This document shows positions 1 to 52,080 of a DNA stretch of 52,080 nucleotides, piece after piece. The first letter of the stretch is position 1, and every line of letters starts with the position of its first letter. The stretch comes from an uncultured bacterium (GTDB lineage: Bacteria > Chloroflexota > UBA5177 > JANWHV01). Where the stretch lies: contig CAVSOU010000020.1 in NCBI GenBank assembly GCA_963729625.1, positions 1 to 52,080 on the forward strand, written 5' to 3'. The notes under the pieces were generated by a model. It was not told where the DNA came from. It made no database searches and was given only the letters and a program-made list of their open reading frames with translations. A program made the position numbers and the translations under genes.

Positions 1-6
1 TATGAA

Positions 7-2250
7 GTGCAACCACTGGCCAAGCTGGTGCCTGATCGGCGCCATACGCTCTTGGTGGCCTACTTGGGCGAATTGGAACACGAGCTGACTGACCAGGCGC
101 TCGACATGTTCGACAAGATGATTGGCGAATTGCTGCACAAGGGTGAAAAGAAGCAGACCTACCATTTGCAGCACAACGCCCGCGCCTACAACGCCAACTT
201 GTGCGTCCTGACCACGGCGATGGACGCGTTTCTGACCGCCAAACAAGAAGGCCTGGATCCGTACAGCACCGTCTTTGCCGCTGTGCCCGAAGCCACGCTG
301 CACGCAACCATTGGTCGCGCCAAGGCGCTGGTGCGCCCTATCGACCTCGACTCGCTCGACTTGATTGAGCCCAAATACGCCCGCATGCGCAACTCGCTAC
401 TGACTCTCTATGCCGCGCTGAAGATTCAGGCGGTGCGAGGCACTGATTGCGCGCTTGACGCCCTGGACTATGTCCAGGACCTGGCCCGGCACAAGCGGCG
501 CGTCACGCGCAAACAACAAACAGTGGCCGGCGAACTCCGGCACGCACCACTCGACCATCTCGGCGATCGGTGGCGGCGCCATGTCGTGCACGGCCGCACG
601 ATCAACGCCAACAACTACGAAGCGGCAGCATTCGAGGCACTCAAAGAGGGCTTGCGTTCCGGAGACCTCTTCGTCCTGGGCAGCCACCGCTACCGCAGCT
701 TCGAGAGTTACCTGCTGGCGAAGGACCGCTGGAACGCGTTGCGAGCAGCCGGCGAGACGCGGTTGGCGTTGACCATGACCGCGCAAGAGTACATCGCCGA
801 TCGCCACACACAGATCACGGACCTGCTGACTGGCTTGCACCGCGATCTCGCGGACCTGCCATGGATCTCGGTCGATGCGCAGGGCAAGCTGCATCTTGCC
901 GCGCTGAGAGCCGACACGCCGCCCGAGGTGAAGGCGGTCCGCCAACGTGTCTACCGAAAACTGCCGCGCATTCCTCTGGCCGAACTCTTGCTGGATGTCG
1001 ATGCAACCACGGGTTGCTTCGATCACTGCACACACCTCTCGACCGGGGAAGTACCACAGAGCGAACGCCGGTTGATGGTGCTCGCTGCCATCATGGGCCT
1101 CGGGATGAATCATGGCCTGGGGACGATGGCGGCGTCCACGCCTTTCAGCTATCGTCAACTCGCGTGGGCGGCAGACTGGCATCTTCGCGACGAGACGCTG
1201 ACCAAGGTGCAAGCAGCGCTGGACAACTACGTCTTGCACCATTCGCAGTCCCGTGCCTGGGGTGACGGCACGCGTTCCTCATCCGATGGCCTGCGGATCA
1301 GGATCGGCGTACGCGCTGCGAACGCCGATCGCAATGCCGCCCATTTTGGCTATGATCGCGGTGCCACCATTTACACGCACACCGCCGACATCGGCCCACC
1401 CTTTGCCCAGAAGGTCATCAGTACGAATGATCGGGAAGCGTTGCATGTCATCGATGCCCTCTGCAGCCATGAGACCGATCTGGACATTCACGAGCACTAC
1501 ACGGATACGCACGGCTACACCACGCATGTGTTCGCACTCTGTGCGTTCCTCGGCTTTCGCTTCGCGCCACGGATCAGCGACCTGCTGGAGCAGTGTCTGT
1601 ATACGATTGGACGCCCGGCAGACTACGGCCCTTTCAACGCACTGCTCAAAGGGCGTGCCAACACCCAGGTCCTGACACGCAACTGGGATCAGGCGGCACG
1701 CGTTGCGGCGTCCATTCGCCACGGGACTGTCTCCGCAGCGCTGATCATGCGCAAACTGGCCGCCTATCCGCTGCAGAACCAGGTCGCACAGGCCTTGCAC
1801 GAGATTGGACAGATCGAGAAGACCATCCACACGCTGGAATTGTTGCGGGACGAGCAGATGCGCCATCGCATTGAGCGTGGCCTGAACAAGGGCGAGCTGG
1901 TGAATAGCGCTGGGCGCGCGCTCTTCATCGGCCAGCGTGGGGAGTTCCGCGACCGGGTAGTTCAGGATCAGGAGCGACGGGCCGGTTGTCTGAATCTGCT
2001 CATTGCGGCCATTGCCGCGTGGACGACTGCCTATCTGGGCGACGCGATCGCGGCGGTGGAAGCCGAGGGTGAGGACATTCCTGAGGAGTACCGCGCACAC
2101 ATTTCACCCATTGCTTGGGAGCACGTACATCTCTTGGGATGGCATCCTTTTGACCCCAGTGCGGCACGCTCATTGGACGAACGGCGGCCGCTGCGTACGG
2201 GCATCGACTATGAAGATGCTGGCGACGATGAGGTGCCGGTGGCTACCTGA
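7..2250 (+). CDS. tnpA: Tn3-family transposase, 5' part outside the window
   Basis: Tn3 DDE motifs SSSDG, HYTDTHGYT, LLGFRFAPRI-like (FLGFRFAPRI), LNKGE, HISPIAWEHV. Confidence 0.95.
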   Translation: MQPLAKLVPDRRHTLLVAYLGELEHELTDQALDMFDKMIGELLHKGEKKQTYHLQHNARAYNANLCVLTTAMDAFLTAKQEGLDPYSTVFAAVPEATLHATIGRAKALVRPIDLDSLDLIEPKYARMRNSLLTLYAALKIQAVRGTDCALDALDYVQDLARHKRRVTRKQQTVAGELRHAPLDHLGDRWRRHVVHGRTINANNYEAAAFEALKEGLRSGDLFVLGSHRYRSFESYLLAKDRWNALRAAGETRLALTMTAQEYIADRHTQITDLLTGLHRDLADLPWISVDAQGKLHLAALRADTPPEVKAVRQRVYRKLPRIPLAELLLDVDATTGCFDHCTHLSTGEVPQSERRLMVLAAIMGLGMNHGLGTMAASTPFSYRQLAWAADWHLRDETLTKVQAALDNYVLHHSQSRAWGDGTRSSSDGLRIRIGVRAANADRNAAHFGYDRGATIYTHTADIGPPFAQKVISTNDREALHVIDALCSHETDLDIHEHYTDTHGYTTHVFALCAFLGFRFAPRISDLLEQCLYTIGRPADYGPFNALLKGRANTQVLTRNWDQAARVAASIRHGTVSAALIMRKLAAYPLQNQVAQALHEIGQIEKTIHTLELLRDEQMRHRIERGLNKGELVNSAGRALFIGQRGEFRDRVVQDQERRAGCLNLLIAAIAAWTTAYLGDAIAAVEAEGEDIPEEYRAHISPIAWEHVHLLGWHPFDPSAARSLDERRPLRTGIDYEDAGDDEVPVAT

Positions 2251-2292
2251 GGCGCATCGGCTCCGTTAAGCGCCTGGATACGAGGAGGGAAC

Positions 2293-2664
2293 GTGCTGCA
2301 GCAACGCCAACGGGAGGAGGAGCGTGAAGAACGGATAGCCATGGCGATCCTGGTTGCGTGTGACGGCGAGCAGGAGCGCGCCGCAGCATGGTACGACTAC
2401 CTCGCCAACACCCTTGCCTTTCCGTTTACCGCGCGTTGCCGCGCCAAGCGCGCTATCTCGCCTCTCCTGATTGGGGACGAAGTGGACGTCATCGGCATGG
2501 GACCAGAGGAAGAATGCGCACACGAGATCTTCGTGTTCATGCGGTGGGAACGCGATGGGCTCGCCGTACCACTTGCACAGCTGGCTGTTACCTATGTGGA
2601 CGAAGAGACGAGACAAGCGGTAGAGGATTGGTCGTACTGGGTCGATCGTGGCTACCGTTTCTAG
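2293..2664 (+). CDS. CcbP-like calcium-binding family protein (transposon passenger)
   Basis: EREERI...WYDYL...LAFPFTARC...LAVPLAQL...DWSYWV pattern; GAGGAGG RBS upstream of GTG. Confidence 0.75.
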   Translation: MLQQRQREEEREERIAMAILVACDGEQERAAAWYDYLANTLAFPFTARCRAKRAISPLLIGDEVDVIGMGPEEECAHEIFVFMRWERDGLAVPLAQLAVTYVDEETRQAVEDWSYWVDRGYRF

Positions 2665-2691
2665 GCCGTTGCGGACAACTGGAGGAAAGCA

Positions 2692-3255
2692 ATGCCGCGC
2701 AAAGGTGCGGATACGAGTCCCGCCTATCAGCTCAAGGTAACCCTGCAGAACACCAAACCCCCTATCTGGCGGCGGATCCAGGTGCGTGCCGGCATCACCC
2801 TGCCGCAACTACATGACGCGATCCAGGTGGCGATGGGCTGGACCGATTCGCACCTCCACCTCTTCAACATTGGCGGGGTGGACTATGGTATGCCAGATCC
2901 TGAGTTTGCGAACGATATGCGTTCTGAGCAGCGCGTCAGGCTGGGGCGGGTTGTCACAACCGAGAAGGACCGGTTTGTCTACGAGTACGACTTTGGTGAT
3001 AGCTGGACGCACAACATTCTGCTGGAGAAGATCCTGCCTCCTGAACCTGATGTGCACTACCCGCGGTGCCTGGCCGGCAAACGCACCTGTCCGCCCGAGG
3101 ATGTGGGTGGCGTTTGGGGCTATGCTGAGTTCCTTGAAACCATCCGCGATGCCGACCATCCCGAGCACGACGACATGCTCGACTGGTGCGGCGGTGCGTT
3201 CGATCCAGAAGCCTTCTCGCTTGACGAGGTCAACGCAGCGCTTAGGCGCCTCTGA
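2692..3255 (+). CDS. plasmid pRiA4b ORF-3 family protein
   Basis: YQLKVTL, PPIWRRI, LHDAIQVAMGW-HLHLF, YEYDFGDSW, CPPEDVGG; GGAGG RBS. Confidence 0.93.
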   Translation: MPRKGADTSPAYQLKVTLQNTKPPIWRRIQVRAGITLPQLHDAIQVAMGWTDSHLHLFNIGGVDYGMPDPEFANDMRSEQRVRLGRVVTTEKDRFVYEYDFGDSWTHNILLEKILPPEPDVHYPRCLAGKRTCPPEDVGGVWGYAEFLETIRDADHPEHDDMLDWCGGAFDPEAFSLDEVNAALRRL

Positions 3256-3848
3256 TCAGATCAGCGCGGCCATCACGAGCTTAGCGGGGATTTTCCTTGG
3301 AAAGTTGTTGAGACCCCATATGCTGCGCCCAGGCGGCACGTGGCCGAAACAGCCGCAGTTCTATGCGGTTGAGTTAAAACAGTATGCTGAGCTCCGCGCC
3401 GCATATCGAGACGCCGTGCGAGACGCCCTGGCGGTCGAGCGGCTAGGCAAGATGCCCAACCTGTGGAGCGGCCCATTACCAAAATCCGGATTCAGACAAA
3501 AGTTGGGCACGGCGTTCCGTCAGCGCATACCGAAGCTGAAACGGAAGGCGCCTGGCCAGCTGAAGAAGTAGGTCCGGCGTTTTTGTTGTTGACGGAATCT
3601 AGCGTGCCAGATAACAGGGATGCCGTGCTGGCGTTCGGCGTGCTATCAGGGTGCGGCGCGATTGCTGCAATACCTCGCTGTCACCTCCCTCGGTATCGTG
3701 CAAAGTGAGAACCTCGTAGGCGCCCTCATCTACCGAGTCTTGATCATGACTCCATTCTTGCTGTTGCCAGATAACTGGCAAATCTTCACTTTCGCCGACA
3801 GCGCGTGGTTTTCGACCGGGAGGGGTAGCTTCTCAGGTGAACTGGCGT

Positions 3849-4049
3849 TCAAACAGGGAGATTGGCCGTGACGAGCGGCCGCAGCCTCGCGCTCATTGAC
3901 GAGACGGGAGAATGCAGCACGTAGCAACGGGTCAATGTCGGCATACCGCTGCATGTCCACCGGGTAGCCCGCAACCTCCAGCTTGGCAGCTCGGCAGCGA
4001 GCTGCTCGGCGATGGCGACGAGTTCCTTGTTCGGCTTGCACTTGCGCAT
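3849..4049 (-). pseudogene. small hypothetical protein, probably frameshifted
   Basis: strong RBS GGAGGGAGG before ATG (MRKCKPNKELVAIAEQLAAEL); protein-like continuation (EVAGYPVDMQRYADIDPLLRAAF) lies in another frame. Confidence 0.35.
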
Positions 4050-4061
4050 GGCCTCCCTCCG

Positions 4062-4460
4062 TTAGCGGTCCCAGTAGCCATGGTCCGGCTCGCTCCGATG
4101 CTCCGTGTCCATCCGCGCCGGCTGCGTCGCCTGCTCAAGCTGCCGCGCCTCGTCGTCCCGCGCCTGCCGCAGGGCATCTTCCATGCCCTTCCACAGCAGG
4201 TCCCAGCCGCCGGGCAGGCGCTCGATCGAGCCCGGCCGCGCCGCCTCCACGGCGCTGGTCAGCTCCACCATGTCCAGCTCGGGGTGCGCACGTGCCAACT
4301 CGGTAGCGGCGGCAAAGACCACGCCGCGCTCGCCCAGCACTGCCCCGACCACCCGCCACTGCTGCCTCACCAGGTCCTGGTAGGCGCGGGTCAGCGCGAC
4401 CGTCGCGGCCGGCAGCGATCGCCTCAGCTCCGATTCCGCGGCCGGCCAGGGATTCCCGAC
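4062..4460 (-). CDS. helical hypothetical segment, either a separate gene or the frameshifted C-terminus of the Fic protein
   Basis: protein-like amphipathic sequence (AESELRRSL...EDALRQARDDEARQLEQ) overlapping the low-complexity tail of the Fic ORF; no clear start. Confidence 0.45.
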   Translation of the reverse strand, partial: VGNPWPAAESELRRSLPAATVALTRAYQDLVRQQWRVVGAVLGERGVVFAAATELARAHPELDMVELTSAVEAARPGSIERLPGGWDLLWKGMEDALRQARDDEARQLEQATQPARMDTEHRSEPDHGYWDR

Positions 4461-5358
4461 CGGCTTGCCGATCTGCTTCTGTCGCCGCCGGCAGCTCCAC
4501 GTGCTGCCGCCGGTCCGTTGCCTGGAACGAGCACCGCTCACCGGCACGCACGGCGGGATCGAGGTCGCGGGTGTTGCCGATCAGCAGCGTGCTTCTGTCC
4601 GAACGCAGCATGAAGGAGTCGCCCGCGCGGCCGGCCAGCGTGCCGCTGTACGCCTGGCCCGGTGTCGTGGTGGCCATGTAGACGTCGTTCCATGTGAACT
4701 GCTGGCTTTCCAGGAACGCGATCGCGCGCCTGAGTGGCTCGATACGCTCAGCATCCGTGATCTCGTCCAGCAGCCGCGCCATCATGGTGACGTCACCCTG
4801 CATGGCTTGCCGGCTCGCCCTGCCCATGCGCTCGCGGCTCACCACGTCGAAGTGCAGCTCGTGGCCGGCCTGGTGCGCGAGATCGCTGAGAAACATGCGC
4901 TGCGTGCGTCCGTTACCCTCTCTGAAGGGATGCAGGCTGTTCAGGTCCGCCAGCACCTTCGCCCCCTGCTGCGCGAACTCAGGGCGCGAGAGCCCCTGTA
5001 GGTAGTGCGCCCGGGCCAGCCTCTCGCAGATACGCGCCGCTTCCTGCTCCAAGCGCTCAGGCGGCGTGAACCACTGCGCGAGCTCGCCAACGACTGGCGC
5101 TTTGCCCAGCGTGACGATGCGAAATACACCGGCAAACGCGTACACGTCCTGAAAAATCCAATGATGATAGCCACGGAGGTGGTCAGCGTCGAAGGCGCCG
5201 GGCAGCGGCCGTTCTCGCAGCTCGCGCAGTCGCCGGGCCGTCGCGCTCGCCTCGAACGCTGCCAATTCCTGTGGATCGCGCAGGTTGGCCCGGTTCTTAA
5301 GCGTCTCGGTCTTCGGGTAGAGGTAGGGGTCCAAACCGTCGCTCCTGGCGGGCGTCAA
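4135..5358 (-). CDS. Fic-domain AMPylase toxin (FicT/VbhT-like, FIC plus probable OB-like domain)
   Basis: canonical HPFREGNGRTQR motif; N-terminal DPYLYP...LKN and HxxIFQDVYxFAG; true 3' end uncertain. Confidence 0.92.
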   Translation of the reverse strand: MTPARSDGLDPYLYPKTETLKNRANLRDPQELAAFEASATARRLRELRERPLPGAFDADHLRGYHHWIFQDVYAFAGVFRIVTLGKAPVVGELAQWFTPPERLEQEAARICERLARAHYLQGLSRPEFAQQGAKVLADLNSLHPFREGNGRTQRMFLSDLAHQAGHELHFDVVSRERMGRASRQAMQGDVTMMARLLDEITDAERIEPLRRAIAFLESQQFTWNDVYMATTTPGQAYSGTLAGRAGDSFMLRSDRSTLLIGNTRDLDPAVRAGERCSFQATDRRQHVELPAATEADRQAGRESLAGRGIGAEAIAAGRDGRADPRLPGPGEAAVAGGRGSAGRARRGLCRRYRVGTCAPRAGHGGADQRRGGGAAGLDRAPARRLGPAVEGHGRCPAAGAGRRGAAA

Positions 5359-5524
5359 GCGCGGCGTTCAGGTCGTCTTCGCACATCTCGCCGCGCACAT
5401 ACTGCTGGTAGATGGCCAGCTCCTCCTCGTCGAGATAGAGGCCCTCGAGCCGGAGGCTGGCAAGTGCGTAGCGCACGGCTTCTTCTCGCCTGGCGCGTTC
5501 CTGTGCGCTGATCGGGCTCGCCAT
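5297..5524 (-). CDS. VbhA/FicA-family antitoxin (75 aa)
   Basis: inhibitory (S/T)xxxE(G/N) motif SLRLEG followed by YVRGE; directly upstream of and overlapping the Fic gene; GAGGAGG RBS. Confidence 0.88.
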   Translation of the reverse strand: MASPISAQERARREEAVRYALASLRLEGLYLDEEELAIYQQYVRGEMCEDDLNAALDARQERRFGPLPLPEDRDA

Positions 5525-5544
5525 CGCACTGACCCTCCTCTCGC

Positions 5545-5787
5545 TCAACCCACCGCCCGCAGCTCGCGCGCGAACGCCAGCACCCGCTGCCCTCTCGCCT
5601 CTCGTCGGCCGTCCAGCACGAAAGGACGCTCGCGGCCGGTCCGGCGCCGATAGGCCGCACAGGTCGGACACCGCCCCTGCCAGTCGCGCCGCCGTCTGCG
5701 CTGCGGACCTGGCCGCCGGCAGACCTTGCACCGCCGGGGCCTGGCTACGGCCGGCCGCACTCTGCCCAGGTCATCGTCCAGGTGCAT
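5545..5787 (-). CDS. small basic Cys4 zinc-finger protein (GATA-like spacing)
   Basis: CKVC-x16-CPTC followed by AAYRRRTGRERP; GGAAGG RBS before ATG at 5787. Confidence 0.55.
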   Translation of the reverse strand: MHLDDDLGRVRPAVARPRRCKVCRRPGPQRRRRRDWQGRCPTCAAYRRRTGRERPFVLDGRREARGQRVLAFARELRAVG

Positions 5788-5988
5788 GGCGCCCTTCCGC
5801 CCGCGCGCTATTCCGCTTTTGGCCTGCCCCTGCCCGTGGCTGACGCGTGCACGAGGCGCACCCCTCGGCCACAATCTGGCTCTTCTCGGCCCCCCGTTGT
5901 GGCGAAACGCCTGCGCCATACAGCTCCCCCGGTGGTGTCTTCAACGCCGGTGGAACGAGCCGTCATCCTTCAGGTGACGGTTGTTGCC

Positions 5989-6249
5989 CTACGACGCAGC
6001 CTTCGTCTGCGCTCCGCTGCCGCTGATCCTGATCCCGTGCTCTTGCAGCACGCGGCTAACCGCCTCGCACTCAGGGAGATCGGTGACGTCCACCCCATCA
6101 GAGACATTGAGCAGCTCAATGCCACAGGGCTGGTTATCGGTGCCGACGTCGACGCGGCGGGAGTCGTCGAGGTCCTGGCCCCAGCGATAGGGCACGTCGC
6201 GCAGCGTGATGTAAATGGCATCGGCTTCAGGGTCGTGCTCAAATCGCAT
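5989..6249 (-). CDS. DUF2283 family protein (putative antitoxin)
   Basis: MRFEHDPEADAIYI...VD...PCGIELLN pattern; downstream of a DUF4258 gene. Confidence 0.85.
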   Translation of the reverse strand: MRFEHDPEADAIYITLRDVPYRWGQDLDDSRRVDVGTDNQPCGIELLNVSDGVDVTDLPECEAVSRVLQEHGIRISGSGAQTKAAS

Positions 6250-6300
6250 GTTCCTTGCCCTTCTCTTTACGGTGCCAGGAGCTCACCCGTCACCCGTGCG

Positions 6301-6513
6301 CTAATCACCGACCGTGATCACGACGAACGGTGGACCACCAGCCGCAACCACAACCTTGATACGTCGACCTTGGATGTTCCGCGTGAAAATCGGATGCCCT
6401 TTCCGATCGGAGTAGCGCACCTCGGGATCGCGCAAGGTTGCCACGACCTCGGCATGGCTCACGTTGCGAAACGCCATGCGCTGCCGCGCGTGCTGCGTGT
6501 AGACGATATCCAT
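6301..6513 (-). CDS. DUF4258 family protein (putative RelE-like toxin)
   Basis: IVYTQHARQRM..R.VS..EV...L..P and C-terminal VVITV. Confidence 0.85.
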   Translation of the reverse strand: MDIVYTQHARQRMAFRNVSHAEVVATLRDPEVRYSDRKGHPIFTRNIQGRRIKVVVAAGGPPFVVITVGD

Positions 6514-6549
6514 CCTGCCCCCGCCGCCCGCCCCGTTCGACCCCCCTCT

Positions 6550-6578
6550 AGTATATTACAGTACTGTTATAAACTCAA
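6550..6578 (-). promoter_or_regulatory. sigma70-type promoter of the DUF4258/DUF2283 pair with palindromic operator
   Basis: minus strand TTGAGT-17 bp-TATACT; spacer contains palindrome ACAGTACTGT (6558-6567). Confidence 0.7.
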
Positions 6579-6823
6579 GAGACACCCGGCACTGCCGGTG
6601 GACGTTTGGCCGGCCGGCCCCGCCCCCCGGGGTTGCTGGCCGCGCGCGCCTCCGCCACCCATGCCGGCTTCACCAAATGAGGTCGGTTCTTGGCTTGGCC
6701 AAACTGCACACTCCGCAACTGCCCGGCCAGGATCATCTGGCGCAAGCGCGCGGCGCTGATGCCGTAGCGTCCGGCAGCCTCCTCCAAGGTCATGTACTCG
6801 TCGTCTTTGCCTTGCGCATCCAT
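6575..6823 (-). CDS. excisionase-like helix-turn-helix protein
   Basis: YMTLEEAAGRYGISAARLRQMILAGQL pattern with C-terminal GRGRP hook; start codon uncertain. Confidence 0.8.
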   Translation of the reverse strand: MDAQGKDDEYMTLEEAAGRYGISAARLRQMILAGQLRSVQFGQAKNRPHLVKPAWVAEARAASNPGGRGRPAKRPPAVPGVS

Positions 6824-6889
6824 TGGCAGCGTTTCTTGCGGCTCTGTGAGTAATGTCTCCAGTATCGACTGTTCCCGCGCGGACGGCAA

Positions 6890-7110
6890 GAGCGTGACAC
6901 CTACAGGCCTCCCTTTGTCGGCCCCCGTAGTGGCTACGCGCGCAGGCCCGCGCCGCTTCGGTCAGAGCCTCCAGCTGCGCAAGCACGTCGGCCGGACCCT
7001 CGCCCATGCGCCGGCGCACGGCCTACAGCGCGGCGATAGCGCCGATCGCAGGCTGCCAGGTGCGCGATCAGTCGAGACCACTCCTCGTCGGTCGGGACTC
7101 GCACAGCCAT
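6890..7110 (-). pseudogene. frameshifted paralog of the N-terminus of the 7113-7436 gene
   Basis: LIAHLAACDRRYRRA then RRMGEGPADVLAQLE in another frame; matches LIGQLAACDRRYHRA..RRTGEGGADVLAQLE. Confidence 0.5.
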
Positions 7111-7112
7111 GC

Positions 7113-7436
7113 TCACGACCCTCCCCCGCCGGCACCGCGCTCGCGCGTCAGGCAATCACCGCTGTGCCACCCGCGACAATGATCGCACCACCGCAGATCG
7201 GCGTACACCTTCTGCGCCTCGTCGTGGCCGCATCGATCCGTGCAGAACCTGCTGCCCTTCCGGTTCACCCGCCAAGCGGGGATCGGCTTGCCGCAGTGCA
7301 AGCACGTCGGACGCTCCAGCTGCGCGAGCACATCGGCCCCGCCCTCGCCGGTGCGCCGGAGCAGGCTAGCCGCGCGATGGTAGCGCCGATCGCAGGCGGC
7401 CAGCTGCCCGATCAAGCCTGCCCACCCCTCCGCCAT
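7113..7436 (-). CDS. hypothetical Cys/His zinc-binding protein
   Basis: CLHCGKP..FCTDRC and CDHCRGWH motifs; start overlaps the upstream stop. Confidence 0.65.
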   Translation of the reverse strand: MAEGWAGLIGQLAACDRRYHRAASLLRRTGEGGADVLAQLERPTCLHCGKPIPAWRVNRKGSRFCTDRCGHDEAQKVYADLRWCDHCRGWHSGDCLTRERGAGGGGS

Positions 7437-7738
7437 CAGTGCTCTCGCAGAAACGCCGCGTCGCGCCGCCCGCGCAGATCGCTCGCCCGTCTCTTCGCCT
7501 CATCCACAGTGGAGCCGAGTACCAGCGCGCTCAGCTCGCTGAGCGTGTACGCTGCCTCATCGCTGTAGTACGAGAATAGCGTGTGCCGCGTGGCGTCGTC
7601 GGCAACACCGACGACCTGGACGTAGCCGTAGACCGGCTGCGTGCCGGATCCCTCGTCGCGCACGGTGATAGGCTCCCAGTCCGCGAAGTCCGGCGTGGCC
7701 GTGCCTGTCCGCTCGATCGCGATGATCCGTGTTGCCAT
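7436..7738 (-). CDS. hypothetical protein (100 aa)
   Basis: GAGGAG RBS, operonic packing, protein-like composition. Confidence 0.6.
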   Translation of the reverse strand: MATRIIAIERTGTATPDFADWEPITVRDEGSGTQPVYGYVQVVGVADDATRHTLFSYYSDEAAYTLSELSALVLGSTVDEAKRRASDLRGRRDAAFLREH

Positions 7739-7844
7739 AGTGCTCACGCTCCTCTCCATGGTCTCTCTGCTGCCCTTCCTCGTCCCCCGCCAGCCCGGCC
7801 TGTACCAGCCACTGTACCGCTGCTCGGGTTCGCTCGGTGGCACG

Positions 7845-8123
7845 TCAACGCTTTCTGGCCTGCTCCTTTCGGCTCATACGGGGGGGCCGGCGTGGGAGTT
7901 GCTCCTTGGCGGCCACAAAGGCCCTGACCGCCTCCATATGGGCGCATGCCGGGTTCTTGACGCTCGGTGAGCAGCCGCATTCCCACTCCTCCGCGGGCCG
8001 GAGCGGCGTGCCGATCCACCCGATGCCGTGCAGGACCGTATAGCCGTCAACGGTGTAGCGCGTCGCCGTCGTGGTCAGCGTACGGAATGACTCGTGCTGC
8101 GTGATGCGTGGTGCTCTCTTCAT
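7845..8123 (-). CDS. SWIM zinc-finger protein
   Basis: WECGC-x8-CAH motif; ATGA overlap with the upstream gene. Confidence 0.7.
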   Translation of the reverse strand: MKRAPRITQHESFRTLTTTATRYTVDGYTVLHGIGWIGTPLRPAEEWECGCSPSVKNPACAHMEAVRAFVAAKEQLPRRPPRMSRKEQARKR

Positions 8124-8401
8124 GCTTCCCCCCGGTCTGGGGCAGCCGCCGCGTCATACAGCTCTGCCCGGCAGTCCTCGCAGAAGTCTGCGACGGCCAT
8201 GCACGCGGAAGCCACCTGCAGGCTGCGTACACCCACGATCGCGCCGTGTTCCTCGCACACCACCGCGTACGGCTCGCCGTCGGTGTCGATCCCCTGGGCC
8301 TCAGCGAGGTAGGTCGTCATCACACGGCCGGTGAGGCTGTTCGCGCGGCACAGCTTCACGCCGGCAAGGTTGCGCTTGATCTCGACCACCGTTGTGCTCA
8401 C
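8120..8401 (-). CDS. hypothetical phage/plasmid-type protein with CEEH / CEDC motifs
   Basis: GTGA overlap with the upstream gene; possible Zn ligands CxxH and CxxC. Confidence 0.6.
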   Translation of the reverse strand: MSTTVVEIKRNLAGVKLCRANSLTGRVMTTYLAEAQGIDTDGEPYAVVCEEHGAIVGVRSLQVASACMAVADFCEDCRAELYDAAAAPDRGEA

Positions 8402-8586
8402 GCTACACCCTCGACTTCCAGCACCTCGTACCCGGTACATTCGCTGGCTCGCCACGCCGCTTCCCAGTCCTGCGCCGGCGCAACCATCAGAGCCAGATCG
8501 GTGGCGGCATCCGCGTCGGCTGCCTCGACCTCGACGATCGTGCTGACCGTGGTGAGCTGCTCAATGGTTACCTGATAGATCGGCAT
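8398..8586 (-). CDS. small acidic protein, DpnD/PcfM-like pattern
   Basis: YQVTIEQ...IVEVEAADADAA..LA; AGGAGG RBS. Confidence 0.6.
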   Translation of the reverse strand: MPIYQVTIEQLTTVSTIVEVEAADADAATDLALMVAPAQDWEAAWRASECTGYEVLEVEGVA

Positions 8587-8682
8587 TGCATCCTCCTGGT
8601 AGCTGGCCGAATCTGAACGCATCGCCCAAAGTAGCCGCCGGCTGCCCCCTGTCGGACAACCGGCGGCGTGCGTGTCATCCTC

Positions 8683-9150
8683 TCAGAAGGGAATGTCGGA
8701 ATCGTCCTCGAAGTCATCAACTGGCGTGGTCTGCGCTCCCCGCCCCCCTCCCGGTGCGTTGTGCGTCCCCGTGCCGGCGCCGAACTCGGGCTGGTCGTCG
8801 AGCGCTCCCTTGGGCGTGAGAATCTGCATCTCGTCCATGGTCACGTCGAGCGAGAACCGCTTCTGCCCGTCGTTGCCGACGAACTCCCGTGTGCGCAGGT
8901 CGCCGGAGACGAACACCGCCATGCCCTTCTTGAGCAGGTCGTTGACCACTTCGGCCTGGCGCCGCCACGCGCTGACGCGGAACCAGGTAGTTATCTCCTC
9001 CGGCTGTGCGCCCTCGGTGGCCTGGGCGCGGCGGTTGTGCTCGTTGACCGCCACGCTGAACGACGCGACGGGCGTGCCGTCCGTGGTGAAGCGCATGACC
9101 GGATCGCTGCCAAGGTTCCCGATGATGAAGATCTTCTTGAGGTTTGCCAT
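8683..9150 (-). CDS. ssb: single-stranded DNA-binding protein
   Basis: IIGNLGSDP, FSVAVN, TTWFRVSAW, LKKG..VFVSG.L, acidic tail ending DSDIPF; AGGAG RBS. Confidence 0.97.
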   Translation of the reverse strand: MANLKKIFIIGNLGSDPVMRFTTDGTPVASFSVAVNEHNRRAQATEGAQPEEITTWFRVSAWRRQAEVVNDLLKKGMAVFVSGDLRTREFVGNDGQKRFSLDVTMDEMQILTPKGALDDQPEFGAGTGTHNAPGGGRGAQTTPVDDFEDDSDIPF

Positions 9151-9303
9151 CTGCCTTCTCCTTTGCCTTCTCGCCGGGTATGCCGCTGCCGCCGGCTTCG
9201 TCAGTGCCAATAAGGTGGTTGTCCTACGCCCGAATCCGCTCGCGCTCTCCTGCCTTTCCAGCCGGAATGGCGTCCGGCTCCCCTTGCCGGGATACGGCCG
9301 CGA

Positions 9304-9594
9304 TCAGTACTCGTCCGGCCTCAGAATGCACGTGTCCGAGGCCTCACCGTCCACGATGTTGGTGATGATCCACAGCCTGGACCCATCTGCCAGCACGTAG
9401 GCGCTGAGCACGCGGCCACTGCCGACCGCGATGTCCTGCCGATTGGCCTCTGCGTCAGCCTCGCTCACGTCGCCGAAGTCGCCGGCAATGTGGCGCTCGA
9501 TCAGTTGAGCGGCGGTCTTGCCGTTGGCGTTCAGATCGTCGAGCGCACCGGGCGTGGCCACGAGCTGGCCCAGGCCGAAGAGTACGGTGCTCAT
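9304..9594 (-). CDS. conserved plasmid/phage small protein (xxTPGA...ILxPxEY family)
   Basis: LFGLGQLVATPGAL, RHIAGDFG, RVLSAY, LWIIT, TCILRPDEY. Confidence 0.8.
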   Translation of the reverse strand: MSTVLFGLGQLVATPGALDDLNANGKTAAQLIERHIAGDFGDVSEADAEANRQDIAVGSGRVLSAYVLADGSRLWIITNIVDGEASDTCILRPDEY

Positions 9595-9845
9595 GCTGAT
9601 CGCTCCTCTTCCCGCCGGCTGGTTATGCGGCGATAGCCTCTGTGTGTGCGCCGCAGTTGCGTCACCTTGTCGTTGTGCTCATGGCGTGCCCGGAAGCGTG
9701 CCCAGCTCAGCGCCCGCAAGGCGTCGCGCGCCGTGGTGATCACGCGGCAGACCTCGCAGTCGTTTTCGATGGTGCGCAGTGCTGCGTCGAGTTGATCGGC
9801 CAGTGCCTGGGGAAGCCTCTCCCTGCTCGTCGTCGGTGTCATCAT
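9591..9845 (-). CDS. hypothetical protein (84 aa)
   Basis: ATGA overlap with the next gene, GGCAGGAG RBS, CEVC motif. Confidence 0.55.
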   Translation of the reverse strand: MMTPTTSRERLPQALADQLDAALRTIENDCEVCRVITTARDALRALSWARFRARHEHNDKVTQLRRTHRGYRRITSRREEERSA

Positions 9846-9920
9846 CTCCTGCCCCCTCCATGGGCCGGCCAGGGTGCCCGCATTCGGGTGTCCCCAACCG
9901 GCCCTACACTCGTCGCCGTC

Positions 9921-10313
9921 TCAGGCGTCGCAGAACACCTCGTGCATCGGGTCGGCCTTGGCCATGCCGCACACGGGGCACGTCGCCGGCACATGCCTTG
10001 GGTGTCGCGGCCTGCGACTGCGGGCTTCACGGGCTGCACTGCGTACACCCGGTGCTGGCGGGCGAAGATGCCGGCAGCGAGATGTTTGCACGTCCGGTCG
10101 TGCTGGCCTGCGAGGCAATTGCACACGAGGTCCTGGGGGCGGGCACCAAGAACGGTGAGGCGGTACGGCTTGGCCGTCCACACGCCATCGACGACGACGG
10201 CCACGCCCAGCGTGTTGCTGTCGAGGCGATACACCACAACGCGCTCAGCCGTAGCGCGGTCGAAGGCACGGGTAAGGCGTTGCGGCTTGGGGGGAGAGTG
10301 CCGGTGTTGCCAT
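9921..10313 (-). CDS. SWIM zinc-finger protein, first gene of module B, apparently with two frameshifts
   Basis: CNC-x8-CKH motif; ATG at the end of the leader repeat is out of frame by one base near a C6 run; CPVC-containing tail lies in another frame. Confidence 0.65.
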
Positions 10314-10539
10314 GTACGTGAACCTCCGGGTTCGACTTGAGCGGCTCCATCTTCTTGGTCGGGGAGGGAGCCGTTCGGCTTTCGGTAGGGCACCATCTCG
10401 CTCTACCTGGTACTATTGTACTGCTATACCAGTATAATGTCAATGCCTTTTCCGGGTCAAATATGGGCAAATATCGACTAATTTGCAGATACTAGCCTGA
10501 TAGGACGATGGCCTCTATTCCCCCGCCTGTCCTTTCGGC
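10311..10539 (-). repeat. ~230-bp direct repeat, copy 1 (promoter + 5' leader + start codon)
   Basis: near-identical to 13991-14215; first 72 bp identical. Confidence 0.97.
10415..10443 (-). promoter_or_regulatory. near-consensus sigma70 promoter with overlapping operators
   Basis: TTGACA-17 bp-TACAAT; CTGGTA-N14-TACCAG inverted repeat and GTAC-N4-GTAC overlap the -10 box. Confidence 0.85.
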
Positions 10540-11093
10540 TTACCCCCCGCTGTGGTTTGTGTGTCCCCCCGTGTGGGTGCGTAGGTCCGCAATACGCGAT
10601 CCAGGACGTTCGGGTTCGCACCACAGTGATCGGCAATCGTCCGCAGATCATCCGCGAAGGATGGGTGTGCCGGATCCGGCCGCTGGTACAGCCGGAGCAG
10701 GGCGAGATCGTCGGCTCTCATGCCCAGCATCTGGGCCATCTCAGACCCGCTGAGCTGCTCGGCAGTCTGCCAGCGCGCCAGCACATAACCGACAAACGCT
10801 GGATCGTCGGTAGTACGTGCGGCCAGCACGGTCACCCGGCCTTCATCGAGCAGCCCCTTCATGCCGGCCGGCGCCACATATGCCGGCAACAGTGGCCGTG
10901 GGTGCGCGCGCGCGCGCTCCATCAGATACCGGTGCAGCTCGCCCCGCGTCACCACCCAATCCCGGCCTAGCTTTCGTGCGCTAATACGCCCTCTGTAGCA
11001 CTGCGCTTGCAACCCGTCAGCATTCAGGCCCGTAAGCTGGGCAGCTTCAGCCAGTATCAGCAAATCGTCCGCGCGTGGTCGTGTCTCTGCCAC
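10515..11093 (-). CDS. two-domain DNA-binding protein (excisionase-like HTH plus XRE-like C-terminal part)
   Basis: LILAEAAQLTGL...GRISARKLGRDWVVTRGEL; second part LSGSEMAQMLGM..DDLALL. Confidence 0.8.
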   Translation of the reverse strand: MAETRPRADDLLILAEAAQLTGLNADGLQAQCYRGRISARKLGRDWVVTRGELHRYLMERARAHPRPLLPAYVAPAGMKGLLDEGRVTVLAARTTDDPAFVGYVLARWQTAEQLSGSEMAQMLGMRADDLALLRLYQRPDPAHPSFADDLRTIADHCGANPNVLDRVLRTYAPTRGDTQTTAGGKPKGQAGE

Positions 11094-11168
11094 GGCTCTT
11101 CCCTTCCGGCGCAGTGGAGCACCGGCAGATTGGCGCCCACCTCTCCGCCGGTGCCCCCACGCCTGTAT

Positions 11169-11312
11169 CTATCCCTCGTCGTCTTCCTCGGGCTCGTCTT
11201 CCTCACCTGTCGCCTCGTCGAGAGGCGCCAGCAGATACCATGGATCGATCGTACACGTACCGAGCCCGGAAGTCACCTCATCATCGTAGTACTCATCGCC
11301 TGCGTACATCAT
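11169..11312 (-). CDS. 47-aa highly acidic protein (absent from the ORF track)
   Basis: MMYAGDEYYDDEVTSGLGTCTIDPWYLLAPLDEATGEEDEPEEDDEG; GGGGGAGG RBS; paralog at 12199-12351. Confidence 0.75.
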   Translation of the reverse strand: MMYAGDEYYDDEVTSGLGTCTIDPWYLLAPLDEATGEEDEPEEDDEG

Positions 11313-11333
11313 GGTCCCTCCCCCTGGCTGAAC

Positions 11334-11802
11334 TCACCGCGCGGCCGGCGTGATGTAGGCGACATACTCGTGCTTGGTTCCCTGGATGGTCTCGAAGGCG
11401 CCTACCTCCTCGATGTGCAGCAGCCCGTCCAGCGTGTCCTCGTAATGTCGAGCAGCGACGCCTGGCGCGTCCAACCATCGTGCTCGGCAGCGTCGTAGGG
11501 CACGTCGTGCACGGGAAACAGGGTCAGGTGGTGCAGCACGCCGTTGATCTCCAGCGAGGCCAGGTAGCTGCTGCCGGCCTCCTCTTCCACGTTCGGCTCC
11601 AGCTCGCCGACCTTGACCGTGAGCTCGGGCACGTCCAAGGGCTCGGGATGCATCGCCGTCTGCAGCTCCTGCGTGATGGTGTTGAGCACCGCCCAGGCCT
11701 TGTCCGTGTCCGTGTGTACTCGGCGTGCGCGCATGCCCTGTCAAACTCGGCGATCCGGCTGACGATCAGCCTGCCCACGTGGGCGGGTATGCCTCTCTCC
11801 AT
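11334..11802 (-). CDS. acidic hypothetical protein, split by frameshifts
   Basis: three overlapping protein-like segments (MERGIPAH.., ..SLEINGVLHHLTLFPV.., ..EYVAYITPAAR) in different frames; AAGGAAGG RBS. Confidence 0.5.
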
Positions 11803-11839
11803 GGTCCTGCCGTTCCTTCCTCTGCAGTGCTGTTCTCTC

Positions 11840-12144
11840 TTAGCTGCTCACGGCGACGGGCCGCGCCGGCTCACACAGCAGCGGCGTGCCGGGCTCAACC
11901 TGCGCGAACAGGTTGTGCGCCCGCCGATGCCCGCCGGCCACCGCACGCCAGTGCGTGTCCTGGTCGGCCCAAGCCTCCCGCGCGGCGGCGCTGGTGCTGG
12001 CACGCGCCAGCGCTGTGCGCACTCAGCCACCATGTCGGCCCAGGTGGCCAGCGTATACGTGTCGGTGACGCCGGCATGCAGCGAGACATACCGCGCATGC
12101 ACGCGTACGAAGTCCTTCAGTTTGCCCGTGTACGTGCGTGCCAT
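11840..12144 (-). CDS. hypothetical protein, probable frameshift near 12010
   Basis: GAGGTGAGG RBS; MARTYTGKLKDF.. continues as ALARAST.. in another frame. Confidence 0.5.
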
Positions 12145-12198
12145 CGCCCTCACCTCTCGGCCGGATTTGCCGCCGGCCCCGGCCTCATTGCGTGGTGG

Positions 12199-12351
12199 TT
12201 ACCTGGTGGCGTCTGTCAAATCGTCCTCTGCCTCGTCAAGCTCTTCGTCCTCGCCTGCCTCGTCGATGGGCGTCTGGGCGTACCAGGGATCCATCGTGCT
12301 CAGCCCACTGGTGATGTCGTCGTCGTAGTACTCATCGCCTGCGTACATCAT
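12199..12351 (-). CDS. 50-aa highly acidic protein
   Basis: MMYAGDEYYDDDITSGLSTMDPWYAQTPIDEAGEDEELDEAEDDLTDATR; AGGAGG RBS. Confidence 0.75.
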   Translation of the reverse strand: MMYAGDEYYDDDITSGLSTMDPWYAQTPIDEAGEDEELDEAEDDLTDATR

Positions 12352-12404
12352 GATCGCTTCCTCCTGGCCGGTTTCGCCGCCGGCCCCGGCTTCTGGTCGC
12401 GACG

Positions 12405-13263
12405 TCAGGCCGCGAGTCTCTCGCTGTTCGCCTGCTCGGCAGCCACGCCCAGGATCCGATCGACGGCTCGCTGCGCCTTGCCGGCGGCCGACACGATCAG
12501 CGACACGTCGCCCTGCAGCCTGTCGATCCACGAGCTGATATAGGCGGCGCTCTGCTCCATGGTCGAGTGGTCGATCCCGCACTGGCTCGCCAGCATGGCG
12601 GCGCCGATCTCCGCGATCAGCTCCTCCTTGCTGTAGCTCTCGCTGGCAAAGATCGTGCTGTCCGTGCCGTCGAAGCGGTCCAGGCGCGTCTTGTGGCCTG
12701 TGCTGTGCATCAGCTCATGGTTGAGCACGTTGTAGAAGGCTTCCACCTGCGGGAACTGGCCCATGGTGGGTACGACGACCGTGTCCGCCGTCGGCATGTA
12801 GTACGCGCGATCCTGGTGCAAGCTGCAGCACCTTGGGGCCGTCCACGTAGCCGGCAACGATGGCCTCGGCCTCCGCGATCGGCTCGTGCTCGACCGGTGC
12901 CGCCAGCTTGCTGGGGATGCCCTCCACGTCGGCCAGCGCGAAGACGTTGTAGTAGCGCAGCAACGGGATCGCTCCCCGCTCGTCCCGGTCCTCGGTCGCC
13001 TCGCGTGCCGGGAGAAGCCTGTAGAACACCACAAGGTGCGCGTGGCTGCCCCGCTTGATCCGGCCGCCCAGATCCTGCACTTGCCGGAACGTCAGGTACT
13101 CGCCGCCCTGCGGCAACAGCAGCGTGTTGATGCCCCGGTACGGCTTGCGGCTGACATAGTTGATCGCTCCATCCGACACCCACGGGCGGTGCCAGGGCAC
13201 CACGCCAGCCTGCAGCTGGGCAATGATTCTCTCGGTGACGATGCCGGCGACGTTGTTTGCCAT
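12405..13263 (-). CDS. ardC: antirestriction protein ArdC (ssDNA-binding domain + zincin metalloprotease), one frameshift near 12825
   Basis: IIAQLQAGVVPWHRPW, YRGIN, YLTFRQ, YYNVF; C-terminal half HELMHSTGH, YSKEELIAEIGAAML, SAAYISSW. Confidence 0.93.
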
Positions 13264-13318
13264 CTCTCCTGCTCCCCCGCCGGGATGAGCCGCCCGGCCC
13301 GGCCTTCACGCGTGGGTG

Positions 13319-13993
13319 TTAGTTGTCCCGGCCGGCGCACGTCGGGCCGATGCCGCTGGCGATGCTCTCGGGCGTGGTCAGCGTCCGACCGCACACCATG
13401 CACCGCCCGGATGCCTGCGCGTAGGCGAAACCGTAGGCGTGGCGCTGCTCGCCGTCGGCCGCCAAGAGTGCCCGGAGCGCGCGCACGATGCGGGTATCCT
13501 GCGCGAACCGTTTCCACACGCGGGGGCTGCCGTCGGTCGCGATAAACGCGAAGGCGATGTAGTCGGTGGTGTTGACCGGGCCGGCAAGGTACTCGGCCAT
13601 GGCCGCGATGCCGGGCTTGTCGTCCTCGGGGCGGATACGGATCGTCACGTAGTCGTCGGCGCTGTTGGACAGGGTGTAGATGCCGGTCGCCGGCAGCGAC
13701 ACGGGAGCGACCTGGCGGGATGTCTCGACCGTCGTCTGCTGCTCGCGTACCACCTCGGCCTTGAGGCAGTTCAGCACGGCGGCGGCCTGGCGAGGAGAGA
13801 GTCCCCACACCGCGCGCTGGCGCATCTCGCACATGAATGGGAAGCGGCCGGTGTAGCCGCTCGCGTACTCCGTCGCTACTTGGGCGAGTTCCGGCGTCTC
13901 GGCCACGTGGGCGTCGCTGAACTTCTCGGCATCCCCAAGAGCCAGGAGGAAGTCTTGCGGGGTGATCTGATGGTTGGCAAGTACTGGTACCAT
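13319..13993 (-). CDS. DUF6011-domain protein, first gene of module A
   Basis: C-terminal GRCMVCGRTLTTPESIASGIGPTCA; ATG is the last 3 nt of the leader repeat. Confidence 0.85.
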   Translation of the reverse strand: MVPVLANHQITPQDFLLALGDAEKFSDAHVAETPELAQVATEYASGYTGRFPFMCEMRQRAVWGLSPRQAAAVLNCLKAEVVREQQTTVETSRQVAPVSLPATGIYTLSNSADDYVTIRIRPEDDKPGIAAMAEYLAGPVNTTDYIAFAFIATDGSPRVWKRFAQDTRIVRALRALLAADGEQRHAYGFAYAQASGRCMVCGRTLTTPESIASGIGPTCAGRDN

Positions 13994-14215
13994 GTACGTG
14001 AACCTCCGGGTTCGACTTGAGCGGCTCCATCTTCTTGGTCGGGGAGGGAGCCGTTCGGCTTTGGTAGGGCGCCATTCGCTCTACCTGGTACTATTGTACT
14101 GCTATACCAGTACAAAGTCAATACATTTTCCGGGTCAAATATGGGCAAATATCGACTAATTTGCAGATATTAGCCTGCTGGGAGATGGCCTTATTCCCCC
14201 GCCTGTCCTTTCGGC
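13991..14215 (-). repeat. ~230-bp direct repeat, copy 2
   Basis: aligns to 10311-10539; promoter TTGACT-17 bp-TACAAT at 14093-14121. Confidence 0.97.
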
Positions 14216-14657
14216 CTGCCCCCGGTGTGGGATCTGCCTCGCCCGCGCCTGGTCCGCCGGCGCCTCGTGTGTCCGACCATAGGCGTGCCACTGCACGCGT
14301 TCGTCTCGCCACGGCAGAAGACCATACCACGCTGCATCAGAATCGGCCCGCACTTTCCGCGTAGCGCGCCCTGTGGCCGTCAATTGAGTCCGCCGTTTCG
14401 GCGCCTCGTCAAGGAGCTTGCGACGATGACGATGGCGGCCGATACGGCATCCGCTTGCATACGTCTCGCCACGGACCAACGAGCCGCGGCGGCCCGAGCG
14501 TAGCCGGGCCTCGGCGGCGGCGAGTCAGCGGCCATGCTTGAGCATGGGCATCCCTGTTAGGCTGCCGATCGCCACGGCTCCCGCAGCCTTTGCGTGTAGC
14601 GTGAGGGCCAGCTCAAGATGATCCGGGTCGCTAGACGAAACGGACATTAAAGTACGC

Positions 14658-15265
14658 TAAGGGCTCGTTAAGCAATTAGTTCCTGATTTGAGTCTGGCGC
14701 GGCCGGGCACGTGGCAACCCCTGATCGGGACGAGAGTGTGTAGTTCCACTTGGTGTAGATCTCATGCTTGGTCAACTGCAAGGCGTCCATGTCGGCATCG
14801 GGGACGGAGCGGCCAGTCGGGTAGTCGCCCTCCAGGCGCACTGCCTGCACCGCCAGGCCCGTGCTGGTCGTGGTGCCGCGGATGTAGGCGAGCATGGTCT
14901 CGAAGGTACGCAGGGGCTTGCCTGCCCAGTTGAGACTGATCGGACCGAACAGGCGATGCTCCACCGGGTTCCACTTCGAGCAGCCAGTGGGGTAGTGGCA
15001 GACGGTCACCGTGAGCCCCAGCCCGTCGCACAGCTGCTCCTGCAGTTGCTGCTTCCACAGGCGGTTGCGACAATCATTGCTGCCACCGCCATCGGCCAGG
15101 ATCAAGAGTTCCCGGGCGCCGGGGAAGCGGGCCCGGCCGTCGGTCTGCCACCACTGGGCGATGGCCGTGACTGCGAACGCCGCCGTGTCTCCCGAGGAAC
15201 CGACGTAGACCGTGCCCCGGTTGTGCTGCAGGTCGTAGACGCCATAGGCGGCGTCGGGCGGTTGA
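14658..15265 (-). mobile_element. ISAzo13-family transposase, 3' remnant with probable right end
   Basis: YGVYDL..N.G.V.VG.S.DTAAFAV, LLILADGGGSN, HYPTGCSKWNPVEHRLF, WNYT; N-terminal half absent. Confidence 0.88.
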
Positions 15266-15266
15266 C

Positions 15267-18200
15267 TCACACCGACACCTCTGCAGTGCCGACCGTCGAT
15301 CCCAATAGGGTAGTGCCCAGGGGACCGTAGTACACCCAAGGCGCCCACGCTGCGGCGCCGACCACAGATGGCGTGAGTGTCGCGCGACACAAATCCCGAG
15401 TTGCGATTTCCCACGCGGTGAGGAAGGGCAAAAGGCGGTCCTTGTTGCTTTCGTCTCCCTCGGTGGCCTGACGGGAGTCTCTCAGCGCTTGCTTCCACGC
15501 CTCGAGTGCACGCGGGACTGCCGCCCAGCTCATCTGGCTTAGCTCAAGCTGTGTCCGGCGCATGGATTCTGCCACGGGCATATCAAACGCGTCAGCCAGT
15601 TTCCCATACAGGGTGTCCAGCAGGAGTGCCGCCAGTAGGTCGTCGACGAGTGCCGTGGTGGCGATGACGGCAGTCGCGCCCGCCAACAGACAGGCCTGTA
15701 CCAAGCCGTGCAACCCTTGTGCTTCGTCGTTCAAGCGTCCATCTGCCGCCGACCCCTGCCGCGTGGTAGACGTGCCTAGCGCTGCGCCGGCGGTGCGGCA
15801 GCCATGGAGAATGACGACCGTGCCAGGCAAGACGCAGCGCAGGACATCTGTCACGGTCAGCGGGCCATCAGCCAGCATGATGCCAGTACGGTGCGGCTCT
15901 TCGTCGTTCTGGACGCTGTGACCAGCGATCACTAGCAGCCGGACCTGCGCGGCCAGTTCCTGCACCTGATCCAGGCTTGCCTCCCTATCTATACGAACAT
16001 GCGCCACAGCGCCGGGACACACGCCGCGCAATCGTTGGCTCCCAACTAGGGCCGCGACCTCGGTGAGCGGGGCAGGATCTGCCCATAGGTGCCAGGAGGG
16101 CAGTTCAGGCCATGAGTCTCCCACAGTGACCACGTTGCCATACGCCACAAACGCGAGCGCATTGGGGTGCATCGGGCTGGCTAGTGCTTCCGTTACATGG
16201 CTGGTGTCGCTTACGGGCGCTGTCGACGACTGGGTGTTGTAGGAACTTGGAGTAGCGCAGCGCTGCCCCAGCCTGGGCAGGAGGGCGCCCTGCGGTAGAT
16301 GGGCAATCGTCAGATCCGTGCCGCCGACCCCGCTTGCATACGCTGCCGCTGCAACCGGCGCCTCCAGCAGGGATGTATCTAGACTTAGATACATCCTGCG
16401 GATGCCCTGGCGCCGTATTTGCTTCGTCCAGGCTGGGCCGGCCAACGATTCCCAAAGACCGTTCAGGGCTACGGGAATGCCCTCGTCTCGCGCGGGATGC
16501 CGGACAGATCTCGCGTGAGTCGGGCTCTTTCGCCCCTCTGTTACCCAGGGCAGGGACAGACGCGCATCCTCGACCAACCGCGTAGCATGCCTGGCGGCGG
16601 CTAGGAGGTGATCCTTGTTGGGTGGCAGACTAGGTGTGCGCCCTGCCCATCGTGGAAGGCCGCGCCACCACCGGCCGAGCCTTGACACGACCGTCTCCGT
16701 CTTTAGCGTCGTATCGGCAGTACACGCAAAACGGCGTGGCGGCGCCAGCAGTCCCCGCGGCCCCAGCAGAAAGGCCACCAGACCCAGTGGCGTCTCCACT
16801 ACCTCTAGCAGCACTGCCTTGTCCCCGGCCAGGGCCTCGCACACGTCCGCCATTGCGACACCCGCTGGCAACGCCGCGCCCTGCAAAGGGCACGACTGAC
16901 GGCCATCGGCAGCGAGCTGACGAACCGCCCGATCGAGGAAGCTCCCAGCTAGAGAGAGTACGGCAATCTCTCGTGCGCCAACAGCTGCCCAAAGCTGTGC
17001 CTGCGCATCCTCGGTGGCATACAGCGCGCGGAGTGCCTCCTTGCGTTCTACGTCCTCTTCCCCCAGATCCTGTAGTGCTGCCCACTGGGCTACCCACCGA
17101 CCGCGGAGTTGTGCAAGCTGGTCTGTTTCCTCTCGTGTCAGGTAGCGCAGTAGATCAATCTGCTGCACGCCGACGAAAAGGTCAGCAAACGTGGCGCCTT
17201 TGGCTACCTGGCCTAGCACGTAGGCGCGTTCAGCATCCGCTTCGGCGTAGCGCCAACAGGCGCGCAGGGCATAACGTTGGGCCTTAGCGCTCAGGGAAGG
17301 GGGCGCAAGGCCCCACCGATATTGCCATCGGCGCTGCAGCACCGCCGCTTGGCGCCGGTAGAAGAGATAATCCCGCCAATTCAGCACCTCGGGCCGCTCG
17401 CATACGCTAGCCGCTGCGAGCGCGGCCTCCGCAGCACGTTGCTCGTGCTCGAGAATGCTATGGTCCTCGATTGACTGACGATAGTGATAGAGGGCATCTG
17501 GCCATTGTTCCAGTTCGGCGTATGCTGCGCCCATGTCGAAGTGACAGATGGCTAGGCGCTCACTCATCTCATCCTGCTCAAGGATGTCGCACGCTACACT
17601 AAAATGCTCAAGTGCGGCGAGGGGGTCTCCATTCGTGACGAAGATAGTCCCAGCAGCGAGGGCGCAGCGAGCGACGTTCCCCCGATCCCCTGTACTCTCA
17701 GCCTCCTGCCGAAGCTCTGTGATCAGCTGCAGCGCCCGGCCGCGCTGCCCTTGCCGAGCCAACGCCGTGGCCATGAGAACCTTGCAGTCGTAGACGAGCG
17801 AGGGCCGATGTTGCGCTAGGATTGGAAGCGCTTCCACACAGTACCGAAGCGCATGGTCAAACTGCTTCAGCCCGATCATCGCTCTTGCCAAATGATAGGT
17901 GCAACTCACCATGTCGTCCGGTTGCTGCAACCGCTCCAGTTCGTCATGGGCGCGGGCAAGGCGTCGTACCGCCTCCTCAAGGAGGCCCATATCTATAAGG
18001 CACATGCCGGCGATGCGCTCGCAGTCCGCCGCTTGGTACTCGAGCCCGAGCTCCTTCCACAGTTCACGCGCTCGTTTCGCCTCTCGGGATGCCTCTCGAT
18101 ACCGGTTCAAGTACCAGAGGCTACGGGCGAGATTGTCGCGCGTTCTTGCTTCGTTCTCCTTTGGTCCGTGAATCGCAAAAAAGGTGGCTGCCTGCATACA

Positions 18201-19196
18201 GTGCTGAGCCGCCGTCTCGAACTGTCCGAGGTTGCATAGAATTCCTCCACTAAACATGTAGCAATCATGTATTTTAGGCGCGTTCTGCTCTGGGTCGAAC
18301 AGCGAGAGGGCTCGCCTACAGCAACGCAAGGCCAGTCGTGGTCGGTCCAGGCTTGCGAGCGTCTCAGCGGCTCGATAGAGGGACTCCGCAGCGTCGTTCC
18401 ATGCCTGGCGGCGTTGGAATAGTCTGGCAGCCCAGTAAAGACGGAGGATTCCCAGACGATGAGCATGCACCGGATATCCCGGGATAGTCAGCAGGTGACC
18501 TATCTCGTAGTCGCATTGTGCCGCAGCAAGCGGTTGTTGGGAGCTGAGATAGATGCTATGTGCCCGCATACAACGAAAGACGGCCTGCTGCCAGAGGTGC
18601 TGTCTGATTAGTAGAGCCCCTGCCAGTTGATGACAGTACGCAGCCTCGAGAAGCAACTGCTGATCCGCGAACAACCGGCGCGCCGTGTCGAGTCGGCGAA
18701 GAGCGGCCGGGAGATTCTCGAGGTTGAAAAGCAGGCCGGCGGCATGCCGATGGCACCAGGCGACACTCGCCAATTCATCCTGGCCACAACGATGGAGCAT
18801 GTGGCGAGCGCGATTGTACAGGCCAAGCCCGGATCTGTGGTTCCCCTGGAGTTTTTGCGCCTGTGCCATCTGGAAGGTGCAGTGCGCTACGTCGCGTTGG
18901 CACACGACGCCTCGACGCCCAAGGTCTCTGAAGGCGTTGCGCGCTAGTTCGAGCCGCGCATAGGCCTCCTCCGGTTGATTGCAGTTGAGGAGTGCTCGGC
19001 CAGCATAGAAATCCACCGTGGGGCTGCTCCCCCCATCCAAAGCGAGCGCAGCCTTTGCCGCATCGAGCAACCCAAGCGCACGTGTAGGCTCTTCCTCCAA
19101 CAGGCCGGAGGCTTCGCGGCAGAGTTCTGCCAGCCCGTTCTCCTTCCGGAGGAGGGCCGCCAGTGCCCCTAAGTCAACTTCGTGGGACGTAGCCAT
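15267..19196 (-). CDS. TPR-CHAT caspase-like protease, paralog 2
   Basis: long TPR-like array, then CHAT motifs LLVIAGHS, VVILHGCRT, GLVQACLLAGATAVIA, WAPWVYYG; ATG 1 nt after the upstream stop. Confidence 0.9.
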   Translation of the reverse strand: MATSHEVDLGALAALLRKENGLAELCREASGLLEEEPTRALGLLDAAKAALALDGGSSPTVDFYAGRALLNCNQPEEAYARLELARNAFRDLGRRGVVCQRDVAHCTFQMAQAQKLQGNHRSGLGLYNRARHMLHRCGQDELASVAWCHRHAAGLLFNLENLPAALRRLDTARRLFADQQLLLEAAYCHQLAGALLIRQHLWQQAVFRCMRAHSIYLSSQQPLAAAQCDYEIGHLLTIPGYPVHAHRLGILRLYWAARLFQRRQAWNDAAESLYRAAETLASLDRPRLALRCCRRALSLFDPEQNAPKIHDCYMFSGGILCNLGQFETAAQHCMQAATFFAIHGPKENEARTRDNLARSLWYLNRYREASREAKRARELWKELGLEYQAADCERIAGMCLIDMGLLEEAVRRLARAHDELERLQQPDDMVSCTYHLARAMIGLKQFDHALRYCVEALPILAQHRPSLVYDCKVLMATALARQGQRGRALQLITELRQEAESTGDRGNVARCALAAGTIFVTNGDPLAALEHFSVACDILEQDEMSERLAICHFDMGAAYAELEQWPDALYHYRQSIEDHSILEHEQRAAEAALAAASVCERPEVLNWRDYLFYRRQAAVLQRRWQYRWGLAPPSLSAKAQRYALRACWRYAEADAERAYVLGQVAKGATFADLFVGVQQIDLLRYLTREETDQLAQLRGRWVAQWAALQDLGEEDVERKEALRALYATEDAQAQLWAAVGAREIAVLSLAGSFLDRAVRQLAADGRQSCPLQGAALPAGVAMADVCEALAGDKAVLLEVVETPLGLVAFLLGPRGLLAPPRRFACTADTTLKTETVVSRLGRWWRGLPRWAGRTPSLPPNKDHLLAAARHATRLVEDARLSLPWVTEGRKSPTHARSVRHPARDEGIPVALNGLWESLAGPAWTKQIRRQGIRRMYLSLDTSLLEAPVAAAAYASGVGGTDLTIAHLPQGALLPRLGQRCATPSSYNTQSSTAPVSDTSHVTEALASPMHPNALAFVAYGNVVTVGDSWPELPSWHLWADPAPLTEVAALVGSQRLRGVCPGAVAHVRIDREASLDQVQELAAQVRLLVIAGHSVQNDEEPHRTGIMLADGPLTVTDVLRCVLPGTVVILHGCRTAGAALGTSTTRQGSAADGRLNDEAQGLHGLVQACLLAGATAVIATTALVDDLLAALLLDTLYGKLADAFDMPVAESMRRTQLELSQMSWAAVPRALEAWKQALRDSRQATEGDESNKDRLLPFLTAWEIATRDLCRATLTPSVVGAAAWAPWVYYGPLGTTLLGSTVGTAEVSV

Positions 19197-19197
19197 C

Positions 19198-22100
19198 TCA
19201 GCCTGACACTTTCTCCGGGGCGACATTCGACTGTGAGAGAGTCACGTCGAAAGGGCCGTAGTAGATCCAGGCCGACGACGCTGTCATGCCCGGCACGGCC
19301 GACGCCAGTGCCGCATGGTCGAAGCTACGTATCTTCGCCTCATTCGATTCCAGAGCCTTCACCAGCGGATCCTCCCCACCCTCCTTCTCGATCACGCGAC
19401 CGCTGCTTTTCACGATCTGCTTCCATCCAGCCAAGGTGTCTAGGACTGCCAACCAGCTCATATGGCTGACGTGAAGCTGGGTCGAGCGCAGGGACAGCGC
19501 TACCGGCTGATCGCCTGCTTCCGCCAATGTTCCACACAGCCTGTCCAACAGGAGCGCCGAGTGCAGGTCATCGACCCGTGCCGTGCTGGCGATTACGGCG
19601 GTAGCTCCGGCCAGTAGGCACGCCTGGACCAGTCCCTGCAGCCCGGGTGCTGCGACAGACAGGCTCCGGTCTGTCCGGGCCACTTGCCGCGGAGCGGCCG
19701 TACCCGGTGCCGCGAAAGAGGTCCGGCAGCCATGCAGAATGACGATGGTACCGGGTAGGACGCAGCGCAGCATGTCGCTTGCGGTGAGCGGACCATCTGC
19801 CAGCAGTATGTTGGTGCGAAGCGGCTGTTGATCATCCGGGTGACCATGCCCGGCGATTACGAGCAGTCGGGACGAGGAGGCCAGGCACTGCACCTGGTCC
19901 ACAAGGGCTTCCTTCCCCACACGCGTCCGCACCCCGCCGGCGGGCAGCGCCTGTCCCAAGCGCCGGCTTCCGGCAATGGCCGCCACCTCCGTGAGCGGCA
20001 CCGCGGGTTCCCACAGCTGCCAGGATTCCAGATCGGCTGACGATGTTGAGTCGGCAAAGACATTGCCATTCGCCACGAAGGCGAGCACATCGGCACGCGA
20101 GGTACCGGCCATCGATTCGGTTGCCTGATTCCCATCGTGGTTTGCAGACGCCGGCGCGCGTGTGCCGGAGCCCGCCGCTTCGGAGCGACGAGCCAGCAGC
20201 CTGGGTAAGAGCGCGCCCTGCGGAAGATGAGCGATAACGAGATCTGCGCCACCGATTCCGCTTGCATAGGCCGCGGCTGCAATCGGTGCCTGGAGCAGTC
20301 CAGCGTCCATGCTGAGGTAGAGCTTGCGAATGCCGCGGCGCCGCAACAAACTCGTCCAGGCGCGACCGGCCAGGCACTCCCACAGCGCGGCCAGCGGTGC
20401 ATCGAGGTCGTCGCCTCGGCCGGGTTGCTGAGCAGCGCCTGCACACGCGGCCTCCTCGCTTCTCACGGCTACCCAGGGCAAGTTGAGACGAGCATCCTCT
20501 ACCAGCTTCGCAGCAGCCACCGCGGCAGCGAGGAGTTGATCGAGATCACCCGTTGGCTGTGTGCGTCGCGCCATCCGTCCAAGCTTGCCCCACAGCCGGC
20601 CGCGTGCGGTAGCATGTTGCTCACCCGCCCAGTCTATGTCGCCGGCATGGGCGAAGCGGCGCGGCGGCGCCAACAGCCCATGCGGCCCCACCAGGAAGAC
20701 GACCATCCCTAGTGGCGTCTTGACCAATTCCAGCAGTGCCTCGTCGTCGGCTAGCGCTTCGGATACGCTCGTGACGGCAAAGCTCGCCAGCAGCCCTGCG
20801 GTTCGCGGAGTATGCGCCCTGCCACCGGCGGCCGCGAGCCGGCGTATCGTATCGTCGAGGAAGCTCCCGGCCAGAGAACACAGCGAAAGCTCACGTGCGC
20901 CGGCCGCCCGCCAGATCCGGTCCTGCACGACCTCAGTGCCATCCATAGCGGCGAGGAGGGTCGTGCGGTCAGGGTCATCAGTGGCTAGCTCCTGCAGTGC
21001 AGTCCACTGCGCTACCCATTGATTGCGCAACGTCTGAAGCTGACCTCTCTCGTCGGCGGTCAGGTAGCGCCGCAGATCGAGATGCTGAGCACCTCCGAAG
21101 AGGTCGGCCAAGGCGGCGGCCTTGGCTACCTGGCCCAACGCGTATGCGCGCTCAGGACCCGGATCGGCCGAGCGCCAGCACGCACGCAGGGCGCCAAGCT
21201 GAGTGCTGGTACCCAGGGGCGGAGGGGCGAGTCCCCAGCGATGTTGCCAGCGTCGATGCAGGATCCCGGCCTGCTGCCTGTAGTAGAGCGCGCGTCGTCG
21301 ATCACTCACGCTGGGATGCTCCGCCACGCGTGTTGCGATTTCTGCGGCCTCCGCAGCCTCATTCTCGCGTTCAAGGCTGATCCATCCCTCCATGGCTTGA
21401 TGCAAATGGCTCAGGGCGAGTGGCCAGTCTGGCAATTCGCTGTACGCCCTTCCCATCGTTTGGTGACAGGAGGGCAGACTCCCGAGGTCTGCGGTTCGCT
21501 CATAGAACTGAAATGCCGCACGAAGATGCTCAAGGGCTGCGCGCGGATCTCCCCCAGCAAGCAGGATTACTCCGGCGGCTTGGTTACAGGCAGCGATATG
21601 CTTGAGATCGCCTGTTTGCTCGACCTGTCGTCGAAGTTCCGCCAACAACTGCAGCGCGCGACCGCGCTGGCCCCTGTTAGCGAGCGTCATTGCGAATTCG
21701 AATTTGCACTCGTGAACACGCTGGGGCATATGTTCGGCCAGGACGGGAAGCGCGGTCTGATAACAATGGAGTGCCGAATCCAGATGCCCAAGGGCCGCTA
21801 ACGCCGTCCCCAGACGGTAGGCGCATTCCGCCGCACAGCCAAATTGCTCCAACTGCTCCAGTTGGCGCTTGGCCTCGGCCAGGCGCGGTACAGCCTCCTG
21901 CGGACGGCCCATTTCGATGAGGCAGACACTGGCGACGCGCGCACAATCGGCCGCTTGGTGTTCGTCCTCCAACTCATGCCACAACTCGCGCGCCCGTTCG
22001 GCTTGCGGCAGGGCGGCTCTATGCCGCGTGAGCTGTGCCAGGCTGACGGCAAGGTCCCTGCGTGTCCGCGCCTCGCTCACTTTCGGACCATGGAGTTGGA

Positions 22101-23211
22101 AGAAGGTACACGCACGGTCCAAGTGTGGCATGGCCATCTCGTACTGCCTCAATCCGAACAGGACCTCGCCGATATTTCTGTGGCATTCGTGGGCTTTCGG
22201 CAGGTCGTTCTCTCGCTCGAACAGTGCGAGCGCCCGCCTGAAACAGCGTATCGCCAGACGCGGGCGCTTTAGAGTCAACAGCGCCTCGGCAGCTGCATAG
22301 GCGGTCTCCGCCGCACTGTGCCATGCCTGACAACCTTGGAAGACCCTGACGGCTCGATAGAGATAGGCCATGCCTGTGCGAACATAGCCTGGACGGCCGC
22401 TGCGTGTCAGGGTATCTCCGATCTCAGCGTCGCATTGGGCGGCAAGTTGCAGTTCCAAAGACCTGACATAGGTGGCACGAGCACGCTCATACCGATAGAC
22501 AGCCTGCGAGTAGTGGTGCTGTGCGCCCAACACCTGACCCGCCAGCCGTTGGCAGGCGGCAACGTCGCGCTCTTGTTGCAGACGCGCGAATATGCTTTGT
22601 GCCGCGTCAAAGCGATGCAGTGCCGCAGGAAGGTCATCAAGCTGGATCAGCAGAACGCCAGTGTGATGATGGCACCATGCAACGTTGCTCACCTCATTCT
22701 CGCAGTGCGCAAGCATGTGGCGTGCACGATTGTAGAGGCCAAGAGCAGCTCGGTAATGTCGCTGGCATGCCTGCGCTCGTGCCATATGGAAGGTGCAGAA
22801 AGCCACGCCGCGTCTGGCCTCCAGACTACGGGATGACGGAATTGCCTTGTACCCGAGACGACCTTCGGCAAGCAGCTCATATGCGTCGGCCGGGCGATCA
22901 CAGGCGAGAAGCGCAAGTCCTTCATCGAGATCCACTTCGGGGCATCCACACCCATCCAGCGCCAGCGCCGCCCGCGCCGCGTCTAGCAGCTCAAGCGCGC
23001 TTTCAGGCTCTTTTTCCAGCATGCTGTGAGCGTTGTTCAGCAGATCCGCCAACACGGTTTTGTCTCGGAGGAGCGCCGCCAGTGCCTCTAGGTCAACGTC
23101 ACTGGATATGTCCTGCGGCTCAGGGTTGGCGGGGCAGTCGGGCGCGAGTTGCCCTGACACGCCGTCATCGCCTCGACCAGCGAGCGTTCCGCCCATAATC
23201 CCCATCTCCAT
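19198..23211 (-). CDS. TPR-CHAT caspase-like protease, paralog 1 (start could be GTG 23274)
   Basis: same architecture; LLVIAGHG, IVILHGCRT, GLVQACLLAGATAVIAS, AWIYYG. Confidence 0.9.
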   Translation of the reverse strand: MEMGIMGGTLAGRGDDGVSGQLAPDCPANPEPQDISSDVDLEALAALLRDKTVLADLLNNAHSMLEKEPESALELLDAARAALALDGCGCPEVDLDEGLALLACDRPADAYELLAEGRLGYKAIPSSRSLEARRGVAFCTFHMARAQACQRHYRAALGLYNRARHMLAHCENEVSNVAWCHHHTGVLLIQLDDLPAALHRFDAAQSIFARLQQERDVAACQRLAGQVLGAQHHYSQAVYRYERARATYVRSLELQLAAQCDAEIGDTLTRSGRPGYVRTGMAYLYRAVRVFQGCQAWHSAAETAYAAAEALLTLKRPRLAIRCFRRALALFERENDLPKAHECHRNIGEVLFGLRQYEMAMPHLDRACTFFQLHGPKVSEARTRRDLAVSLAQLTRHRAALPQAERARELWHELEDEHQAADCARVASVCLIEMGRPQEAVPRLAEAKRQLEQLEQFGCAAECAYRLGTALAALGHLDSALHCYQTALPVLAEHMPQRVHECKFEFAMTLANRGQRGRALQLLAELRRQVEQTGDLKHIAACNQAAGVILLAGGDPRAALEHLRAAFQFYERTADLGSLPSCHQTMGRAYSELPDWPLALSHLHQAMEGWISLERENEAAEAAEIATRVAEHPSVSDRRRALYYRQQAGILHRRWQHRWGLAPPPLGTSTQLGALRACWRSADPGPERAYALGQVAKAAALADLFGGAQHLDLRRYLTADERGQLQTLRNQWVAQWTALQELATDDPDRTTLLAAMDGTEVVQDRIWRAAGARELSLCSLAGSFLDDTIRRLAAAGGRAHTPRTAGLLASFAVTSVSEALADDEALLELVKTPLGMVVFLVGPHGLLAPPRRFAHAGDIDWAGEQHATARGRLWGKLGRMARRTQPTGDLDQLLAAAVAAAKLVEDARLNLPWVAVRSEEAACAGAAQQPGRGDDLDAPLAALWECLAGRAWTSLLRRRGIRKLYLSMDAGLLQAPIAAAAYASGIGGADLVIAHLPQGALLPRLLARRSEAAGSGTRAPASANHDGNQATESMAGTSRADVLAFVANGNVFADSTSSADLESWQLWEPAVPLTEVAAIAGSRRLGQALPAGGVRTRVGKEALVDQVQCLASSSRLLVIAGHGHPDDQQPLRTNILLADGPLTASDMLRCVLPGTIVILHGCRTSFAAPGTAAPRQVARTDRSLSVAAPGLQGLVQACLLAGATAVIASTARVDDLHSALLLDRLCGTLAEAGDQPVALSLRSTQLHVSHMSWLAVLDTLAGWKQIVKSSGRVIEKEGGEDPLVKALESNEAKIRSFDHAALASAVPGMTASSAWIYYGPFDVTLSQSNVAPEKVSG

Positions 23212-23290
23212 GGTGTTGTACTCCAGTCGCTGCTTGCAGCCGTCAACCGCCCGGAGTCCCACGGCCCTTGTCACGGCAGCATGACCTGCC

Positions 23291-24955
23291 TCAGCCGCCC
23301 TCTTCGATCCGGTAGGCCAGATTGAGCTTCAGCAGCTGCCCTCGGTTCAGGCCATCGTCGATGGACCACACGCCGCTTTCCTCGCGCGTGTTGAGCGGTC
23401 TCTCTTCCTGTGCGATACGGAGCGTTGCAGTCAGCTCCCAGGGGCGAGTGAAGCCTTGCGCGGAACCCAAGTCGATGAGTCTGGCTTCGACGTGATAGCG
23501 CTTGTTGGCGTCGGGCGTGGCGGTCACGCGCAGCGTCACGCCGTGAGCCCGATCAGGCACCTGCACCTCCTTGACCGTGGGCTCCTCGCCCAATGCTGTA
23601 CCAATGGCCAGGCTTGGCTGCTGGTGCGCCTGCTTGAGAGCATCGCCGAAGTGCACCTGCACCCATTCCCCCGACCGCTGGAGCGCTGCCAGCAACCCGC
23701 CCTTCGCGGTCGCTGCTGTCGATGGGCCGAGCGTGGGCTTGGGAGTAGGCTCGACTGCGCCAAACCTGCCCCAAACTCGGCTGTCCCGCGTCAACCCCTC
23801 TATGCCGCCGGCGCGAAGCACCGATCGGGCTTCAGCTGCGTCAACAACCGGCTGCCCCCTCACCAGTGTCTGGACTTGTGGGTGAAGGCTGAAAACGGCC
23901 TCAGGACCGCTCTTCGTGATTTCCGGCAACGACTGAAGCCTGAACAGGTCCCCAACGTTCGCGTCAACCGGCACCAGAAGCCCTATCCTAGCAAGAAGAT
24001 CTGCCCCATGACCGGCTTCGAGGCGTTCATTGGGCACGCGCCAGATAGTGGAAGGAGGTCGAAGCTGAACCAGCGCAGTGAGCAGTTGACGTTCTTCGGT
24101 GCGCAGGCGGTCAAAGACCCATTTGTACAGCAAGTCCAGCACACCACGGCCTCGAGATGCGATAGTATCGCCATCTCCGATTATCCCCCAGTGGCCTTCC
24201 TCATCCTGCCCTGCCACGCCGAGATGCGCGAGGAGATCCTGCATGCTGGCAGCCACCGTAGCAGCGTTTCCCTCTGGCGCAGCGCCGACGGCAAGCCTGA
24301 TCGCCATCGGTAGACCGGAGGTAGCGTGACAAACATGCGCGAGCCACCACCCGAGCTCGGACGTGAATTCAAGATCAGCCGTGCGTCGGCGCAGCAAACC
24401 AAGCGCACACTGGATTGAGGCGTTGGTGGCCAGACAGTAGATCATGGGGAACGGGTCTAGGTTGGGTACCTCCAATGGCGCGATTTCGCGGGCGGGAATA
24501 CCGAGCGTCTTTGGCGGTTCCCTGCTTGTGACAATGACGACCAGTGACGGATAGCGTTCGACAAGCCCCTTGCACAGACTCCCGTAATCAAATCTCGGGA
24601 GATCACAGCCATCCGCAACAAGGAGCACGGGCTCCTGCCGCTGGAGCAGCTCACGTGCGGCTTGCCATTGCAGGTTGGTTGCCGGTGCAGTTTGCGGTGC
24701 GAGCACGATACGCTCGAATTGCTGCATCTGGGAGATGTCGAGAAGTGCGCAGGGTATGCGCCAAATCCGGAAAGAGAAGCGGCGAGCTAGCTCGCCAGTC
24801 ACCTGCCGAGCAACATGACTCTTGCCCACGCCACGGTTCCCCCACAGCCAGAGCAGGCGGCTGAGCGGGGGCGAGTCCGAACCCGGTTGCCCTGCGAATG
24901 CATAGACGGGCCGGGTATTCTTTCCTGCCGTTGCGTCAGCGTCTCTAATCGCCAT
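23291..24955 (-). CDS. STAND / NB-ARC-like ATPase with non-TPR C-terminal domain
   Basis: Walker A GNRGVGKS, Walker B LLVADGCD, sensor VTSRE, GLPMAIRL, winged-helix-like region ending LHPQV. Confidence 0.85.
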   Translation of the reverse strand: MAIRDADATAGKNTRPVYAFAGQPGSDSPPLSRLLWLWGNRGVGKSHVARQVTGELARRFSFRIWRIPCALLDISQMQQFERIVLAPQTAPATNLQWQAARELLQRQEPVLLVADGCDLPRFDYGSLCKGLVERYPSLVVIVTSREPPKTLGIPAREIAPLEVPNLDPFPMIYCLATNASIQCALGLLRRRTADLEFTSELGWWLAHVCHATSGLPMAIRLAVGAAPEGNAATVAASMQDLLAHLGVAGQDEEGHWGIIGDGDTIASRGRGVLDLLYKWVFDRLRTEERQLLTALVQLRPPSTIWRVPNERLEAGHGADLLARIGLLVPVDANVGDLFRLQSLPEITKSGPEAVFSLHPQVQTLVRGQPVVDAAEARSVLRAGGIEGLTRDSRVWGRFGAVEPTPKPTLGPSTAATAKGGLLAALQRSGEWVQVHFGDALKQAHQQPSLAIGTALGEEPTVKEVQVPDRAHGVTLRVTATPDANKRYHVEARLIDLGSAQGFTRPWELTATLRIAQEERPLNTREESGVWSIDDGLNRGQLLKLNLAYRIEEGG

Positions 24956-25988
24956 CGGTCAACTCCGCCAACCTCGCCACGGAAGGACCTGCCTTTTGCA
25001 ACAGCTTCTTAAGGATGCGCTCTGCCTGTTCCCCGCCAGCTGATGACCTATACTCTTTCTCGGCCCAACCGAACCAGGTGACAACCGGAGTGACGGCTTC
25101 GACAACGTCATGGGGTACGTAGAGCTCTCCCATCACCTGCTTGTAGGTTCGAGCAAGAGGGGGGAAGACATCGAAGTTCCCCGTATTCAGTTGTGACTCG
25201 ACGTACTGATCATATTCTTCCTTCGCTCTCTCGAGTTGCTGGTTGATGCCGTAGTACGTTATGAGACACTGAAGAGCAGCCGTATCCTCGGGATCCGCAT
25301 GTATCACTCCTAGGAGATAGGATTCCAATTGTCCGTCTGCCCCGCGTTGTCCGCCTGGATCTTGCGCCGCCGTCGCCAGAAGAAGCTTCCGCCACTCCTT
25401 CTTGAGTAGCGTCTGACGAGCTGCAATCGTCCCGACATAACTACCGTCGGGAAGATACTCCTGTTGCCAACCCAGCGCGAGCGCGGCATAGCAAGCAGTC
25501 GGATCGCTTCCGGCCTTGTTCAGTTGTCTGACATACTTCCACACGTCCAGCCATTCTCCCTCCTGGAAACTGTCATCCATAGAGGGTTCGTGCACCTCGG
25601 TTGCTCTCTTGGCGCAGCCTGGCACACAGAACATGATGATGTCCTGGCAGTAGTGGACGTACCGATAGCCACCGTCGCCAACCAGATGCCTATTGGCCAA
25701 CTCATACAACGCCTCACGCTTCGCATGAGGGAAGTCGACTGAAGAGTTCGGTGCATGGCGTTGAGCTGAGGGCGGTCTCTTTGTTACCTCACGTATCGAC
25801 TGGATTACTTCCTGCCTGTCGACACGCGGATCGAGCCGACAGGGGTCGAGCGTGAGTCGGCTAACGGCGACCATGAGCAATTCTTTAAGTGCCCAAGCCC
25901 TGCCAAAGTCTACCCGTCGTGGTCCTTCGGCATCGTCAAGCGTTACCACGAACTTGCCAAGCGTTCTCACAGTCAAGCCAGGATGCAT
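24945..25988 (-). CDS. divergent SARP/AfsR-type regulator (OmpR-like HTH + BTAD)
   Basis: LTVRTLGKFVV start, WLDV, AALAL...EYLPD, DPEDTAALQCLITYY...A...Y; GAGGGGAG RBS. Confidence 0.7.
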   Translation of the reverse strand: MHPGLTVRTLGKFVVTLDDAEGPRRVDFGRAWALKELLMVAVSRLTLDPCRLDPRVDRQEVIQSIREVTKRPPSAQRHAPNSSVDFPHAKREALYELANRHLVGDGGYRYVHYCQDIIMFCVPGCAKRATEVHEPSMDDSFQEGEWLDVWKYVRQLNKAGSDPTACYAALALGWQQEYLPDGSYVGTIAARQTLLKKEWRKLLLATAAQDPGGQRGADGQLESYLLGVIHADPEDTAALQCLITYYGINQQLERAKEEYDQYVESQLNTGNFDVFPPLARTYKQVMGELYVPHDVVEAVTPVVTWFGWAEKEYRSSAGGEQAERILKKLLQKAGPSVARLAELTDGD

Positions 25989-26217
25989 GCTTTCTCAACT
26001 CCCCTCGGTTCCGTAGCCGAGACCCTTTCTGCGGCAGCCTGAAAAGCTTTAGGCCCACTCGCTAGGAGCATACGGCCGGCAATACGGCTTGTCGAAGGGC
26101 CTGGCAACCCGGCCCTATGCCCTTCTGTTTCCGTACCTGGGGCGTGCTTGCCTGCGCCTGGAGACGCTGGCCTCCGGCTGTCGCCCAGGCGATCAGCTCC
26201 TAGTATGCCGAACTTCC

Positions 26218-26259
26218 CGTCAGTACTGACGCTGGGCGGTGTCAGTGTATATACTGACG
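26218..26259. promoter_or_regulatory. tandem GTCAGT/ACTGAC inverted repeats in the divergent intergenic region
   Basis: perfect palindrome CGTCAGTACTGACG (26218-26231) and GTCAGT-N6-ACTGAC (26241-26258). Confidence 0.55.
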
Positions 26260-26607
26260 CCCCCTTCTCTATGACCCTGACGGACTACCGCCTAGAGTAG
26301 GGAACAGCTCGAGTGACCAAACGCCCCGGGAATGAAGCGAATCGCCAGAGCATCACGCCAGCGCCTCGGGACGCCCCTAGACGCCAATCGACACGAAAGG
26401 AGGGACCTGTCTAAACGTTGACGCCGTAGCGCCCCAGTCCCGCTCGCTCCAGCTCATCCGCCCCGAATCCCCCCAAAACGCGCCAGCCGCGGCGGGCAGC
26501 CCCGTCAACTTCCCTCCGACGGACTGTCTTTCGCCCCAACCCACCCGTCACGGCCGGCGCTCTCCCCTCGGCGGCCCCCGCCGAGCCAGTCACCAAGGAG
26601 TGTCGTC

Positions 26608-26856
26608 ATGCCTCGATTTTGCTCACCCACCCTCGCCCCAGCCCCAGTCCTTATTCCGCGCTGCGGTTGTGGCAAGGCTGCCACGCACGGGTGCCGACAG
26701 TGCCGCCGGGCCGGCTGCCCCGAGTGCCTGCAGGGCGGCATGTGCAGCCTGTGCCGCGTCCTCCAGGCCCAGGAGGCCGCTCGCGTCTGGGCGGCCGTCG
26801 TGCAGCGTGAGGCCTGCCAGGCCGTCTGTCTCCGTCCCCGTTCCCAGCACTGGTAA
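26608..26856 (+). CDS. small Cys-rich (B-box-like) zinc-finger protein
   Basis: CGC..CRQC..CPEC..CSLC; AAGGAG RBS. Confidence 0.65.
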   Translation: MPRFCSPTLAPAPVLIPRCGCGKAATHGCRQCRRAGCPECLQGGMCSLCRVLQAQEAARVWAAVVQREACQAVCLRPRSQHW

Positions 26857-26948
26857 CACCAGCCAGCCCTCGGTCCCGCTCATCTTCCCACGCTCATCGG
26901 GATGCGCCTTCCCCCCTGCCGGAGGGTCCGCCCAGAAAGGTCACCGCC

Positions 26949-27821
26949 ATGTACAACGTGAAGGTCCTGGTTCTCTTGACGCTTCTCGCCTCCAACCCGC
27001 TCTGGGGCGCGCTCGTGGCCTATGCGGTGCGAGGCGCGGCCCGCGTGCTCCGCTCCGGTCGCAGCGCCGCCTTTCTCGCCGCCGGCTTGACCGCCGTTGT
27101 GACGCTCGCCGGCTGCGGCGGGGCCAGCAGGCACACGCAGGCCATCCCGCTCCGGCCCGGCGTCGCCCTTTACGCGTGTATCGCCGAGCAGTTCAATACG
27201 CGCTACGTCGGCGGAGATCTGCACGTCGCCCTGGTCAGGGCGGCCCTGGCCCTCCCCGCCGTGGGCACCGGCGCGAGCGACGCCGACGCGGAGCGTCTCG
27301 ACGGCGGCGCGGCCCCAGGCAAGATCATCGCTCGCGGCCACATCGACGCCGTACCCGCCCCCGCCCTCACGCCGGTGCCCAACCGCTACACCCGAGCGGA
27401 GTACCGGGCCGCCGTGGCCACCGCCAACGCCTCGGCCGTGGCGGCCAGTGCCGCCGCCCTGCAGCATGCTCGTGTCCAGGCCCACCAGTTCGCGACCGCC
27501 CTCTTCGCCAAGCAGGTCGACCGCTCGCTCCAGGGCAGCGACCTCGGCGCGTGCCTGGGTGGCGGGGCCGCCTTCTTCGCCTCCCACCCCGGCCAGACCC
27601 CGATCCTGGTGGTGTCCGGCCGTCTCGTGCCCGAGGGCCCGCAGACAGCCCTCACCGGCGTTGACCTGCGCAAGGCAGCCGTGCATCTCGTCTTCTACTG
27701 CGAGGAAACCGCGCAGTGTCCGGCCCGTCTGCAGGCCTTTCGTGCCACCCTGAGTCGCCTGGATGCCGGCTCCATCACCGTCTCGCCGCCCGAAGATCTC
27801 GCCCTGCTCACCCTGGTTTAG
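26949..27821 (+). CDS. membrane-anchored/lipoprotein with possible degenerate vWA-like fold
   Basis: hydrophobic N-terminus, LAGC lipobox-like motif, GSDLGACL...PILVVSG; GAAAGG RBS. Confidence 0.6.
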   Translation: MYNVKVLVLLTLLASNPLWGALVAYAVRGAARVLRSGRSAAFLAAGLTAVVTLAGCGGASRHTQAIPLRPGVALYACIAEQFNTRYVGGDLHVALVRAALALPAVGTGASDADAERLDGGAAPGKIIARGHIDAVPAPALTPVPNRYTRAEYRAAVATANASAVAASAAALQHARVQAHQFATALFAKQVDRSLQGSDLGACLGGGAAFFASHPGQTPILVVSGRLVPEGPQTALTGVDLRKAAVHLVFYCEETAQCPARLQAFRATLSRLDAGSITVSPPEDLALLTLV

Positions 27822-27839
27822 CGTTAAGGAGTTGTCCGC

Positions 27840-29057
27840 ATGTTCAGCTGGCCCCTCTTTCTCGACGTCACCCTCAAGGCCTTGGCCGCCGTCACGCTGC
27901 TCACCTTGCTCGCTCTCCCGCTGCGCCTGGCTCGTGGTGAGCGCCTGATCCTCGCCCTGTTCGCCATGCCGCTGGCTGTCCTCTCCGCTCCCTTCGCCGC
28001 CCTCGGTGCCGCGATCCTCCTGCTGGCAGCCGTGCTGCGTCACCTGACGGCCGGCCTGCTCGCCCTCGCCCCCCCGGAGCGCCGAGCCGAGGCCGGGGTC
28101 TTGAGCTGGTACCTGTTGCTGCCCTTGCTTGAGATCGCGCTGGCGGCCCTCCTGGTCGCCTCCGGGGTCGGGTTCGACTCTATTAAGTTCACGGGCTTGG
28201 TGGGCGGTGACGCCGGCACCGTCGACGCCAGCACGTTGGGCACCGCGCTCGCGCTCAGCTGGATGCTGGGCGGTACGCTCTGCGCTCTTATCCTGGCCGA
28301 CAGCTTCGGCCACAGCCCGCTGGGCAAGGACGCCGACGGCCGGGGCATCAGCATGAGCATGTGGTTCGGCCACGTCTCCGGCAGGCTTCTCCTCGCCGTG
28401 CGCGGGCTGGCTCTCATCGCCCTGGCCCTCTACCTCCTGAGCGCGTTCTTCTTCGCCCTCTGGAGCGCCGACCCCAACAACGATCAGGCTGCCCAGAGCT
28501 TCATGCTCTGCTACGTCATCGCCGTGGTGCTCATCACCATCCTGGCCGGCGCCACGCTGCCGCACACCGCCAAGGCCCTGGTGATCGTCGCCTTTGCTCT
28601 CCTCTGGCTCCTGTGCCACGCGCTGCAGATTCTGGTCTGGATTCCCATCGCCCTCATCGAGGCAGTCCGCGACTTCGCGCTCGTGGCCCTCGCGGTCCTC
28701 GCCGACCTGGCCTTGCTGCTCTTCGTCCGCAGTCGCCGCCAGCCGCCTACCGCCACGCCGCCCGAGGCCGAGCCGACCGTCACCTCCGCCTCCCCCAAAC
28801 CCGTCGCCTTCCGCCAGGCCGAGGAGACGCCACCCGCCACACCGGCGGCCGAACAGCCTGCCACCGCTGCCCTGCCCAGTCAGACTCCGACGCCGGCCGC
28901 CCCGAGCACTCCCGCAGGACCCGCCGCGGGCGACACCGAGGACTACGGCCTCCCTGCTGCCGTCGGTCCGCGCGTTCGGGTGGTTCCCACGCTCGCGACC
29001 GCCACGAACGGCTCTACCCCGCGGCACACCACCCCGCCCGACGCCAACGGCTGCTGA
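27840..29057 (+). CDS. multi-pass membrane protein with Pro/Ala/Thr-rich C-terminal tail
   Basis: many hydrophobic segments; TAAGGAG RBS. Confidence 0.75.
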   Translation: MFSWPLFLDVTLKALAAVTLLTLLALPLRLARGERLILALFAMPLAVLSAPFAALGAAILLLAAVLRHLTAGLLALAPPERRAEAGVLSWYLLLPLLEIALAALLVASGVGFDSIKFTGLVGGDAGTVDASTLGTALALSWMLGGTLCALILADSFGHSPLGKDADGRGISMSMWFGHVSGRLLLAVRGLALIALALYLLSAFFFALWSADPNNDQAAQSFMLCYVIAVVLITILAGATLPHTAKALVIVAFALLWLLCHALQILVWIPIALIEAVRDFALVALAVLADLALLLFVRSRRQPPTATPPEAEPTVTSASPKPVAFRQAEETPPATPAAEQPATAALPSQTPTPAAPSTPAGPAAGDTEDYGLPAAVGPRVRVVPTLATATNGSTPRHTTPPDANGC

Positions 29058-29274
29058 CAGCCACGCTCCAGCCTGTAGCATTGGCCGTGGGCTGGAGCCT
29101 GGCCCGCCTCGCATAACCACTCTCTTCAGCCCTGCTTACTCCGGAAGATAGTCCGCGATGAATCAACCGATCTCTACCGCTCACATGACTGGGGCTCTTC
29201 CGCATAAAGCGTGACCGACTCTTTGTTAGGCAGGTCGTCACGAGCGCTCCCGTGCGGGCCTCAGTGCTTCCAGC

Positions 29275-30276
29275 CTACGGTTGCTCCTCCCTCTGGCGGT
29301 TGACTTCGAGCACCATCCGCCGCAGCGTGTCGTCACCTCGCTGGACCAGATCCAGCAACGCCGCTGTGATCTCTGTGTCGTGGTAGCGAAGCCGTCCGAG
29401 CGTCTGGACGGTCCAGATCTGACCGCCGGCACTGCTGGTGCGCAACTGCGCCAAGAGGTATGCTCTGCACTCGGACAACTGCTCGTTCTCGAAGGCCAAT
29501 GTCTCGCCACACAGGGTGCGCAGTCGGCGACGATCGGCAGCCTCATCCGGCATGTGATAGCCCCATGCCTCTCTGCACGTTGCGTAGATATCGTCCACAA
29601 GCGCAGCCCACCGCGCTCCGAGGTGTCTTTGCGCGAGCGCAACCGCCTCAGCCTTGCTCGCAGCAGCGTCGCCCGACCGCAGGGCGACGAGGACGGTCGC
29701 AGCCCAGCACACGACCGCGACAAAGAGCCGCATGGTCGAGGTGCCGTGAGGCGGGCGGGGCTGGAAGTCGTAGCCGTAGAACTCGCCCGCCGGGTCGGGA
29801 TAGCACAGTGGATAGCTGAGCGGACCGCGTTCACGCCGGATCAGCGACAGGTGGAAGAGAGACTGATCGATTGCCTCCTGGATGAAAAGTCCGAGCGGTA
29901 CGTGCGGGAGGCGCGCCTTAATGTCGGTCCCGGCGATCAAGCGTCCAGCATTGGCAATGCGCATGTCGCCAGTACACAAGAGTTCATCCGCGCCGAGCGC
30001 GAAGAGATCGAGCCGAACCGTCCCTATGGCGTTGCAGCTAGCGGCAAGGCGCTCGCAGTCGTCCACGTCCCTCTGCGTCAGGTGGCCGCGCAAGACGAGG
30101 CACACGTCTAAGTCGCTGAGGTCGTCGTAGCGATCCCTGCCCCACACTGCCTTACCCTCGGCGACACTGCCGATTACATAGCTCGCCTCGACGCGTCCCG
30201 GGAACGCGAGGTCGGAGAGGTCGACGACACCACCAAGTACGCGATCGACGGACTCAACTCCCGTTGGAAGAAACAT
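29275..30276 (-). CDS. pol-beta-superfamily nucleotidyltransferase with helical C-terminal domain
   Basis: YVIGSVAEG...SDLDVCLV motif and later acidic LDLF strand. Confidence 0.75.
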   Translation of the reverse strand: MFLPTGVESVDRVLGGVVDLSDLAFPGRVEASYVIGSVAEGKAVWGRDRYDDLSDLDVCLVLRGHLTQRDVDDCERLAASCNAIGTVRLDLFALGADELLCTGDMRIANAGRLIAGTDIKARLPHVPLGLFIQEAIDQSLFHLSLIRRERGPLSYPLCYPDPAGEFYGYDFQPRPPHGTSTMRLFVAVVCWAATVLVALRSGDAAASKAEAVALAQRHLGARWAALVDDIYATCREAWGYHMPDEAADRRRLRTLCGETLAFENEQLSECRAYLLAQLRTSSAGGQIWTVQTLGRLRYHDTEITAALLDLVQRGDDTLRRMVLEVNRQREEQP

Positions 30277-30304
30277 GATCAGGCCCTTGGTTGTCTCGTA
30301 GTGC

Positions 30305-30951
30305 TCAGGCCGCATGCAGGACACGCTGCCGGAGTAGATCCAGCTTCATCCTACCGTACGCACTGCGCTTGAGCACCCTGTGAATATGCCCTTCGACCGG
30401 CCCGTTCGACCATGGGAGCGTCAGCGCTGCGCGCACCGCAGCGCCGTCCTGCTCGAGGCTCGCTGCGAAGTTGCGGAGTTCAGGTGCGGGCCCTACGGCG
30501 CACTCTGCGATCCAGGCCTCAAAGGCATCGACCTGCCGTTGCCGCACCATGGTGGCGAATTGGGCAACCATACCCTGCAGCCAGGCCAGCCCTACGTGCT
30601 GCCGTAGCTGCTCCCACAACGCGCGATCGTCTGCGTCCAAGCCGCAAGCAGCAGCAACGCGGTCACGACCACCCGTACTACAGGCATCGGCAGCTCACTT
30701 CACCCTGCTCGCCCGCTCCTGCGGACAGGTGGCGCGGGGTACAAGCAGGCGTCACGCTCAAGCATACTCCATCCAGCGCGCCTATCCCGCGCTGTCGCCA
30801 GCGGGCTCACGGGGCGCTTGGAGCAGCTTGGCTGCAACAAAGTCGATCTGACGCCTCAACACATCGCGCCACGATCGGCGGCGGGTAAGGTTCCTACCGG
30901 TGCCAAGGTCGTGGTCGGGACGACAAGGATTTCACGAGAAGTCGGTGGAAC
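30305..30951 (-). mobile_element. ISL3-family remnant (transposase C-terminus, internally deleted)
   Basis: AALTLPWSNGPVEGHIHR, LKRSAYGR..DLLRQRVL; possible terminal sequence near 30931-30951. Confidence 0.8.
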
Positions 30952-31199
30952 TGTCCTGGCGTGGGCGAAATGCCGCACGACCAACCGGGTCTTTTCGTGC
31001 TCTCAAGAACCGACAGCGGTGCTGATCGGCGACAATGGCTCGCGAGATAACGTGCCCACTGTCACGGCCACTAGCTCGGACGGCCAGCCATAGCGAGAGC
31101 GAGCGCCCCAATCCATCAAGGCACAAGCATTTTCTGGCCCGCCGACGTGCTGAACTACATCGTTGAGCGACGGACCAGACTGAATGATTTCTAAGTGTG

Positions 31200-31325
31200 T
31201 CAACGTGTGAGCCGTTCTCGGATCGCCTCAGTGACCAGTTCTTGCAAAGTCATGTCGTGCTCGGCTACATAGCGTCGAAGCTCACGCCGAAGAGCTTTCG
31301 GCAAGCGCACGGAGAAGATCACCAT
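31200..31325 (-). CDS. ribbon-helix-helix protein (ParG/CopG-like); probably starts at ATG 31422 with a frameshift
   Basis: MVIFSVRLPKALRRELRRYVAEHDMTLQELVTEAIRERLTR translated by hand; immediately downstream of parB. Confidence 0.75.
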   Translation of the reverse strand: MVIFSVRLPKALRRELRRYVAEHDMTLQELVTEAIRERLTR

Positions 31326-31426
31326 ATCCTCGTCAGGAAGTGCGCGGCGGGGGAAGGACAGGTGTTTCAGCAGGATTGATCAGCCGTTTCGCGGTGTGGG
31401 AAGCGTCACTAAACGAGGACATAGGT

Positions 31427-32437
31427 CTACCTGCTTGCTTCTAGAAGACGGAGCTCGAGCTGCTCCAAGGTGAGTCCATACCGGCGAGCCCATGCCAGGG
31501 CTGTAAGAATGGTTGTGGCAGCTCCAGGTGGTGCCAGGAGTGCCGTGAACTCGGCATCCTGCTCGTCTGCTTCACCCTCGTGCACCATGTCATTCTGCGG
31601 TGTGTCACGAAGGGGGATCCCCGCTTCGGCATGATCCTCTTGCGCCCATTTACTCTGGTGTGGACGGGAACCGTCCAAGAATTCCATGCCTTTCCGTGTC
31701 GTCTGCGATCCCTTCTCATGACGCGCGCTGCGCAGTCTCATTTGCTGGATATCTTCTCGTCGAAGGGGGCCTTGCTCTGCCTGATTAATGAGCTTGGCGC
31801 GGTCTCGCTTGTGCGTTATGCGTGCCACGGCGGTCGCAGCGGTAGGCGTGAGAACACCCTTGTCGAGTGCTTGGGCAACGTCGTCGTACCTCAACCACGA
31901 GAATCGTTCCTCGACATAGGTGTGACTCTTATGTATGCGGTCGGCGAGGGTGCGGCGGTCCTTAATACCCTCGACGTCCATGAATTCCTTCATCGCCTGC
32001 GCCTCTTCCAGCGGGCTCAGGTCCTCTCGAAGGAGATTCTCCGTCAGTTGCAGGATGCGCCGATGTGCCCCCTCGCTATCGCGTACAAGCACGGAGATAT
32101 GACTGAGACCGGCCATCTGGGCAGCGGTATAGCGGCGGCCGCCGGCAACGACGACGTACCGATATCGGCCATCCGCCAGGGTTCCTTCCCGCCGTACCAC
32201 CAATGGCTGAAGGATGCCATGCTCGCGTATGGAGTCCGCCAGTTCCTGCAGACTGGCTTGGTCGAAGTGCTTCCGGGGCTGTTCGGGGTCGGGGGAGATC
32301 ATTTCAATGGGCAGCAACAGGGCGCCGTCAAGCATCCGTTCACTGTCAAGGTGGCGTCCCGCATCTGGTGTGATCAGCGCAGGTCGCTGCCCGCGCCTCA
32401 TGACGCGGTCGAATTCTTTGGGAGACTTAGTGGCCAT
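31427..32437 (-). CDS. parB: ParB/RepB/Spo0J partition protein
   Basis: PDPEQPRKHFD, LADSIREHGILQPLVVR, VAGGRRYTAA, ENLLREDLSPLEEA, HTH. Confidence 0.95.
   Translation of the reverse strand: MATKSPKEFDRVMRRGQRPALITPDAGRHLDSERMLDGALLLPIEMISPDPEQPRKHFDQASLQELADSIREHGILQPLVVRREGTLADGRYRYVVVAGGRRYTAAQMAGLSHISVLVRDSEGAHRRILQLTENLLREDLSPLEEAQAMKEFMDVEGIKDRRTLADRIHKSHTYVEERFSWLRYDDVAQALDKGVLTPTAATAVARITHKRDRAKLINQAEQGPLRREDIQQMRLRSARHEKGSQTTRKGMEFLDGSRPHQSKWAQEDHAEAGIPLRDTPQNDMVHEGEADEQDAEFTALLAPPGAATTILTALAWARRYGLTLEQLELRLLEASR
31648..31680. repeat. parS-like palindrome, copy 1 (inside parB)
   Basis: TGGACGG-GAA-CCGTCCA within a 33-bp sequence repeated at 33340-33372 with one mismatch. Confidence 0.7.
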
Positions 32438-33210
32438 GGTTGTTGGAGCGCTCCTTCAGCACACGTTCTGCGAGGAGGCGATAGGCTGCAGCAGGTGAAC
32501 TCTGTGGGTCATACGTGACGACGGCCATACCTTTATTCGTTGCACGCTTCACAGCCACCGATTGCGGTACTGGTTCGGTTACTAGCTCGCCATAGGTAGC
32601 GCGCAAGGCACGCACCCCCTCGGTATCGTGATTGTTGTTGGCCACGCGGCTGGGCACGATGGCGAATAGTCGCGCAGCCTGCAAGGCAGCCAGTTCGTCA
32701 CGGAGTAATAGCGTATCCTCAAGGGCGTCGAAGTCTTGCTGGGTCAATTCCGTGGGCAAGATCGCAATATTCGTGGAGAGCAGGGCGGCATTGAGCGCAA
32801 AGCCCAACGCAGGTGGCGTATCGAGAACGATGTAGGCATACCCCACCACTGAGTTCAGAAGACTGCGAAGGCGCAGATAGTAGGTAGGGTTCTGCGCCAA
32901 CGCGAGGGCTGTAGTCTCGATGCTCACATCCCCCGGCACGATGTCAATGTTCTGCTTCACGGAGCGGATGAGGTCAGTAATGCCGAGCTGCGGTTTGAGC
33001 ATGCGATCGCCAATGCCGCCAAGACCGGCGGATCTCCCCTGCGAGAAGTATGCGTGTGAGTGATGCCTGTGGATCCAGGTCAACAAGAAGCACCCGAGCA
33101 CCTTGTTCAGCGAGGGCACCGGCTAGGTTTAGGGCTGTTGTCGTTTTCCCCACGCCGCCTTTCCTGCCGGCAATAGCGATCAGCAACGGGGCCACGATCT
33201 CGTCAGGCAC
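32427..33210 (-). CDS. parA: ParA/Soj ATPase, frameshift near 33040
   Basis: [20 protein letters not shown] in one frame; [18 protein letters not shown] in the next. Confidence 0.93.
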
Positions 33211-33339
33211 AATTACCTCTCAGGTTGGTGACAATCCAGCATGTCAGCATGTCAACATGATGGCTCATGGCGTGTGGGCATGCTAGAAGGTTTTCCACGA
33301 ATCTCGGACTGAGTGTGAATTGATCGCCGGTCTGCATCG

Positions 33340-33372
33340 ATTTACTCTGGCGTGGACGGGAACCGTCCAAGA
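33340..33372. repeat. parS-like palindrome, copy 2 (upstream of parA)
   Basis: see 31648-31680. Confidence 0.7.
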
Positions 33373-33402
33373 TCGGCCACCAGATTCAGCAGGGTGGCAT
33401 AC

Positions 33403-33870
33403 TCAGCCGACGTGCTCGATGAACGGCGCCCGCGGCTTGCGAGTGTAGATCAGGTCGTGCTGTTCCTGGGTAGGCTCCCCACCCGGCCAGAAATCGCGGT
33501 ACACGATAAACATGTTGCGGTACGGGGAGTGGTCCTTGTGCTGCACGAAGTCCCGGTAGCACACCGAGCGCCGCGACAGATGGTTGATCATGAAGTCGAC
33601 CATCACGTCAAAGCGGTCGGCCAGCGTCCGTATCTCCTCCCAACTGCCGAAGGCGGGGTCGACCTCGTCGTACGTCGTGGGCGCGAACCCGCGATCGGCG
33701 GAGGATGGGTAGAAGGGCAGAAGATGAATCCCGCCCACGATGCCAGTGCAATATCGGGCGACGATGTCGCTCAGCTCCTCCAAATTGCGGCCCAGGCTGT
33801 CGGCGTAGGTGATGAGCAGGACCTGATTCCTCATCCGTTTTCGCGCTTCCGCCGTATGTGCTTCACTCAT
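33403..33870 (-). pseudogene. gtfA: sucrose phosphorylase (GH13) N-terminal fragment
   Basis: LITYADSLG, GGIHLLPFYPSSADRGFAP, DFMINHLS, DLIYTRKPRAP; ends after ~155 aa. Confidence 0.88.
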
Positions 33871-35327
33871 GACCCTGCTTGCTCCTCGCCCACACGCCCG
33901 TGCGACGGCCAAACAGGCGTCATATTCCAGATGTCCAGCGACATGACGCATGCAGGACCGCCCTCGGCGAACAGCGCGATCCCGCCTGCATCCGGGCGCG
34001 TGGGATAGATGCGATCGGTCAGACAGAGGCGGCCATTGGCGAAGATCTCCAGCACCGAGCAATCGAGGAAGATGTGCAGGCTGAGCGGCTCACCCGGTGC
34101 GAGCAGGAGTCTGCCGCCGCAGGGTTCGCGATCCACCTCCGGATCGAGGCTGGAGCACGCGCGATCGACCCACAGCCTTGAGGCCGCGACGTCGTAGCCG
34201 ATGCGCGTCTCTTCCCGGCCGTCCGGCGTTCGCCGCACAACGATGCCGCAGGTACCGGACTCGCCGGGCTCGAGCACCATTTGGATCTCCAGGCACGCGC
34301 CTGCCACATCATCCAGCACGGTCCTGCTGTCCGACGGCAACGGCATGCTCGACGTCGCATTGCGGGCGCCGCGCAGCACGGCCAGCTCGGGAGCAGGGCT
34401 CATGCCGAGGGCACCATCGGCGCGCATGCTGAGCACGCGCGGCAGTGACATCACGCCGGCCCAACCGGCCGCCTGCGCCGCGGCGTCGCCGCGTCCCTCC
34501 CTGATCCAGCCCCACATCAGGCGACGCCCTGCCGTGTCGCTCAGCGATCGCGGCGCGTAGAAGTACCGGCCGTAATCGACCACGTCCCGCCGCTCCGGCC
34601 GGAAGCGATGATCCTGGTACGGGCCGGCGAACGCCTGCACGACCCGATCGAACTCACTCGAGACGACCAGCACATGGCGGCCATCGAGGGGAAAGAAGTC
34701 CGGGCACTCCCACATCAGGCCGCTCGCCCCATCGCCGACCAGTAGGGGACCCACGTACTGCCACTGCAGCAGATCGGATGACCGGTAGAGGAGCACCGCG
34801 CCGGCCACGCCGCGCAGGCCGCTGCCAAGCACCTGGTACCAGGTACCGCTATCGCGCCAGACCATAGGATCGCGAAAGCCGATGACGTCCAGCTCGCTGG
34901 GCGGTGCTGCAATGATGGGATTGCCAGGATACTTCCGCCAGCTAAGCAGGTCGTCGCCGCTCGTGGCCAGGCACGGCAACTGCTGTGACCCGCGGCCCCC
35001 GGTGTAGATCAGGGTCGGTGTCCCGTCGTGGTCGACCGCGCAGCCGGACCAGCAGCCGTCCGCGTCGGCCGAGCCGGGAGTTGGCGCCAGTGCGACAGGC
35101 CGGTCGGTCCAGTGGACGAGGTCCTCGCTTACGGCACTCCCCCAGTGGATGTTCTCCCAGGTCGGACCGGAGGGGTTGCACTGGTAGAAGAGGTGGTAGC
35201 GGCCGCCGTACTGGATGAGTCCGTTGGGGTCGTTCATCCAGTTGGCCGGCGGCAGAAAGTGGTAGAGCGGGCGGTGGGCGTCGCCGGCCAGCCGGCGGCG
35301 GGTGGCGACGAAATCATCATCAGGCAT
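33867..35327 (-). CDS. GH32 beta-fructofuranosidase / sucrose hydrolase
   Basis: WMNDPNG, WSG, FRDP, MWECPDF, SVLEIF motifs; ATG at 35327. Confidence 0.95.
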   Translation of the reverse strand: MPDDDFVATRRRLAGDAHRPLYHFLPPANWMNDPNGLIQYGGRYHLFYQCNPSGPTWENIHWGSAVSEDLVHWTDRPVALAPTPGSADADGCWSGCAVDHDGTPTLIYTGGRGSQQLPCLATSGDDLLSWRKYPGNPIIAAPPSELDVIGFRDPMVWRDSGTWYQVLGSGLRGVAGAVLLYRSSDLLQWQYVGPLLVGDGASGLMWECPDFFPLDGRHVLVVSSEFDRVVQAFAGPYQDHRFRPERRDVVDYGRYFYAPRSLSDTAGRRLMWGWIREGRGDAAAQAAGWAGVMSLPRVLSMRADGALGMSPAPELAVLRGARNATSSMPLPSDSRTVLDDVAGACLEIQMVLEPGESGTCGIVVRRTPDGREETRIGYDVAASRLWVDRACSSLDPEVDREPCGGRLLLAPGEPLSLHIFLDCSVLEIFANGRLCLTDRIYPTRPDAGGIALFAEGGPACVMSLDIWNMTPVWPSHGRVGEEQAGS

Positions 35328-35335
35328 GCGCAGGC

Positions 35336-36184
35336 TCACTTGAGGCCCGTCGAGGCGATGCCCGCCACGAGGTAGCGCTGGAAGAAGAGGAACAGAAGGT
35401 AGACCGGCACGGTGATCGCGAAGGCCGCCGCCATGACCGTGCCCCAGGGGATCGGCGTCTGGGCGTAGAGCGACTGGAGCCCGACCTGCACGGTCCAGTA
35501 CTGCTGGTCGGTGGTCGAGATGAACGGCCACAGGAAGTCGTTCCAGCGGTCGAGAAAGGTGAGAAAGGCAGCGGTGAGCAGAGCTGGCTTGGCGTTGGGC
35601 ACGATGATCGTCCAGAAGGTGCGCCAGAGGCTGGCGCCGTCGATGAGCGCCGCTTCCTCCAGCTCGCGCGGCAGCGAGAGGAAGAACTGGCGCAGCAGGA
35701 AGATAATCAAGGGGTTGGCCAGGAAGGGCACGATGAGCGCCCAGTAGGTGTTGATCAGGCTGAAGTTGGCCATCTCCAGGTAGAGGGGCAGCAGGATGGC
35801 CTCGAAGGGAATGATGATTAGCGCGATGATGGCCGTGGTCAGCAGCGCCCGGCCCGGGAAGCGCAGGCGGGCGAGGGCGTAGGCTGCCATGCCGTTCACG
35901 ACCAGGTTGACGGGAATGATCACCGTCACGTAGCCGAGCGAGACGCCGATGTACTGCAGGAAGGACTGCGAGAAGATGCTCCGGTAGTTGTCCAGGGTGA
36001 AGGGAATGGGGACGAGGGTGTGCCAGCTGCCCACCTCGTAGAGCACGTACTGGGTGGGGCGGAAGCTCGCCGCGAACAGCCACCACATGGGAAAGAGAAA
36101 GATGAAGGTGAGCACGACCAGCAGGGTGTAGAGCGGCGCGCGTGTGCGCCATGGGCGGCCGGGCCGGCGATGTCCAGGTCTCAT
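35336..36184 (-). CDS. carbohydrate ABC transporter permease (MalG-like)
   Basis: ELEEAALIDGAS EAA loop, WNDFLWP. Confidence 0.95.
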   Translation of the reverse strand: MRPGHRRPGRPWRTRAPLYTLLVVLTFIFLFPMWWLFAASFRPTQYVLYEVGSWHTLVPIPFTLDNYRSIFSQSFLQYIGVSLGYVTVIIPVNLVVNGMAAYALARLRFPGRALLTTAIIALIIIPFEAILLPLYLEMANFSLINTYWALIVPFLANPLIIFLLRQFFLSLPRELEEAALIDGASLWRTFWTIIVPNAKPALLTAAFLTFLDRWNDFLWPFISTTDQQYWTVQVGLQSLYAQTPIPWGTVMAAAFAITVPVYLLFLFFQRYLVAGIASTGLK

Positions 36185-37140
36185 GCTCGGTCCTCCCGGA
36201 TCAGCGCTCGCTGGATGACCTGAATGAGCAGCACCAGCAGGAAGAACACCACGGCCATCGCCGACCCGTAGCCCAGGCGGGAGTACTGGATGCCGTTTTG
36301 CACCAGCTCGAAGATGATAGTGCGCGTGACCCCAAAGGGGCCGCCGCCCGTCATCACGTAGACCTGCGTGAAGAGCTTGAAGGCGAAGGTCGTGGTGATC
36401 ACCACCACGAAGATGATCGTGTTGCGGAGCTGGGGGATCGTGATCAGCCAGAACTGGGCAAACTTGGATGCCCCATCGATGGTGCTCGCCTCATAGAGCT
36501 GCTCCGGAATGCCCTGGAGGCCGGCGAGGAAGAGGACCATCTGGTAGCCCACACCCTGCCAGATGGACATGACCACCAGCGCCGGCATGGCCTGTGACGT
36601 ATCCTGCAGGAATGGCTGGCTGGGCAGGTGCAGATCCTGGAGGACGGCGTTGAACAGGCCGTCCCCGCTGTAGAAGAAGCTCCAGAGCACCGAGACCACC
36701 ACCATCGAGGTGACCACGGGACTGAAGAAGGCGGTGCGGAAGAAGGCGCGTCCCCGGAGCGGCTGGTTGATCAGCACGGCCAGCAGGAGGGCAAGGAACG
36801 ACTGGATGGGCACGATGAGCAGGGCGAAGTAGAAGGTGTGGACGATCGAGTCCCGGAACTCACCGTCGTTGGCCAGGCGCGTGAAGTTGCGCCACCCGAC
36901 GAAGGTCGCGGCCGACGGGTCCACGAGCGTGGCATTGGTGAAGCCGTAGCGGACCATCTGCAGAGCAGGGTAGACCATGAACGTCACCAGCAGCGCAAGC
37001 GCCGGCAACATGAACAGCCAGCCTGCCCACTTTTCCTGCCTGTACACCGTTGCCCCCTTTGCCACGCCCGCGGTTACCCTGTCGTGCCGTTGGTCGACTG
37101 CAACCTGCCCGGGAGGGTGCTCGAGCCTGCTGCCGATCAC
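36181..37140 (-). CDS. carbohydrate ABC transporter permease (MalF-like)
   Basis: FLAGLQGIPEQLYEASTIDGAS, TGGGP. Confidence 0.95.
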   Translation of the reverse strand: MIGSRLEHPPGQVAVDQRHDRVTAGVAKGATVYRQEKWAGWLFMLPALALLVTFMVYPALQMVRYGFTNATLVDPSAATFVGWRNFTRLANDGEFRDSIVHTFYFALLIVPIQSFLALLLAVLINQPLRGRAFFRTAFFSPVVTSMVVVSVLWSFFYSGDGLFNAVLQDLHLPSQPFLQDTSQAMPALVVMSIWQGVGYQMVLFLAGLQGIPEQLYEASTIDGASKFAQFWLITIPQLRNTIIFVVVITTTFAFKLFTQVYVMTGGGPFGVTRTIIFELVQNGIQYSRLGYGSAMAVVFFLLVLLIQVIQRALIREDRA

Positions 37141-37164
37141 CCTCCCCAGGACAGCCTTGCCGCG

Positions 37165-38448
37165 CTACTGACCGTTGGACTCGGCTTGATCGTATGCTTG
37201 CACGACCTGATCCAGCTGCGCCTTCACGTTGCCGCCGTTCATGATGTTCTTCACGGCGGTGCCGAAGGCATTGGTTAACTCCGGATAGTACGGCGTCACG
37301 GGGCGGGCGCGCGCATCCGTGGTGACCTGTTGCTTGACCAGCTTGAGGATGGAATCGGTGGTGTACTGGGGGAACTTGGCGTACGCGGACACACGTGCGG
37401 GCGGGTTGGAGTCCGCCGTGACGATCGGAACGACCCCGGTGGTCGTGTCGGTCAGCCACTTCAGCAGCGCGAAAGCGGCATCCTTGTGGCTGGACTGCGC
37501 GCTCACGCCCCAGCACCAGGAGCCGCTGGGCGAGACCTTGGTCTTCATGTACGGAATGGGCATGGCGCCGAAGTGCAGGTTCGGATACTTGGTGAGACTG
37601 GCGAGGTCCCAGGGGCCGTTGTACTGGAAGGCGACCTTGCCCGCGCCGAACTCGTCGGTGCTTTCCTTAAGCGGATTGAGCCCCTGCGTGACCAGGTCCT
37701 GGATGCGCTGCATCGCCTGCACGGCGGCCGGCCCGTTGGTGTAGCCGTCGGCCGTCTTGCCGTCGGGGGAAATGAGCTCGCCGCCGTTGGACCAGACGAA
37801 GGGCGTCCAGCCGTAGGTGCCCCATTCGCCGGGCAGGTAGTAGTAGGTGAGGTCGAGCGGGATGACGCCCGGCTCCTTGGCCTTGATCGTCTTGAGGGCG
37901 TTGACGAACGTCGTCCAGTCCCAGGCGCCCTGTAGTGTGGTCGGGGGCGTCACCCCTGCCTTGGCCACCAGGTCCTTGTTGAAGAGCATGACCAACGAGG
38001 AGCTGAAGGCGCCGATGGCGTACAGGTGTCCGTTGAAGGTGCCCTGCTGGATGATGGAGGGCACAAGATCGGCCTTGTTGATGGTCGACACCCAGGGATC
38101 GAGGGGCGTCAGGATGCCCAGATGCGCGTAGGCGGCGACGTAGGGGCCGTCCATATCCAGCACGTCGGGCGCCTGGTGGGCCGCGACGGCCGCGCTCACC
38201 TTGGTCTGGTACGAATAGTCGGACGTATTCGCGATGATTTTCAAGGTGGCGGTGATTTTGCCCGCGTTGGCCTTGTTGAACGCGGCTATCATCCCCTGGG
38301 TCGCGGCAACCTCCGCGGCCGTGCCCTGATGCGTCCAGACGGTAATAGAGGTCGCGCTCGCCGCCTGCACCGCGATGTGGGGCCCGGCGGCGGATACGAG
38401 CACCGCTCCGACGCAAACGGTGCCCAAGAGGCTTCTGATCTTGATCAT
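37165..38448 (-). CDS. sugar ABC transporter substrate-binding protein
   Basis: signal peptide, ITVW, APDV, FNKDL, FGAGKVAFQYNGPW. Confidence 0.92.
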   Translation of the reverse strand: MIKIRSLLGTVCVGAVLVSAAGPHIAVQAASATSITVWTHQGTAAEVAATQGMIAAFNKANAGKITATLKIIANTSDYSYQTKVSAAVAAHQAPDVLDMDGPYVAAYAHLGILTPLDPWVSTINKADLVPSIIQQGTFNGHLYAIGAFSSSLVMLFNKDLVAKAGVTPPTTLQGAWDWTTFVNALKTIKAKEPGVIPLDLTYYYLPGEWGTYGWTPFVWSNGGELISPDGKTADGYTNGPAAVQAMQRIQDLVTQGLNPLKESTDEFGAGKVAFQYNGPWDLASLTKYPNLHFGAMPIPYMKTKVSPSGSWCWGVSAQSSHKDAAFALLKWLTDTTTGVVPIVTADSNPPARVSAYAKFPQYTTDSILKLVKQQVTTDARARPVTPYYPELTNAFGTAVKNIMNGGNVKAQLDQVVQAYDQAESNGQ

Positions 38449-38636
38449 CACACAACTCCGTAGTCGCGATACTCTCGGATTCACTGCCGGCACAGCCGGC
38501 TGATGAGCACCAGTAGCGTACTCCGTCTGCGCGCCACGCTCCTTTCCCGCCGGTCAACCTGCTGCCGTAGCCCGGCGCTACGATGCCCGCGCCGTCTTGC
38601 CTGTCTCCTGGACGGCTCGGCGGCTATGTGCTAGAC

Positions 38637-38694
38637 GACGTTTTAGTAAAACGTCTTACTGGACGATACTAGCACCTGCGTGCAGGGTTGTCAA
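38637..38694 (-). promoter_or_regulatory. sugar-operon promoter with LacI-type operator
   Basis: TTGACA-17 bp-TAGTAT (38666-38694) with extended TG; AGTAAAACGTCTTACT near-palindrome at 38645-38660; related half-site GACGTTTTAC near 38928. Confidence 0.75.
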
Positions 38695-39011
38695 TACCCG
38701 CGCGACGTGGGTCAGGACGTGAAACAGTGCGGGGGGAGCCCGTTCCGATCCGCGCAGGGAGACAGGGGAATCGGCAGCGTGCGGCTGCGGTCCTGGCGCC
38801 CGGCCTACGGTCGCGCCCGCGTGCTCCTCGCTCCATAGCCCGGTGTGCGTCTCGCTCGTGCAGTGACAGCGGCGCCCGACGCAGCACCCCTGGATGCCGG
38901 CTGAGAGGCGTGCTACTATGGCGTTGTGACGTTTTACCAAGACCTGTCTGCATGGATGCGGCCGCAAGGTGCGCCGCGCACGAGCACGGGTCGCGATGAC
39001 GGGGAGAGGCT

Positions 39012-40037
39012 GTGGCCGACAAACGACGGCAACGCCGCGTGACCATTGTCGACGTTGCACGCCGGGCCGGCGTGTCCCAGACGGCGGTCTCGTTTGTGCT
39101 CAACAATGTCGAGAACGTGAACATCCGCGAGGACACGCGCGCGCGCATCCACGAGGCTGTGCAGGAACTTGGTTACCGCCCCAACATGGTGGCGCGAGGT
39201 CTCCGAAGTAGTCGGTCCCGTACCATCGGGTTCCTGACAGCGGATGTAGCGAGCCATCAAGTTGCCGGCGACATGCTGCGCGGTGCCCAGGATGCCGCCT
39301 GGGAGCACGGCATGGTGCTGATGATCGTCAACACGGGCGGCGATGCCCGGGTGACTGCCGCTGCCATCGACATGATGCTGCACCGCCAGGTCGAGGGCAT
39401 CCTCTACTCCTATCGCTATCACGACGTCGTGGACCCGCCCAAGACCATCTTCGAGGTACCTGCCGTGTTAGTCGACTGCTTCTCCGCCGACCGATCGCTG
39501 CCGTCGGTGGTGCCTGATGAGCTGGAAGCGGGGCGCGTGGCGACGGACTTCCTCCTGCGCAAGGGACATTGCCGCATCGGCATGATCAACATTGACTTTG
39601 GCGTGCCCGCGGCGACGGGGCGCTTGGCCGGGTACCGGCTCGCGCTCGAGCAGCACGGCGTACCCTTCGACGACGCCCTCGTCCGCTACGGTGACGGCCA
39701 CGCGGAAAAGGGCTACGACCTGACGCGGGAACTCATGCAGACGCAGGATCCGCCGACCGCGCTCTTCTGCGGCAACGATCGCACCGCCATGGGCACGTAC
39801 GACGCGCTCAAGGAGCGGGGCCTGCGGATTCCCGACGATGTGGCTGTCGTCGGCTTTGATAACCAGGAAATCATCTCCGCACACCTCCGCCCGCCGCTCA
39901 CCACGATGCAACTGCCCTACTGCGAGATGGGCCGCTGGGCGATCGAATATGTGCTGAACAGTTGTGCCGAACTGGAGGTCGGACCGCAGACCCAGCACAT
40001 GCTGCCCTGCCCGTTCATTCTGCGCTCGTCGGCGTGA
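39012..40037 (+). CDS. LacI-family transcriptional regulator
   Basis: [45 protein letters not shown]. Confidence 0.96.
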
Positions 40038-40359
40038 GGCCGCCGCAGCCTTGCACATCTGGCACTGCAGAAATCGCAGACGGTGGACCCGATAGTGCAG
40101 CTTGCAGGACATCGGCGCCGGTATTGGGCACAGGAGGGGAGGCGCAGAAGCATGAATCACTCGCGTGTGTTGTTGCACGCGCATCATGTCCAGCGTCGTC
40201 AACGAGTAGACGGCTGACGGCTGCAACATCGCTCGCAGGCGCTTCGTGTCCACAGCCACTGGCGAGCCACCCGTGATTGCACGCTACGGATGAGGGTGGT
40301 AGAACTGTGTTTACCCTGTTGGGAATGCTGTGCTGTCCGCACTGACCGGCCGGTGATCC

Positions 40360-42096
40360 ATGCCTGCAGCCAAACGTCCACGGCGCGCCCTCACCCATGC
40401 CTGGGGCCCGATCCAACACTACGTCACCTGGCCGGAGCAAGAAGCCTACGAACTGATCCGGCCGATGAGCCTGTTTGGGGTGACCGCGGCTGAACGGGCT
40501 CAGGAGACAGGCATCGCCGAACGCACACTGGCGCGCAAAGCCGACCACTTCGACGCTGCCGGCATGGCCAGCCTCTTCCCCGAGGCGACGCGGTCGCCCG
40601 AAGACCGGCGGCAAGTGCCGGCGGAGATTCGGCAGCGCGTCCTGGCACTGAAAGCCACGTATCCTGCCTTTCGCCCGCACGAGATCGCGTCTATCTTGCG
40701 CCGCCGTGATGACTGCCGGATTGACCACAAGACGGTGCAGCGCCTGCTGGCCAGCAACCCGCTGCCCGCAGGCGTGCAGCGGCAGTTCCCGGCCTACGCG
40801 CAGATGCCTGACGGTGCTGAGCGGCGCAAGGCAATCATCTCCCTGCACTTTGAGCGCTGGAACATCCGCTCGATTGCCGGCTATCTGGAGACGACGCGCA
40901 CCCGCGTCTACGAGACGCTCTACCGCTTCTTCCAAGAGGACTTTGCCGCGCTGCCCGACAAGTCGCACGCGCCCGAGCAGCCGGCGCGGAAAGTGGACCT
41001 GGCGGCGATCGCGGTCGTGCGCCGCTTGCAGACCAACCCCGAGCTGGGAGCCTTCCGCATCCACGCGGCGCTCGAGCAGATGGGCATCCACCTGAGTCCG
41101 CGCACCTGCGGGCGGATTCTGGCCCTCAACCGGGCGGTGGGCCTGCCGATGCCCGCTGAGCAAGGACCACGTGTGCCGAAAGACATGCCTTTTGCCGCGA
41201 CCTACCGGCATGAGTACTGGAGCGTCGACGTCAAGTACATCGAGGATCACCAGCTCGTGTACCGCAAGACCGTCTACATGATCTCCGTGCTGGACAACTA
41301 TAGTCGCGCCCTGCTGGCCAACGTGCTCTCGCCGCGCCAGGACCTCACCAGCTACCTGGTCGTCCTGCGCGAGGCGCTTCGTCTGTTAGGCTCGCCGGCG
41401 GCCATCGTGAGCGATGGCGGCAGCGTCTTCAAGGCCAACCTCGTGCTGCGCATCTACGACAAGCTCGGTATCGAGCGGTACCGCATCGACCCTGGCCAGC
41501 CCTGGCAGAACTACATAGAAACGCACTTCAACGTGGCCCGGAGAATGGCTCAGTTCGGTTACTCGCAGGCGACCACCTGGGGGGAGATGCAGGCGGTGCA
41601 CGCTCGCTTCATGCTCGACTACAACACCCAGAAGCACTTCGCGCACCTGGGGCGCGACGATGGCAAGTACAGCCCCCAGGCCGTGCTGGGCTGGGTCAAG
41701 GGCATCTGGTGCGATCCCAAGCTCCTAGCCAGCCTCTTCCAGATCCGGGCTGGTCGCTGGTTCGACGCGAACGGCTACCTCCGCTTCCGCCACTGGCGCA
41801 TCTATGGCGAACGGGGGCTCGCGGGGCGTCGCGGCGCTGCCTGGCTGTTTGGCGAAGAACTCTCGGTCACCTACCAGGAGGAGCTGCTCGCGCAGTATCA
41901 GGTGCGCCTGGCCCCCGATGGACGACACCTACAGGCGGTACAAGCGCCAAAGCTCTTCCCCAACCGCTATCCCTCCCCGCAAGGCTATCTACCCGGGCTC
42001 GAGGCTGACTGGCTTTTGGCCGTCCAGTTGCCGGTGTGTGCACCGCGCCGGCCGCGGCCGAGAACGGGTCAGCAAGAAGCGATCGCATTCTCGTAG
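40360..42096 (+). mobile_element. DDE (rve) transposase with multiple HTH regions, IS481-like
   Basis: WSVDVKY, SVLDNYSR, IVSDGG, PWQNYIE. Confidence 0.85.
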
Positions 42097-42193
42097 CGCG
42101 GTCCTGCGACAGCGAACGACGCAACGCTGTGGCGAGAGCGTGGGTCTGCAGCGGCCAGGAGCACCACGAGACCCTGCAGCTCGTGCTGGGAGG

Positions 42194-42244
42194 AAACCCA
42201 TTTGCCAGAATTACGCCCGGAATGTGTACCCCATCCTCTGGCTC
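42194..42244 (+). repeat. probable IS right-end sequence, copy 1
   Basis: 26-bp TGCCAGAATTACGCCCGGAATGTGTA identical at 46269-46294, with similar flanks. Confidence 0.85.
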
Positions 42245-42445
42245 GGTTTGATCTGGGAGTGCTCTATGGTCGCCAGACCATCGTTCGTGAGCTTGTCCAC
42301 GTGGTGCGAAAGGGTCCAAGGCGCTATCGCCAGCTCGTTCGTGACGTCGGCAACCACCAGCCCACCCACCAGCGGCGCGGCTGTCACCATCCCCCTGTGG
42401 CAGTGAGAGTGTTTGAGAGTATGCAGCCTGTTGCTGAGAGTGCGG
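42245..42445 (-). pseudogene. ArsR/SmtB-family regulator remnant
   Basis: GLVVADVTNELAIAPWTLSHHVDKLTNDGL. Confidence 0.55.
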
Positions 42446-42538
42446 GACGGCGCATAGTTAACGCGTGCGGGCTGAGGGCATGCTTTCCCGCTCCAGTCCT
42501 GTGCAGCTTTCCAGCCAGTGCATCGGAAGGGGGTCGCA

Positions 42539-43622
42539 ATGAGACGCACAAACGTGGACATGCGCGCAGGCGGTCTCTCGCACTGGCCACGCAGGCTGAT
42601 CCTGGGCACCGTCGTCCTCGGCTTCGCTGTCCTGGTCGGGCTGTGGGCATACGGGTTGGCCATCGATAAGGCGGTCAGCCCGAACGTCGCCGGCACCCTG
42701 CTGCTCGGCTGCCTGACGCTTGGCCCGGGCTGTATCCTGGCCCGGCTTGCCTGCCCCGGCGAGGCGAATCCCTGGCGGACGACGGGCATCTGGATCGCCC
42801 TCCTCTCCTACCTGGGTGGCATCGCCGCGCTGACGCTGGCGCTGATCGGGGATGCCATCGCGAAGGTCGATTGGTGGCCAGGCGGGCTGGACATGCTGGA
42901 CCCGGGCGCGCCCCTGCCTGCGGGCCTGGTCAGACTCCGCCGCCGGCACCTTGTGGGGGACAGGCCTCGCGCTGGCCTGGTTGGCGCTGCCGGTGTTCGT
43001 GCCTGCCGGTCTGTACACCCTGTGGGCGTACTGGCAGCGGCCACATCGAGGCCCTGAGTCACTGCTGGGCGTGGAAGAGCGCGGGCGCAGGATAGCGGGC
43101 GGCTTTGAGATCGGCGCCATGGTCACCGCAACCTGCCTGGCGGCACTCGGACTGGTTGTCGCGCTCTACTTCCACTATGGGAACCAGATGCCCGCCTGGC
43201 AGGAAGGGGCACGCGTGCCGGTCTTTGCCGGCGCGCTCGGGCTCGCAGCCCTGCTGGTGGCGGCAGGAACTGCCCTCCACTTGCGCGGGGGGCAAGACGA
43301 GCTAGCGGGACGGGCGCTGCTCTGGCTGAGTGCCGTGGTCTTGACGGTGGCCGGGCTGCTGGATTCGTTCAGCACCACCAGTCTGAGCGGCACGACCGGC
43401 ACCTACGCGGCGAGCACCACAGGCAACTTCAACGGCACGCTGCTCACGCACTGGATCGGGCTGGGTAGCTTCCTGCTTCCCGCCGGGGTTCTGGCTCTGT
43501 TCCTGGCGTTCAGCGCGACCCACATCCACCTGCCCCGGCAGCTGCACGTCCCGCGCCACCCCCGCCGCATGTCAACCTTGCGTGCGACGCAGCGGAGCCC
43601 AGAGCGCATGCGTCCAACGTGA
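42539..43622 (+). CDS. multi-pass membrane protein, frameshift near 42900
   Basis: hydrophobic helices continue from ORF 42518-43057 into ORF 42852-43622; GGAAGGGGG RBS. Confidence 0.65.
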
Positions 43623-43638
43623 AGGAAAGGAACACGAC

Positions 43639-45022
43639 GATGAAACTGCCGTGGCGGCTCACCAGGCCGGTGGTACTGGCCACGCTGCTGACCATACTGG
43701 GCGCAGGCGTACCCACAGCCGACGCCAGACTATCTGCCGCCCCGAGCGCGCAAGCCGAGCCGAGCTCGCTGGCGGTCGCGGAGGCGGTGAGCCCGGCGAC
43801 CGGCCACCTCTTCATCCTCAGCCAAACCGGCCCTCCCACCCAGCACGCCAGCGCCGTGAGTATGCTCGATGCGCACACGGGGAAGCTCTTGCATGTCACG
43901 CCGGTGGGCCACGGTGCACGATCGCTCCTCGTTGATGACACCTCACACCATGTCTTCATGGTCATGGGCGGGGTGTTCCCGAACGAGACGTGGTCCGAGC
44001 CGCTGAGCGTGCTGATCCTGGACACCAGGACCGGCGCGACGCTGCGCACGATCGATCTCGGCCCCGGAGCGCTCCAGGGCGGCTGGCTGGCCGGCTCGCT
44101 CGGCCAATTCGCTGTTGCCGTCACCCCTGGTGTGGCCGCGTCGGCGACGGGGCCGGGGGTCGTGCACATCCTGGACACGAAGACCGGTGCGACCGTGCAT
44201 ACGCTACCCTTTCAGCAGGGCGATGCCGAGTTCGACGTGCATCAAGCCACTGCCACCTTGTTCGTACTCAATACAGCGGGTGGCATAGTACGCCTGTTCG
44301 ATGCCCATACCTGGCAGCTGAAGGCCACGGTGCACCTCGAGGAGCCGTGGGGGGGCGTGTCGGGTGCCGTGGCGGATGAGGCCCACGGGCTGGTGGCGAT
44401 CGTCACGGGGAAGCAGCATACGACCATCACCTTCGTGAATCCCGCGACGGGAGCTGTGGTCCGTACGCTGCCACTCAGGGCTCCTTCCTGGATCGTGAAT
44501 CTGGTGCTCGATGATCGGTCGGACCATCTCTTCGCAGTGAGCATGGGCGCCGCCGCCAAGGTGGAACCGTTTACGGGCCAGAGCAATACGATCGCTGGCG
44601 TTAAGATCGTCGGCGGGCAGGAAGGCGTGGTCACGACGGTCGACCGCGCCCGTGGCACCGTGCTCCGCAGCCAGCCAGTCGGCTGGCTGGCGTGGCGAGC
44701 GGCCGTCGATGCGCGGACGCAGCACCTCTTCGTATTGAGTTGTGGGCGGATTGGCACGCGCACCGGTCGAGTGACCATCAGCTCGTTGTTGGTGAGCATG
44801 CTCGACGCCCGCACCGGTGCCCTGGTCCGCGGCACCACGCTGCCGTTTGCTCCGGATCAGGAGTATCACGACCTCGTGGTCGATGCGCAGGTCGGCCGTG
44901 CTTACGTCACCTCGGTGCCCTACATGCAGCAAGGACAGGCGGTCTACAACACCGTGGTGCTGCTCGACACCCGCACCGGCGCGGTCGTGCGGACGGTCGT
45001 ACTCCCGGAACCGGCCGCGTAG
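43639..45022 (+). CDS. secreted YncE-like beta-propeller protein
   Basis: signal peptide; repeated LD.RTGA..RT blades. Confidence 0.8.
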
Positions 45023-45182
45023 GCTCATGGGCCTGCCATGCCCCGCTAAGAGTGCGCCCGTGACCGGCTCACGTTCTCACGGGCAGGAGCGTGGAGAGCA
45101 GGACCCTGCCATGGCACGCATACGTTAGGCAGCGGTGCGGCGGCCCGTCACTTGAGAAGAGTCAAGAGACAAGGAGAGTGGC

Positions 45183-46139
45183 ATGAAAGGCCTGCAGGCG
45201 CTCGTCATCATCCCTGTCATCGCGCTGGCAGTGGCGGGACCAGCGGTGGTCCAGGCGAGCGGGCACCAGTTCACGCGCATCGATGCGCCAAAGGCGGGTA
45301 CCGGGCCCGGTGAGGGCACAGCCCTGAGCGGCAGCAACCAGCGCGGGGATATCGTCGGCGCCTACGTCGACGGTAAGGGCGTCACGCACGGGTTCGTGCT
45401 GCGCCAGGGCCGGTACACCACGGTCGACTATCCGGGTGCCAAGGTGCACTTCACCCAGGTGATGGCCATCAACGAGCAGGGCGACATCGTGGGGTCCTAC
45501 GCCGACGGCACGGTGGCGCACGGGTTCCTGCGGCAGCAGGGTCAGTATGTGACCCTCCAGTATCCCAGGGCGGGGACCATCGGCCTGATGTTCGCCAACG
45601 GCATCAACACGCACGGGGACATCGTGGGGTCGTACTACGATGACATGCACGTGAGCCACGGATATCTGTTCCACCAGGGCAGGTACACCACGCTGGATGA
45701 CCCCAAGGCGGGGAGCGACAGCGCAGATATGGGCACCTATCCCATTGGCATCAACCAGCAGGGGGATATCGTGGGCTCCTATGTGGATCGCGCCGGCGCT
45801 CACCACGGTTTCCTGCTCCGCCAGGGCCGGTCTACCACTCTGGATGCGCCCAGGGCGGCAAGCGCAAAGGGTACGGCTTGCGCGGGGAGCGCCGCCTCCG
45901 GCATCAACCGTCAGGGTGACATCGTGGGGTGCTACGCCGATCGCAACCTTGTGTTGCACGGGTTCCTCCTGCATCAGGGCAAGTACACGGTGCTCGATGA
46001 TCCGAGTGCGGCGAAGGTGCACGGTCCCGGTGAGGAGACGCAAGCGGGCACGATAGCTCTTGGCATCAGTGAGCGCGGAGCGGTCGTGGGCACCTACGTG
46101 GACAGCCAGGGTGTCAGTCACGGCTTCCTGTGGCAGTAG
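45183..46139 (+). CDS. secreted HAF-like extracellular repeat protein
   Basis: signal peptide; six GIN..GDIVGSY.D...HGFL-type repeats; AAGGAG RBS. Confidence 0.85.
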   Translation: MKGLQALVIIPVIALAVAGPAVVQASGHQFTRIDAPKAGTGPGEGTALSGSNQRGDIVGAYVDGKGVTHGFVLRQGRYTTVDYPGAKVHFTQVMAINEQGDIVGSYADGTVAHGFLRQQGQYVTLQYPRAGTIGLMFANGINTHGDIVGSYYDDMHVSHGYLFHQGRYTTLDDPKAGSDSADMGTYPIGINQQGDIVGSYVDRAGAHHGFLLRQGRSTTLDAPRAASAKGTACAGSAASGINRQGDIVGCYADRNLVLHGFLLHQGKYTVLDDPSAAKVHGPGEETQAGTIALGISERGAVVGTYVDSQGVSHGFLWQ

Positions 46140-46259
46140 GTCCAGGTCTCTGCGCACGGCTAGGCACGAGCAGGATCCAGGCTCGACACACCCGGTCCTT
46201 GGACAACGCAGACGCCACCGCCAGGTGTGCTGCGGGGGTAGCTGCGCCAAGGCGGTTGA

Positions 46260-46308
46260 AAATCCATCTGCCAGAATTACGCCCGGAATGTGTAGCCCAT
46301 CCTGGCTC
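46260..46308 (+). repeat. probable IS right-end sequence, copy 2 (no adjacent transposase)
   Basis: matches 42194-42244. Confidence 0.85.
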
Positions 46309-46403
46309 TCCCGCAATCCCGATGACGCGCCGCGGACAGTAGACTAGAGAGATAACAGTCCCGCTGCGCCCTGATCATGGTCGCTGTTCCCCAAGGTTTT
46401 GTC

Positions 46404-46655
46404 ATGTCCGCGAAACGTCTCTTTCCGCACCTGCATGCACTGCAGCTTGACGACATCCTACTTACCGAGAGCCTGGTGGTGCTCTCACTGTCGAGTCCAC
46501 GCAGGAGCGCGCGCTGCCCACTCTGTCAACGCCGGTCCAAGAGCGTGCATTCCCGCTATACGCGCACGGCGGCTGACCTCCCGGCCAGCGGTCGCAGAAG
46601 TCGCCTGCATCACACGCCACATTGCTCAGTACTGGGGCCCACCGCTGTCCCTTAG
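46404..46655 (+). pseudogene. ISL3 transposase N-terminal fragment
   Basis: LFPHL, ARCPLCQRRSKSVHSRYTRTAADLPASGR zinc-finger motif. Confidence 0.85.
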
Positions 46656-47056
46656 GGAAGCTCCCAGTCTTCCAGCGCGAGCCCTGAGATTCGGCCGAAC
46701 TCGCTGGTGTTGTGCGTCACCAGGGTCAGCTCTGCCGCGAGCGCGATGGCGGCGATGAGGAGATCATTGGCACCGACTGGCGTGCCACGGGCCGCCAAGT
46801 CTGCTCTGATGCGGCCATAGAATCGGGCCGCGTGGTCGTCGAAAGCGAGCGAGACGAAGACCCGAAGGAACGCCTCTTGTCGGGCCAGGGAGCGAGTGGG
46901 GTCCTGACTGCGTGCTGCGCCATAATAGAGCTCGGCCTTGACTGGCGCGCAGACTGCGATCTGAGCGAGTGGCACGGCAGCGAGGTGAGTCCGGATGGCG
47001 GGAGCCCGTCCGTTCAGATAGCGAATGCAGGTATTGGTGTCGAGTAGAAACCTCAA
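46652..47056 (-). CDS. vapC: VapC PIN-domain toxin
   Basis: LLDTNTCI, AELYYGA, NDLLIAAIA, LVTHNTSEF. Confidence 0.95.
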   Translation of the reverse strand: MRFLLDTNTCIRYLNGRAPAIRTHLAAVPLAQIAVCAPVKAELYYGAARSQDPTRSLARQEAFLRVFVSLAFDDHAARFYGRIRADLAARGTPVGANDLLIAAIALAAELTLVTHNTSEFGRISGLALEDWELP

Positions 47057-47292
47057 GCCACGGCCTCACGCTCCTGCGGAGGCTCGACAGTGGCCTCCGG
47101 GAGCGGGTCATCGCAGCACGAGCCGTAGGTCTGGGCGAAAAAGTCACTTGGCCAGCCATTGGCGTCACGCTGGGTAGGCTCATCGGTGACGAGCAGTAGG
47201 ACACGATGGCGCCCGACCGTCAGGCCGGTGAGTGCCTCGAGATGGGCGGAACCATCGGGTTCAATCGTCAGGATGGTCTCAATCGTTGACAT
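47053..47292 (-). CDS. vapB: VapB-type antitoxin
   Basis: overlaps the vapC start; WPSDFFAQTYGS...PQERE tail; GAGG RBS. Confidence 0.75.
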   Translation of the reverse strand: MSTIETILTIEPDGSAHLEALTGLTVGRHRVLLLVTDEPTQRDANGWPSDFFAQTYGSCCDDPLPEATVEPPQEREAVA

Positions 47293-47471
47293 CGAACACC
47301 TCACCGGAGCCTCAGAGTATCGCGAACCAGCGCATCTTAGTGTACCGCGCGCAAGCCGCAAGATGAGCGGTAAGGCTTCCGTGCCAGGGGCGGTCGCGGC
47401 AGCGGTGCACTCCGCGGCGAGTCAGCTAACGACCGCACCCGCGCGTACGCCTGAGGTGTATCTCAGGTGCA

Positions 47472-49144
47472 TCAGACCGCCGACTCCCCTGTCGTCTCCA
47501 CCACAAACGCTACCTGCACGCCCTCGAGACCGCATTCCGCCAGCGCGCCCGCCACGTGACAGGCCATCTGCCGCGTCCACCACCCCTGCTCAAACGTGCC
47601 GGGAACGGCGATCCGGAGTGTGGTACCCGCCTGCCCGGCGACATGCGACGCTAGGCAGCGCTGGAAGTTTCCCGGCGTCACAATACCCTGGAGGTATTCG
47701 AGCACCCCCCGCCACACAGGGTGCGACTCGGTGATTTCCGGTGCTGGCTGCTGCTGCGGTCGAGTTGCCGCACCGCCAATCTCCCGGCTTCTTCTTTCGG
47801 GCCATGGCCCCGGCTGTGGCCGTCCCTCCAATAGCCGCTGCAGAATCGTCAGGAATAGTGGGAGCGCGTTAGGCTCACCGTCCTTGCCACTCACCTTGAC
47901 GTCGCATTGCCGGACCTGGAGCACGGCCTCGTGCATCCTGCCGCAGAACGCTGCCGCGGGCAGTCCGGACCGCCGGAACAGGCGCAGTATGCGGGAAGCG
48001 GCACTGCTCGGCTGCGCGGCACCCAGTTCCATCGCCAGACGTGCCGCGGCCACCCGGAGTTGTGCCTCGGCGCTGGGCTCTGCCGGCGAGCTCGCCGGCG
48101 GTGCCGTCTGCTCCGCCAGGTCCTTGGCCAGTACGGCGTAGAGGTACGCCACGGGGCGCTTGATTGGCGCTAGCTCGTCGGCAGCTGCGATCCGCTCGTC
48201 GACTCGCGCCTTCGCTCGATCCAGTGCCGCGACGAACAGCTGCAGATCCAGCGTGTAGCGTTGCTGCAGGCCCAAGAACTGGCCCACGGCTGCGGCCGGG
48301 TAGGCCTCGTGGTAGGCGATCAGGATCCGCTGCATAGCGGCTGCTATGGCCGAGCGGTCCGCGTCGTCTCCGGCAGCCGGATCATGTGCCGCCGCATACT
48401 CATCCGCTGAACGTGTCGTCCCAACGCGGTCGCTTCCTGTGATTGGCTCCGATGTCCCAACCTCTTCCGGCAAATCGTGCTCAACAGTATCAATGGGGGT
48501 AGGGGGATCCTCTCTCGGATCGAGATCTCGTAGATCTCTATCTTTAAGGGGCGTCACACACGACACCCTCCCTTCTGTCGCCTGGGCGTCCAGCTCGTCG
48601 ATACGCTGCCAAAGTGGTCGTAAGTCATAGCCGTTCGCAAGGTCGGCGCCGGCGGCGTCGATCTGCCGGATCCTTCGCGCATAGCCCAGGACGACCAGAC
48701 GCGTGATGCGCCGCTGTACCGCGCGCTCCTGGATACTAAGCCGATGCGCCAGGTCGGCGATCGTTACTACGGTGACGGCCTGGCCGCAGCCGCAGTCCAG
48801 TAAAGCGAGAATGGTCTGCTCTAGTTCAGGTGTGATCTCCAGCTCAGCCGCATGGCGTCGCAGGCCTGCGGGCACGGGCAGGAAGCCGTGCCGCAGCCCG
48901 TGGCCGCCGAAACGACGTGCTACGGGCCCGTCCAACAGTGTTTTTGGCGAAGTTTGCTGACAATCCCCCGGAGGTGATTGACAAGCACCACCGGCACCGC
49001 TACGCTGATGCTTAGGGCGGCAATTCTGCGCTGCACAGTGCGGTGCTCAACATTGAACTGGCGCGCAAGCCAAGCGACTGACGGATGCGATCGCAGCCCG
49101 CCGTGCCCGCAGCCGCGACACCAGTAGCAGTCCACGATCGGCAT
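47472..49144 (-). CDS. putative replication initiator (winged HTH regions + C-terminal DnaA-N-like domain), frameshifted near 48930-48960
   Basis: PSVAWLARQFNVEHRTVQRRI and TIADLAHRLSIQERAVQRRI..L...GY HTHs, NGYDL; C-terminal W..VL..L...VT..NF...L. Confidence 0.65.
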
Positions 49145-49227
49145 AGCGACTCGAGATTACCAAACTTTGGTAACCGGAGAAGGCCGTCCGACGAGTCGAT
49201 CGGCCCGCCGTTTTGCTACCAACGTGG

Positions 49228-49708
49228 TATGGTCTGTATCGGTAAGAGTTCAGACTTCCGCGTCCGGGTTGAGCAGACGGGCGCCAGCGAGCCTCCGGTC
49301 AGTACCGCCGGCGGCACGGCCATCGACCCGCGCCAACTCACGGTGTCCTGCAATGTGCACCCCACCACGCAAGACATGACGATGATCCACCAGGTGGCGC
49401 TCGAGCAGTGGTCGCTCTATGCCAACGGCTGCGGTACCGCCGCGCTGAACCTCGCCACACTGCACGGCCCGCACAAAACCTTCAGCGCGCTCTACGGTAT
49501 TGCCCTGCAGGACCAGGCCGTGCTGATTGCGCACCTGCAGCTCACCGTGCTCGGCGCGCAGGGAAAGACCGTCCGCCAAGCCACGTTCGTGGCGCGTGTC
49601 GGCTACGGCCCACGGCGAGCAGCCATCAGCCTGGCTGGGGGCTCACGCCTGGTCATGACGGAGTCGGACAACAAGCCGCTCGTCGCGTATGCCCTCACGA
49701 GTGCCTAA
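49228..49708 (+). CDS. hypothetical protein or fragment
   Basis: protein-like open frame, no clear start or family. Confidence 0.35.
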
Positions 49709-49921
49709 CACTCGCGCGTTCGCTCCAGGGACGTCTGGCACCGCGTTCAGCGCCGCCTGCCGCGCGGCGTACGGGCCATCAGCCGCTCAATCATGAGGTG
49801 TTGCTTGCGCAGCCCTGTCCCGTCGGCCCCTCCCCAAACGCACCGTGCACGTTTCAGCGCAGTACGCTTTCCAGTTCCCTCATGGCGGCAGTGGCATCGT
49901 CAGTCTGCTCAGACGATCTAC

Positions 49922-50189
49922 CTACCATGGAACAGAATCGGTGCCCACAGGGTAGAGCGTGTACACGGTAACAATGAGGGTGTGCGCCCGCGGAGCGCCG
50001 TAGGTGCCGATGTCGTGGCGCTGGTCGGCCCCAGACCCACATTGCGTCCGGCGTGACACCCGGATCGCGCCCGATCCAAGCGCTGATCGCCACGTGCCCG
50101 GCATACACGCCCTTGCCGTCAAGGGCAGCGTGCAGGCTGTGCACCCAGTTGCGCAGCGCTGCGCCGGCGATGCCGACATTGCCCATCAT
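49922..50189 (-). pseudogene. short-chain dehydrogenase C-terminal remnant
   Basis: NVGIAGAALRNWVHSLHAALDGKGVYAGHVAI; frameshifted tail. Confidence 0.65.
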
Positions 50190-50214
50190 CGGCAGAGGAT
50201 GGACCGACGAGCCG

Positions 50215-50583
50215 CCGGTCGCGCCCGCAGCGCAAGTCGTCGTCTTTGGCTATCCGAACGTCTTGCCGCCCACCCCGCCGATCGGCTGTGCCGCTCTCTA
50301 CTTGCCGTTTAGCCGCGTCGGGGTCTTCCCGAGTGACGTGCCGAATTTCTATGGTCTGATCGAAAAGCTGGATGAGACCGTCCATCAGGCGGCGAAAGAC
50401 TCCGGCGTGGCAACCTTCGTCTCCCCGGCACCCATCTTCGCCGGGCACGACGTCTGCTCTGCCTCGAGCTACTTCTTCCCGCTGGATGCTGTGAACTACG
50501 CCGAGACGCTGCACCCGAACGCCGAAGGGCACGCACAGCTTGCGTCGCTCCTGCGGCGTGTTGCCGGTTCGCCTCCCGACTGA
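50215..50583 (+). pseudogene. SGNH/GDSL hydrolase C-terminal remnant
   Basis: AQVVVFGYP, FAGHDVC, LHPNAEGH; N-terminal GDS block missing. Confidence 0.75.
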
Positions 50584-50774
50584 CACATACTCCTGTTCTG
50601 TTCGGCGCGTATCTCACGGGAGGCAGGGCATGTCTTCGTCTCGATGCTGGCCGGATAGGTCGAAAGAACACTTACGCCCCGATCGCGTGTCGGCGTGATG
50701 GGCCGGCGGCACGGCAGGTCAAGGAAGCGGTGCAGATGATGCCTGCATTCTCATGCACAAACAGGTGAGGCGCC

Positions 50775-51596
50775 TCAGCCTCGGCGGCCGCACACCACCC
50801 ACGCCCGCGCCATCAAGGCAATCGTGCCGTCCGCCTGCGCCGGCACACTGGCGCGCAGTCGCTCATGTAGGCGCGCACGACCGTGCGCTTCGAGCGCCGC
50901 GACATAGCTCGGCGCCGGTCCTTGGCCGCTGAGAAAGGGCGTCCAGTAGTCGTCGAAGTCGCGACACGTCGTGGCGATCTCAAGCGGCCCAACCGCGACG
51001 TCGAGGAGACTCCCCGCACGGAAGAGATCCGCCAGTGCCTGCGGCTGGCAGAGGGGAAAACGCCGGCCTTCACCCAAGCAGGCAGCAGCCGGGTCGAGAG
51101 CAGTTGCCGCATCCCAGAAGCAGCGAAGGACCTGCATGCCCGCCGCATAGTCCCAGACATACGCAGCCACCAGCCCACCAGGACACGTGGCCCGCGCCAT
51201 CTCCGCTACCGCCCGCGCCGCATCCGGCACGAAGTTGAGCACCAACCCGGCCACAGTGACATCGAAGGCGGCCGACTCGACTGGGAGCTGCTGCGCCTCG
51301 CCCACGACAAAGTGGACACGTCGATCCGGCAGCGCAGCTTGCGCGAAGGCGATGAACGGCGCTGACGGGTCGACACCAGTGACGGCACTGGGGGCGGCCC
51401 AGGCAAGCACCGCCTGACTGAAGGCGCCCGTCCCGCAGCCAACATCCAGCCAGCGCCGCCCCGGCGGTACGCCCAACCTGGGCAGGGCAGCGCGGGCGAG
51501 CAGCCGGCTCCAGCGGCCCATGAATGCGTCATAGCCGCTGCCTTGCTGCCACTGCTCACGTTGGGCCGGCTGTGCCTCGGGCGATTCACTCTGCAT
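50775..51596 (-). CDS. class I SAM-dependent methyltransferase
   Basis: YDAFMGRWS, WLDVGCGTG, GVDPS, LVLNFVPD, AAYVWDY. Confidence 0.93.
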   Translation of the reverse strand: MQSESPEAQPAQREQWQQGSGYDAFMGRWSRLLARAALPRLGVPPGRRWLDVGCGTGAFSQAVLAWAAPSAVTGVDPSAPFIAFAQAALPDRRVHFVVGEAQQLPVESAAFDVTVAGLVLNFVPDAARAVAEMARATCPGGLVAAYVWDYAAGMQVLRCFWDAATALDPAAACLGEGRRFPLCQPQALADLFRAGSLLDVAVGPLEIATTCRDFDDYWTPFLSGQGPAPSYVAALEAHGRARLHERLRASVPAQADGTIALMARAWVVCGRRG

Positions 51597-51783
51597 CGTC
51601 GACCCCGCCCCTACTGTCCCACTTCAAGCGTGACTTGGTGCGTAACGTACCATGTGCATGGCGTTGCGACGTGCTTCTTCGAGCAGTTGGCGTAAAGCGC
51701 GCCGGCCGCCGCGATACTTGCGCCCCTACAGTCACATTTCAGCCAGCGTGGTAACCTTCTCCAACTGTGGGGAGGGAACGAGC

Positions 51784-52080
51784 ATGGTCGCAGAGCGGTG
51801 GCAGGGTGACGAGGCGGAAGATGCAGTCTTGGAACAGGGCACGGCAGCGTGGGAACGACTGCACGAGCGGATTGTCCATCGGTTCGGACGGATCGAGGTA
51901 CGGAGACGGGTGCGGCGCTTCCTGGCTGGGTTGCTCGGATGGGTGGAGCGCAAGAACGGTTGGCAGGTAGCCGAGGCCATCGGTGAGTTGGGGCCGCAAG
52001 GGGTGCAGCGGCCGCTGTTGGGAGCACGGTGGGATGCCGAAGCCGTGCACGATGATCTTCGCGCGTATGTGCTGGAGGAC
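51784..52080 (+). mobile_element. IS701-family transposase, 5' part (runs off the window; absent from the ORF track)
   Basis: hand translation [10 protein letters not shown]...[14 protein letters not shown]...[18 protein letters not shown]. Confidence 0.88.

Follow-up and report, generated by a model that had tools for sequence, protein, structure and literature searches.

Introduction

In IncN plasmids, CUP elements consist of a promoter and an ArdK site at the 5′ end of operons in the same orientation, as set out in the relevant passages of two reports (PMC5371602, PMC6289460). The CUP copies of R46 start at 23209, 24550, 25760 and 27778, the start codons of ccgAI, ardA, ccgD and ardB; they are direct repeats heading co-directional operons, with a promoter ~75 nt upstream of the ATG and with the Shine-Dalgarno sequence (SD) and ATG kept aligned before four different genes. 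The ardR gene of R46 is itself located within a CUP-headed operon.

A second precedent comes from Bacillus plasmid p576, where ardC and further operons are preceded by conserved upstream sequences that mark them as an establishment regulon. According to sections of the two published accounts, operators for the autoregulated plasmid repressor Reg576 flank a strong promoter in its EGeRS2 element, giving a transient burst after transfer (PMC6294495, PMC8708921); the EGeRS2 copies are 50-68% identical and carry a dual TTATCCC heptamer operator bound by an RHH protein (section of PMC8708921). The EGeRS1 element of pLS20 has no constitutive promoter and spans 420-750 bp. More generally, SSB, anti-restriction and toxin-antitoxin (TA) genes cluster on one strand in plasmid leading regions, where anti-defence islands are recognised by how far from oriT and on which strand they lie, and often have Frpo single-strand promoters (Samuel et al. 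2024, PMC11541004, in part).

Here we analysed a whole contig of 52,080 bp (the window) from an unrelated, uncultured lineage of high GC, in which two direct repeats are each followed by 8-11 co-directional ORFs. We consider it about an even call that these repeats control the two operons of an establishment regulon on a plasmid-type element, a functional analogue and not a homologue of CUP and EGeRS2/Reg576.

Two direct repeats end at the start codons of unrelated genes

The repeats carry the elements listed below. Copy 2 heads module A (genes A1 to A8, including ardC) and copy 1 heads module B (genes B1 to B11, including ssb).

13990..14230, minus strand: repeat copy 2, with promoter, operator-like dyads, leader, SD and the ATG of A1
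10310..10555, minus strand: repeat copy 1, with the same set of elements up to the ATG of B1
14093..14121, minus strand: promoter P2, TTGACT-17-TACAAT, 10/12 (promoter scan)
10415..10443, minus strand: promoter P1, TTGACA-17-TACAAT, 11/12 (promoter scan)
10460-10431: overlapping second promoter site in copy 1, TTGACC-18-TATACT (promoter scan)
10407..10432 (twin 14085-14110), unstranded: dyad CTGGTA-N14-TACCAG over the -10 and the predicted start site, a candidate operator
10462..10491 (twin 14138-14171), unstranded: upstream dyad with arms of 11-13 nt and a gap of 8 nt, a second candidate regulator site
10314..10408 (twin 13994-14086), minus strand: predicted ~95-nt leader with three hairpins

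Repeat search, MAFFT and local alignment place 230/246 aligned columns as identical, the 16 differences being 11 substitutions and 5 single-base gaps. The promoter-plus-leader segment measures 245 bp, and unique sequence flanks each copy on both sides. A sequence-only reading of this DNA had put the pair at 10311-10539 and 13991-14215, coordinates that are correct on the ATG side and stop ~16 nt too early on the upstream side. It had also held that identity stops at the start codon and that the first genes are unrelated, and both points are borne out: similarity ends after ATGG (MAFFT, column count), and A1 and B1 share no similarity (all-vs-all blastp). The ATGs at 10313 and 13993, each preceded by GGAGG-N9, are the true start codons, since intact relatives of A1 and B1 begin at the equivalent residue.

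This anatomy, checked on R46, upholds part of the proposal that the locus is CUP-like. As with the IncN CUP of R46/pKM101, direct repeats of at least 90% identity stand at the 5′ ends of co-directional establishment/anti-restriction operons, their similarity reaches the start codon, and each combines a sigma-70 promoter with a dyad-containing leader, an SD and a start codon that belongs to a different gene; a candidate regulator gene lies within a repeat-headed operon, as ardR does in R46. Homology to the CUP system, however, was not found: blastn of the repeat copies against R46 DNA returned only chance matches of 11-18 nt (E at least 0.47), and A8 and B11 matched R46 ArdK and ArdR at nothing better than E 3.1. 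The pair also differs from CUP in copy number (2 vs 4-5), in repeat size (245 nt vs 300-445 nt) and in near-identity that runs through the ATG, whereas similarity in R46 CUP fades about 18 nt before it. The likeness to EGeRS2/Reg576, as far as the cited sections describe it, lies in a repeated upstream control sequence before ardC and other operons; unlike EGeRS2, the copies here share 93.5% identity, with a dyad as the candidate operator and HTH_17 proteins as the candidate regulators. Pfam found no RHH domain among the module ORFs, and in place of a dual heptamer the candidate operators are dyads of different sequence.

No third copy was found in the contig, where three motif scans return only the two places (in two of the scans, 2 matches each vs 0.01 and 0.00 expected). 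Beyond the contig, the repeat DNA gave no match in plasmids or in phages, and its promoter motif had 0 matches in a search of genome contigs.

A count of just two, with no match in these searches, would also fit a young segmental duplication or gene-conversion tract, in which a strong constitutive promoter and the A8 tail were copied by recombination before a second gene block, with no repressor circuit and with identity reflecting age and not selection. The upstream boundary speaks for this account, because it cuts into coding sequence in a way that fits a copied stretch of DNA and not a tidy cassette: the upstream 40 nt of copy 1 are the 3′ end of A8, the last ~10 codons of which fall within the repeat edge, and these codons are found again upstream of copy 2 with the rest of A8 absent (local alignment). 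The perfectly conserved run of 73 nt is only marginally longer than chance (P 0.049), so the similarity could simply be young, and the surroundings of the modules are IS- and Tn-rich. The downstream boundary, however, coincides in both copies with the start codon, although the genes that follow are unrelated, an outcome that random duplication would rarely give and that CUP repeats show; two separate dyads occupy classical operator positions, and an HTH gene ends each operon. On balance we think this account unlikely, although it is the strongest of the alternatives.

Gene content and genomic context of the two modules

All genes from 14.0 to 4.1 kb lie on one strand and have coding GC3. In order of transcription, the modules and the co-directional genes downstream of them are as follows.

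13319..13993, minus strand: A1, intact 224-aa DUF6011 protein, first gene under P2
12405..13263, minus strand: ardC, frame-broken near 12815-12825
12199..12351, minus strand: A3, 50 aa, pI 4.1 (18 D+E, 1 K+R), paralogue of A6
11840..12144, minus strand: A4, about 100 codons
11334..11802, minus strand: A5, with two breaks and three frames
11169..11312, minus strand: A6, 47 aa, pI 4.1 (17 D+E, 0 K+R)
10515..11093, minus strand: A8, 192-aa HTH_17 (excisionase/AlpA-like) protein that closes the ardC module; candidate repressor
9921..10313, minus strand: B1, SWIM-motif/zinc-ribbon protein, first gene under P1
9304..9845, minus strand: B2 (84 aa, basic) and B3 (96 aa, pI 4.1, "plasmid related protein" family)
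8683..9150, minus strand: ssb, intact, 155 aa, with an acidic C-terminal tip
7113..8586, minus strand: B5-B9, five small ORFs of 62-135 aa
6934..7110, minus strand: B10, degenerate partial duplicate of B9 with an indel
6575..6889, minus strand: B11, 104-aa HTH protein, last gene of the ssb module
6598-6586: terminator-like hairpin near B11
4062..6513, minus strand: downstream block that includes an unknown ORF, a VbhA-like antitoxin and a VbhT-like Fic protein
6513-5989, minus strand: DUF4258/DUF2283 pair within this block
5731-4135, minus strand: the VbhA-like antitoxin and VbhT-like Fic genes

The content predicted for module A (DUF6011, ardC, small acidic genes, HTH) is confirmed by Pfam and pI, with the qualification that ardC is frame-broken. 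A1 (DUF6011, 8.9e-15) has relatives of 224 aa at 94-67% identity, and its structure model (pLDDT 83) yielded no fold match. The ardC gene resembles ArdC of IncW plasmid R388 (PDB 6I89/6SNA), whose N-terminal domain binds ssDNA and whose C-terminal domain is an HExxH metallopeptidase: Pfam detects ArdcN (2.1e-22) and MPTase-PolyVal (9.7e-32), the N-terminal part aligns to R388 ArdC residues 13-140 (E 1e-13), and the C-terminal HExxH peptidase aligns to residues 165-289 in a different frame (E 3e-24). Unlike R388 ArdC, the gene here is split into two frames between these domains, so full-length ArdC is impossible from the gene as sequenced, and the window holds no single ardC polypeptide that joins ArdcN to a zincin-like HExxH peptidase. 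A6 and A3 are 71% identical over 34 aa, A4 appears to change frame near 12020, and the relatives of A5 are a single 155-aa protein. A8 matches HTH_17 at 2.3e-7; proteins of this family also serve as excisionases.

For module B, the predicted ssb (Pfam 1.1e-29) and small unknown genes are present, the HTH assignment of B11 is sub-threshold (HTH_17/excisionase, Pfam HTH_17 7e-4), and the SWIM label has no Pfam match. That label comes solely from a CxC...CxH motif spotted by eye in B1 and B7, which we take to be the SWIM pattern. B1 departs from the ATG frame near 10277 and re-enters it before its C-terminal motif (two breaks), whereas its relatives, of 128-129 aa, are intact. A B1-like and an A5-like sequence (P0035 and P0046) are each reported on a contig of 9,141 nt, which suggests that the two modules are adjacent in a relative. 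No family match was obtained for B5-B9, among which B9 is cysteine-rich. The dozen small ORFs had been put forward as candidate defence inhibitors; they have no match in any of the libraries searched, several are broken or doubtful as ORFs, and distant relatives of the DUF6011 first gene occur in phage genomes; the proposal is not supported here.

The layout and gene content partly support, at the level of sequence, an assignment to plasmid establishment/leading regions. SSB, anti-restriction genes, TA pairs and many small unknown ORFs are all present and co-oriented, as in the leading-region anti-defence islands described in part by PMC11541004. The B3 family is found on 120 plasmids, and in 4/4 plasmid contexts inspected, chosen from a top-15 list out of those 120, its genes are co-directional with and <9 kb from SSB and/or ArdC and/or T4CP-relaxase genes. 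On R46, Xanthomonas and Ralstonia plasmids, comparable genes are oriented towards T4CP/relaxase genes, and the R46 replicon itself encodes a MOBF relaxase and T4SS. The contig studied here, searched over all 52,080 bp, contains no relaxase, T4CP, T4SS or recognisable oriT. At least three module genes are frame-broken (ardC, B1 and A5), the C-terminal part of the VbhT-like Fic may lie in another frame (4547-4062), and a Tn3-family transposase sits at the contig end on the downstream side of the modules. With these broken genes and no transfer genes present, the regulon in this contig looks like a relic or damaged copy.

The missing transfer genes are also what would be expected of the early/anti-defence operons of a non-conjugative mobile element (a phage-plasmid, satellite or degenerate integrative element) that uses an early promoter with a lysogeny-type or AlpA/excisionase-type regulator. 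The DUF6011 domain matches six PHROG families, and distant relatives occur in phage genomes (2/2 loci examined, of 4 found) in T4-like and tailed-phage contexts; both HTH proteins match excisionase-type models, and B3-like atlas clusters are partly viral. We nonetheless rate this somewhat less probable than duplication, because phage structural, integrase and terminase genes are all absent from the contig, as is any tRNA gene that could serve as an attachment site, ParA/ParB are encoded there (ParA being frame-broken), and the ArdC and B3 families adjoin T4CP and relaxase genes in plasmid contexts.

Promoters, dyads and a proposed regulatory circuit

The near-consensus sigma-70 promoter predicted for each repeat is present, at 11/12 and 10/12, and the scan gave 4 promoter-like sites in 10 kb vs a shuffle mean of 1.0. 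The dyad over the -10 is confined to the two repeats (2 matches vs 0.01 expected), and the other dyad lies ~20 nt upstream of the -35. The predicted leader length of ~95 nt holds provided that transcription begins ~7 nt after the -10, a start site placed by position alone. Leader folding gave z -2.5 and -2.6 (equally good folds in 4/200 and 2/200 shuffles), and the third hairpin contains the GGAGG SD, which is unexpected for the fastest possible expression. Rfam models matched nothing within the repeats at E <= 1, and nothing at gathering score across the whole contig.

Since ssb and anti-defence genes of leading regions lie behind Frpo elements (PMC11541004, in part), and the repeat holds a -35, a -10 and an A+T-rich stretch upstream, the repeats might instead be single-strand (Frpo/ssi-type) promoters, in which the transferred strand folds into a duplex-promoter mimic and is transcribed before complementary-strand synthesis. 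Their ssDNA folds are unremarkable, however (z -0.69, with 42/200 shuffles as good, and z -1.81, with 12/200), and the -35 and -10 hexamers pair with no complementary arm, only a 6-bp dyad flanking the -10. We regard this possibility as very improbable; the repeat promoter is an ordinary duplex promoter, which, together with the lack of a recognised oriT in the contig, sets the locus apart from anti-defence islands. The least credible account is an assembly artefact from mis-joining or collapse, to which a whole metagenome-type contig with several frame breaks lends some colour. Against it, the copies differ at 16 positions within unique flanks, independent relatives have the N-termini that the ATG junctions predict, and A1 aligns end to end with its relative in a single frame directly after copy 2.

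Under the establishment-regulon reading, each repeat would act as a strong sigma-70 promoter with its -10 and start site within one dyad and a second dyad upstream of the -35, and we propose that a dimeric DNA-binding protein encoded by the element binds both dyads. Upon entry into a repressor-free cell, both promoters would fire and ArdC, SSB and the small proteins would be expressed; expression of the distal repressor gene would then shut both promoters off. The shared leader supplies the same SD and ATG to both first genes, whose level of translation may be set by its third hairpin. We infer the transcription start, repression, repressor identity, transient induction and any link to conjugation; zygotic induction, as originally suggested, is purely conjectural. 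The likeliest repressor candidate would be the HTH_17 protein from the last gene of either operon (A8 or B11). These two proteins hardly resemble each other (25% identity over 68 aa, E 0.009), yet the dyads of the two repeats are identical, and no more than one of the pair can therefore be the shared regulator.

Two copies of a promoter and leader joined to unrelated genes at the start codon

Two direct repeats, both on the minus strand, each head a set of genes on the same strand:

10310-10555, minus: copy 1 of the repeat, heading module B
13990-14230, minus: copy 2 of the repeat, heading module A
Both copies: upstream dyad with 11-13-nt arms and an 8-nt gap
Copy 1, minus: near-consensus promoter TTGACA-17-TACAAT (11/12)
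Copy 2, minus: near-consensus promoter TTGACT-17-TACAAT (10/12)

Alignment of the two copies gave 230 identical columns out of 246, with 11 substitutions and five one-base gaps making up the remainder, and similarity stops after ATGG, in agreement with the sequence-only reading, which had placed the end of identity at the start codon. The coordinates in that reading hold as described, except that the repeat extends ~16 nt further at its upstream end. Each copy consists, 5′ to 3′, of the end of a gene of the A8 type (the HTH-protein gene of module A; its last ~10 codons and stop codon form the 5′ edge), a dyad, the promoter, a second dyad, the leader and the ATG. Alignment, promoter scanning and folding thus recover the proposed anatomy of promoter, ~95-nt leader and shared ATG, the leader being counted from predicted start sites near 10408 (copy 1) and 14086 (copy 2). 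Within 10 kb, the promoter scan found four promoter-like sites where 1.0 would be expected, and a CTGGTA-N14-TACCAG dyad, which spans the -10 element and the expected start site, has two matches in the contig against 0.01 expected (motif scan). The leader is predicted to fold into three hairpins, the third containing the GGAGG Shine-Dalgarno sequence (-35.5 and -35.6 kcal/mol; z -2.5 and -2.6).

A wider search for the repeat, proposed in the sequence-only reading, found no third copy in the contig (three motif scans) and no match in PLSDB plasmids or in phages; a degenerate promoter/dyad pattern had 0 matches in the genome contigs collection. Megablast of 6-15 kb and 26-50 kb against plasmids returned only chance-level matches of 129 bp and 41 bp. 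Other explanations for the repeat's form were set aside: neither the repeats nor the whole contig matched an Rfam RNA, terminal inverted repeats of a transposon or MITE were not seen by eye at the repeat ends, and the longest identical run between the copies (73 nt, P 0.049) was too weak to use as a sign of extra constraint on the distal leader. A search of 14200-14720 found no inverted repeats.

Copy 1 also contains an overlapping second promoter-like site (TTGACC-18-TATACT, 10/12, 10431-10460), which copy 2 lacks because of two substitutions. The A8 tail codons (~10 residues and stop) lie at 10515-10555 and again at 14191-14230, upstream of copy 2, where the rest of the gene is missing and a 5′-truncated ISAzo13-type transposase (14668-15498) adjoins. 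A third module, severed by IS activity, could have left this remnant.

Gene content of the two modules

The modules comprise the following genes, all on the minus strand:

Module A, behind copy 2
13993-13319, minus: A1, first gene, 224 aa, C-terminal DUF6011 (Pfam 8.9e-15)
ardC: ArdcN (2.1e-22) and zincin peptidase (9.7e-32) domains (Pfam)
A3 and A6: hyper-acidic paralogues (50 and 47 aa, pI 4.1, 18 and 17 D+E)
A4 and A5: further genes of the module
A8: 192-aa HTH_17 protein

Module B, behind copy 1
B1: first gene, CxC...CxH motif, no Pfam match
B2: further gene of the module
B3: 96-aa acidic protein
ssb: SSB (1.1e-29), intact, with acidic tail
B5-B9: further genes of the module
B10: degenerate partial copy of B9
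B11: 104-aa HTH protein with sub-threshold HTH_17/excisionase matches

Pfam and pI values support the content previously assigned to module A (DUF6011, ardC, small acidic genes, HTH). For module B, ssb, the small ORFs and the HTH gene stand, whereas the gene called SWIM (B1) has the motif but no Pfam match. The two first genes had been described as unrelated, and protein comparison indeed found no similarity between A1 and B1. A1 aligns end to end with relatives (94-67% identity) that have the same first residues, and B1 relatives (128-129 aa) have N-termini that agree with the first 12 residues encoded from the copy 1 ATG (10313) onwards; therefore, both ATGs are real start codons.

The AlphaFold model of A1 (pLDDT 82.9) had 0 Foldseek matches in the PDB at E <= 0.001, and its profile found nothing below E 0.7 among PDB sequences, where B3 and A8 likewise had 0 matches. 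The two parts of ardC align to residues 13-140 and 165-289 of R388 ArdC. A3 belongs to a tiny family: a search of 1.84 billion representatives gave four matches at E <= 0.001, including a low-complexity one of 725 aa. A tblastn search with A8 against plasmids found no match. The small ORFs of both modules matched nothing in Pfam, NCBIfam, PHROGs or PADLOC.

Further downstream, still on the minus strand, come a DUF4258/DUF2283 pair and then genes for a VbhA-like antitoxin and its VbhT-like Fic partner (4062-5731, minus; PADLOC PDC-S04, 2.6e-62). The Fic protein covers the N-terminal 190 of 419 positions of the NCBIfam VbhT model, below cut-off; the tail of its ORF resembles out-of-frame text, and a high-GC3 ORF (4547-4062) continues in another frame, so that, judged from the sequence, this gene is possibly frame-broken too.

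Frame breaks are concentrated in the modules

Several module genes are interrupted. The frame of ardC changes near 12815-12825, between its two domains; in B1, the frame set by the ATG is lost near 10277 and regained at ~10.0 kb, before the C-terminal zinc-ribbon motif; A5 occupies three frames, with breaks at ~11.72 and ~11.44 kb, compared with one 155-aa protein in relatives; and A4 looks similarly frame-broken. Homopolymer runs are absent at the breaks. By our arithmetic, five verified breaks in 7.4 kb predict ~5 in the 8 kb of two CHAT-TPR genes, where 0 were seen, and the breaks are therefore concentrated. Intact genes are these two 4-kb CHAT-TPR ORFs, the Tn3 tnpA, GH32 and ABC transporter genes, ssb and A1. 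The breaks may be real decay or local consensus error.

Relatives of B1 and A5 on independent contigs (P0043, P0047) also have internal out-of-frame stretches, and this contig is therefore not alone in having these two genes disrupted, whether by sequencing chemistry or by real decay. In the Ralstonia plasmid pB1903 (3503-5550), ArdC is also annotated as two pieces, 'ArdC family protein' and 'zincin-like metallopeptidase', with a fragment of DUF4158 (Tn3-type transposase N-terminal) between them. The ParA gene of the contig (32427-33300, minus) is split at ~33.1 kb, its Walker-A segment being read in another frame than the 230-aa ORF that encodes the remainder of the ATPase; a broken partition gene on a plasmid-type contig points either to replicon decay or to consensus errors.

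Comparison with known establishment regulons and competing readings

The conserved upstream repeats (CUPs) of IncN plasmids combine a promoter with an ArdK site at the 5′ ends of operons in the same orientation, according to passages of PMC5371602 and PMC6289460. In the R46 sequence, which we inspected, the CUP copies (300-445 nt, 90-100% identity) each begin at a start codon, that of ccgAI, ardA, ccgD or ardB; their promoter (TTGACT...GATAAT) lies ~75 nt upstream of the ATG, and the Shine-Dalgarno sequence and ATG stay aligned, although near-identity fades ~18 nt before the ATG. The EGeRS2/Reg576 system of Bacillus plasmid p576 works in a like manner, with an RHH repressor and a transient burst after transfer (PMC6294495, PMC8708921). 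Our repeat shares its anatomy with CUP and EGeRS2. Of the CUP likeness drawn in the sequence-only reading, this anatomy survives; the repeat has no DNA likeness to the R46 CUP, and A8 and B11 are unlike the regulators ArdK and ArdR.

On this comparison, the modules may well form a CUP-like, repressor-controlled establishment regulon with one of the terminal HTH proteins as a delayed autorepressor, on a contig without transfer genes and with several regulon genes broken. A young duplication without a dedicated circuit is an unlikely but serious alternative. A separate reading, of modules A and B as diverged duplicates of each other, was rejected, with no cross-module protein similarity found and the only similar pairs (A3/A6 and B9/B10) each inside one module. 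Somewhat less probable still are early operons of a non-conjugative mobile element. Protein alignment with DUF6011 retrieved only four distant MAG loci (29-36% identity), and both of the two examined (L002, L004) lie in phage contexts, L001 and L003 (2.8 and 3.9 kb) having been left out; the contig itself contains no tRNA gene as an attachment site. A single-strand promoter of the Frpo/ssi kind is very improbable: single-stranded folds of the repeat are unremarkable, and neither its folding nor its dyads are Frpo-like. Hardly credible at all is an assembly artefact, which would have to accommodate copies that differ in sequence.

Beyond the establishment regulon itself, a bolder and rather unlikely reading is that the repeat is a portable 'promoter-operator-leader-ATG' adaptor that plugs interchangeable establishment operons into one repressor circuit in an uncultured high-GC lineage, possibly Planctomycetota-associated plasmids. 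Homologous recombination in the leader would then swap or add cargo exactly at the start codon, and a repressor encoded as the last gene of each operon would act as a built-in timer. Repeated upstream control regions are a documented short route to the genes with which plasmids establish themselves and counter defences, as PMC8708921 shows for p576 and pLS20 and as the passages on IncN CUP also show. If such an adaptor exists, relatives could be searched by their leader to compile a set of hitherto unknown anti-defence proteins specific to the lineage, such as the hyper-acidic A3/A6, B3, and the zinc-finger A1, B1, B7 and B9. A case that arose independently, with no homology to these systems, in a high-GC lineage of which few members are sampled would show that such an architecture evolves convergently: a strong promoter with an operator, a common leader joined to each first gene at the ATG, and a regulator encoded within the regulon. 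The leader of such a case would also be a handle for finding small anti-defence proteins in organisms with none known. With two copies, no transfer genes, several broken genes and no DNA relative of the repeat in the collections searched, the case is incomplete as it stands.

B3-family genes on plasmids

The B3 family occurs on 120 plasmids, of which 50 are conjugative, 29 mobilizable and 41 non-mobilizable. Contexts were inspected on four of the 120:

Paenibacillus: B3-family gene directly upstream of an ArdC-like gene
Ralstonia: SSB, small ORFs, ArdC, small ORFs, B3, methylase, KleA ... T4CP
Shewanella: B3-family gene downstream of SSB and topoisomerase III
Xanthomonas: B3-family gene upstream of ParA, a Fic pair, T4CP and MobF relaxase

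The Xanthomonas Fic protein is 27% identical to ours (E 3e-18). Comparable genes are oriented towards the T4CP/relaxase side in R46 and in the Xanthomonas and Ralstonia plasmids. Here that side corresponds to the left end, which is occupied by a Tn3-family element before the contig stops; on the layout of those three plasmids, oriT, T4CP and relaxase would be expected on this side.

Remainder of the contig

The sequence-only reading had looked to conjugation genes on the replicon; relaxase, T4CP and T4SS were sought in the 52,080-bp contig, all of which lies in the window, and neither these nor an integrase was found at any threshold used. When the large ORFs that lack annotation were searched at E <= 1 for an overlooked relaxase or Rep, only weak wHTH/DnaD_N/RP-C hints emerged, in ORF 47472-48935. 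Plasmid-type genes are ParA/ParB and a weak Rep-like wHTH ORF. The nearest plasmid relatives of ParB belong to Isosphaeraceae (Planctomycetota) plasmids (~35% identity), and one B3-like atlas cluster is mainly Planctomycetota. Mobile elements are represented by remnants of the ISAzo13, ISL3 and IS481 types and, at the left end, by the Tn3-family transposase; other cargo includes two CHAT-TPR genes, a NACHT-like ATPase and sugar-utilisation genes.

In 15267-25988 (minus), the tandem paralogous CHAT-protease/TPR genes (1319 and 1358 aa), with DNA repeats D2, D6 and D11 at ~3.92-kb spacing, precede a gene for a 554-aa NACHT/AAA_16-like ATPase and a 347-aa ORF. This layout resembles a defence system; PADLOC matched none of the four genes. 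An unusually high G+C block (26949-29057, plus; 0.71-0.72) holds adjacent ORFs of 290 and 405 aa (GC3 0.87-0.89), for which searches of Pfam, NCBIfam and PHROGs gave nothing, even at E <= 1. Two copies of a 40-nt sequence (90% identical; 31641-31680 and 33333-33372) with a GGACGG-N3-CCGTCC palindrome lie one within parB, towards its 3′ end, and one immediately upstream of parA; this repeat is a candidate centromere (parS-like) site. Finally, a HAF-repeat protein gene (45183-46139) contains five to six internal tandem repeats of ~135-160 nt (families D1, D3, D4), and the ~4-kb HAF block is bracketed by a 44-nt repeat (42194-42237 and 46260-46303, 93% identical).

Follow-up and report, generated by a model that had tools for sequence, protein, structure and literature searches.

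Bacterial TPR-CHAT proteases are widespread, and how they work is understood only for those that gate sigma factors, as in Craspase, DdvA, and the SAVED-CHAT cascade. Type III-E Craspase comprises the TPR-CHAT protein Csx29 together with Cas7-11, Csx30, Csx31, and a sigma factor. DdvA of Myxococcus xanthus is described as a transmembrane anti-sigma factor with a periplasmic TPR-CHAT portion and the partner DdvS; it acts as a dimer and has a canonical His-Cys dyad, and proteolytic gating of a transcription factor has been proposed (PMC11506125). The ECF54 cassette, as outlined in PMC8999054, consists of an ECF sigma factor, a zf-HC2 anti-sigma-like protein with a CarboxypepD_reg-like part, a TPR-CHAT protein, and an S8 subtilase, and a two-protease cascade running from SAVED-CHAT through PCaspase to a sigma factor has also been reported (bioRxiv 10.1101/2023.06.23.546230). 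Other operons, from multicellular bacteria, pair an AP-ATPase (NB-ARC) with a caspase-like peptidase and have been presented as conflict systems, with the partners coupled through common Death-like or EAD adaptors (PMC8195603, PMC7159879); in the text of PMC7159879, BTAD, SARP, and AfsR have no occurrences. AfsR-type regulators, which are NLR-like, are abundant, and their inputs are mostly unknown.

The locus considered here lies in a stretch of 52,080 nucleotides (the window) of a probable Chloroflexota bacterium, from a draft assembly that is 87.5% complete with 5.2% contamination, and the ORF listing of the window places four co-directional minus-strand ORFs at 15267-25988. The features referred to below are as follows.

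14668-15498, minus strand: 5′-truncated remnant of an ISAzo13-family transposase (Pfam DDE_Tnp_ISAZ013, 7e-68)
15267-19226, minus strand: CHAT-2 (P0004), 1319 aa from ATG 19226
19198-23274, minus strand: CHAT-1 (P0003), 1358 aa from GTG 23274
23291-24955, minus strand: P0002, 554 aa, predicted NB-ARC-type STAND NTPase
24945-25988, minus strand: P0001, 347 aa, divergent small SARP-like protein
25989-26948: 960-bp region upstream of the operon, beyond which lies a divergent gene pair
26095-26067, minus strand: sigma-70-like site, a consensus match only
within 26218-26264: palindromes CGTCAGTACTGACG and GTCAGTGTATATACTGAC, a repeat match only

The four genes form an operon, and the 52-kb contig that carries them is rich in IS elements and resembles a plasmid or an ICE. 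The tight co-directional packing reported in a preliminary description was confirmed. The TAG of P0001 and the ATG of P0002 overlap by 11 nt, and the P0002 start is preceded by GGAG 7 nt 5′ of the ATG and by an in-frame stop two codons 5′ of it. From the P0002 stop to the start of CHAT-1 there are 16 nt if GTG 23274 is used, or 79 nt if the start is ATG 23211, which yields 1337 aa as in the database form P0007. The single nucleotide said to separate the CHAT genes holds for the alternative CHAT-2 start at ATG 19196 (1309 aa), but not for the first ATG at 19226, from which the two genes overlap by 29 nt. Upstream of the operon, no SARP-type direct heptamer repeats were recognized in the 960-bp region, and the divergent pair beyond it consists of lipoprotein/membrane-protein genes.

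The surroundings are mobile DNA. Fic, PIN, ArdC, and transposase genes neighbor the operon, and the same contig carries an ISL3 fragment, a truncated Tn3 transposase, and a frameshifted ArdC. The four operon genes have a GC3 of 0.61-0.68, below the genome median of 0.74, and both this low value and the flanking transposase remnants fit acquired cargo. In the ISAzo13 remnant, ORF residues 82-256 match profile positions 134-307 of 308, with the homology beginning about 12 nt past the CHAT-2 stop. The 3′ boundary of the operon is thus a rearrangement scar, and operon genes may consequently be missing.

Each domain assignment of the preliminary description proved right, two of them requiring profile methods. 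CHAT-1 and CHAT-2 are by sequence paralogous TPR-CHAT caspase-like proteases with intact predicted His-Cys dyads. Both begin with helical/TPR repeats and end with a CHAT caspase-like domain, at about 960-1270 in CHAT-1 and 921-1232 in CHAT-2. Against a Pfam cut-off of 24 bits for CHAT (PF12770), CHAT-1 scored 69.5 bits (4.3e-19) and CHAT-2 79.8 bits (3e-22), with TPR_12 at 79.8 bits (1.8e-22) and 75 bits (5.6e-21), respectively. The two proteins are 51% identical end to end and almost gap-free, and this colinearity at roughly 50% identity overall, rising to 66% around the active site, argues that both have been kept by selection. The predicted dyad of CHAT-2 comprises H1103 in LLVIAGH (codon 15918-15920) and C1143 in ILHGCRT (codon 15798-15800); both residues are identical in CHAT-1, bearing out the claim that both proteins of about 1300 aa keep the His and Cys of the caspase dyad. 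A search of the whole genome, 5.41 Mb, found no further CHAT gene. Neither protein has an anti-sigma domain by Pfam or an evident membrane helix by eye.

P0002 is identified from sequence motifs and modeling as an NB-ARC-type STAND ATPase lacking the TPR arm of AfsR-type regulators. Its predicted layout is an NBD-HD-WHD core at about 31-390, with the P-loop from residue 39, followed by a beta-rich C-terminal part at 389-554. Pfam matches fell below their cut-offs (AAA_16, 23.5 bits against 32.6; NACHT, 21 bits against 26.7), and the STAND label given earlier is instead borne out by three other lines of evidence. The Walker A (GNRGVGKS), Walker B (LLVADGCD), TSRE, and SGLPMAI motifs align with those of AfsR-type NODs, residues 31-299 match the AfsR-type NODs of the same genome in hhalign (96.8%, E 2.1e-10), and the AF2 model, with pLDDT of 70-90 over 31-300, has the NB-ARC domains of NRC2/NRC1, CED-4, and Apaf-1 as its top Foldseek matches (E 1.8e-8 to 3e-7). 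The closest remote relatives are NB-ARC-TPR proteins, yet Pfam shows no repeat family in P0002, whether a TPR, WD40, or LRR sensor arm. As the preliminary description had it, the repeats reside on the proteases, each of which carries about 900 residues of helical repeats, and not on the STAND protein. The 165-residue tail at 389-554 belongs to no known family and returned no homologues in the search; it includes a Pro/Thr/Ala-rich stretch that is unstructured in the AF2 model. The pLDDT of about 30 over 389-554 may reflect only the absence of homologues.

P0001 is, by sequence comparison, a very divergent small SARP and a putative DNA-binding protein. Its layout comprises an OmpR-type winged helix at about 3-125, a BTAD domain at about 145-285, and a tail of about 60 residues. 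It has no Pfam match at all, with BTAD (PF03704) and Trans_reg_C absent at E<=0.1, and a PF03704 search of the whole genome gave 11 BTAD places, none of them on this contig (C20). Profile comparison was more sensitive: residues 3-262 match ten wHTH+BTAD segments of the same genome (hhalign 96%, E 4.4e-9, 211 columns), and an HMM built from these ten SARP segments, with P0001 left out, matches P0001 at E 2e-8. In an exhaustive HMMER search of 1.84 billion proteins, P0001 had only two remote matches, both on BTAD regions: P0010 (2.2e-5), a large SARP with BTAD and NB-ARC, and P0011 (7e-5), with a Trans_reg_C-BTAD-AAA_16-TPR architecture. The ESM Atlas groups P0001 with BTAD clusters at 0.96. Confidence in its AF2 model is low (pLDDT 52), and the order of secondary structures in it is compatible with a wHTH and then an all-helical domain; the best, though weak, Foldseek rows are the AfsR SARP domain (PDB 8K60, 8HVR) and EmbR (2FF4), at E 6e-3 to 3e-2, where the AF2 input alignment itself consisted of SARPs. 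The SARP label is therefore supported by profile and fold comparison, though below Pfam detection. DNA binding by P0001 is not assured, owing to the low-confidence model, insertions in the winged helix, and the missing LLWP stretch usual there.

Taken together, P0001 and P0002 look like an AfsR-type large SARP split in two and deprived of its repeats: AfsR-like proteins from the same genome match P0001 in their wHTH+BTAD segment and P0002 in their NOD. Fission of an AfsR-like gene fits the remote relatives of the two proteins, which are large SARPs with an NTPase for P0001 and NB-ARC-TPR proteins for P0002; a frameshift in the draft assembly could be an alternative origin of the split. AfsR is one polypeptide with the order wHTH-BTAD-NOD-TPR, whereas the window has two genes, a 165-residue tail in place of the TPR arm, SARP and NOD parts that miss Pfam cut-offs, and proteases in the same operon.

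Compared with the ECF54 cassette, the locus has an identical gene order of transcription factor, presumed regulator, TPR-CHAT, and second protease, all co-directional. The parts differ, however. A SARP and an NB-ARC ATPase replace the sigma/anti-sigma pair, a second CHAT protein stands in the place of the S8 peptidase, and the P0002 tail has no relation to the C-terminal domain that is conserved in the usual upstream partner. Pfam searches of the four operon proteins and 42 further window ORFs gave no gasdermin and no match to Sigma70, zf-HC2, or Peptidase_S8, in line with the preliminary description, which had seen no sigma factor, gasdermin, or S8 peptidase. An ECF54-type cassette is the usual context of TPR-CHAT in the phylum: of 21 TPR-CHAT loci compared there, nine have a sigma or zf-HC2 anti-sigma gene within three ORFs, eight have an S8 peptidase directly downstream, and ten have two co-directional ORFs of 166-403 aa directly upstream. 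The contrast that had been drawn with sigma-linked CHAT systems is therefore apt. The CHAT domains of the window also score lower, at 70-84 bits, than the 150 best places listed in the phylum, which reach 150-230 bits.

The remaining systems share single elements with the locus. Like DdvA/DdvS, it has TPR-CHAT proteins with a His-Cys dyad, but these lack an anti-sigma domain, an evident membrane helix, and a sigma partner. Craspase shares the TPR-CHAT architecture, and the dyad stretch aligns weakly (E 0.06) with the CHG/ACET stretch of solved Csx29 chains, the aligned residues of which we take to be catalytic in Csx29; no Cas proteins were found among the window ORFs scanned. Identity with Csx29 was rejected, since NF041237 matched P0003 only, at 23 bits against a cut-off of 300. 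The SAVED-CHAT/PCaspase system likewise has two caspase-like proteases in one locus, but the locus is without a SAVED or cyclase signaling part. The operons of Kaur et al. (2020, 2021) share a STAND protein of the Apaf-1/CED-4 clade with caspase-like peptidases in one operon, and differ in that the window adds a SARP DNA-binding protein. The core STAND-caspase pairing in what the preliminary description had offered as a candidate new system is thus not new, as AP-ATPase and caspase-like operons in bacteria had already been described (PMC8195603).

The locus is a singleton in the collections searched. Searches of protein libraries on the billion scale, of 185,579 species genomes, of 241 million metagenome records, of plasmids, and of 60 relatives turned up no orthologue of any of the four proteins, so there is no conserved neighborhood to back the four-gene unit. 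The suggested check against known defense systems gave no match for the four proteins in PADLOC-DB 2.0 at E<=0.001, the best rows being at chance level (DpdI, 0.012; PDC-M15A, 0.021).

The reading preferred here, held tentatively at a probability of roughly 35%, is that protease-gated transcription, as in the cassettes that usually go with TPR-CHAT genes, here runs without a sigma factor, and that the CHAT proteases would cut the STAND protein or the tail of the SARP. A signal would be sensed by the repeat arrays on the CHAT proteins and the protease pair would become active, possibly as a heteromer or as a two-step cascade. The activated pair would then cut P0002, for which residues 389-473, unstructured in the model, are a candidate site, or else the SARP tail, and the cut would release or assemble the SARP for transcription activation. 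Candidate output genes are those of the operon or of the divergent lipoprotein/membrane-protein pair, and the module might serve defense of the mobile element or ordinary signaling. A narrower version, in which the TPR-CHAT pair would be the detached sensor arm of a split SARP and NB-ARC switch and would activate it by cleaving the ATPase subunit, appears doubtful.

The reverse direction of control is unlikely. P0002 would oligomerize on a trigger and activate the CHAT proteins by proximity, as in an apoptosome; these would degrade cellular or invader proteins, the mobile element would be protected by the resulting abortive infection or growth arrest, and the SARP would only set operon transcription. 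CED-4 and Apaf-1, both caspase activators, are among the best fold matches of the P0002 model, besides plant NB-ARC domains, but such a match follows from family membership and is uninformative on the partner. Operons of AP-ATPases and caspase-like peptidases are known as conflict systems (PMC8195603, PMC7159879), and the present operon sits on mobile DNA beside Fic, PIN, ArdC, and transposase genes; however, PADLOC gave no match, and the Death-like or EAD adaptor of the described systems is not detectable here by blastp of the P0001 and P0002 termini against the four proteins (best E 0.09). With its P-loop already at residue 39, P0002 has no N-terminal effector or adaptor, and the large repeat arrays of the CHAT proteins are better suited to sensing than to the role of a passive effector.

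SARP genes are classically neighbors of the genes that their products activate, and P0001 and P0002 might be an ordinary two-piece activator of the CHAT or nearby genes, with no contact between proteases and regulators, although we consider this improbable. Besides the 11 BTAD places, the genome has about 20 AfsR-type NOD ORFs, and with that many the adjacency of STAND and CHAT genes could be chance. STAND regulators occur at four of the 21 CHAT loci and within three ORFs of two of 20 random control points, which is no clear enrichment. Against mere adjacency, the regulator genes are tightly packed into one transcription unit with the protease genes, a NOD without a sensor domain needs an outside input, and the orphan status and low GC3 common to all four genes suggest joint arrival and evolution.

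Very unlikely is a relic, the decaying cargo of a rearranged mobile element with no current joint function, in which a frameshifted AfsR-like gene without its TPR arm would sit beside duplicated, partnerless CHAT genes: the transposase remnant abutting the CHAT-2 stop, the broken ISL3, Tn3, and ArdC genes on the contig, the lack of relatives, and a P0001/P0002 overlap that a single indel could have made would all suit decay, but the reading frames are intact (347, 554, 1358, and 1319 codons), P0002 keeps all NB-ARC motifs and a well-placed GGAG before its start, and the dyad and its surroundings are the best conserved part of paralogues that have diverged by about 50% with almost no indels.

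For a singleton such as this, the value is in a four-protein experiment and not in evidence for a widespread new system. It offers a compact test of whether caspase-like proteolysis feeds an NLR-type transcription switch and, in reverse, of whether a bacterial NB-ARC ATPase activates caspase-like proteases as Apaf-1 and CED-4 do. The four-gene locus may couple proteolysis to gene regulation by a new route; the narrower version, with the CHAT pair as detached sensor arm, would, if true, make it the first transcription circuit in which proteases gate a STAND/SARP switch, self-contained on mobile DNA, and a sigma-free equivalent of the logic of Craspase, DdvA, and ECF54.

The operon consists of four minus-strand ORFs on contig C20, which the window (52,080 bp) covers in full, in a draft genome of 5.41 Mb that probably belongs to the Chloroflexota (21 contigs, 87.5% completeness, 5.2% contamination), listed here from first gene to last:

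24945-25988, minus strand: P0001, SARP-like protein, 347 aa
23291-24955, minus strand: P0002, NB-ARC-type STAND ATPase, 554 aa
19198-23274, minus strand: P0003 (CHAT-1), TPR-CHAT caspase-like protein, 1358 aa
15267-19226, minus strand: P0004 (CHAT-2), TPR-CHAT caspase-like protein, 1319 aa

There is an 11-nt overlap between P0001 and P0002, and the ATG of P0002 has a GGAG 7 nt upstream and an in-frame stop two codons upstream. The stop of P0002 is followed by CHAT-1 after 16 nt (GTG at 23274) or 79 nt (ATG at 23211), and CHAT-2 either begins 1 nt beyond CHAT-1 (ATG at 19196) or overlaps it by 29 nt (ATG at 19226). The preliminary description of four co-directional, closely packed genes, with an 11-nt SARP/STAND overlap and 1 nt between the CHAT genes, was confirmed, the 1-nt spacing requiring the start at 19196. 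The four genes have a GC3 of 0.61-0.68, compared with a median of 0.74 for long ORFs of the same genome (3rd to 15th percentile).

CHAT-1 and CHAT-2 both match TPR_12 and CHAT in Pfam, where CHAT scores 69.5 bits in the first and 79.8 in the second (cut-off 24), and align almost without gaps over their full length at 51% identity, which is highest (66%) at residues 1101-1200 around the active site. The putative dyad, a His in LLVIAGH and a Cys in ILHGCRT, is the same in both paralogues, in keeping with the earlier claim that both ~1300-aa proteins carry the His and Cys of the caspase dyad, and this stretch aligns weakly with the matching stretch of solved Csx29 chains. They are the sole CHAT genes found in a whole-genome search. 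Their CHAT domains are divergent, at 70-84 bits versus 150-230 bits for CHAT places elsewhere in the phylum, taking the 150 best on the list.

The SARP label proposed for P0001 is supported by profile methods and absent from Pfam, where the protein has no match; a BTAD search of its own genome returned 11 places, none of them on this contig. Alignment by hhalign to ten wHTH+BTAD segments of the genome gave 96% (E 4.4e-9) over residues 3-262, and an HMM of these segments, run against all ORFs of the genome, matched P0001 at 2e-8. P0001 also groups with BTAD/SARP clusters in the ESM Atlas (0.96), and HMMER, run exhaustively over 1.84 billion representative proteins, returned, besides P0001 itself, only two remote matches, in both of which residues ~141-336 align to a BTAD domain that precedes an NTPase domain. 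AF2 yields a poor model (pLDDT 52), whose best Foldseek rows, the AfsR SARP domain and EmbR, constitute a partly circular test because the input alignment was made of SARPs. The winged-helix part has insertions, and a PDB sequence search gave chance PsaF rows only. Several independent lines place P0001 in the SARP family as a predicted member.

P0002 lies under the Pfam cut-offs (AAA_16, NACHT), and its designation as a STAND ATPase draws its support from motifs, hhalign and Foldseek. Walker A, Walker B, TSRE and a GLPL-like SGLPMAI are in register with AfsR-type NODs; hhalign gave 96.8% (E 2.1e-10) for residues 31-299; and the AF2 model is confident over residues 31-300, with NB-ARC proteins as its top Foldseek rows (NRC2/NRC1, CED-4 and Apaf-1, E 1.8e-8 and up). 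A PDB sequence search added a weak NLRP1 NACHT row (E 0.06). No repeat array was found in P0002. Its tail (385-554) has no homologue, was not folded by AF2 (residues 389-554 unpredicted), and in the ESM Atlas had no lead above 0.83, those returned pointing to STAND winged-helix families. A comparison of the tail with the partner protein conserved in the usual CHAT cassettes showed no relation between the two. Since P0001 is SARP-like and P0002 is NB-ARC-type and repeat-less, the pair looks like an AfsR-type large SARP cut in two, without its TPR arm. Elsewhere in the same genome, an AfsR-like gene (contig C11, 692227-694762) appears frameshifted: two overlapping ORFs both match the NOD model, and its alignment row drops out of register.

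No orthologue of any of the four proteins was found in any collection searched. The alignment of the CHAT paralogues and, separately, P0002 found no related locus in genome contigs or metagenome contigs. Megablast of the locus and tblastn of P0004 against plasmids found nothing, and P0002 matched 51 plasmid records with 25-30% identical NOD segments, none spanning at least 80% of the query. Against 60 related genomes, P0004 matched nothing beyond TPR or CHAT domains, and these weakly (E 6.6e-10 at best). A word-indexed search of 5.8 billion proteins returned two weak NB-ARC-TPR matches for P0002 and, for P0004, its own paralogue and two weak TPR-CHAT matches only; the one named remote CHAT match is a Chloroflexota MAG protein, one reason for the probable assignment of the genome to that phylum. 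In a check of sequencing runs, no RNA run was listed, and one DNA run contained a small share (0.12) of the sampled words. No shared adaptor domain was found among the four proteins by blastp, PHROGs had no relevant match to P0001, P0002 or the uncharacterised ORFs nearby, and PADLOC, the kind of defence-database check that had been suggested, matched the operon proteins to no described system. The operon is an unconserved singleton.

The surroundings of the operon are a patchwork of mobile-element genes, with SSB, HTH_17, DUF6011 and rve integrase as further cargo:

within 7-5358, contig start: Tn3 transposase, N-terminally truncated
7-5358 and 46652-47056 (joint range, including Tn3): PRiA4_ORF3, Fic-domain protein, PIN-domain protein
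12405-13263: ArdC in two overlapping frames (ArdcN 12715-13263; MPTase-PolyVal 12405-13034)
14668-15498: ISAzo13-type transposase, 5'-truncated, first ~133 profile positions missing
30305-30640: ISL3 transposase fragment, after a 349-aa ORF
31427-32437: ParB

The split in ArdC, an anti-restriction gene, reflects a frameshift or else a fault in the assembly, and ParB suggests a plasmid or ICE; no terminal overlap that would mark the contig as circular was found. Homology to the ISAzo13-type transposase starts about 12 nt past the CHAT-2 stop, so the 3' end of the operon is a rearrangement junction, and genes downstream of CHAT-2 may have been lost. Among the scanned ORFs of the window, none was found to match a sigma factor, S8 peptidase, gasdermin or Cas family, which bears out the claimed absence of the first three.

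Upstream of P0001 by about 230-270 bp (26218-26264) lie the palindromes CGTCAGTACTGACG and GTCAGTGTATATACTGAC, and TACTGACGC occurs twice, 28 nt apart; the palindromes look more like a dimeric-repressor operator than a SARP site. Further upstream, a divergent gene pair at 26949-29057 (GC3 0.87-0.88, no family match) comprises a gene for a lipoprotein-like protein (signal peptide, LAGC lipobox) and then one for a polytopic membrane protein whose tail is rich in Pro, Thr and Ala; these are possible SARP targets. The 349-aa ORF (29275-30324), which has no Pfam match, contains a GS...SDLD stretch that, by eye, we take to resemble Pol-beta-type nucleotidyltransferases.

Of 301 genomes examined in the phylum, 93 carry CHAT. 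Near the top of the resulting list, 21 TPR-CHAT loci were hand-picked with a preference for long contigs and a spread of genera, and three ORFs were scanned per side. An S8 peptidase lies immediately downstream in eight of these loci, and Sigma70 or zf-HC2 families occur in nine, weak matches (up to E 0.05) adding three more loci and, within one of the nine, another ORF. The ORF directly upstream of TPR-CHAT often has a CarboxypepD_reg-like domain. The cassette is conserved in the phylum: in loci of related genomes (L017, L024, L026-L029, L031, L032, L039-L041), a sigma-like ORF and then a zf-HC2 anti-sigma-like ORF, co-directional and each some 170-310 aa long, precede a TPR-CHAT of ~1000 aa and an S8 peptidase of ~600 aa. 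The anti-sigma-like proteins share a C-terminal beta domain (WPRxY...ISL...LIGFVTR...DELGN), which CarboxypepD_reg or SdrD_B match weakly. This cassette is the ECF54 neighbourhood published in section 3.3 of PMC8999054.

A STAND-type regulator occurs no more than three ORFs away in 4/21 CHAT loci versus 2/20 control windows, a rough comparison because the loci were hand-picked, the control ORFs size-limited (30 of 120, those of at least 500 aa) and the thresholds unequal (E<=1e-8 in controls; 1e-5 or 1e-4 for all neighbours at CHAT loci). Controls were placed at a distance of 18-100 kb from those CHAT genes or, for a single control, on a different contig of that genome. Only one of the four CHAT-adjacent STAND proteins matched the local NOD HMM and one the local SARP HMM, and the operon's own genome has about 20 AfsR-type NOD ORFs. 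STAND enrichment beside CHAT genes was rejected as support, and there is therefore no evidence of a general STAND-CHAT linkage. Beside typical cassettes, L028 (12370-15738, genome G209) encodes a 1123-aa STAND regulator with a C-terminal BTAD, a permuted SARP, and L024 (14705-18187, G152) a 1161-aa AAA_16-TPR-GerE STAND regulator. A control window, L049 (6182-10168, G120), holds a 1329-aa protein in reversed order, with an N-terminal CHAT followed by TPR_12/TPR_MalT repeats.

The new system put forward in the preliminary description, in which proteolysis switches a transcription factor, is partly supported: the support covers its domain labels and junctions and does not extend to recurrence or to the proteolytic switch. 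Since CHAT systems studied so far have sigma-factor links, as PMC11506125 (DdvA) and bioRxiv 10.1101/2023.06.23.546230 (SAVED-CHAT/PCaspase cascade) describe, the tentatively favoured reading, with a probability of roughly 0.35, is that CHAT proteolysis would gate a SARP/NOD transcription switch. An apoptosome-like order of events, rather unlikely, would be in line with the matches of the predicted P0002 fold to CED-4 and Apaf-1 and with the AP-ATPase-caspase operons already described in PMC8195603. That the regulator is simply adjacent, and no more, is equally doubtful; that the operon is a relic is improbable.

The operon keeps the order of the usual ECF54-type cassette, in which a transcription factor and its regulator come first and a TPR-CHAT and a further protease follow, but has a SARP and an NB-ARC protein for sigma and anti-sigma and a second CHAT for S8. 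It is a variation on kinds already known, CHAT-gated transcription and STAND plus caspase modules, and the worth of this singleton lies in its suitability for a four-protein experiment.

Follow-up and report, generated by a model that had tools for sequence, protein, structure and literature searches.

The stretch of DNA analysed here, called the window below, is 52,080 nucleotides long. It carries four co-directional genes in the order P0002, P0001, P0003, P0004, with the ATPase gene P0001 in second place (Table 1). The genes are closely packed. The stop of P0002 overlaps the start of P0001 by 11 nucleotides, with a GGAG upstream of the ATG, and the start of P0004 overlaps the stop of P0003 by 29 nucleotides. 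The gap between P0001 and P0003 is 17 to 80 nucleotides, depending on the start chosen for P0003; besides the GTG at 23274 there is an ATG at 23211 with a GGAG before it, which gives a product of 1337 amino acids; a form of that length is on record. Upstream of P0002 there are a weak promoter-like site and a weak short direct repeat; a scan with the promoter consensus gives four sites in the region where 1.9 are expected.

Table 1. Features of the P0001 locus (window coordinates)
Feature	Position	Strand	Details
Transposase remnant, DDE_Tnp_ISAZ013	14668..15498	(-)	profile positions 134-307 of 308; Pfam E 7e-68
P0004, second TPR-CHAT protease (predicted)	15267..19226	(-)	1319 aa; Pfam CHAT 79.8 bits (cut-off 24)
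P0003, TPR-CHAT protease (predicted)	19198..23274	(-)	1358 aa from GTG 23274; Pfam
P0001, STAND-type ATPase (by motifs)	23291..24955	(-)	554 aa
P0001, orphan all-beta tail (predicted)	23294..23701	(-)	residues 419-554; nine predicted strands between 430 and 550
P0001, Pro/Thr/Ala-rich linker	23702..23764	(-)	residues 398-418; A, P, T 19% each over 21 residues
P0001, stretch after winged-helix domain	23765..23872	(-)	residues 362-397; one helix and one strand in model 1, pLDDT 30-54, structure uncertain
P0001, NOD (nucleotide-binding and oligomerization) module	23873..24868	(-)	residues 30-361; motifs and alignment
P0002, SARP-like (winged helix plus BTAD-like, predicted)	24945..25988	(-)	347 aa; hhalign, Atlas
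Promoter-like site upstream of P0002	26067..26095	(-)	TCGACA, 17 nt, TATGCT; weak
7-nt direct repeat D2, upstream of P0002	26070-26088		12-nt spacing; weak

Results

The ATPase Module and What Follows It

By its motifs, the N-terminal two thirds of P0001 is a STAND/NB-ARC-like ATPase. We aligned it with 14 paralogous or related STAND modules; one row of this alignment (L009) comes from an unpublished genome (G018), and the reading is independent of that row. Walker A (GNRGVGKS, residues 39-46) and Walker B (LLVADG, residues 111-116) align with GxGGxGKT and LLxLDNCEH of the 14 relatives. VTSRE, GLPMAIRLAV and LHPQV share columns with their sensor-1, GLPL and last winged-helix motifs, and LHPQV (residues 357-361) occupies the MHD position. 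The names sensor-1 (TSR), GLPL-type and MHD are those of the NB-ARC literature. The role of the MHD motif and the F/Y-HD latch of AfsR are treated in the accessible part of 10.64898/2026.09.02.748808.

Family models capture this module poorly: the Pfam matches on P0001 stop at residue 145, and both AAA_16 (23.5 bits; cut-off 32.6) and NACHT (21.0 bits; cut-off 26.7) stay under their cut-offs, while NB-ARC has no Pfam match in P0001. Paralogues in the same genome are found with E-values of 2.3e-15 and weaker, always inside query residues 21-256. Only about 30 residues precede the P-loop and there is no N-terminal domain, so that the C-terminal tail is the sole extra domain, and the sole further means of contact, that the protein has beyond the NOD.

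What takes the place of the usual C-terminal arm? Instead of repeats, the sequence-only reading of this DNA had proposed a linker followed by some 130 residues of beta-rich tail, and motifs, alignment and models agree with that layout. Past the LHPQV column, all 14 aligned modules run on into a TPR arm and P0001 does not; nor does Pfam find a repeat family anywhere in P0001. The span in question (23291-23760) encodes residues 400-554 and the stop codon. Every string quoted in that reading is present in the translation: the Pro/Thr/Ala stretch VEPTPKPTLGPSTAATAK (residues 401-418; window 23755-23702), QQPSLAIGTALGEE (residues 445-458), and the segments VTLRVTA (473-479), YHVEARL (487-493), LTATLRI (508-514) and GVWSIDD (528-534). 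These four segments had been called strands, and they are strands in both of our AlphaFold2 models. The linker has a pLDDT below 50 in model 1.

Several points say that the tail is real coding sequence. The 193 codons past the winged-helix domain are open, and the five other frames over the tail are closed by stops. Codon-position GC over residues 401-550 (GC1 0.64-0.74, GC2 0.46-0.54, GC3 0.76-0.80) is of the same type as in the rest of P0001 and in the neighbour genes. A frameshifted remnant of a TPR arm, sought by tblastn in the other five frames, was not seen. The hydrophobic pattern points toward strands, the period-2 moment exceeding the period-3.6 moment in 66% of 9-mers in residues 428-554 vs 47% in the ATPase module; 64 of 1000 shuffles reach the observed value, so that the periodicity alone is modest support for beta character.

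Search for Relatives of the Tail

In the collections searched, the tail appears to be an orphan, with no relative detectable by sequence. It matches no Pfam family, also when searched alone at E ≤ 10, nothing in NCBIfam, PHROG or PADLOC, no PDB chain by sequence at E ≤ 10 and nothing in the phage collection, and the Atlas gives no usable match. A phmmer search with residues 400-554 against 1.84 billion representative proteins returns four matches, all to repeat proteins in three to nine short stretches, which we judge spurious. A six-frame search of the same genome with residues 362-554 finds only the gene itself at E ≤ 10. Among 401 genomes of the phylum, seven others give hits to the tail (per-genome E 0.002-0.007, 17-18 bits); these are short pieces, four of them with in-frame stops, and we attribute them to chance.

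In searches with the whole of P0001, the matches listed lie in its ATPase. Two of 8000 scored sequences matched in a homology search, both in the ATPase part only; the matches listed in 41 related genomes all end by query residue 295. In the plasmid collection there are 51 matching records, none of which covers 80% of the query, and those listed end by residue 341, within the ATPase module. One soil-metagenome DNA run shares a small part of the query words, and two contigs of 151 nucleotides from it align at 97-98% identity to 24500-24888; nothing in that run aligned to the tail region, and no RNA run is among the matches listed.

We also considered whether the tail is an adaptor shared with its operon partners. 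In BLASTP the tail gives nothing better than E 0.34 with P0002, P0003 or P0004; having no sequence in common with the TPR-CHAT proteins or with P0002, it is no homotypic adaptor. A likeness proposed in the sequence-only reading, to C-terminal domains of anti-sigma-like proteins that accompany TPR-CHAT proteases, found no support: there was no match among PDB sequences, in the family libraries or to an operon protein, and no credible relative turned up. As neither the tail nor the operon has a relative in the collections searched, conservation, co-occurrence and covariation offer no guidance.

Predicted Fold of the Tail

AlphaFold2 was run on the single sequence because no alignment was available. 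For residues 362-554 (model 1) the pLDDT is 51.8 and the pTM 0.46; for residues 419-554 the values are 57.8 and 0.54, with nine strands between residues 430 and 550. The two models agree on a compact nine-strand fold, and with both aligners they have the same best structural neighbours. The first Foldseek matches are the USP7 TRAF-like domain, the SPOP MATH domain, Siah and TRAF4, with best E-values of 1.8e-3 and 6.7e-3. In a second look at the fold search, entries of TRAF-C/MATH/Siah type make up 35 of the 36 first rows. Judging from these models, the tail is most likely a small beta-sandwich of TRAF-C/MATH type.

There are serious caveats. The Z-scores of the fold matches are below 8, and the Pfam MATH model (PF00917) matches nothing in the tail, and nothing in the whole genome, at E ≤ 10. 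We therefore treat the sandwich as a reproducible lead about the model rather than as a demonstrated fold. The structure prediction and Foldseek comparison that had been suggested for the tail thus gave beta-sandwich models with TRAF-C/MATH-like neighbours, at low confidence. The likeness to the eukaryotic TRAF-C, MATH and Siah domains lies in the predicted nine-strand sandwich, the length of about 125 residues and the best structural matches; the tail differs in having no match at the level of sequence. TRAF-C/MATH domains have the fold of an antiparallel beta-sandwich with eight strands and bind peptides in its groove. The 50 best fold rows for the tail model include no known CHAT substrate, though a likeness to one may lie beyond them. 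No entry of the viral structure library matches the tail model at E ≤ 0.001. The weak rows of that search include some TRAF/MATH proteins of giant viruses.

Operon Partners

Pfam has no match for P0002, and its BTAD model also misses the protein. Profile comparison tells more: aligned by hhalign to the SARP modules of four SARP-NOD-TPR relatives, P0002 has a probability of 92.9% and an E-value of 3.8e-7 over 237 columns (residues 4-286), and its Atlas features fall in BTAD/SARP clusters with a score of 0.96. P0002 is thus a divergent SARP-like regulator that is hidden from Pfam, and with this assignment the operon order becomes SARP, ATPase with tail, TPR-CHAT, TPR-CHAT. The nearest paralogues of P0001 in the same genome are SARP-NOD-TPR fusions; 11 open reading frames of that genome score above the BTAD cut-off, four of them in the same frames as STAND paralogues of P0001. 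Because P0002 aligns to SARP modules and the paralogues of P0001 are SARP-NOD-TPR fusions, the pair looks like a split AfsR-type SARP-NOD-TPR protein whose TPR arm was lost or replaced.

The TPR arrays that P0001 lacks occur on the neighbouring proteases. P0003 carries TPR_12 (79.8 bits) and CHAT (69.5 bits; cut-off 24) in Pfam, and P0003 and P0004 are 51% identical to each other (669 of 1306 positions in BLASTP; 37% to 58% by region). His1103 and Cys1143, within AGH and HGC, are invariant between the two, and both predicted proteases have these residues intact; by their likeness to caspase-fold enzymes we take the pair to be the catalytic dyad. Neither protein has, by eye, an N-terminus like a signal peptide, and we read both as cytoplasmic. 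Their TPR arrays have no match at E ≤ 1e-3 to the frames of the STAND paralogues.

Genomic Setting and Rarity of the Cassette

The window begins at base 1 of its contig. It contains a Tn3 transposase, a Fic protein, an ArdC-type metallopeptidase domain, ParA/ParB and an IS integrase, and the transposase remnant directly after P0004 marks the end of the cassette. With such mobile-element genes around it, the cassette rides on mobile DNA.

The cassette is a single occurrence in one metagenome-assembled genome. A search for TPR-CHAT proteins in 41 relatives at E ≤ 1e-10 finds only the window's own two copies, a protein search with the CHAT half finds only the window's own paralogue, and a search with P0002 finds only P0002 itself. 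Scans for the operon pattern in genome and metagenome contigs gave 6 and 23 pattern matches, respectively, none of them confirmed. In 40 related genomes, the pattern-scanned contigs and the protein collections, neither the ATPase nor P0002 nor the TPR-CHAT pair has an orthologue, and no PADLOC model matches.

Discussion

An NLR-like ATPase together with a caspase-like protease is a recognised theme of bacterial conflict systems. In the cassette, what is usually one protein is spread over a regulator, a switch bearing a new tail and two repeat-bearing proteases, which makes it a simple case in which to ask how a separate protease is joined to an NLR-like ATPase.

TRAF-C/MATH domains are peptide-docking modules, and USP7 brings substrates to its cysteine protease by way of its TRAF-like domain. 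Our tentative reading, which we find plausible but short of probable, is that the tail may be a lineage-specific protein-docking module, carried on a flexible linker of 21 residues at the place where the relatives have their TPR arm. ATP-driven oligomerisation of the ATPase module would cluster the tethered tails, and the clustered tails would hold peptide segments of the TPR-CHAT pair; alternatively, the TPR arrays of the proteases might bind either the linker or the tail's acidic C-terminus. Either contact would bring the TPR-CHAT proteases together and switch them on. Domain layout, operon, orphan status, intact ATPase motifs and the intact His and Cys of both proteases are observed; fold, binding and activation are what we infer. 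A bolder version, in which the tail would be a genuine bacterial TRAF-C/MATH-type adaptor on an NLR-like ATPase that recruits a pair of caspase-like proteases, seems to us improbable.

In STAND proteins the C-terminal position is normally that of a sensor and not of an effector adaptor, which makes a sensor a strong rival to docking. The tail would then replace the TPR arm, recognise a trigger (a cellular cue, say, or some protein or peptide of an invader) and keep the ATPase off until bound, with the proteases recruited or controlled in some other way. It sits exactly where the 14 aligned relatives have a TPR sensor arm, a peptide-binding sandwich, as predicted, would suit recognition of a protein trigger, and a singleton, fast-diverging domain could reflect diversifying pressure. 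The contig, with Tn3 and other transposases, ParA/ParB, Fic and the ArdC-type domain, is a typical setting for a defence-type NLR, although no PADLOC model matches. According to the accessible part of PMC13581612, however, known phage-sensing STAND sensors wrap their targets over extended interfaces. A sandwich of 125 residues is small for that, and a sensor leaves the link between ATPase and protease unexplained. We regard this reading as somewhat unlikely.

Could the tail instead be what the proteases cut? The tail or its linker would then be a CHAT substrate, cut free to serve either as a signal or, like the protease-activated Pepco, EACC1 and gasdermin modules, as a toxic beta-rich effector that is latent until then. 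The accessible part of PMC12642450 describes small non-enzymatic proteins beside defence proteases that are activated by site-specific cleavage, and Pepco as a former of beta-barrels, 117 amino acids long, with a trimmed C-terminus. The tail is alike in size, beta-rich and amphipathic, and it lies behind an exposed linker; both proteases retain His and Cys. In the same part of that source, however, Pepco and EACC1 are separate small genes and not ATPase tails. The best fold matches of the tail are soluble sandwiches rather than pore formers, and a cleavage motif is known for neither protease. Cleavage is in our estimate quite unlikely. Slightly less probable again is that the tail has no specific function and is young or decaying sequence left after loss of the TPR arm, as a mobile element carried an AfsR-like gene that became split, in an operon that may be degenerating. 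None of the four proteins has a relative beyond the domain level in any collection searched, a transposase remnant flanks the cassette, the confidence of the models is low and the beta periodicity is just modestly above that of shuffles. Yet the open codons have a coding-type GC pattern, none of the four genes is disrupted and the catalytic motifs are in place. The five remaining frames carry stops and no trace of a TPR arm, and both models give a compact nine-strand fold.

These results speak neither for nor against the function proposed in the sequence-only reading, that the tail may recruit the protease and be freed by cleavage; the weak TRAF-C/MATH-like lead would suit a docking role rather than that of a substrate. 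According to the accessible part of PMC8195603 the TRAF/MATH fold is absent from bacteria, which would give the lead, once confirmed, its importance. Should the TRAF/MATH-like fold be true, a missing piece would be added to the death-pathway domains common to bacteria and animals; if the adaptor reading is true, the cassette would parallel in a prokaryote the adaptor signalling of TRAF type. The weight of the finding is limited by the single occurrence in one metagenome-assembled genome and by fold models of low confidence.

Comparison with Known Systems

Among the papers listed in searches of the open-access literature, whether for SARP, STAND and CHAT together or for MATH in bacterial STAND systems, none was seen to describe this arrangement. 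Besides the eukaryotic domains compared above, three known systems come close in part. Type III-E Craspase, as far as the accessible descriptions of it go, likewise has a TPR-CHAT protein (Csx29) beside small partners, with Csx30 as the substrate and a separate sensor in control. Unlike in Craspase, genes for Cas7-11, other CRISPR-associated proteins or a sigma factor are absent from the operon and the scanned neighbouring open reading frames. The scores with the Csx29 model of NCBIfam are 23 and 9.8 bits, where the cut-off is 300, and the tail matches no solved chain by sequence.

The large SARP proteins of AfsR type (Streptomyces AfsR) share with P0002 and P0001 a SARP-like module followed by an NB-ARC-type ATPase, with the same order of motifs and a His at the MHD position. 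They differ in that two overlapping genes are found here, a linker and a beta tail stand in for the TPR arm, two TPR-CHAT genes follow, and the Pfam BTAD model misses P0002. The third comparison is with STAND conflict systems that have protease effectors. In the accessible parts of Kaur et al. 2020 (PMC7159879) and PMC12642450, these also combine an NLR-like ATPase with proteases of the caspase superfamily on mobile DNA, but there sensor ATPase and protease are parts of one fusion protein, and the target that the protease cleaves is a latent effector apart from it (an MBL hydrolase, an alpha/beta hydrolase, Pepco or EACC1). Here, in contrast, the proteases are separate, duplicated and carry TPRs; we recognise no gene for an effector of that kind, and PADLOC has no matching model. 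We would class the cassette as a variant of the known theme of STAND plus caspase-like protease, with an apparent AfsR-like ancestry and an uncatalogued C-terminal domain.

Genomic surroundings of the cassette

The contig carries many mobile-element genes, which lie in window 1-14000 and 31400-42100 on either side of the four-gene cassette. In the stretch between the cassette and the ParB gene, the GC content of window 26000-30000 is 68-69%, and GC skew and AT skew are both strongly negative. The 746-aa ORF located here looks spurious; neither it nor the plus-strand ORFs at 26949-27821 and 27840-29057 has a match in Pfam. The neighboring 349-aa ORF is without a match in Pfam or PHROG. Visual inspection of its N-terminal part shows a GS...DxD pattern reminiscent of nucleotidyltransferases.

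Features of the contig outside the cassette
Feature	Position	Strand
Tn3 transposase	7-2250		
Fic	4135-5358		
HTH_17	10515-11093		
MPTase-PolyVal	12405-13034		
746-aa ORF, Gly/Arg/Glu-rich	26880-29120	-	
349-aa ORF between cassette and ParB	29275-30324	-	
ParB + ParA-like	31427-33119		
GH32/ABC sugar-uptake/LacI cluster, adjoining mobile-element genes	33867-40037		
IS integrase	40360-42096		

In window 24500-24888, two 151-nt contigs from one soil-metagenome run align to the ATPase gene (P0001) with 97-98% identity, so a second sample contains a close strain at low depth.

Protease C-termini and an ATPase paralogue

Conservation between the paralogous TPR-CHAT proteases P0003 and P0004 is lowest over their final 86 residues (37% identity). 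Even so, a W-x-YYGP ... VS tail is conserved at the end of both (P0003: 19198-19460, minus strand; P0004: 15267-15530, minus strand), and this shared tail is a possible candidate for a docking peptide.

On contig 8 of the same genome (L003), one SARP-NOD-TPR paralogue of the ATPase is split over two overlapping frames (718-2466 and 2354-3652), and the break falls where the winged-helix domain meets the TPR arm. This two-frame reading is due to a frameshift at that point or else to a mistake in the assembly.

The P0002 regulator and its upstream repeat

P0002 (window 24945-25988, minus strand) is a SARP-like regulator. It is not recognized by the Pfam BTAD and Trans_reg_C models, and its SARP likeness is visible only through profile-profile comparison with the SARP modules of STAND relatives and through language-model features. 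Upstream, overlapping the promoter-like site, is a direct repeat of ATACGGC (plus strand, 12-nt spacing, window 26070-26088), although with two copies of 7 nt such matches often arise by chance. Heptamer repeats approximately one helical turn apart are the binding targets of SARPs.
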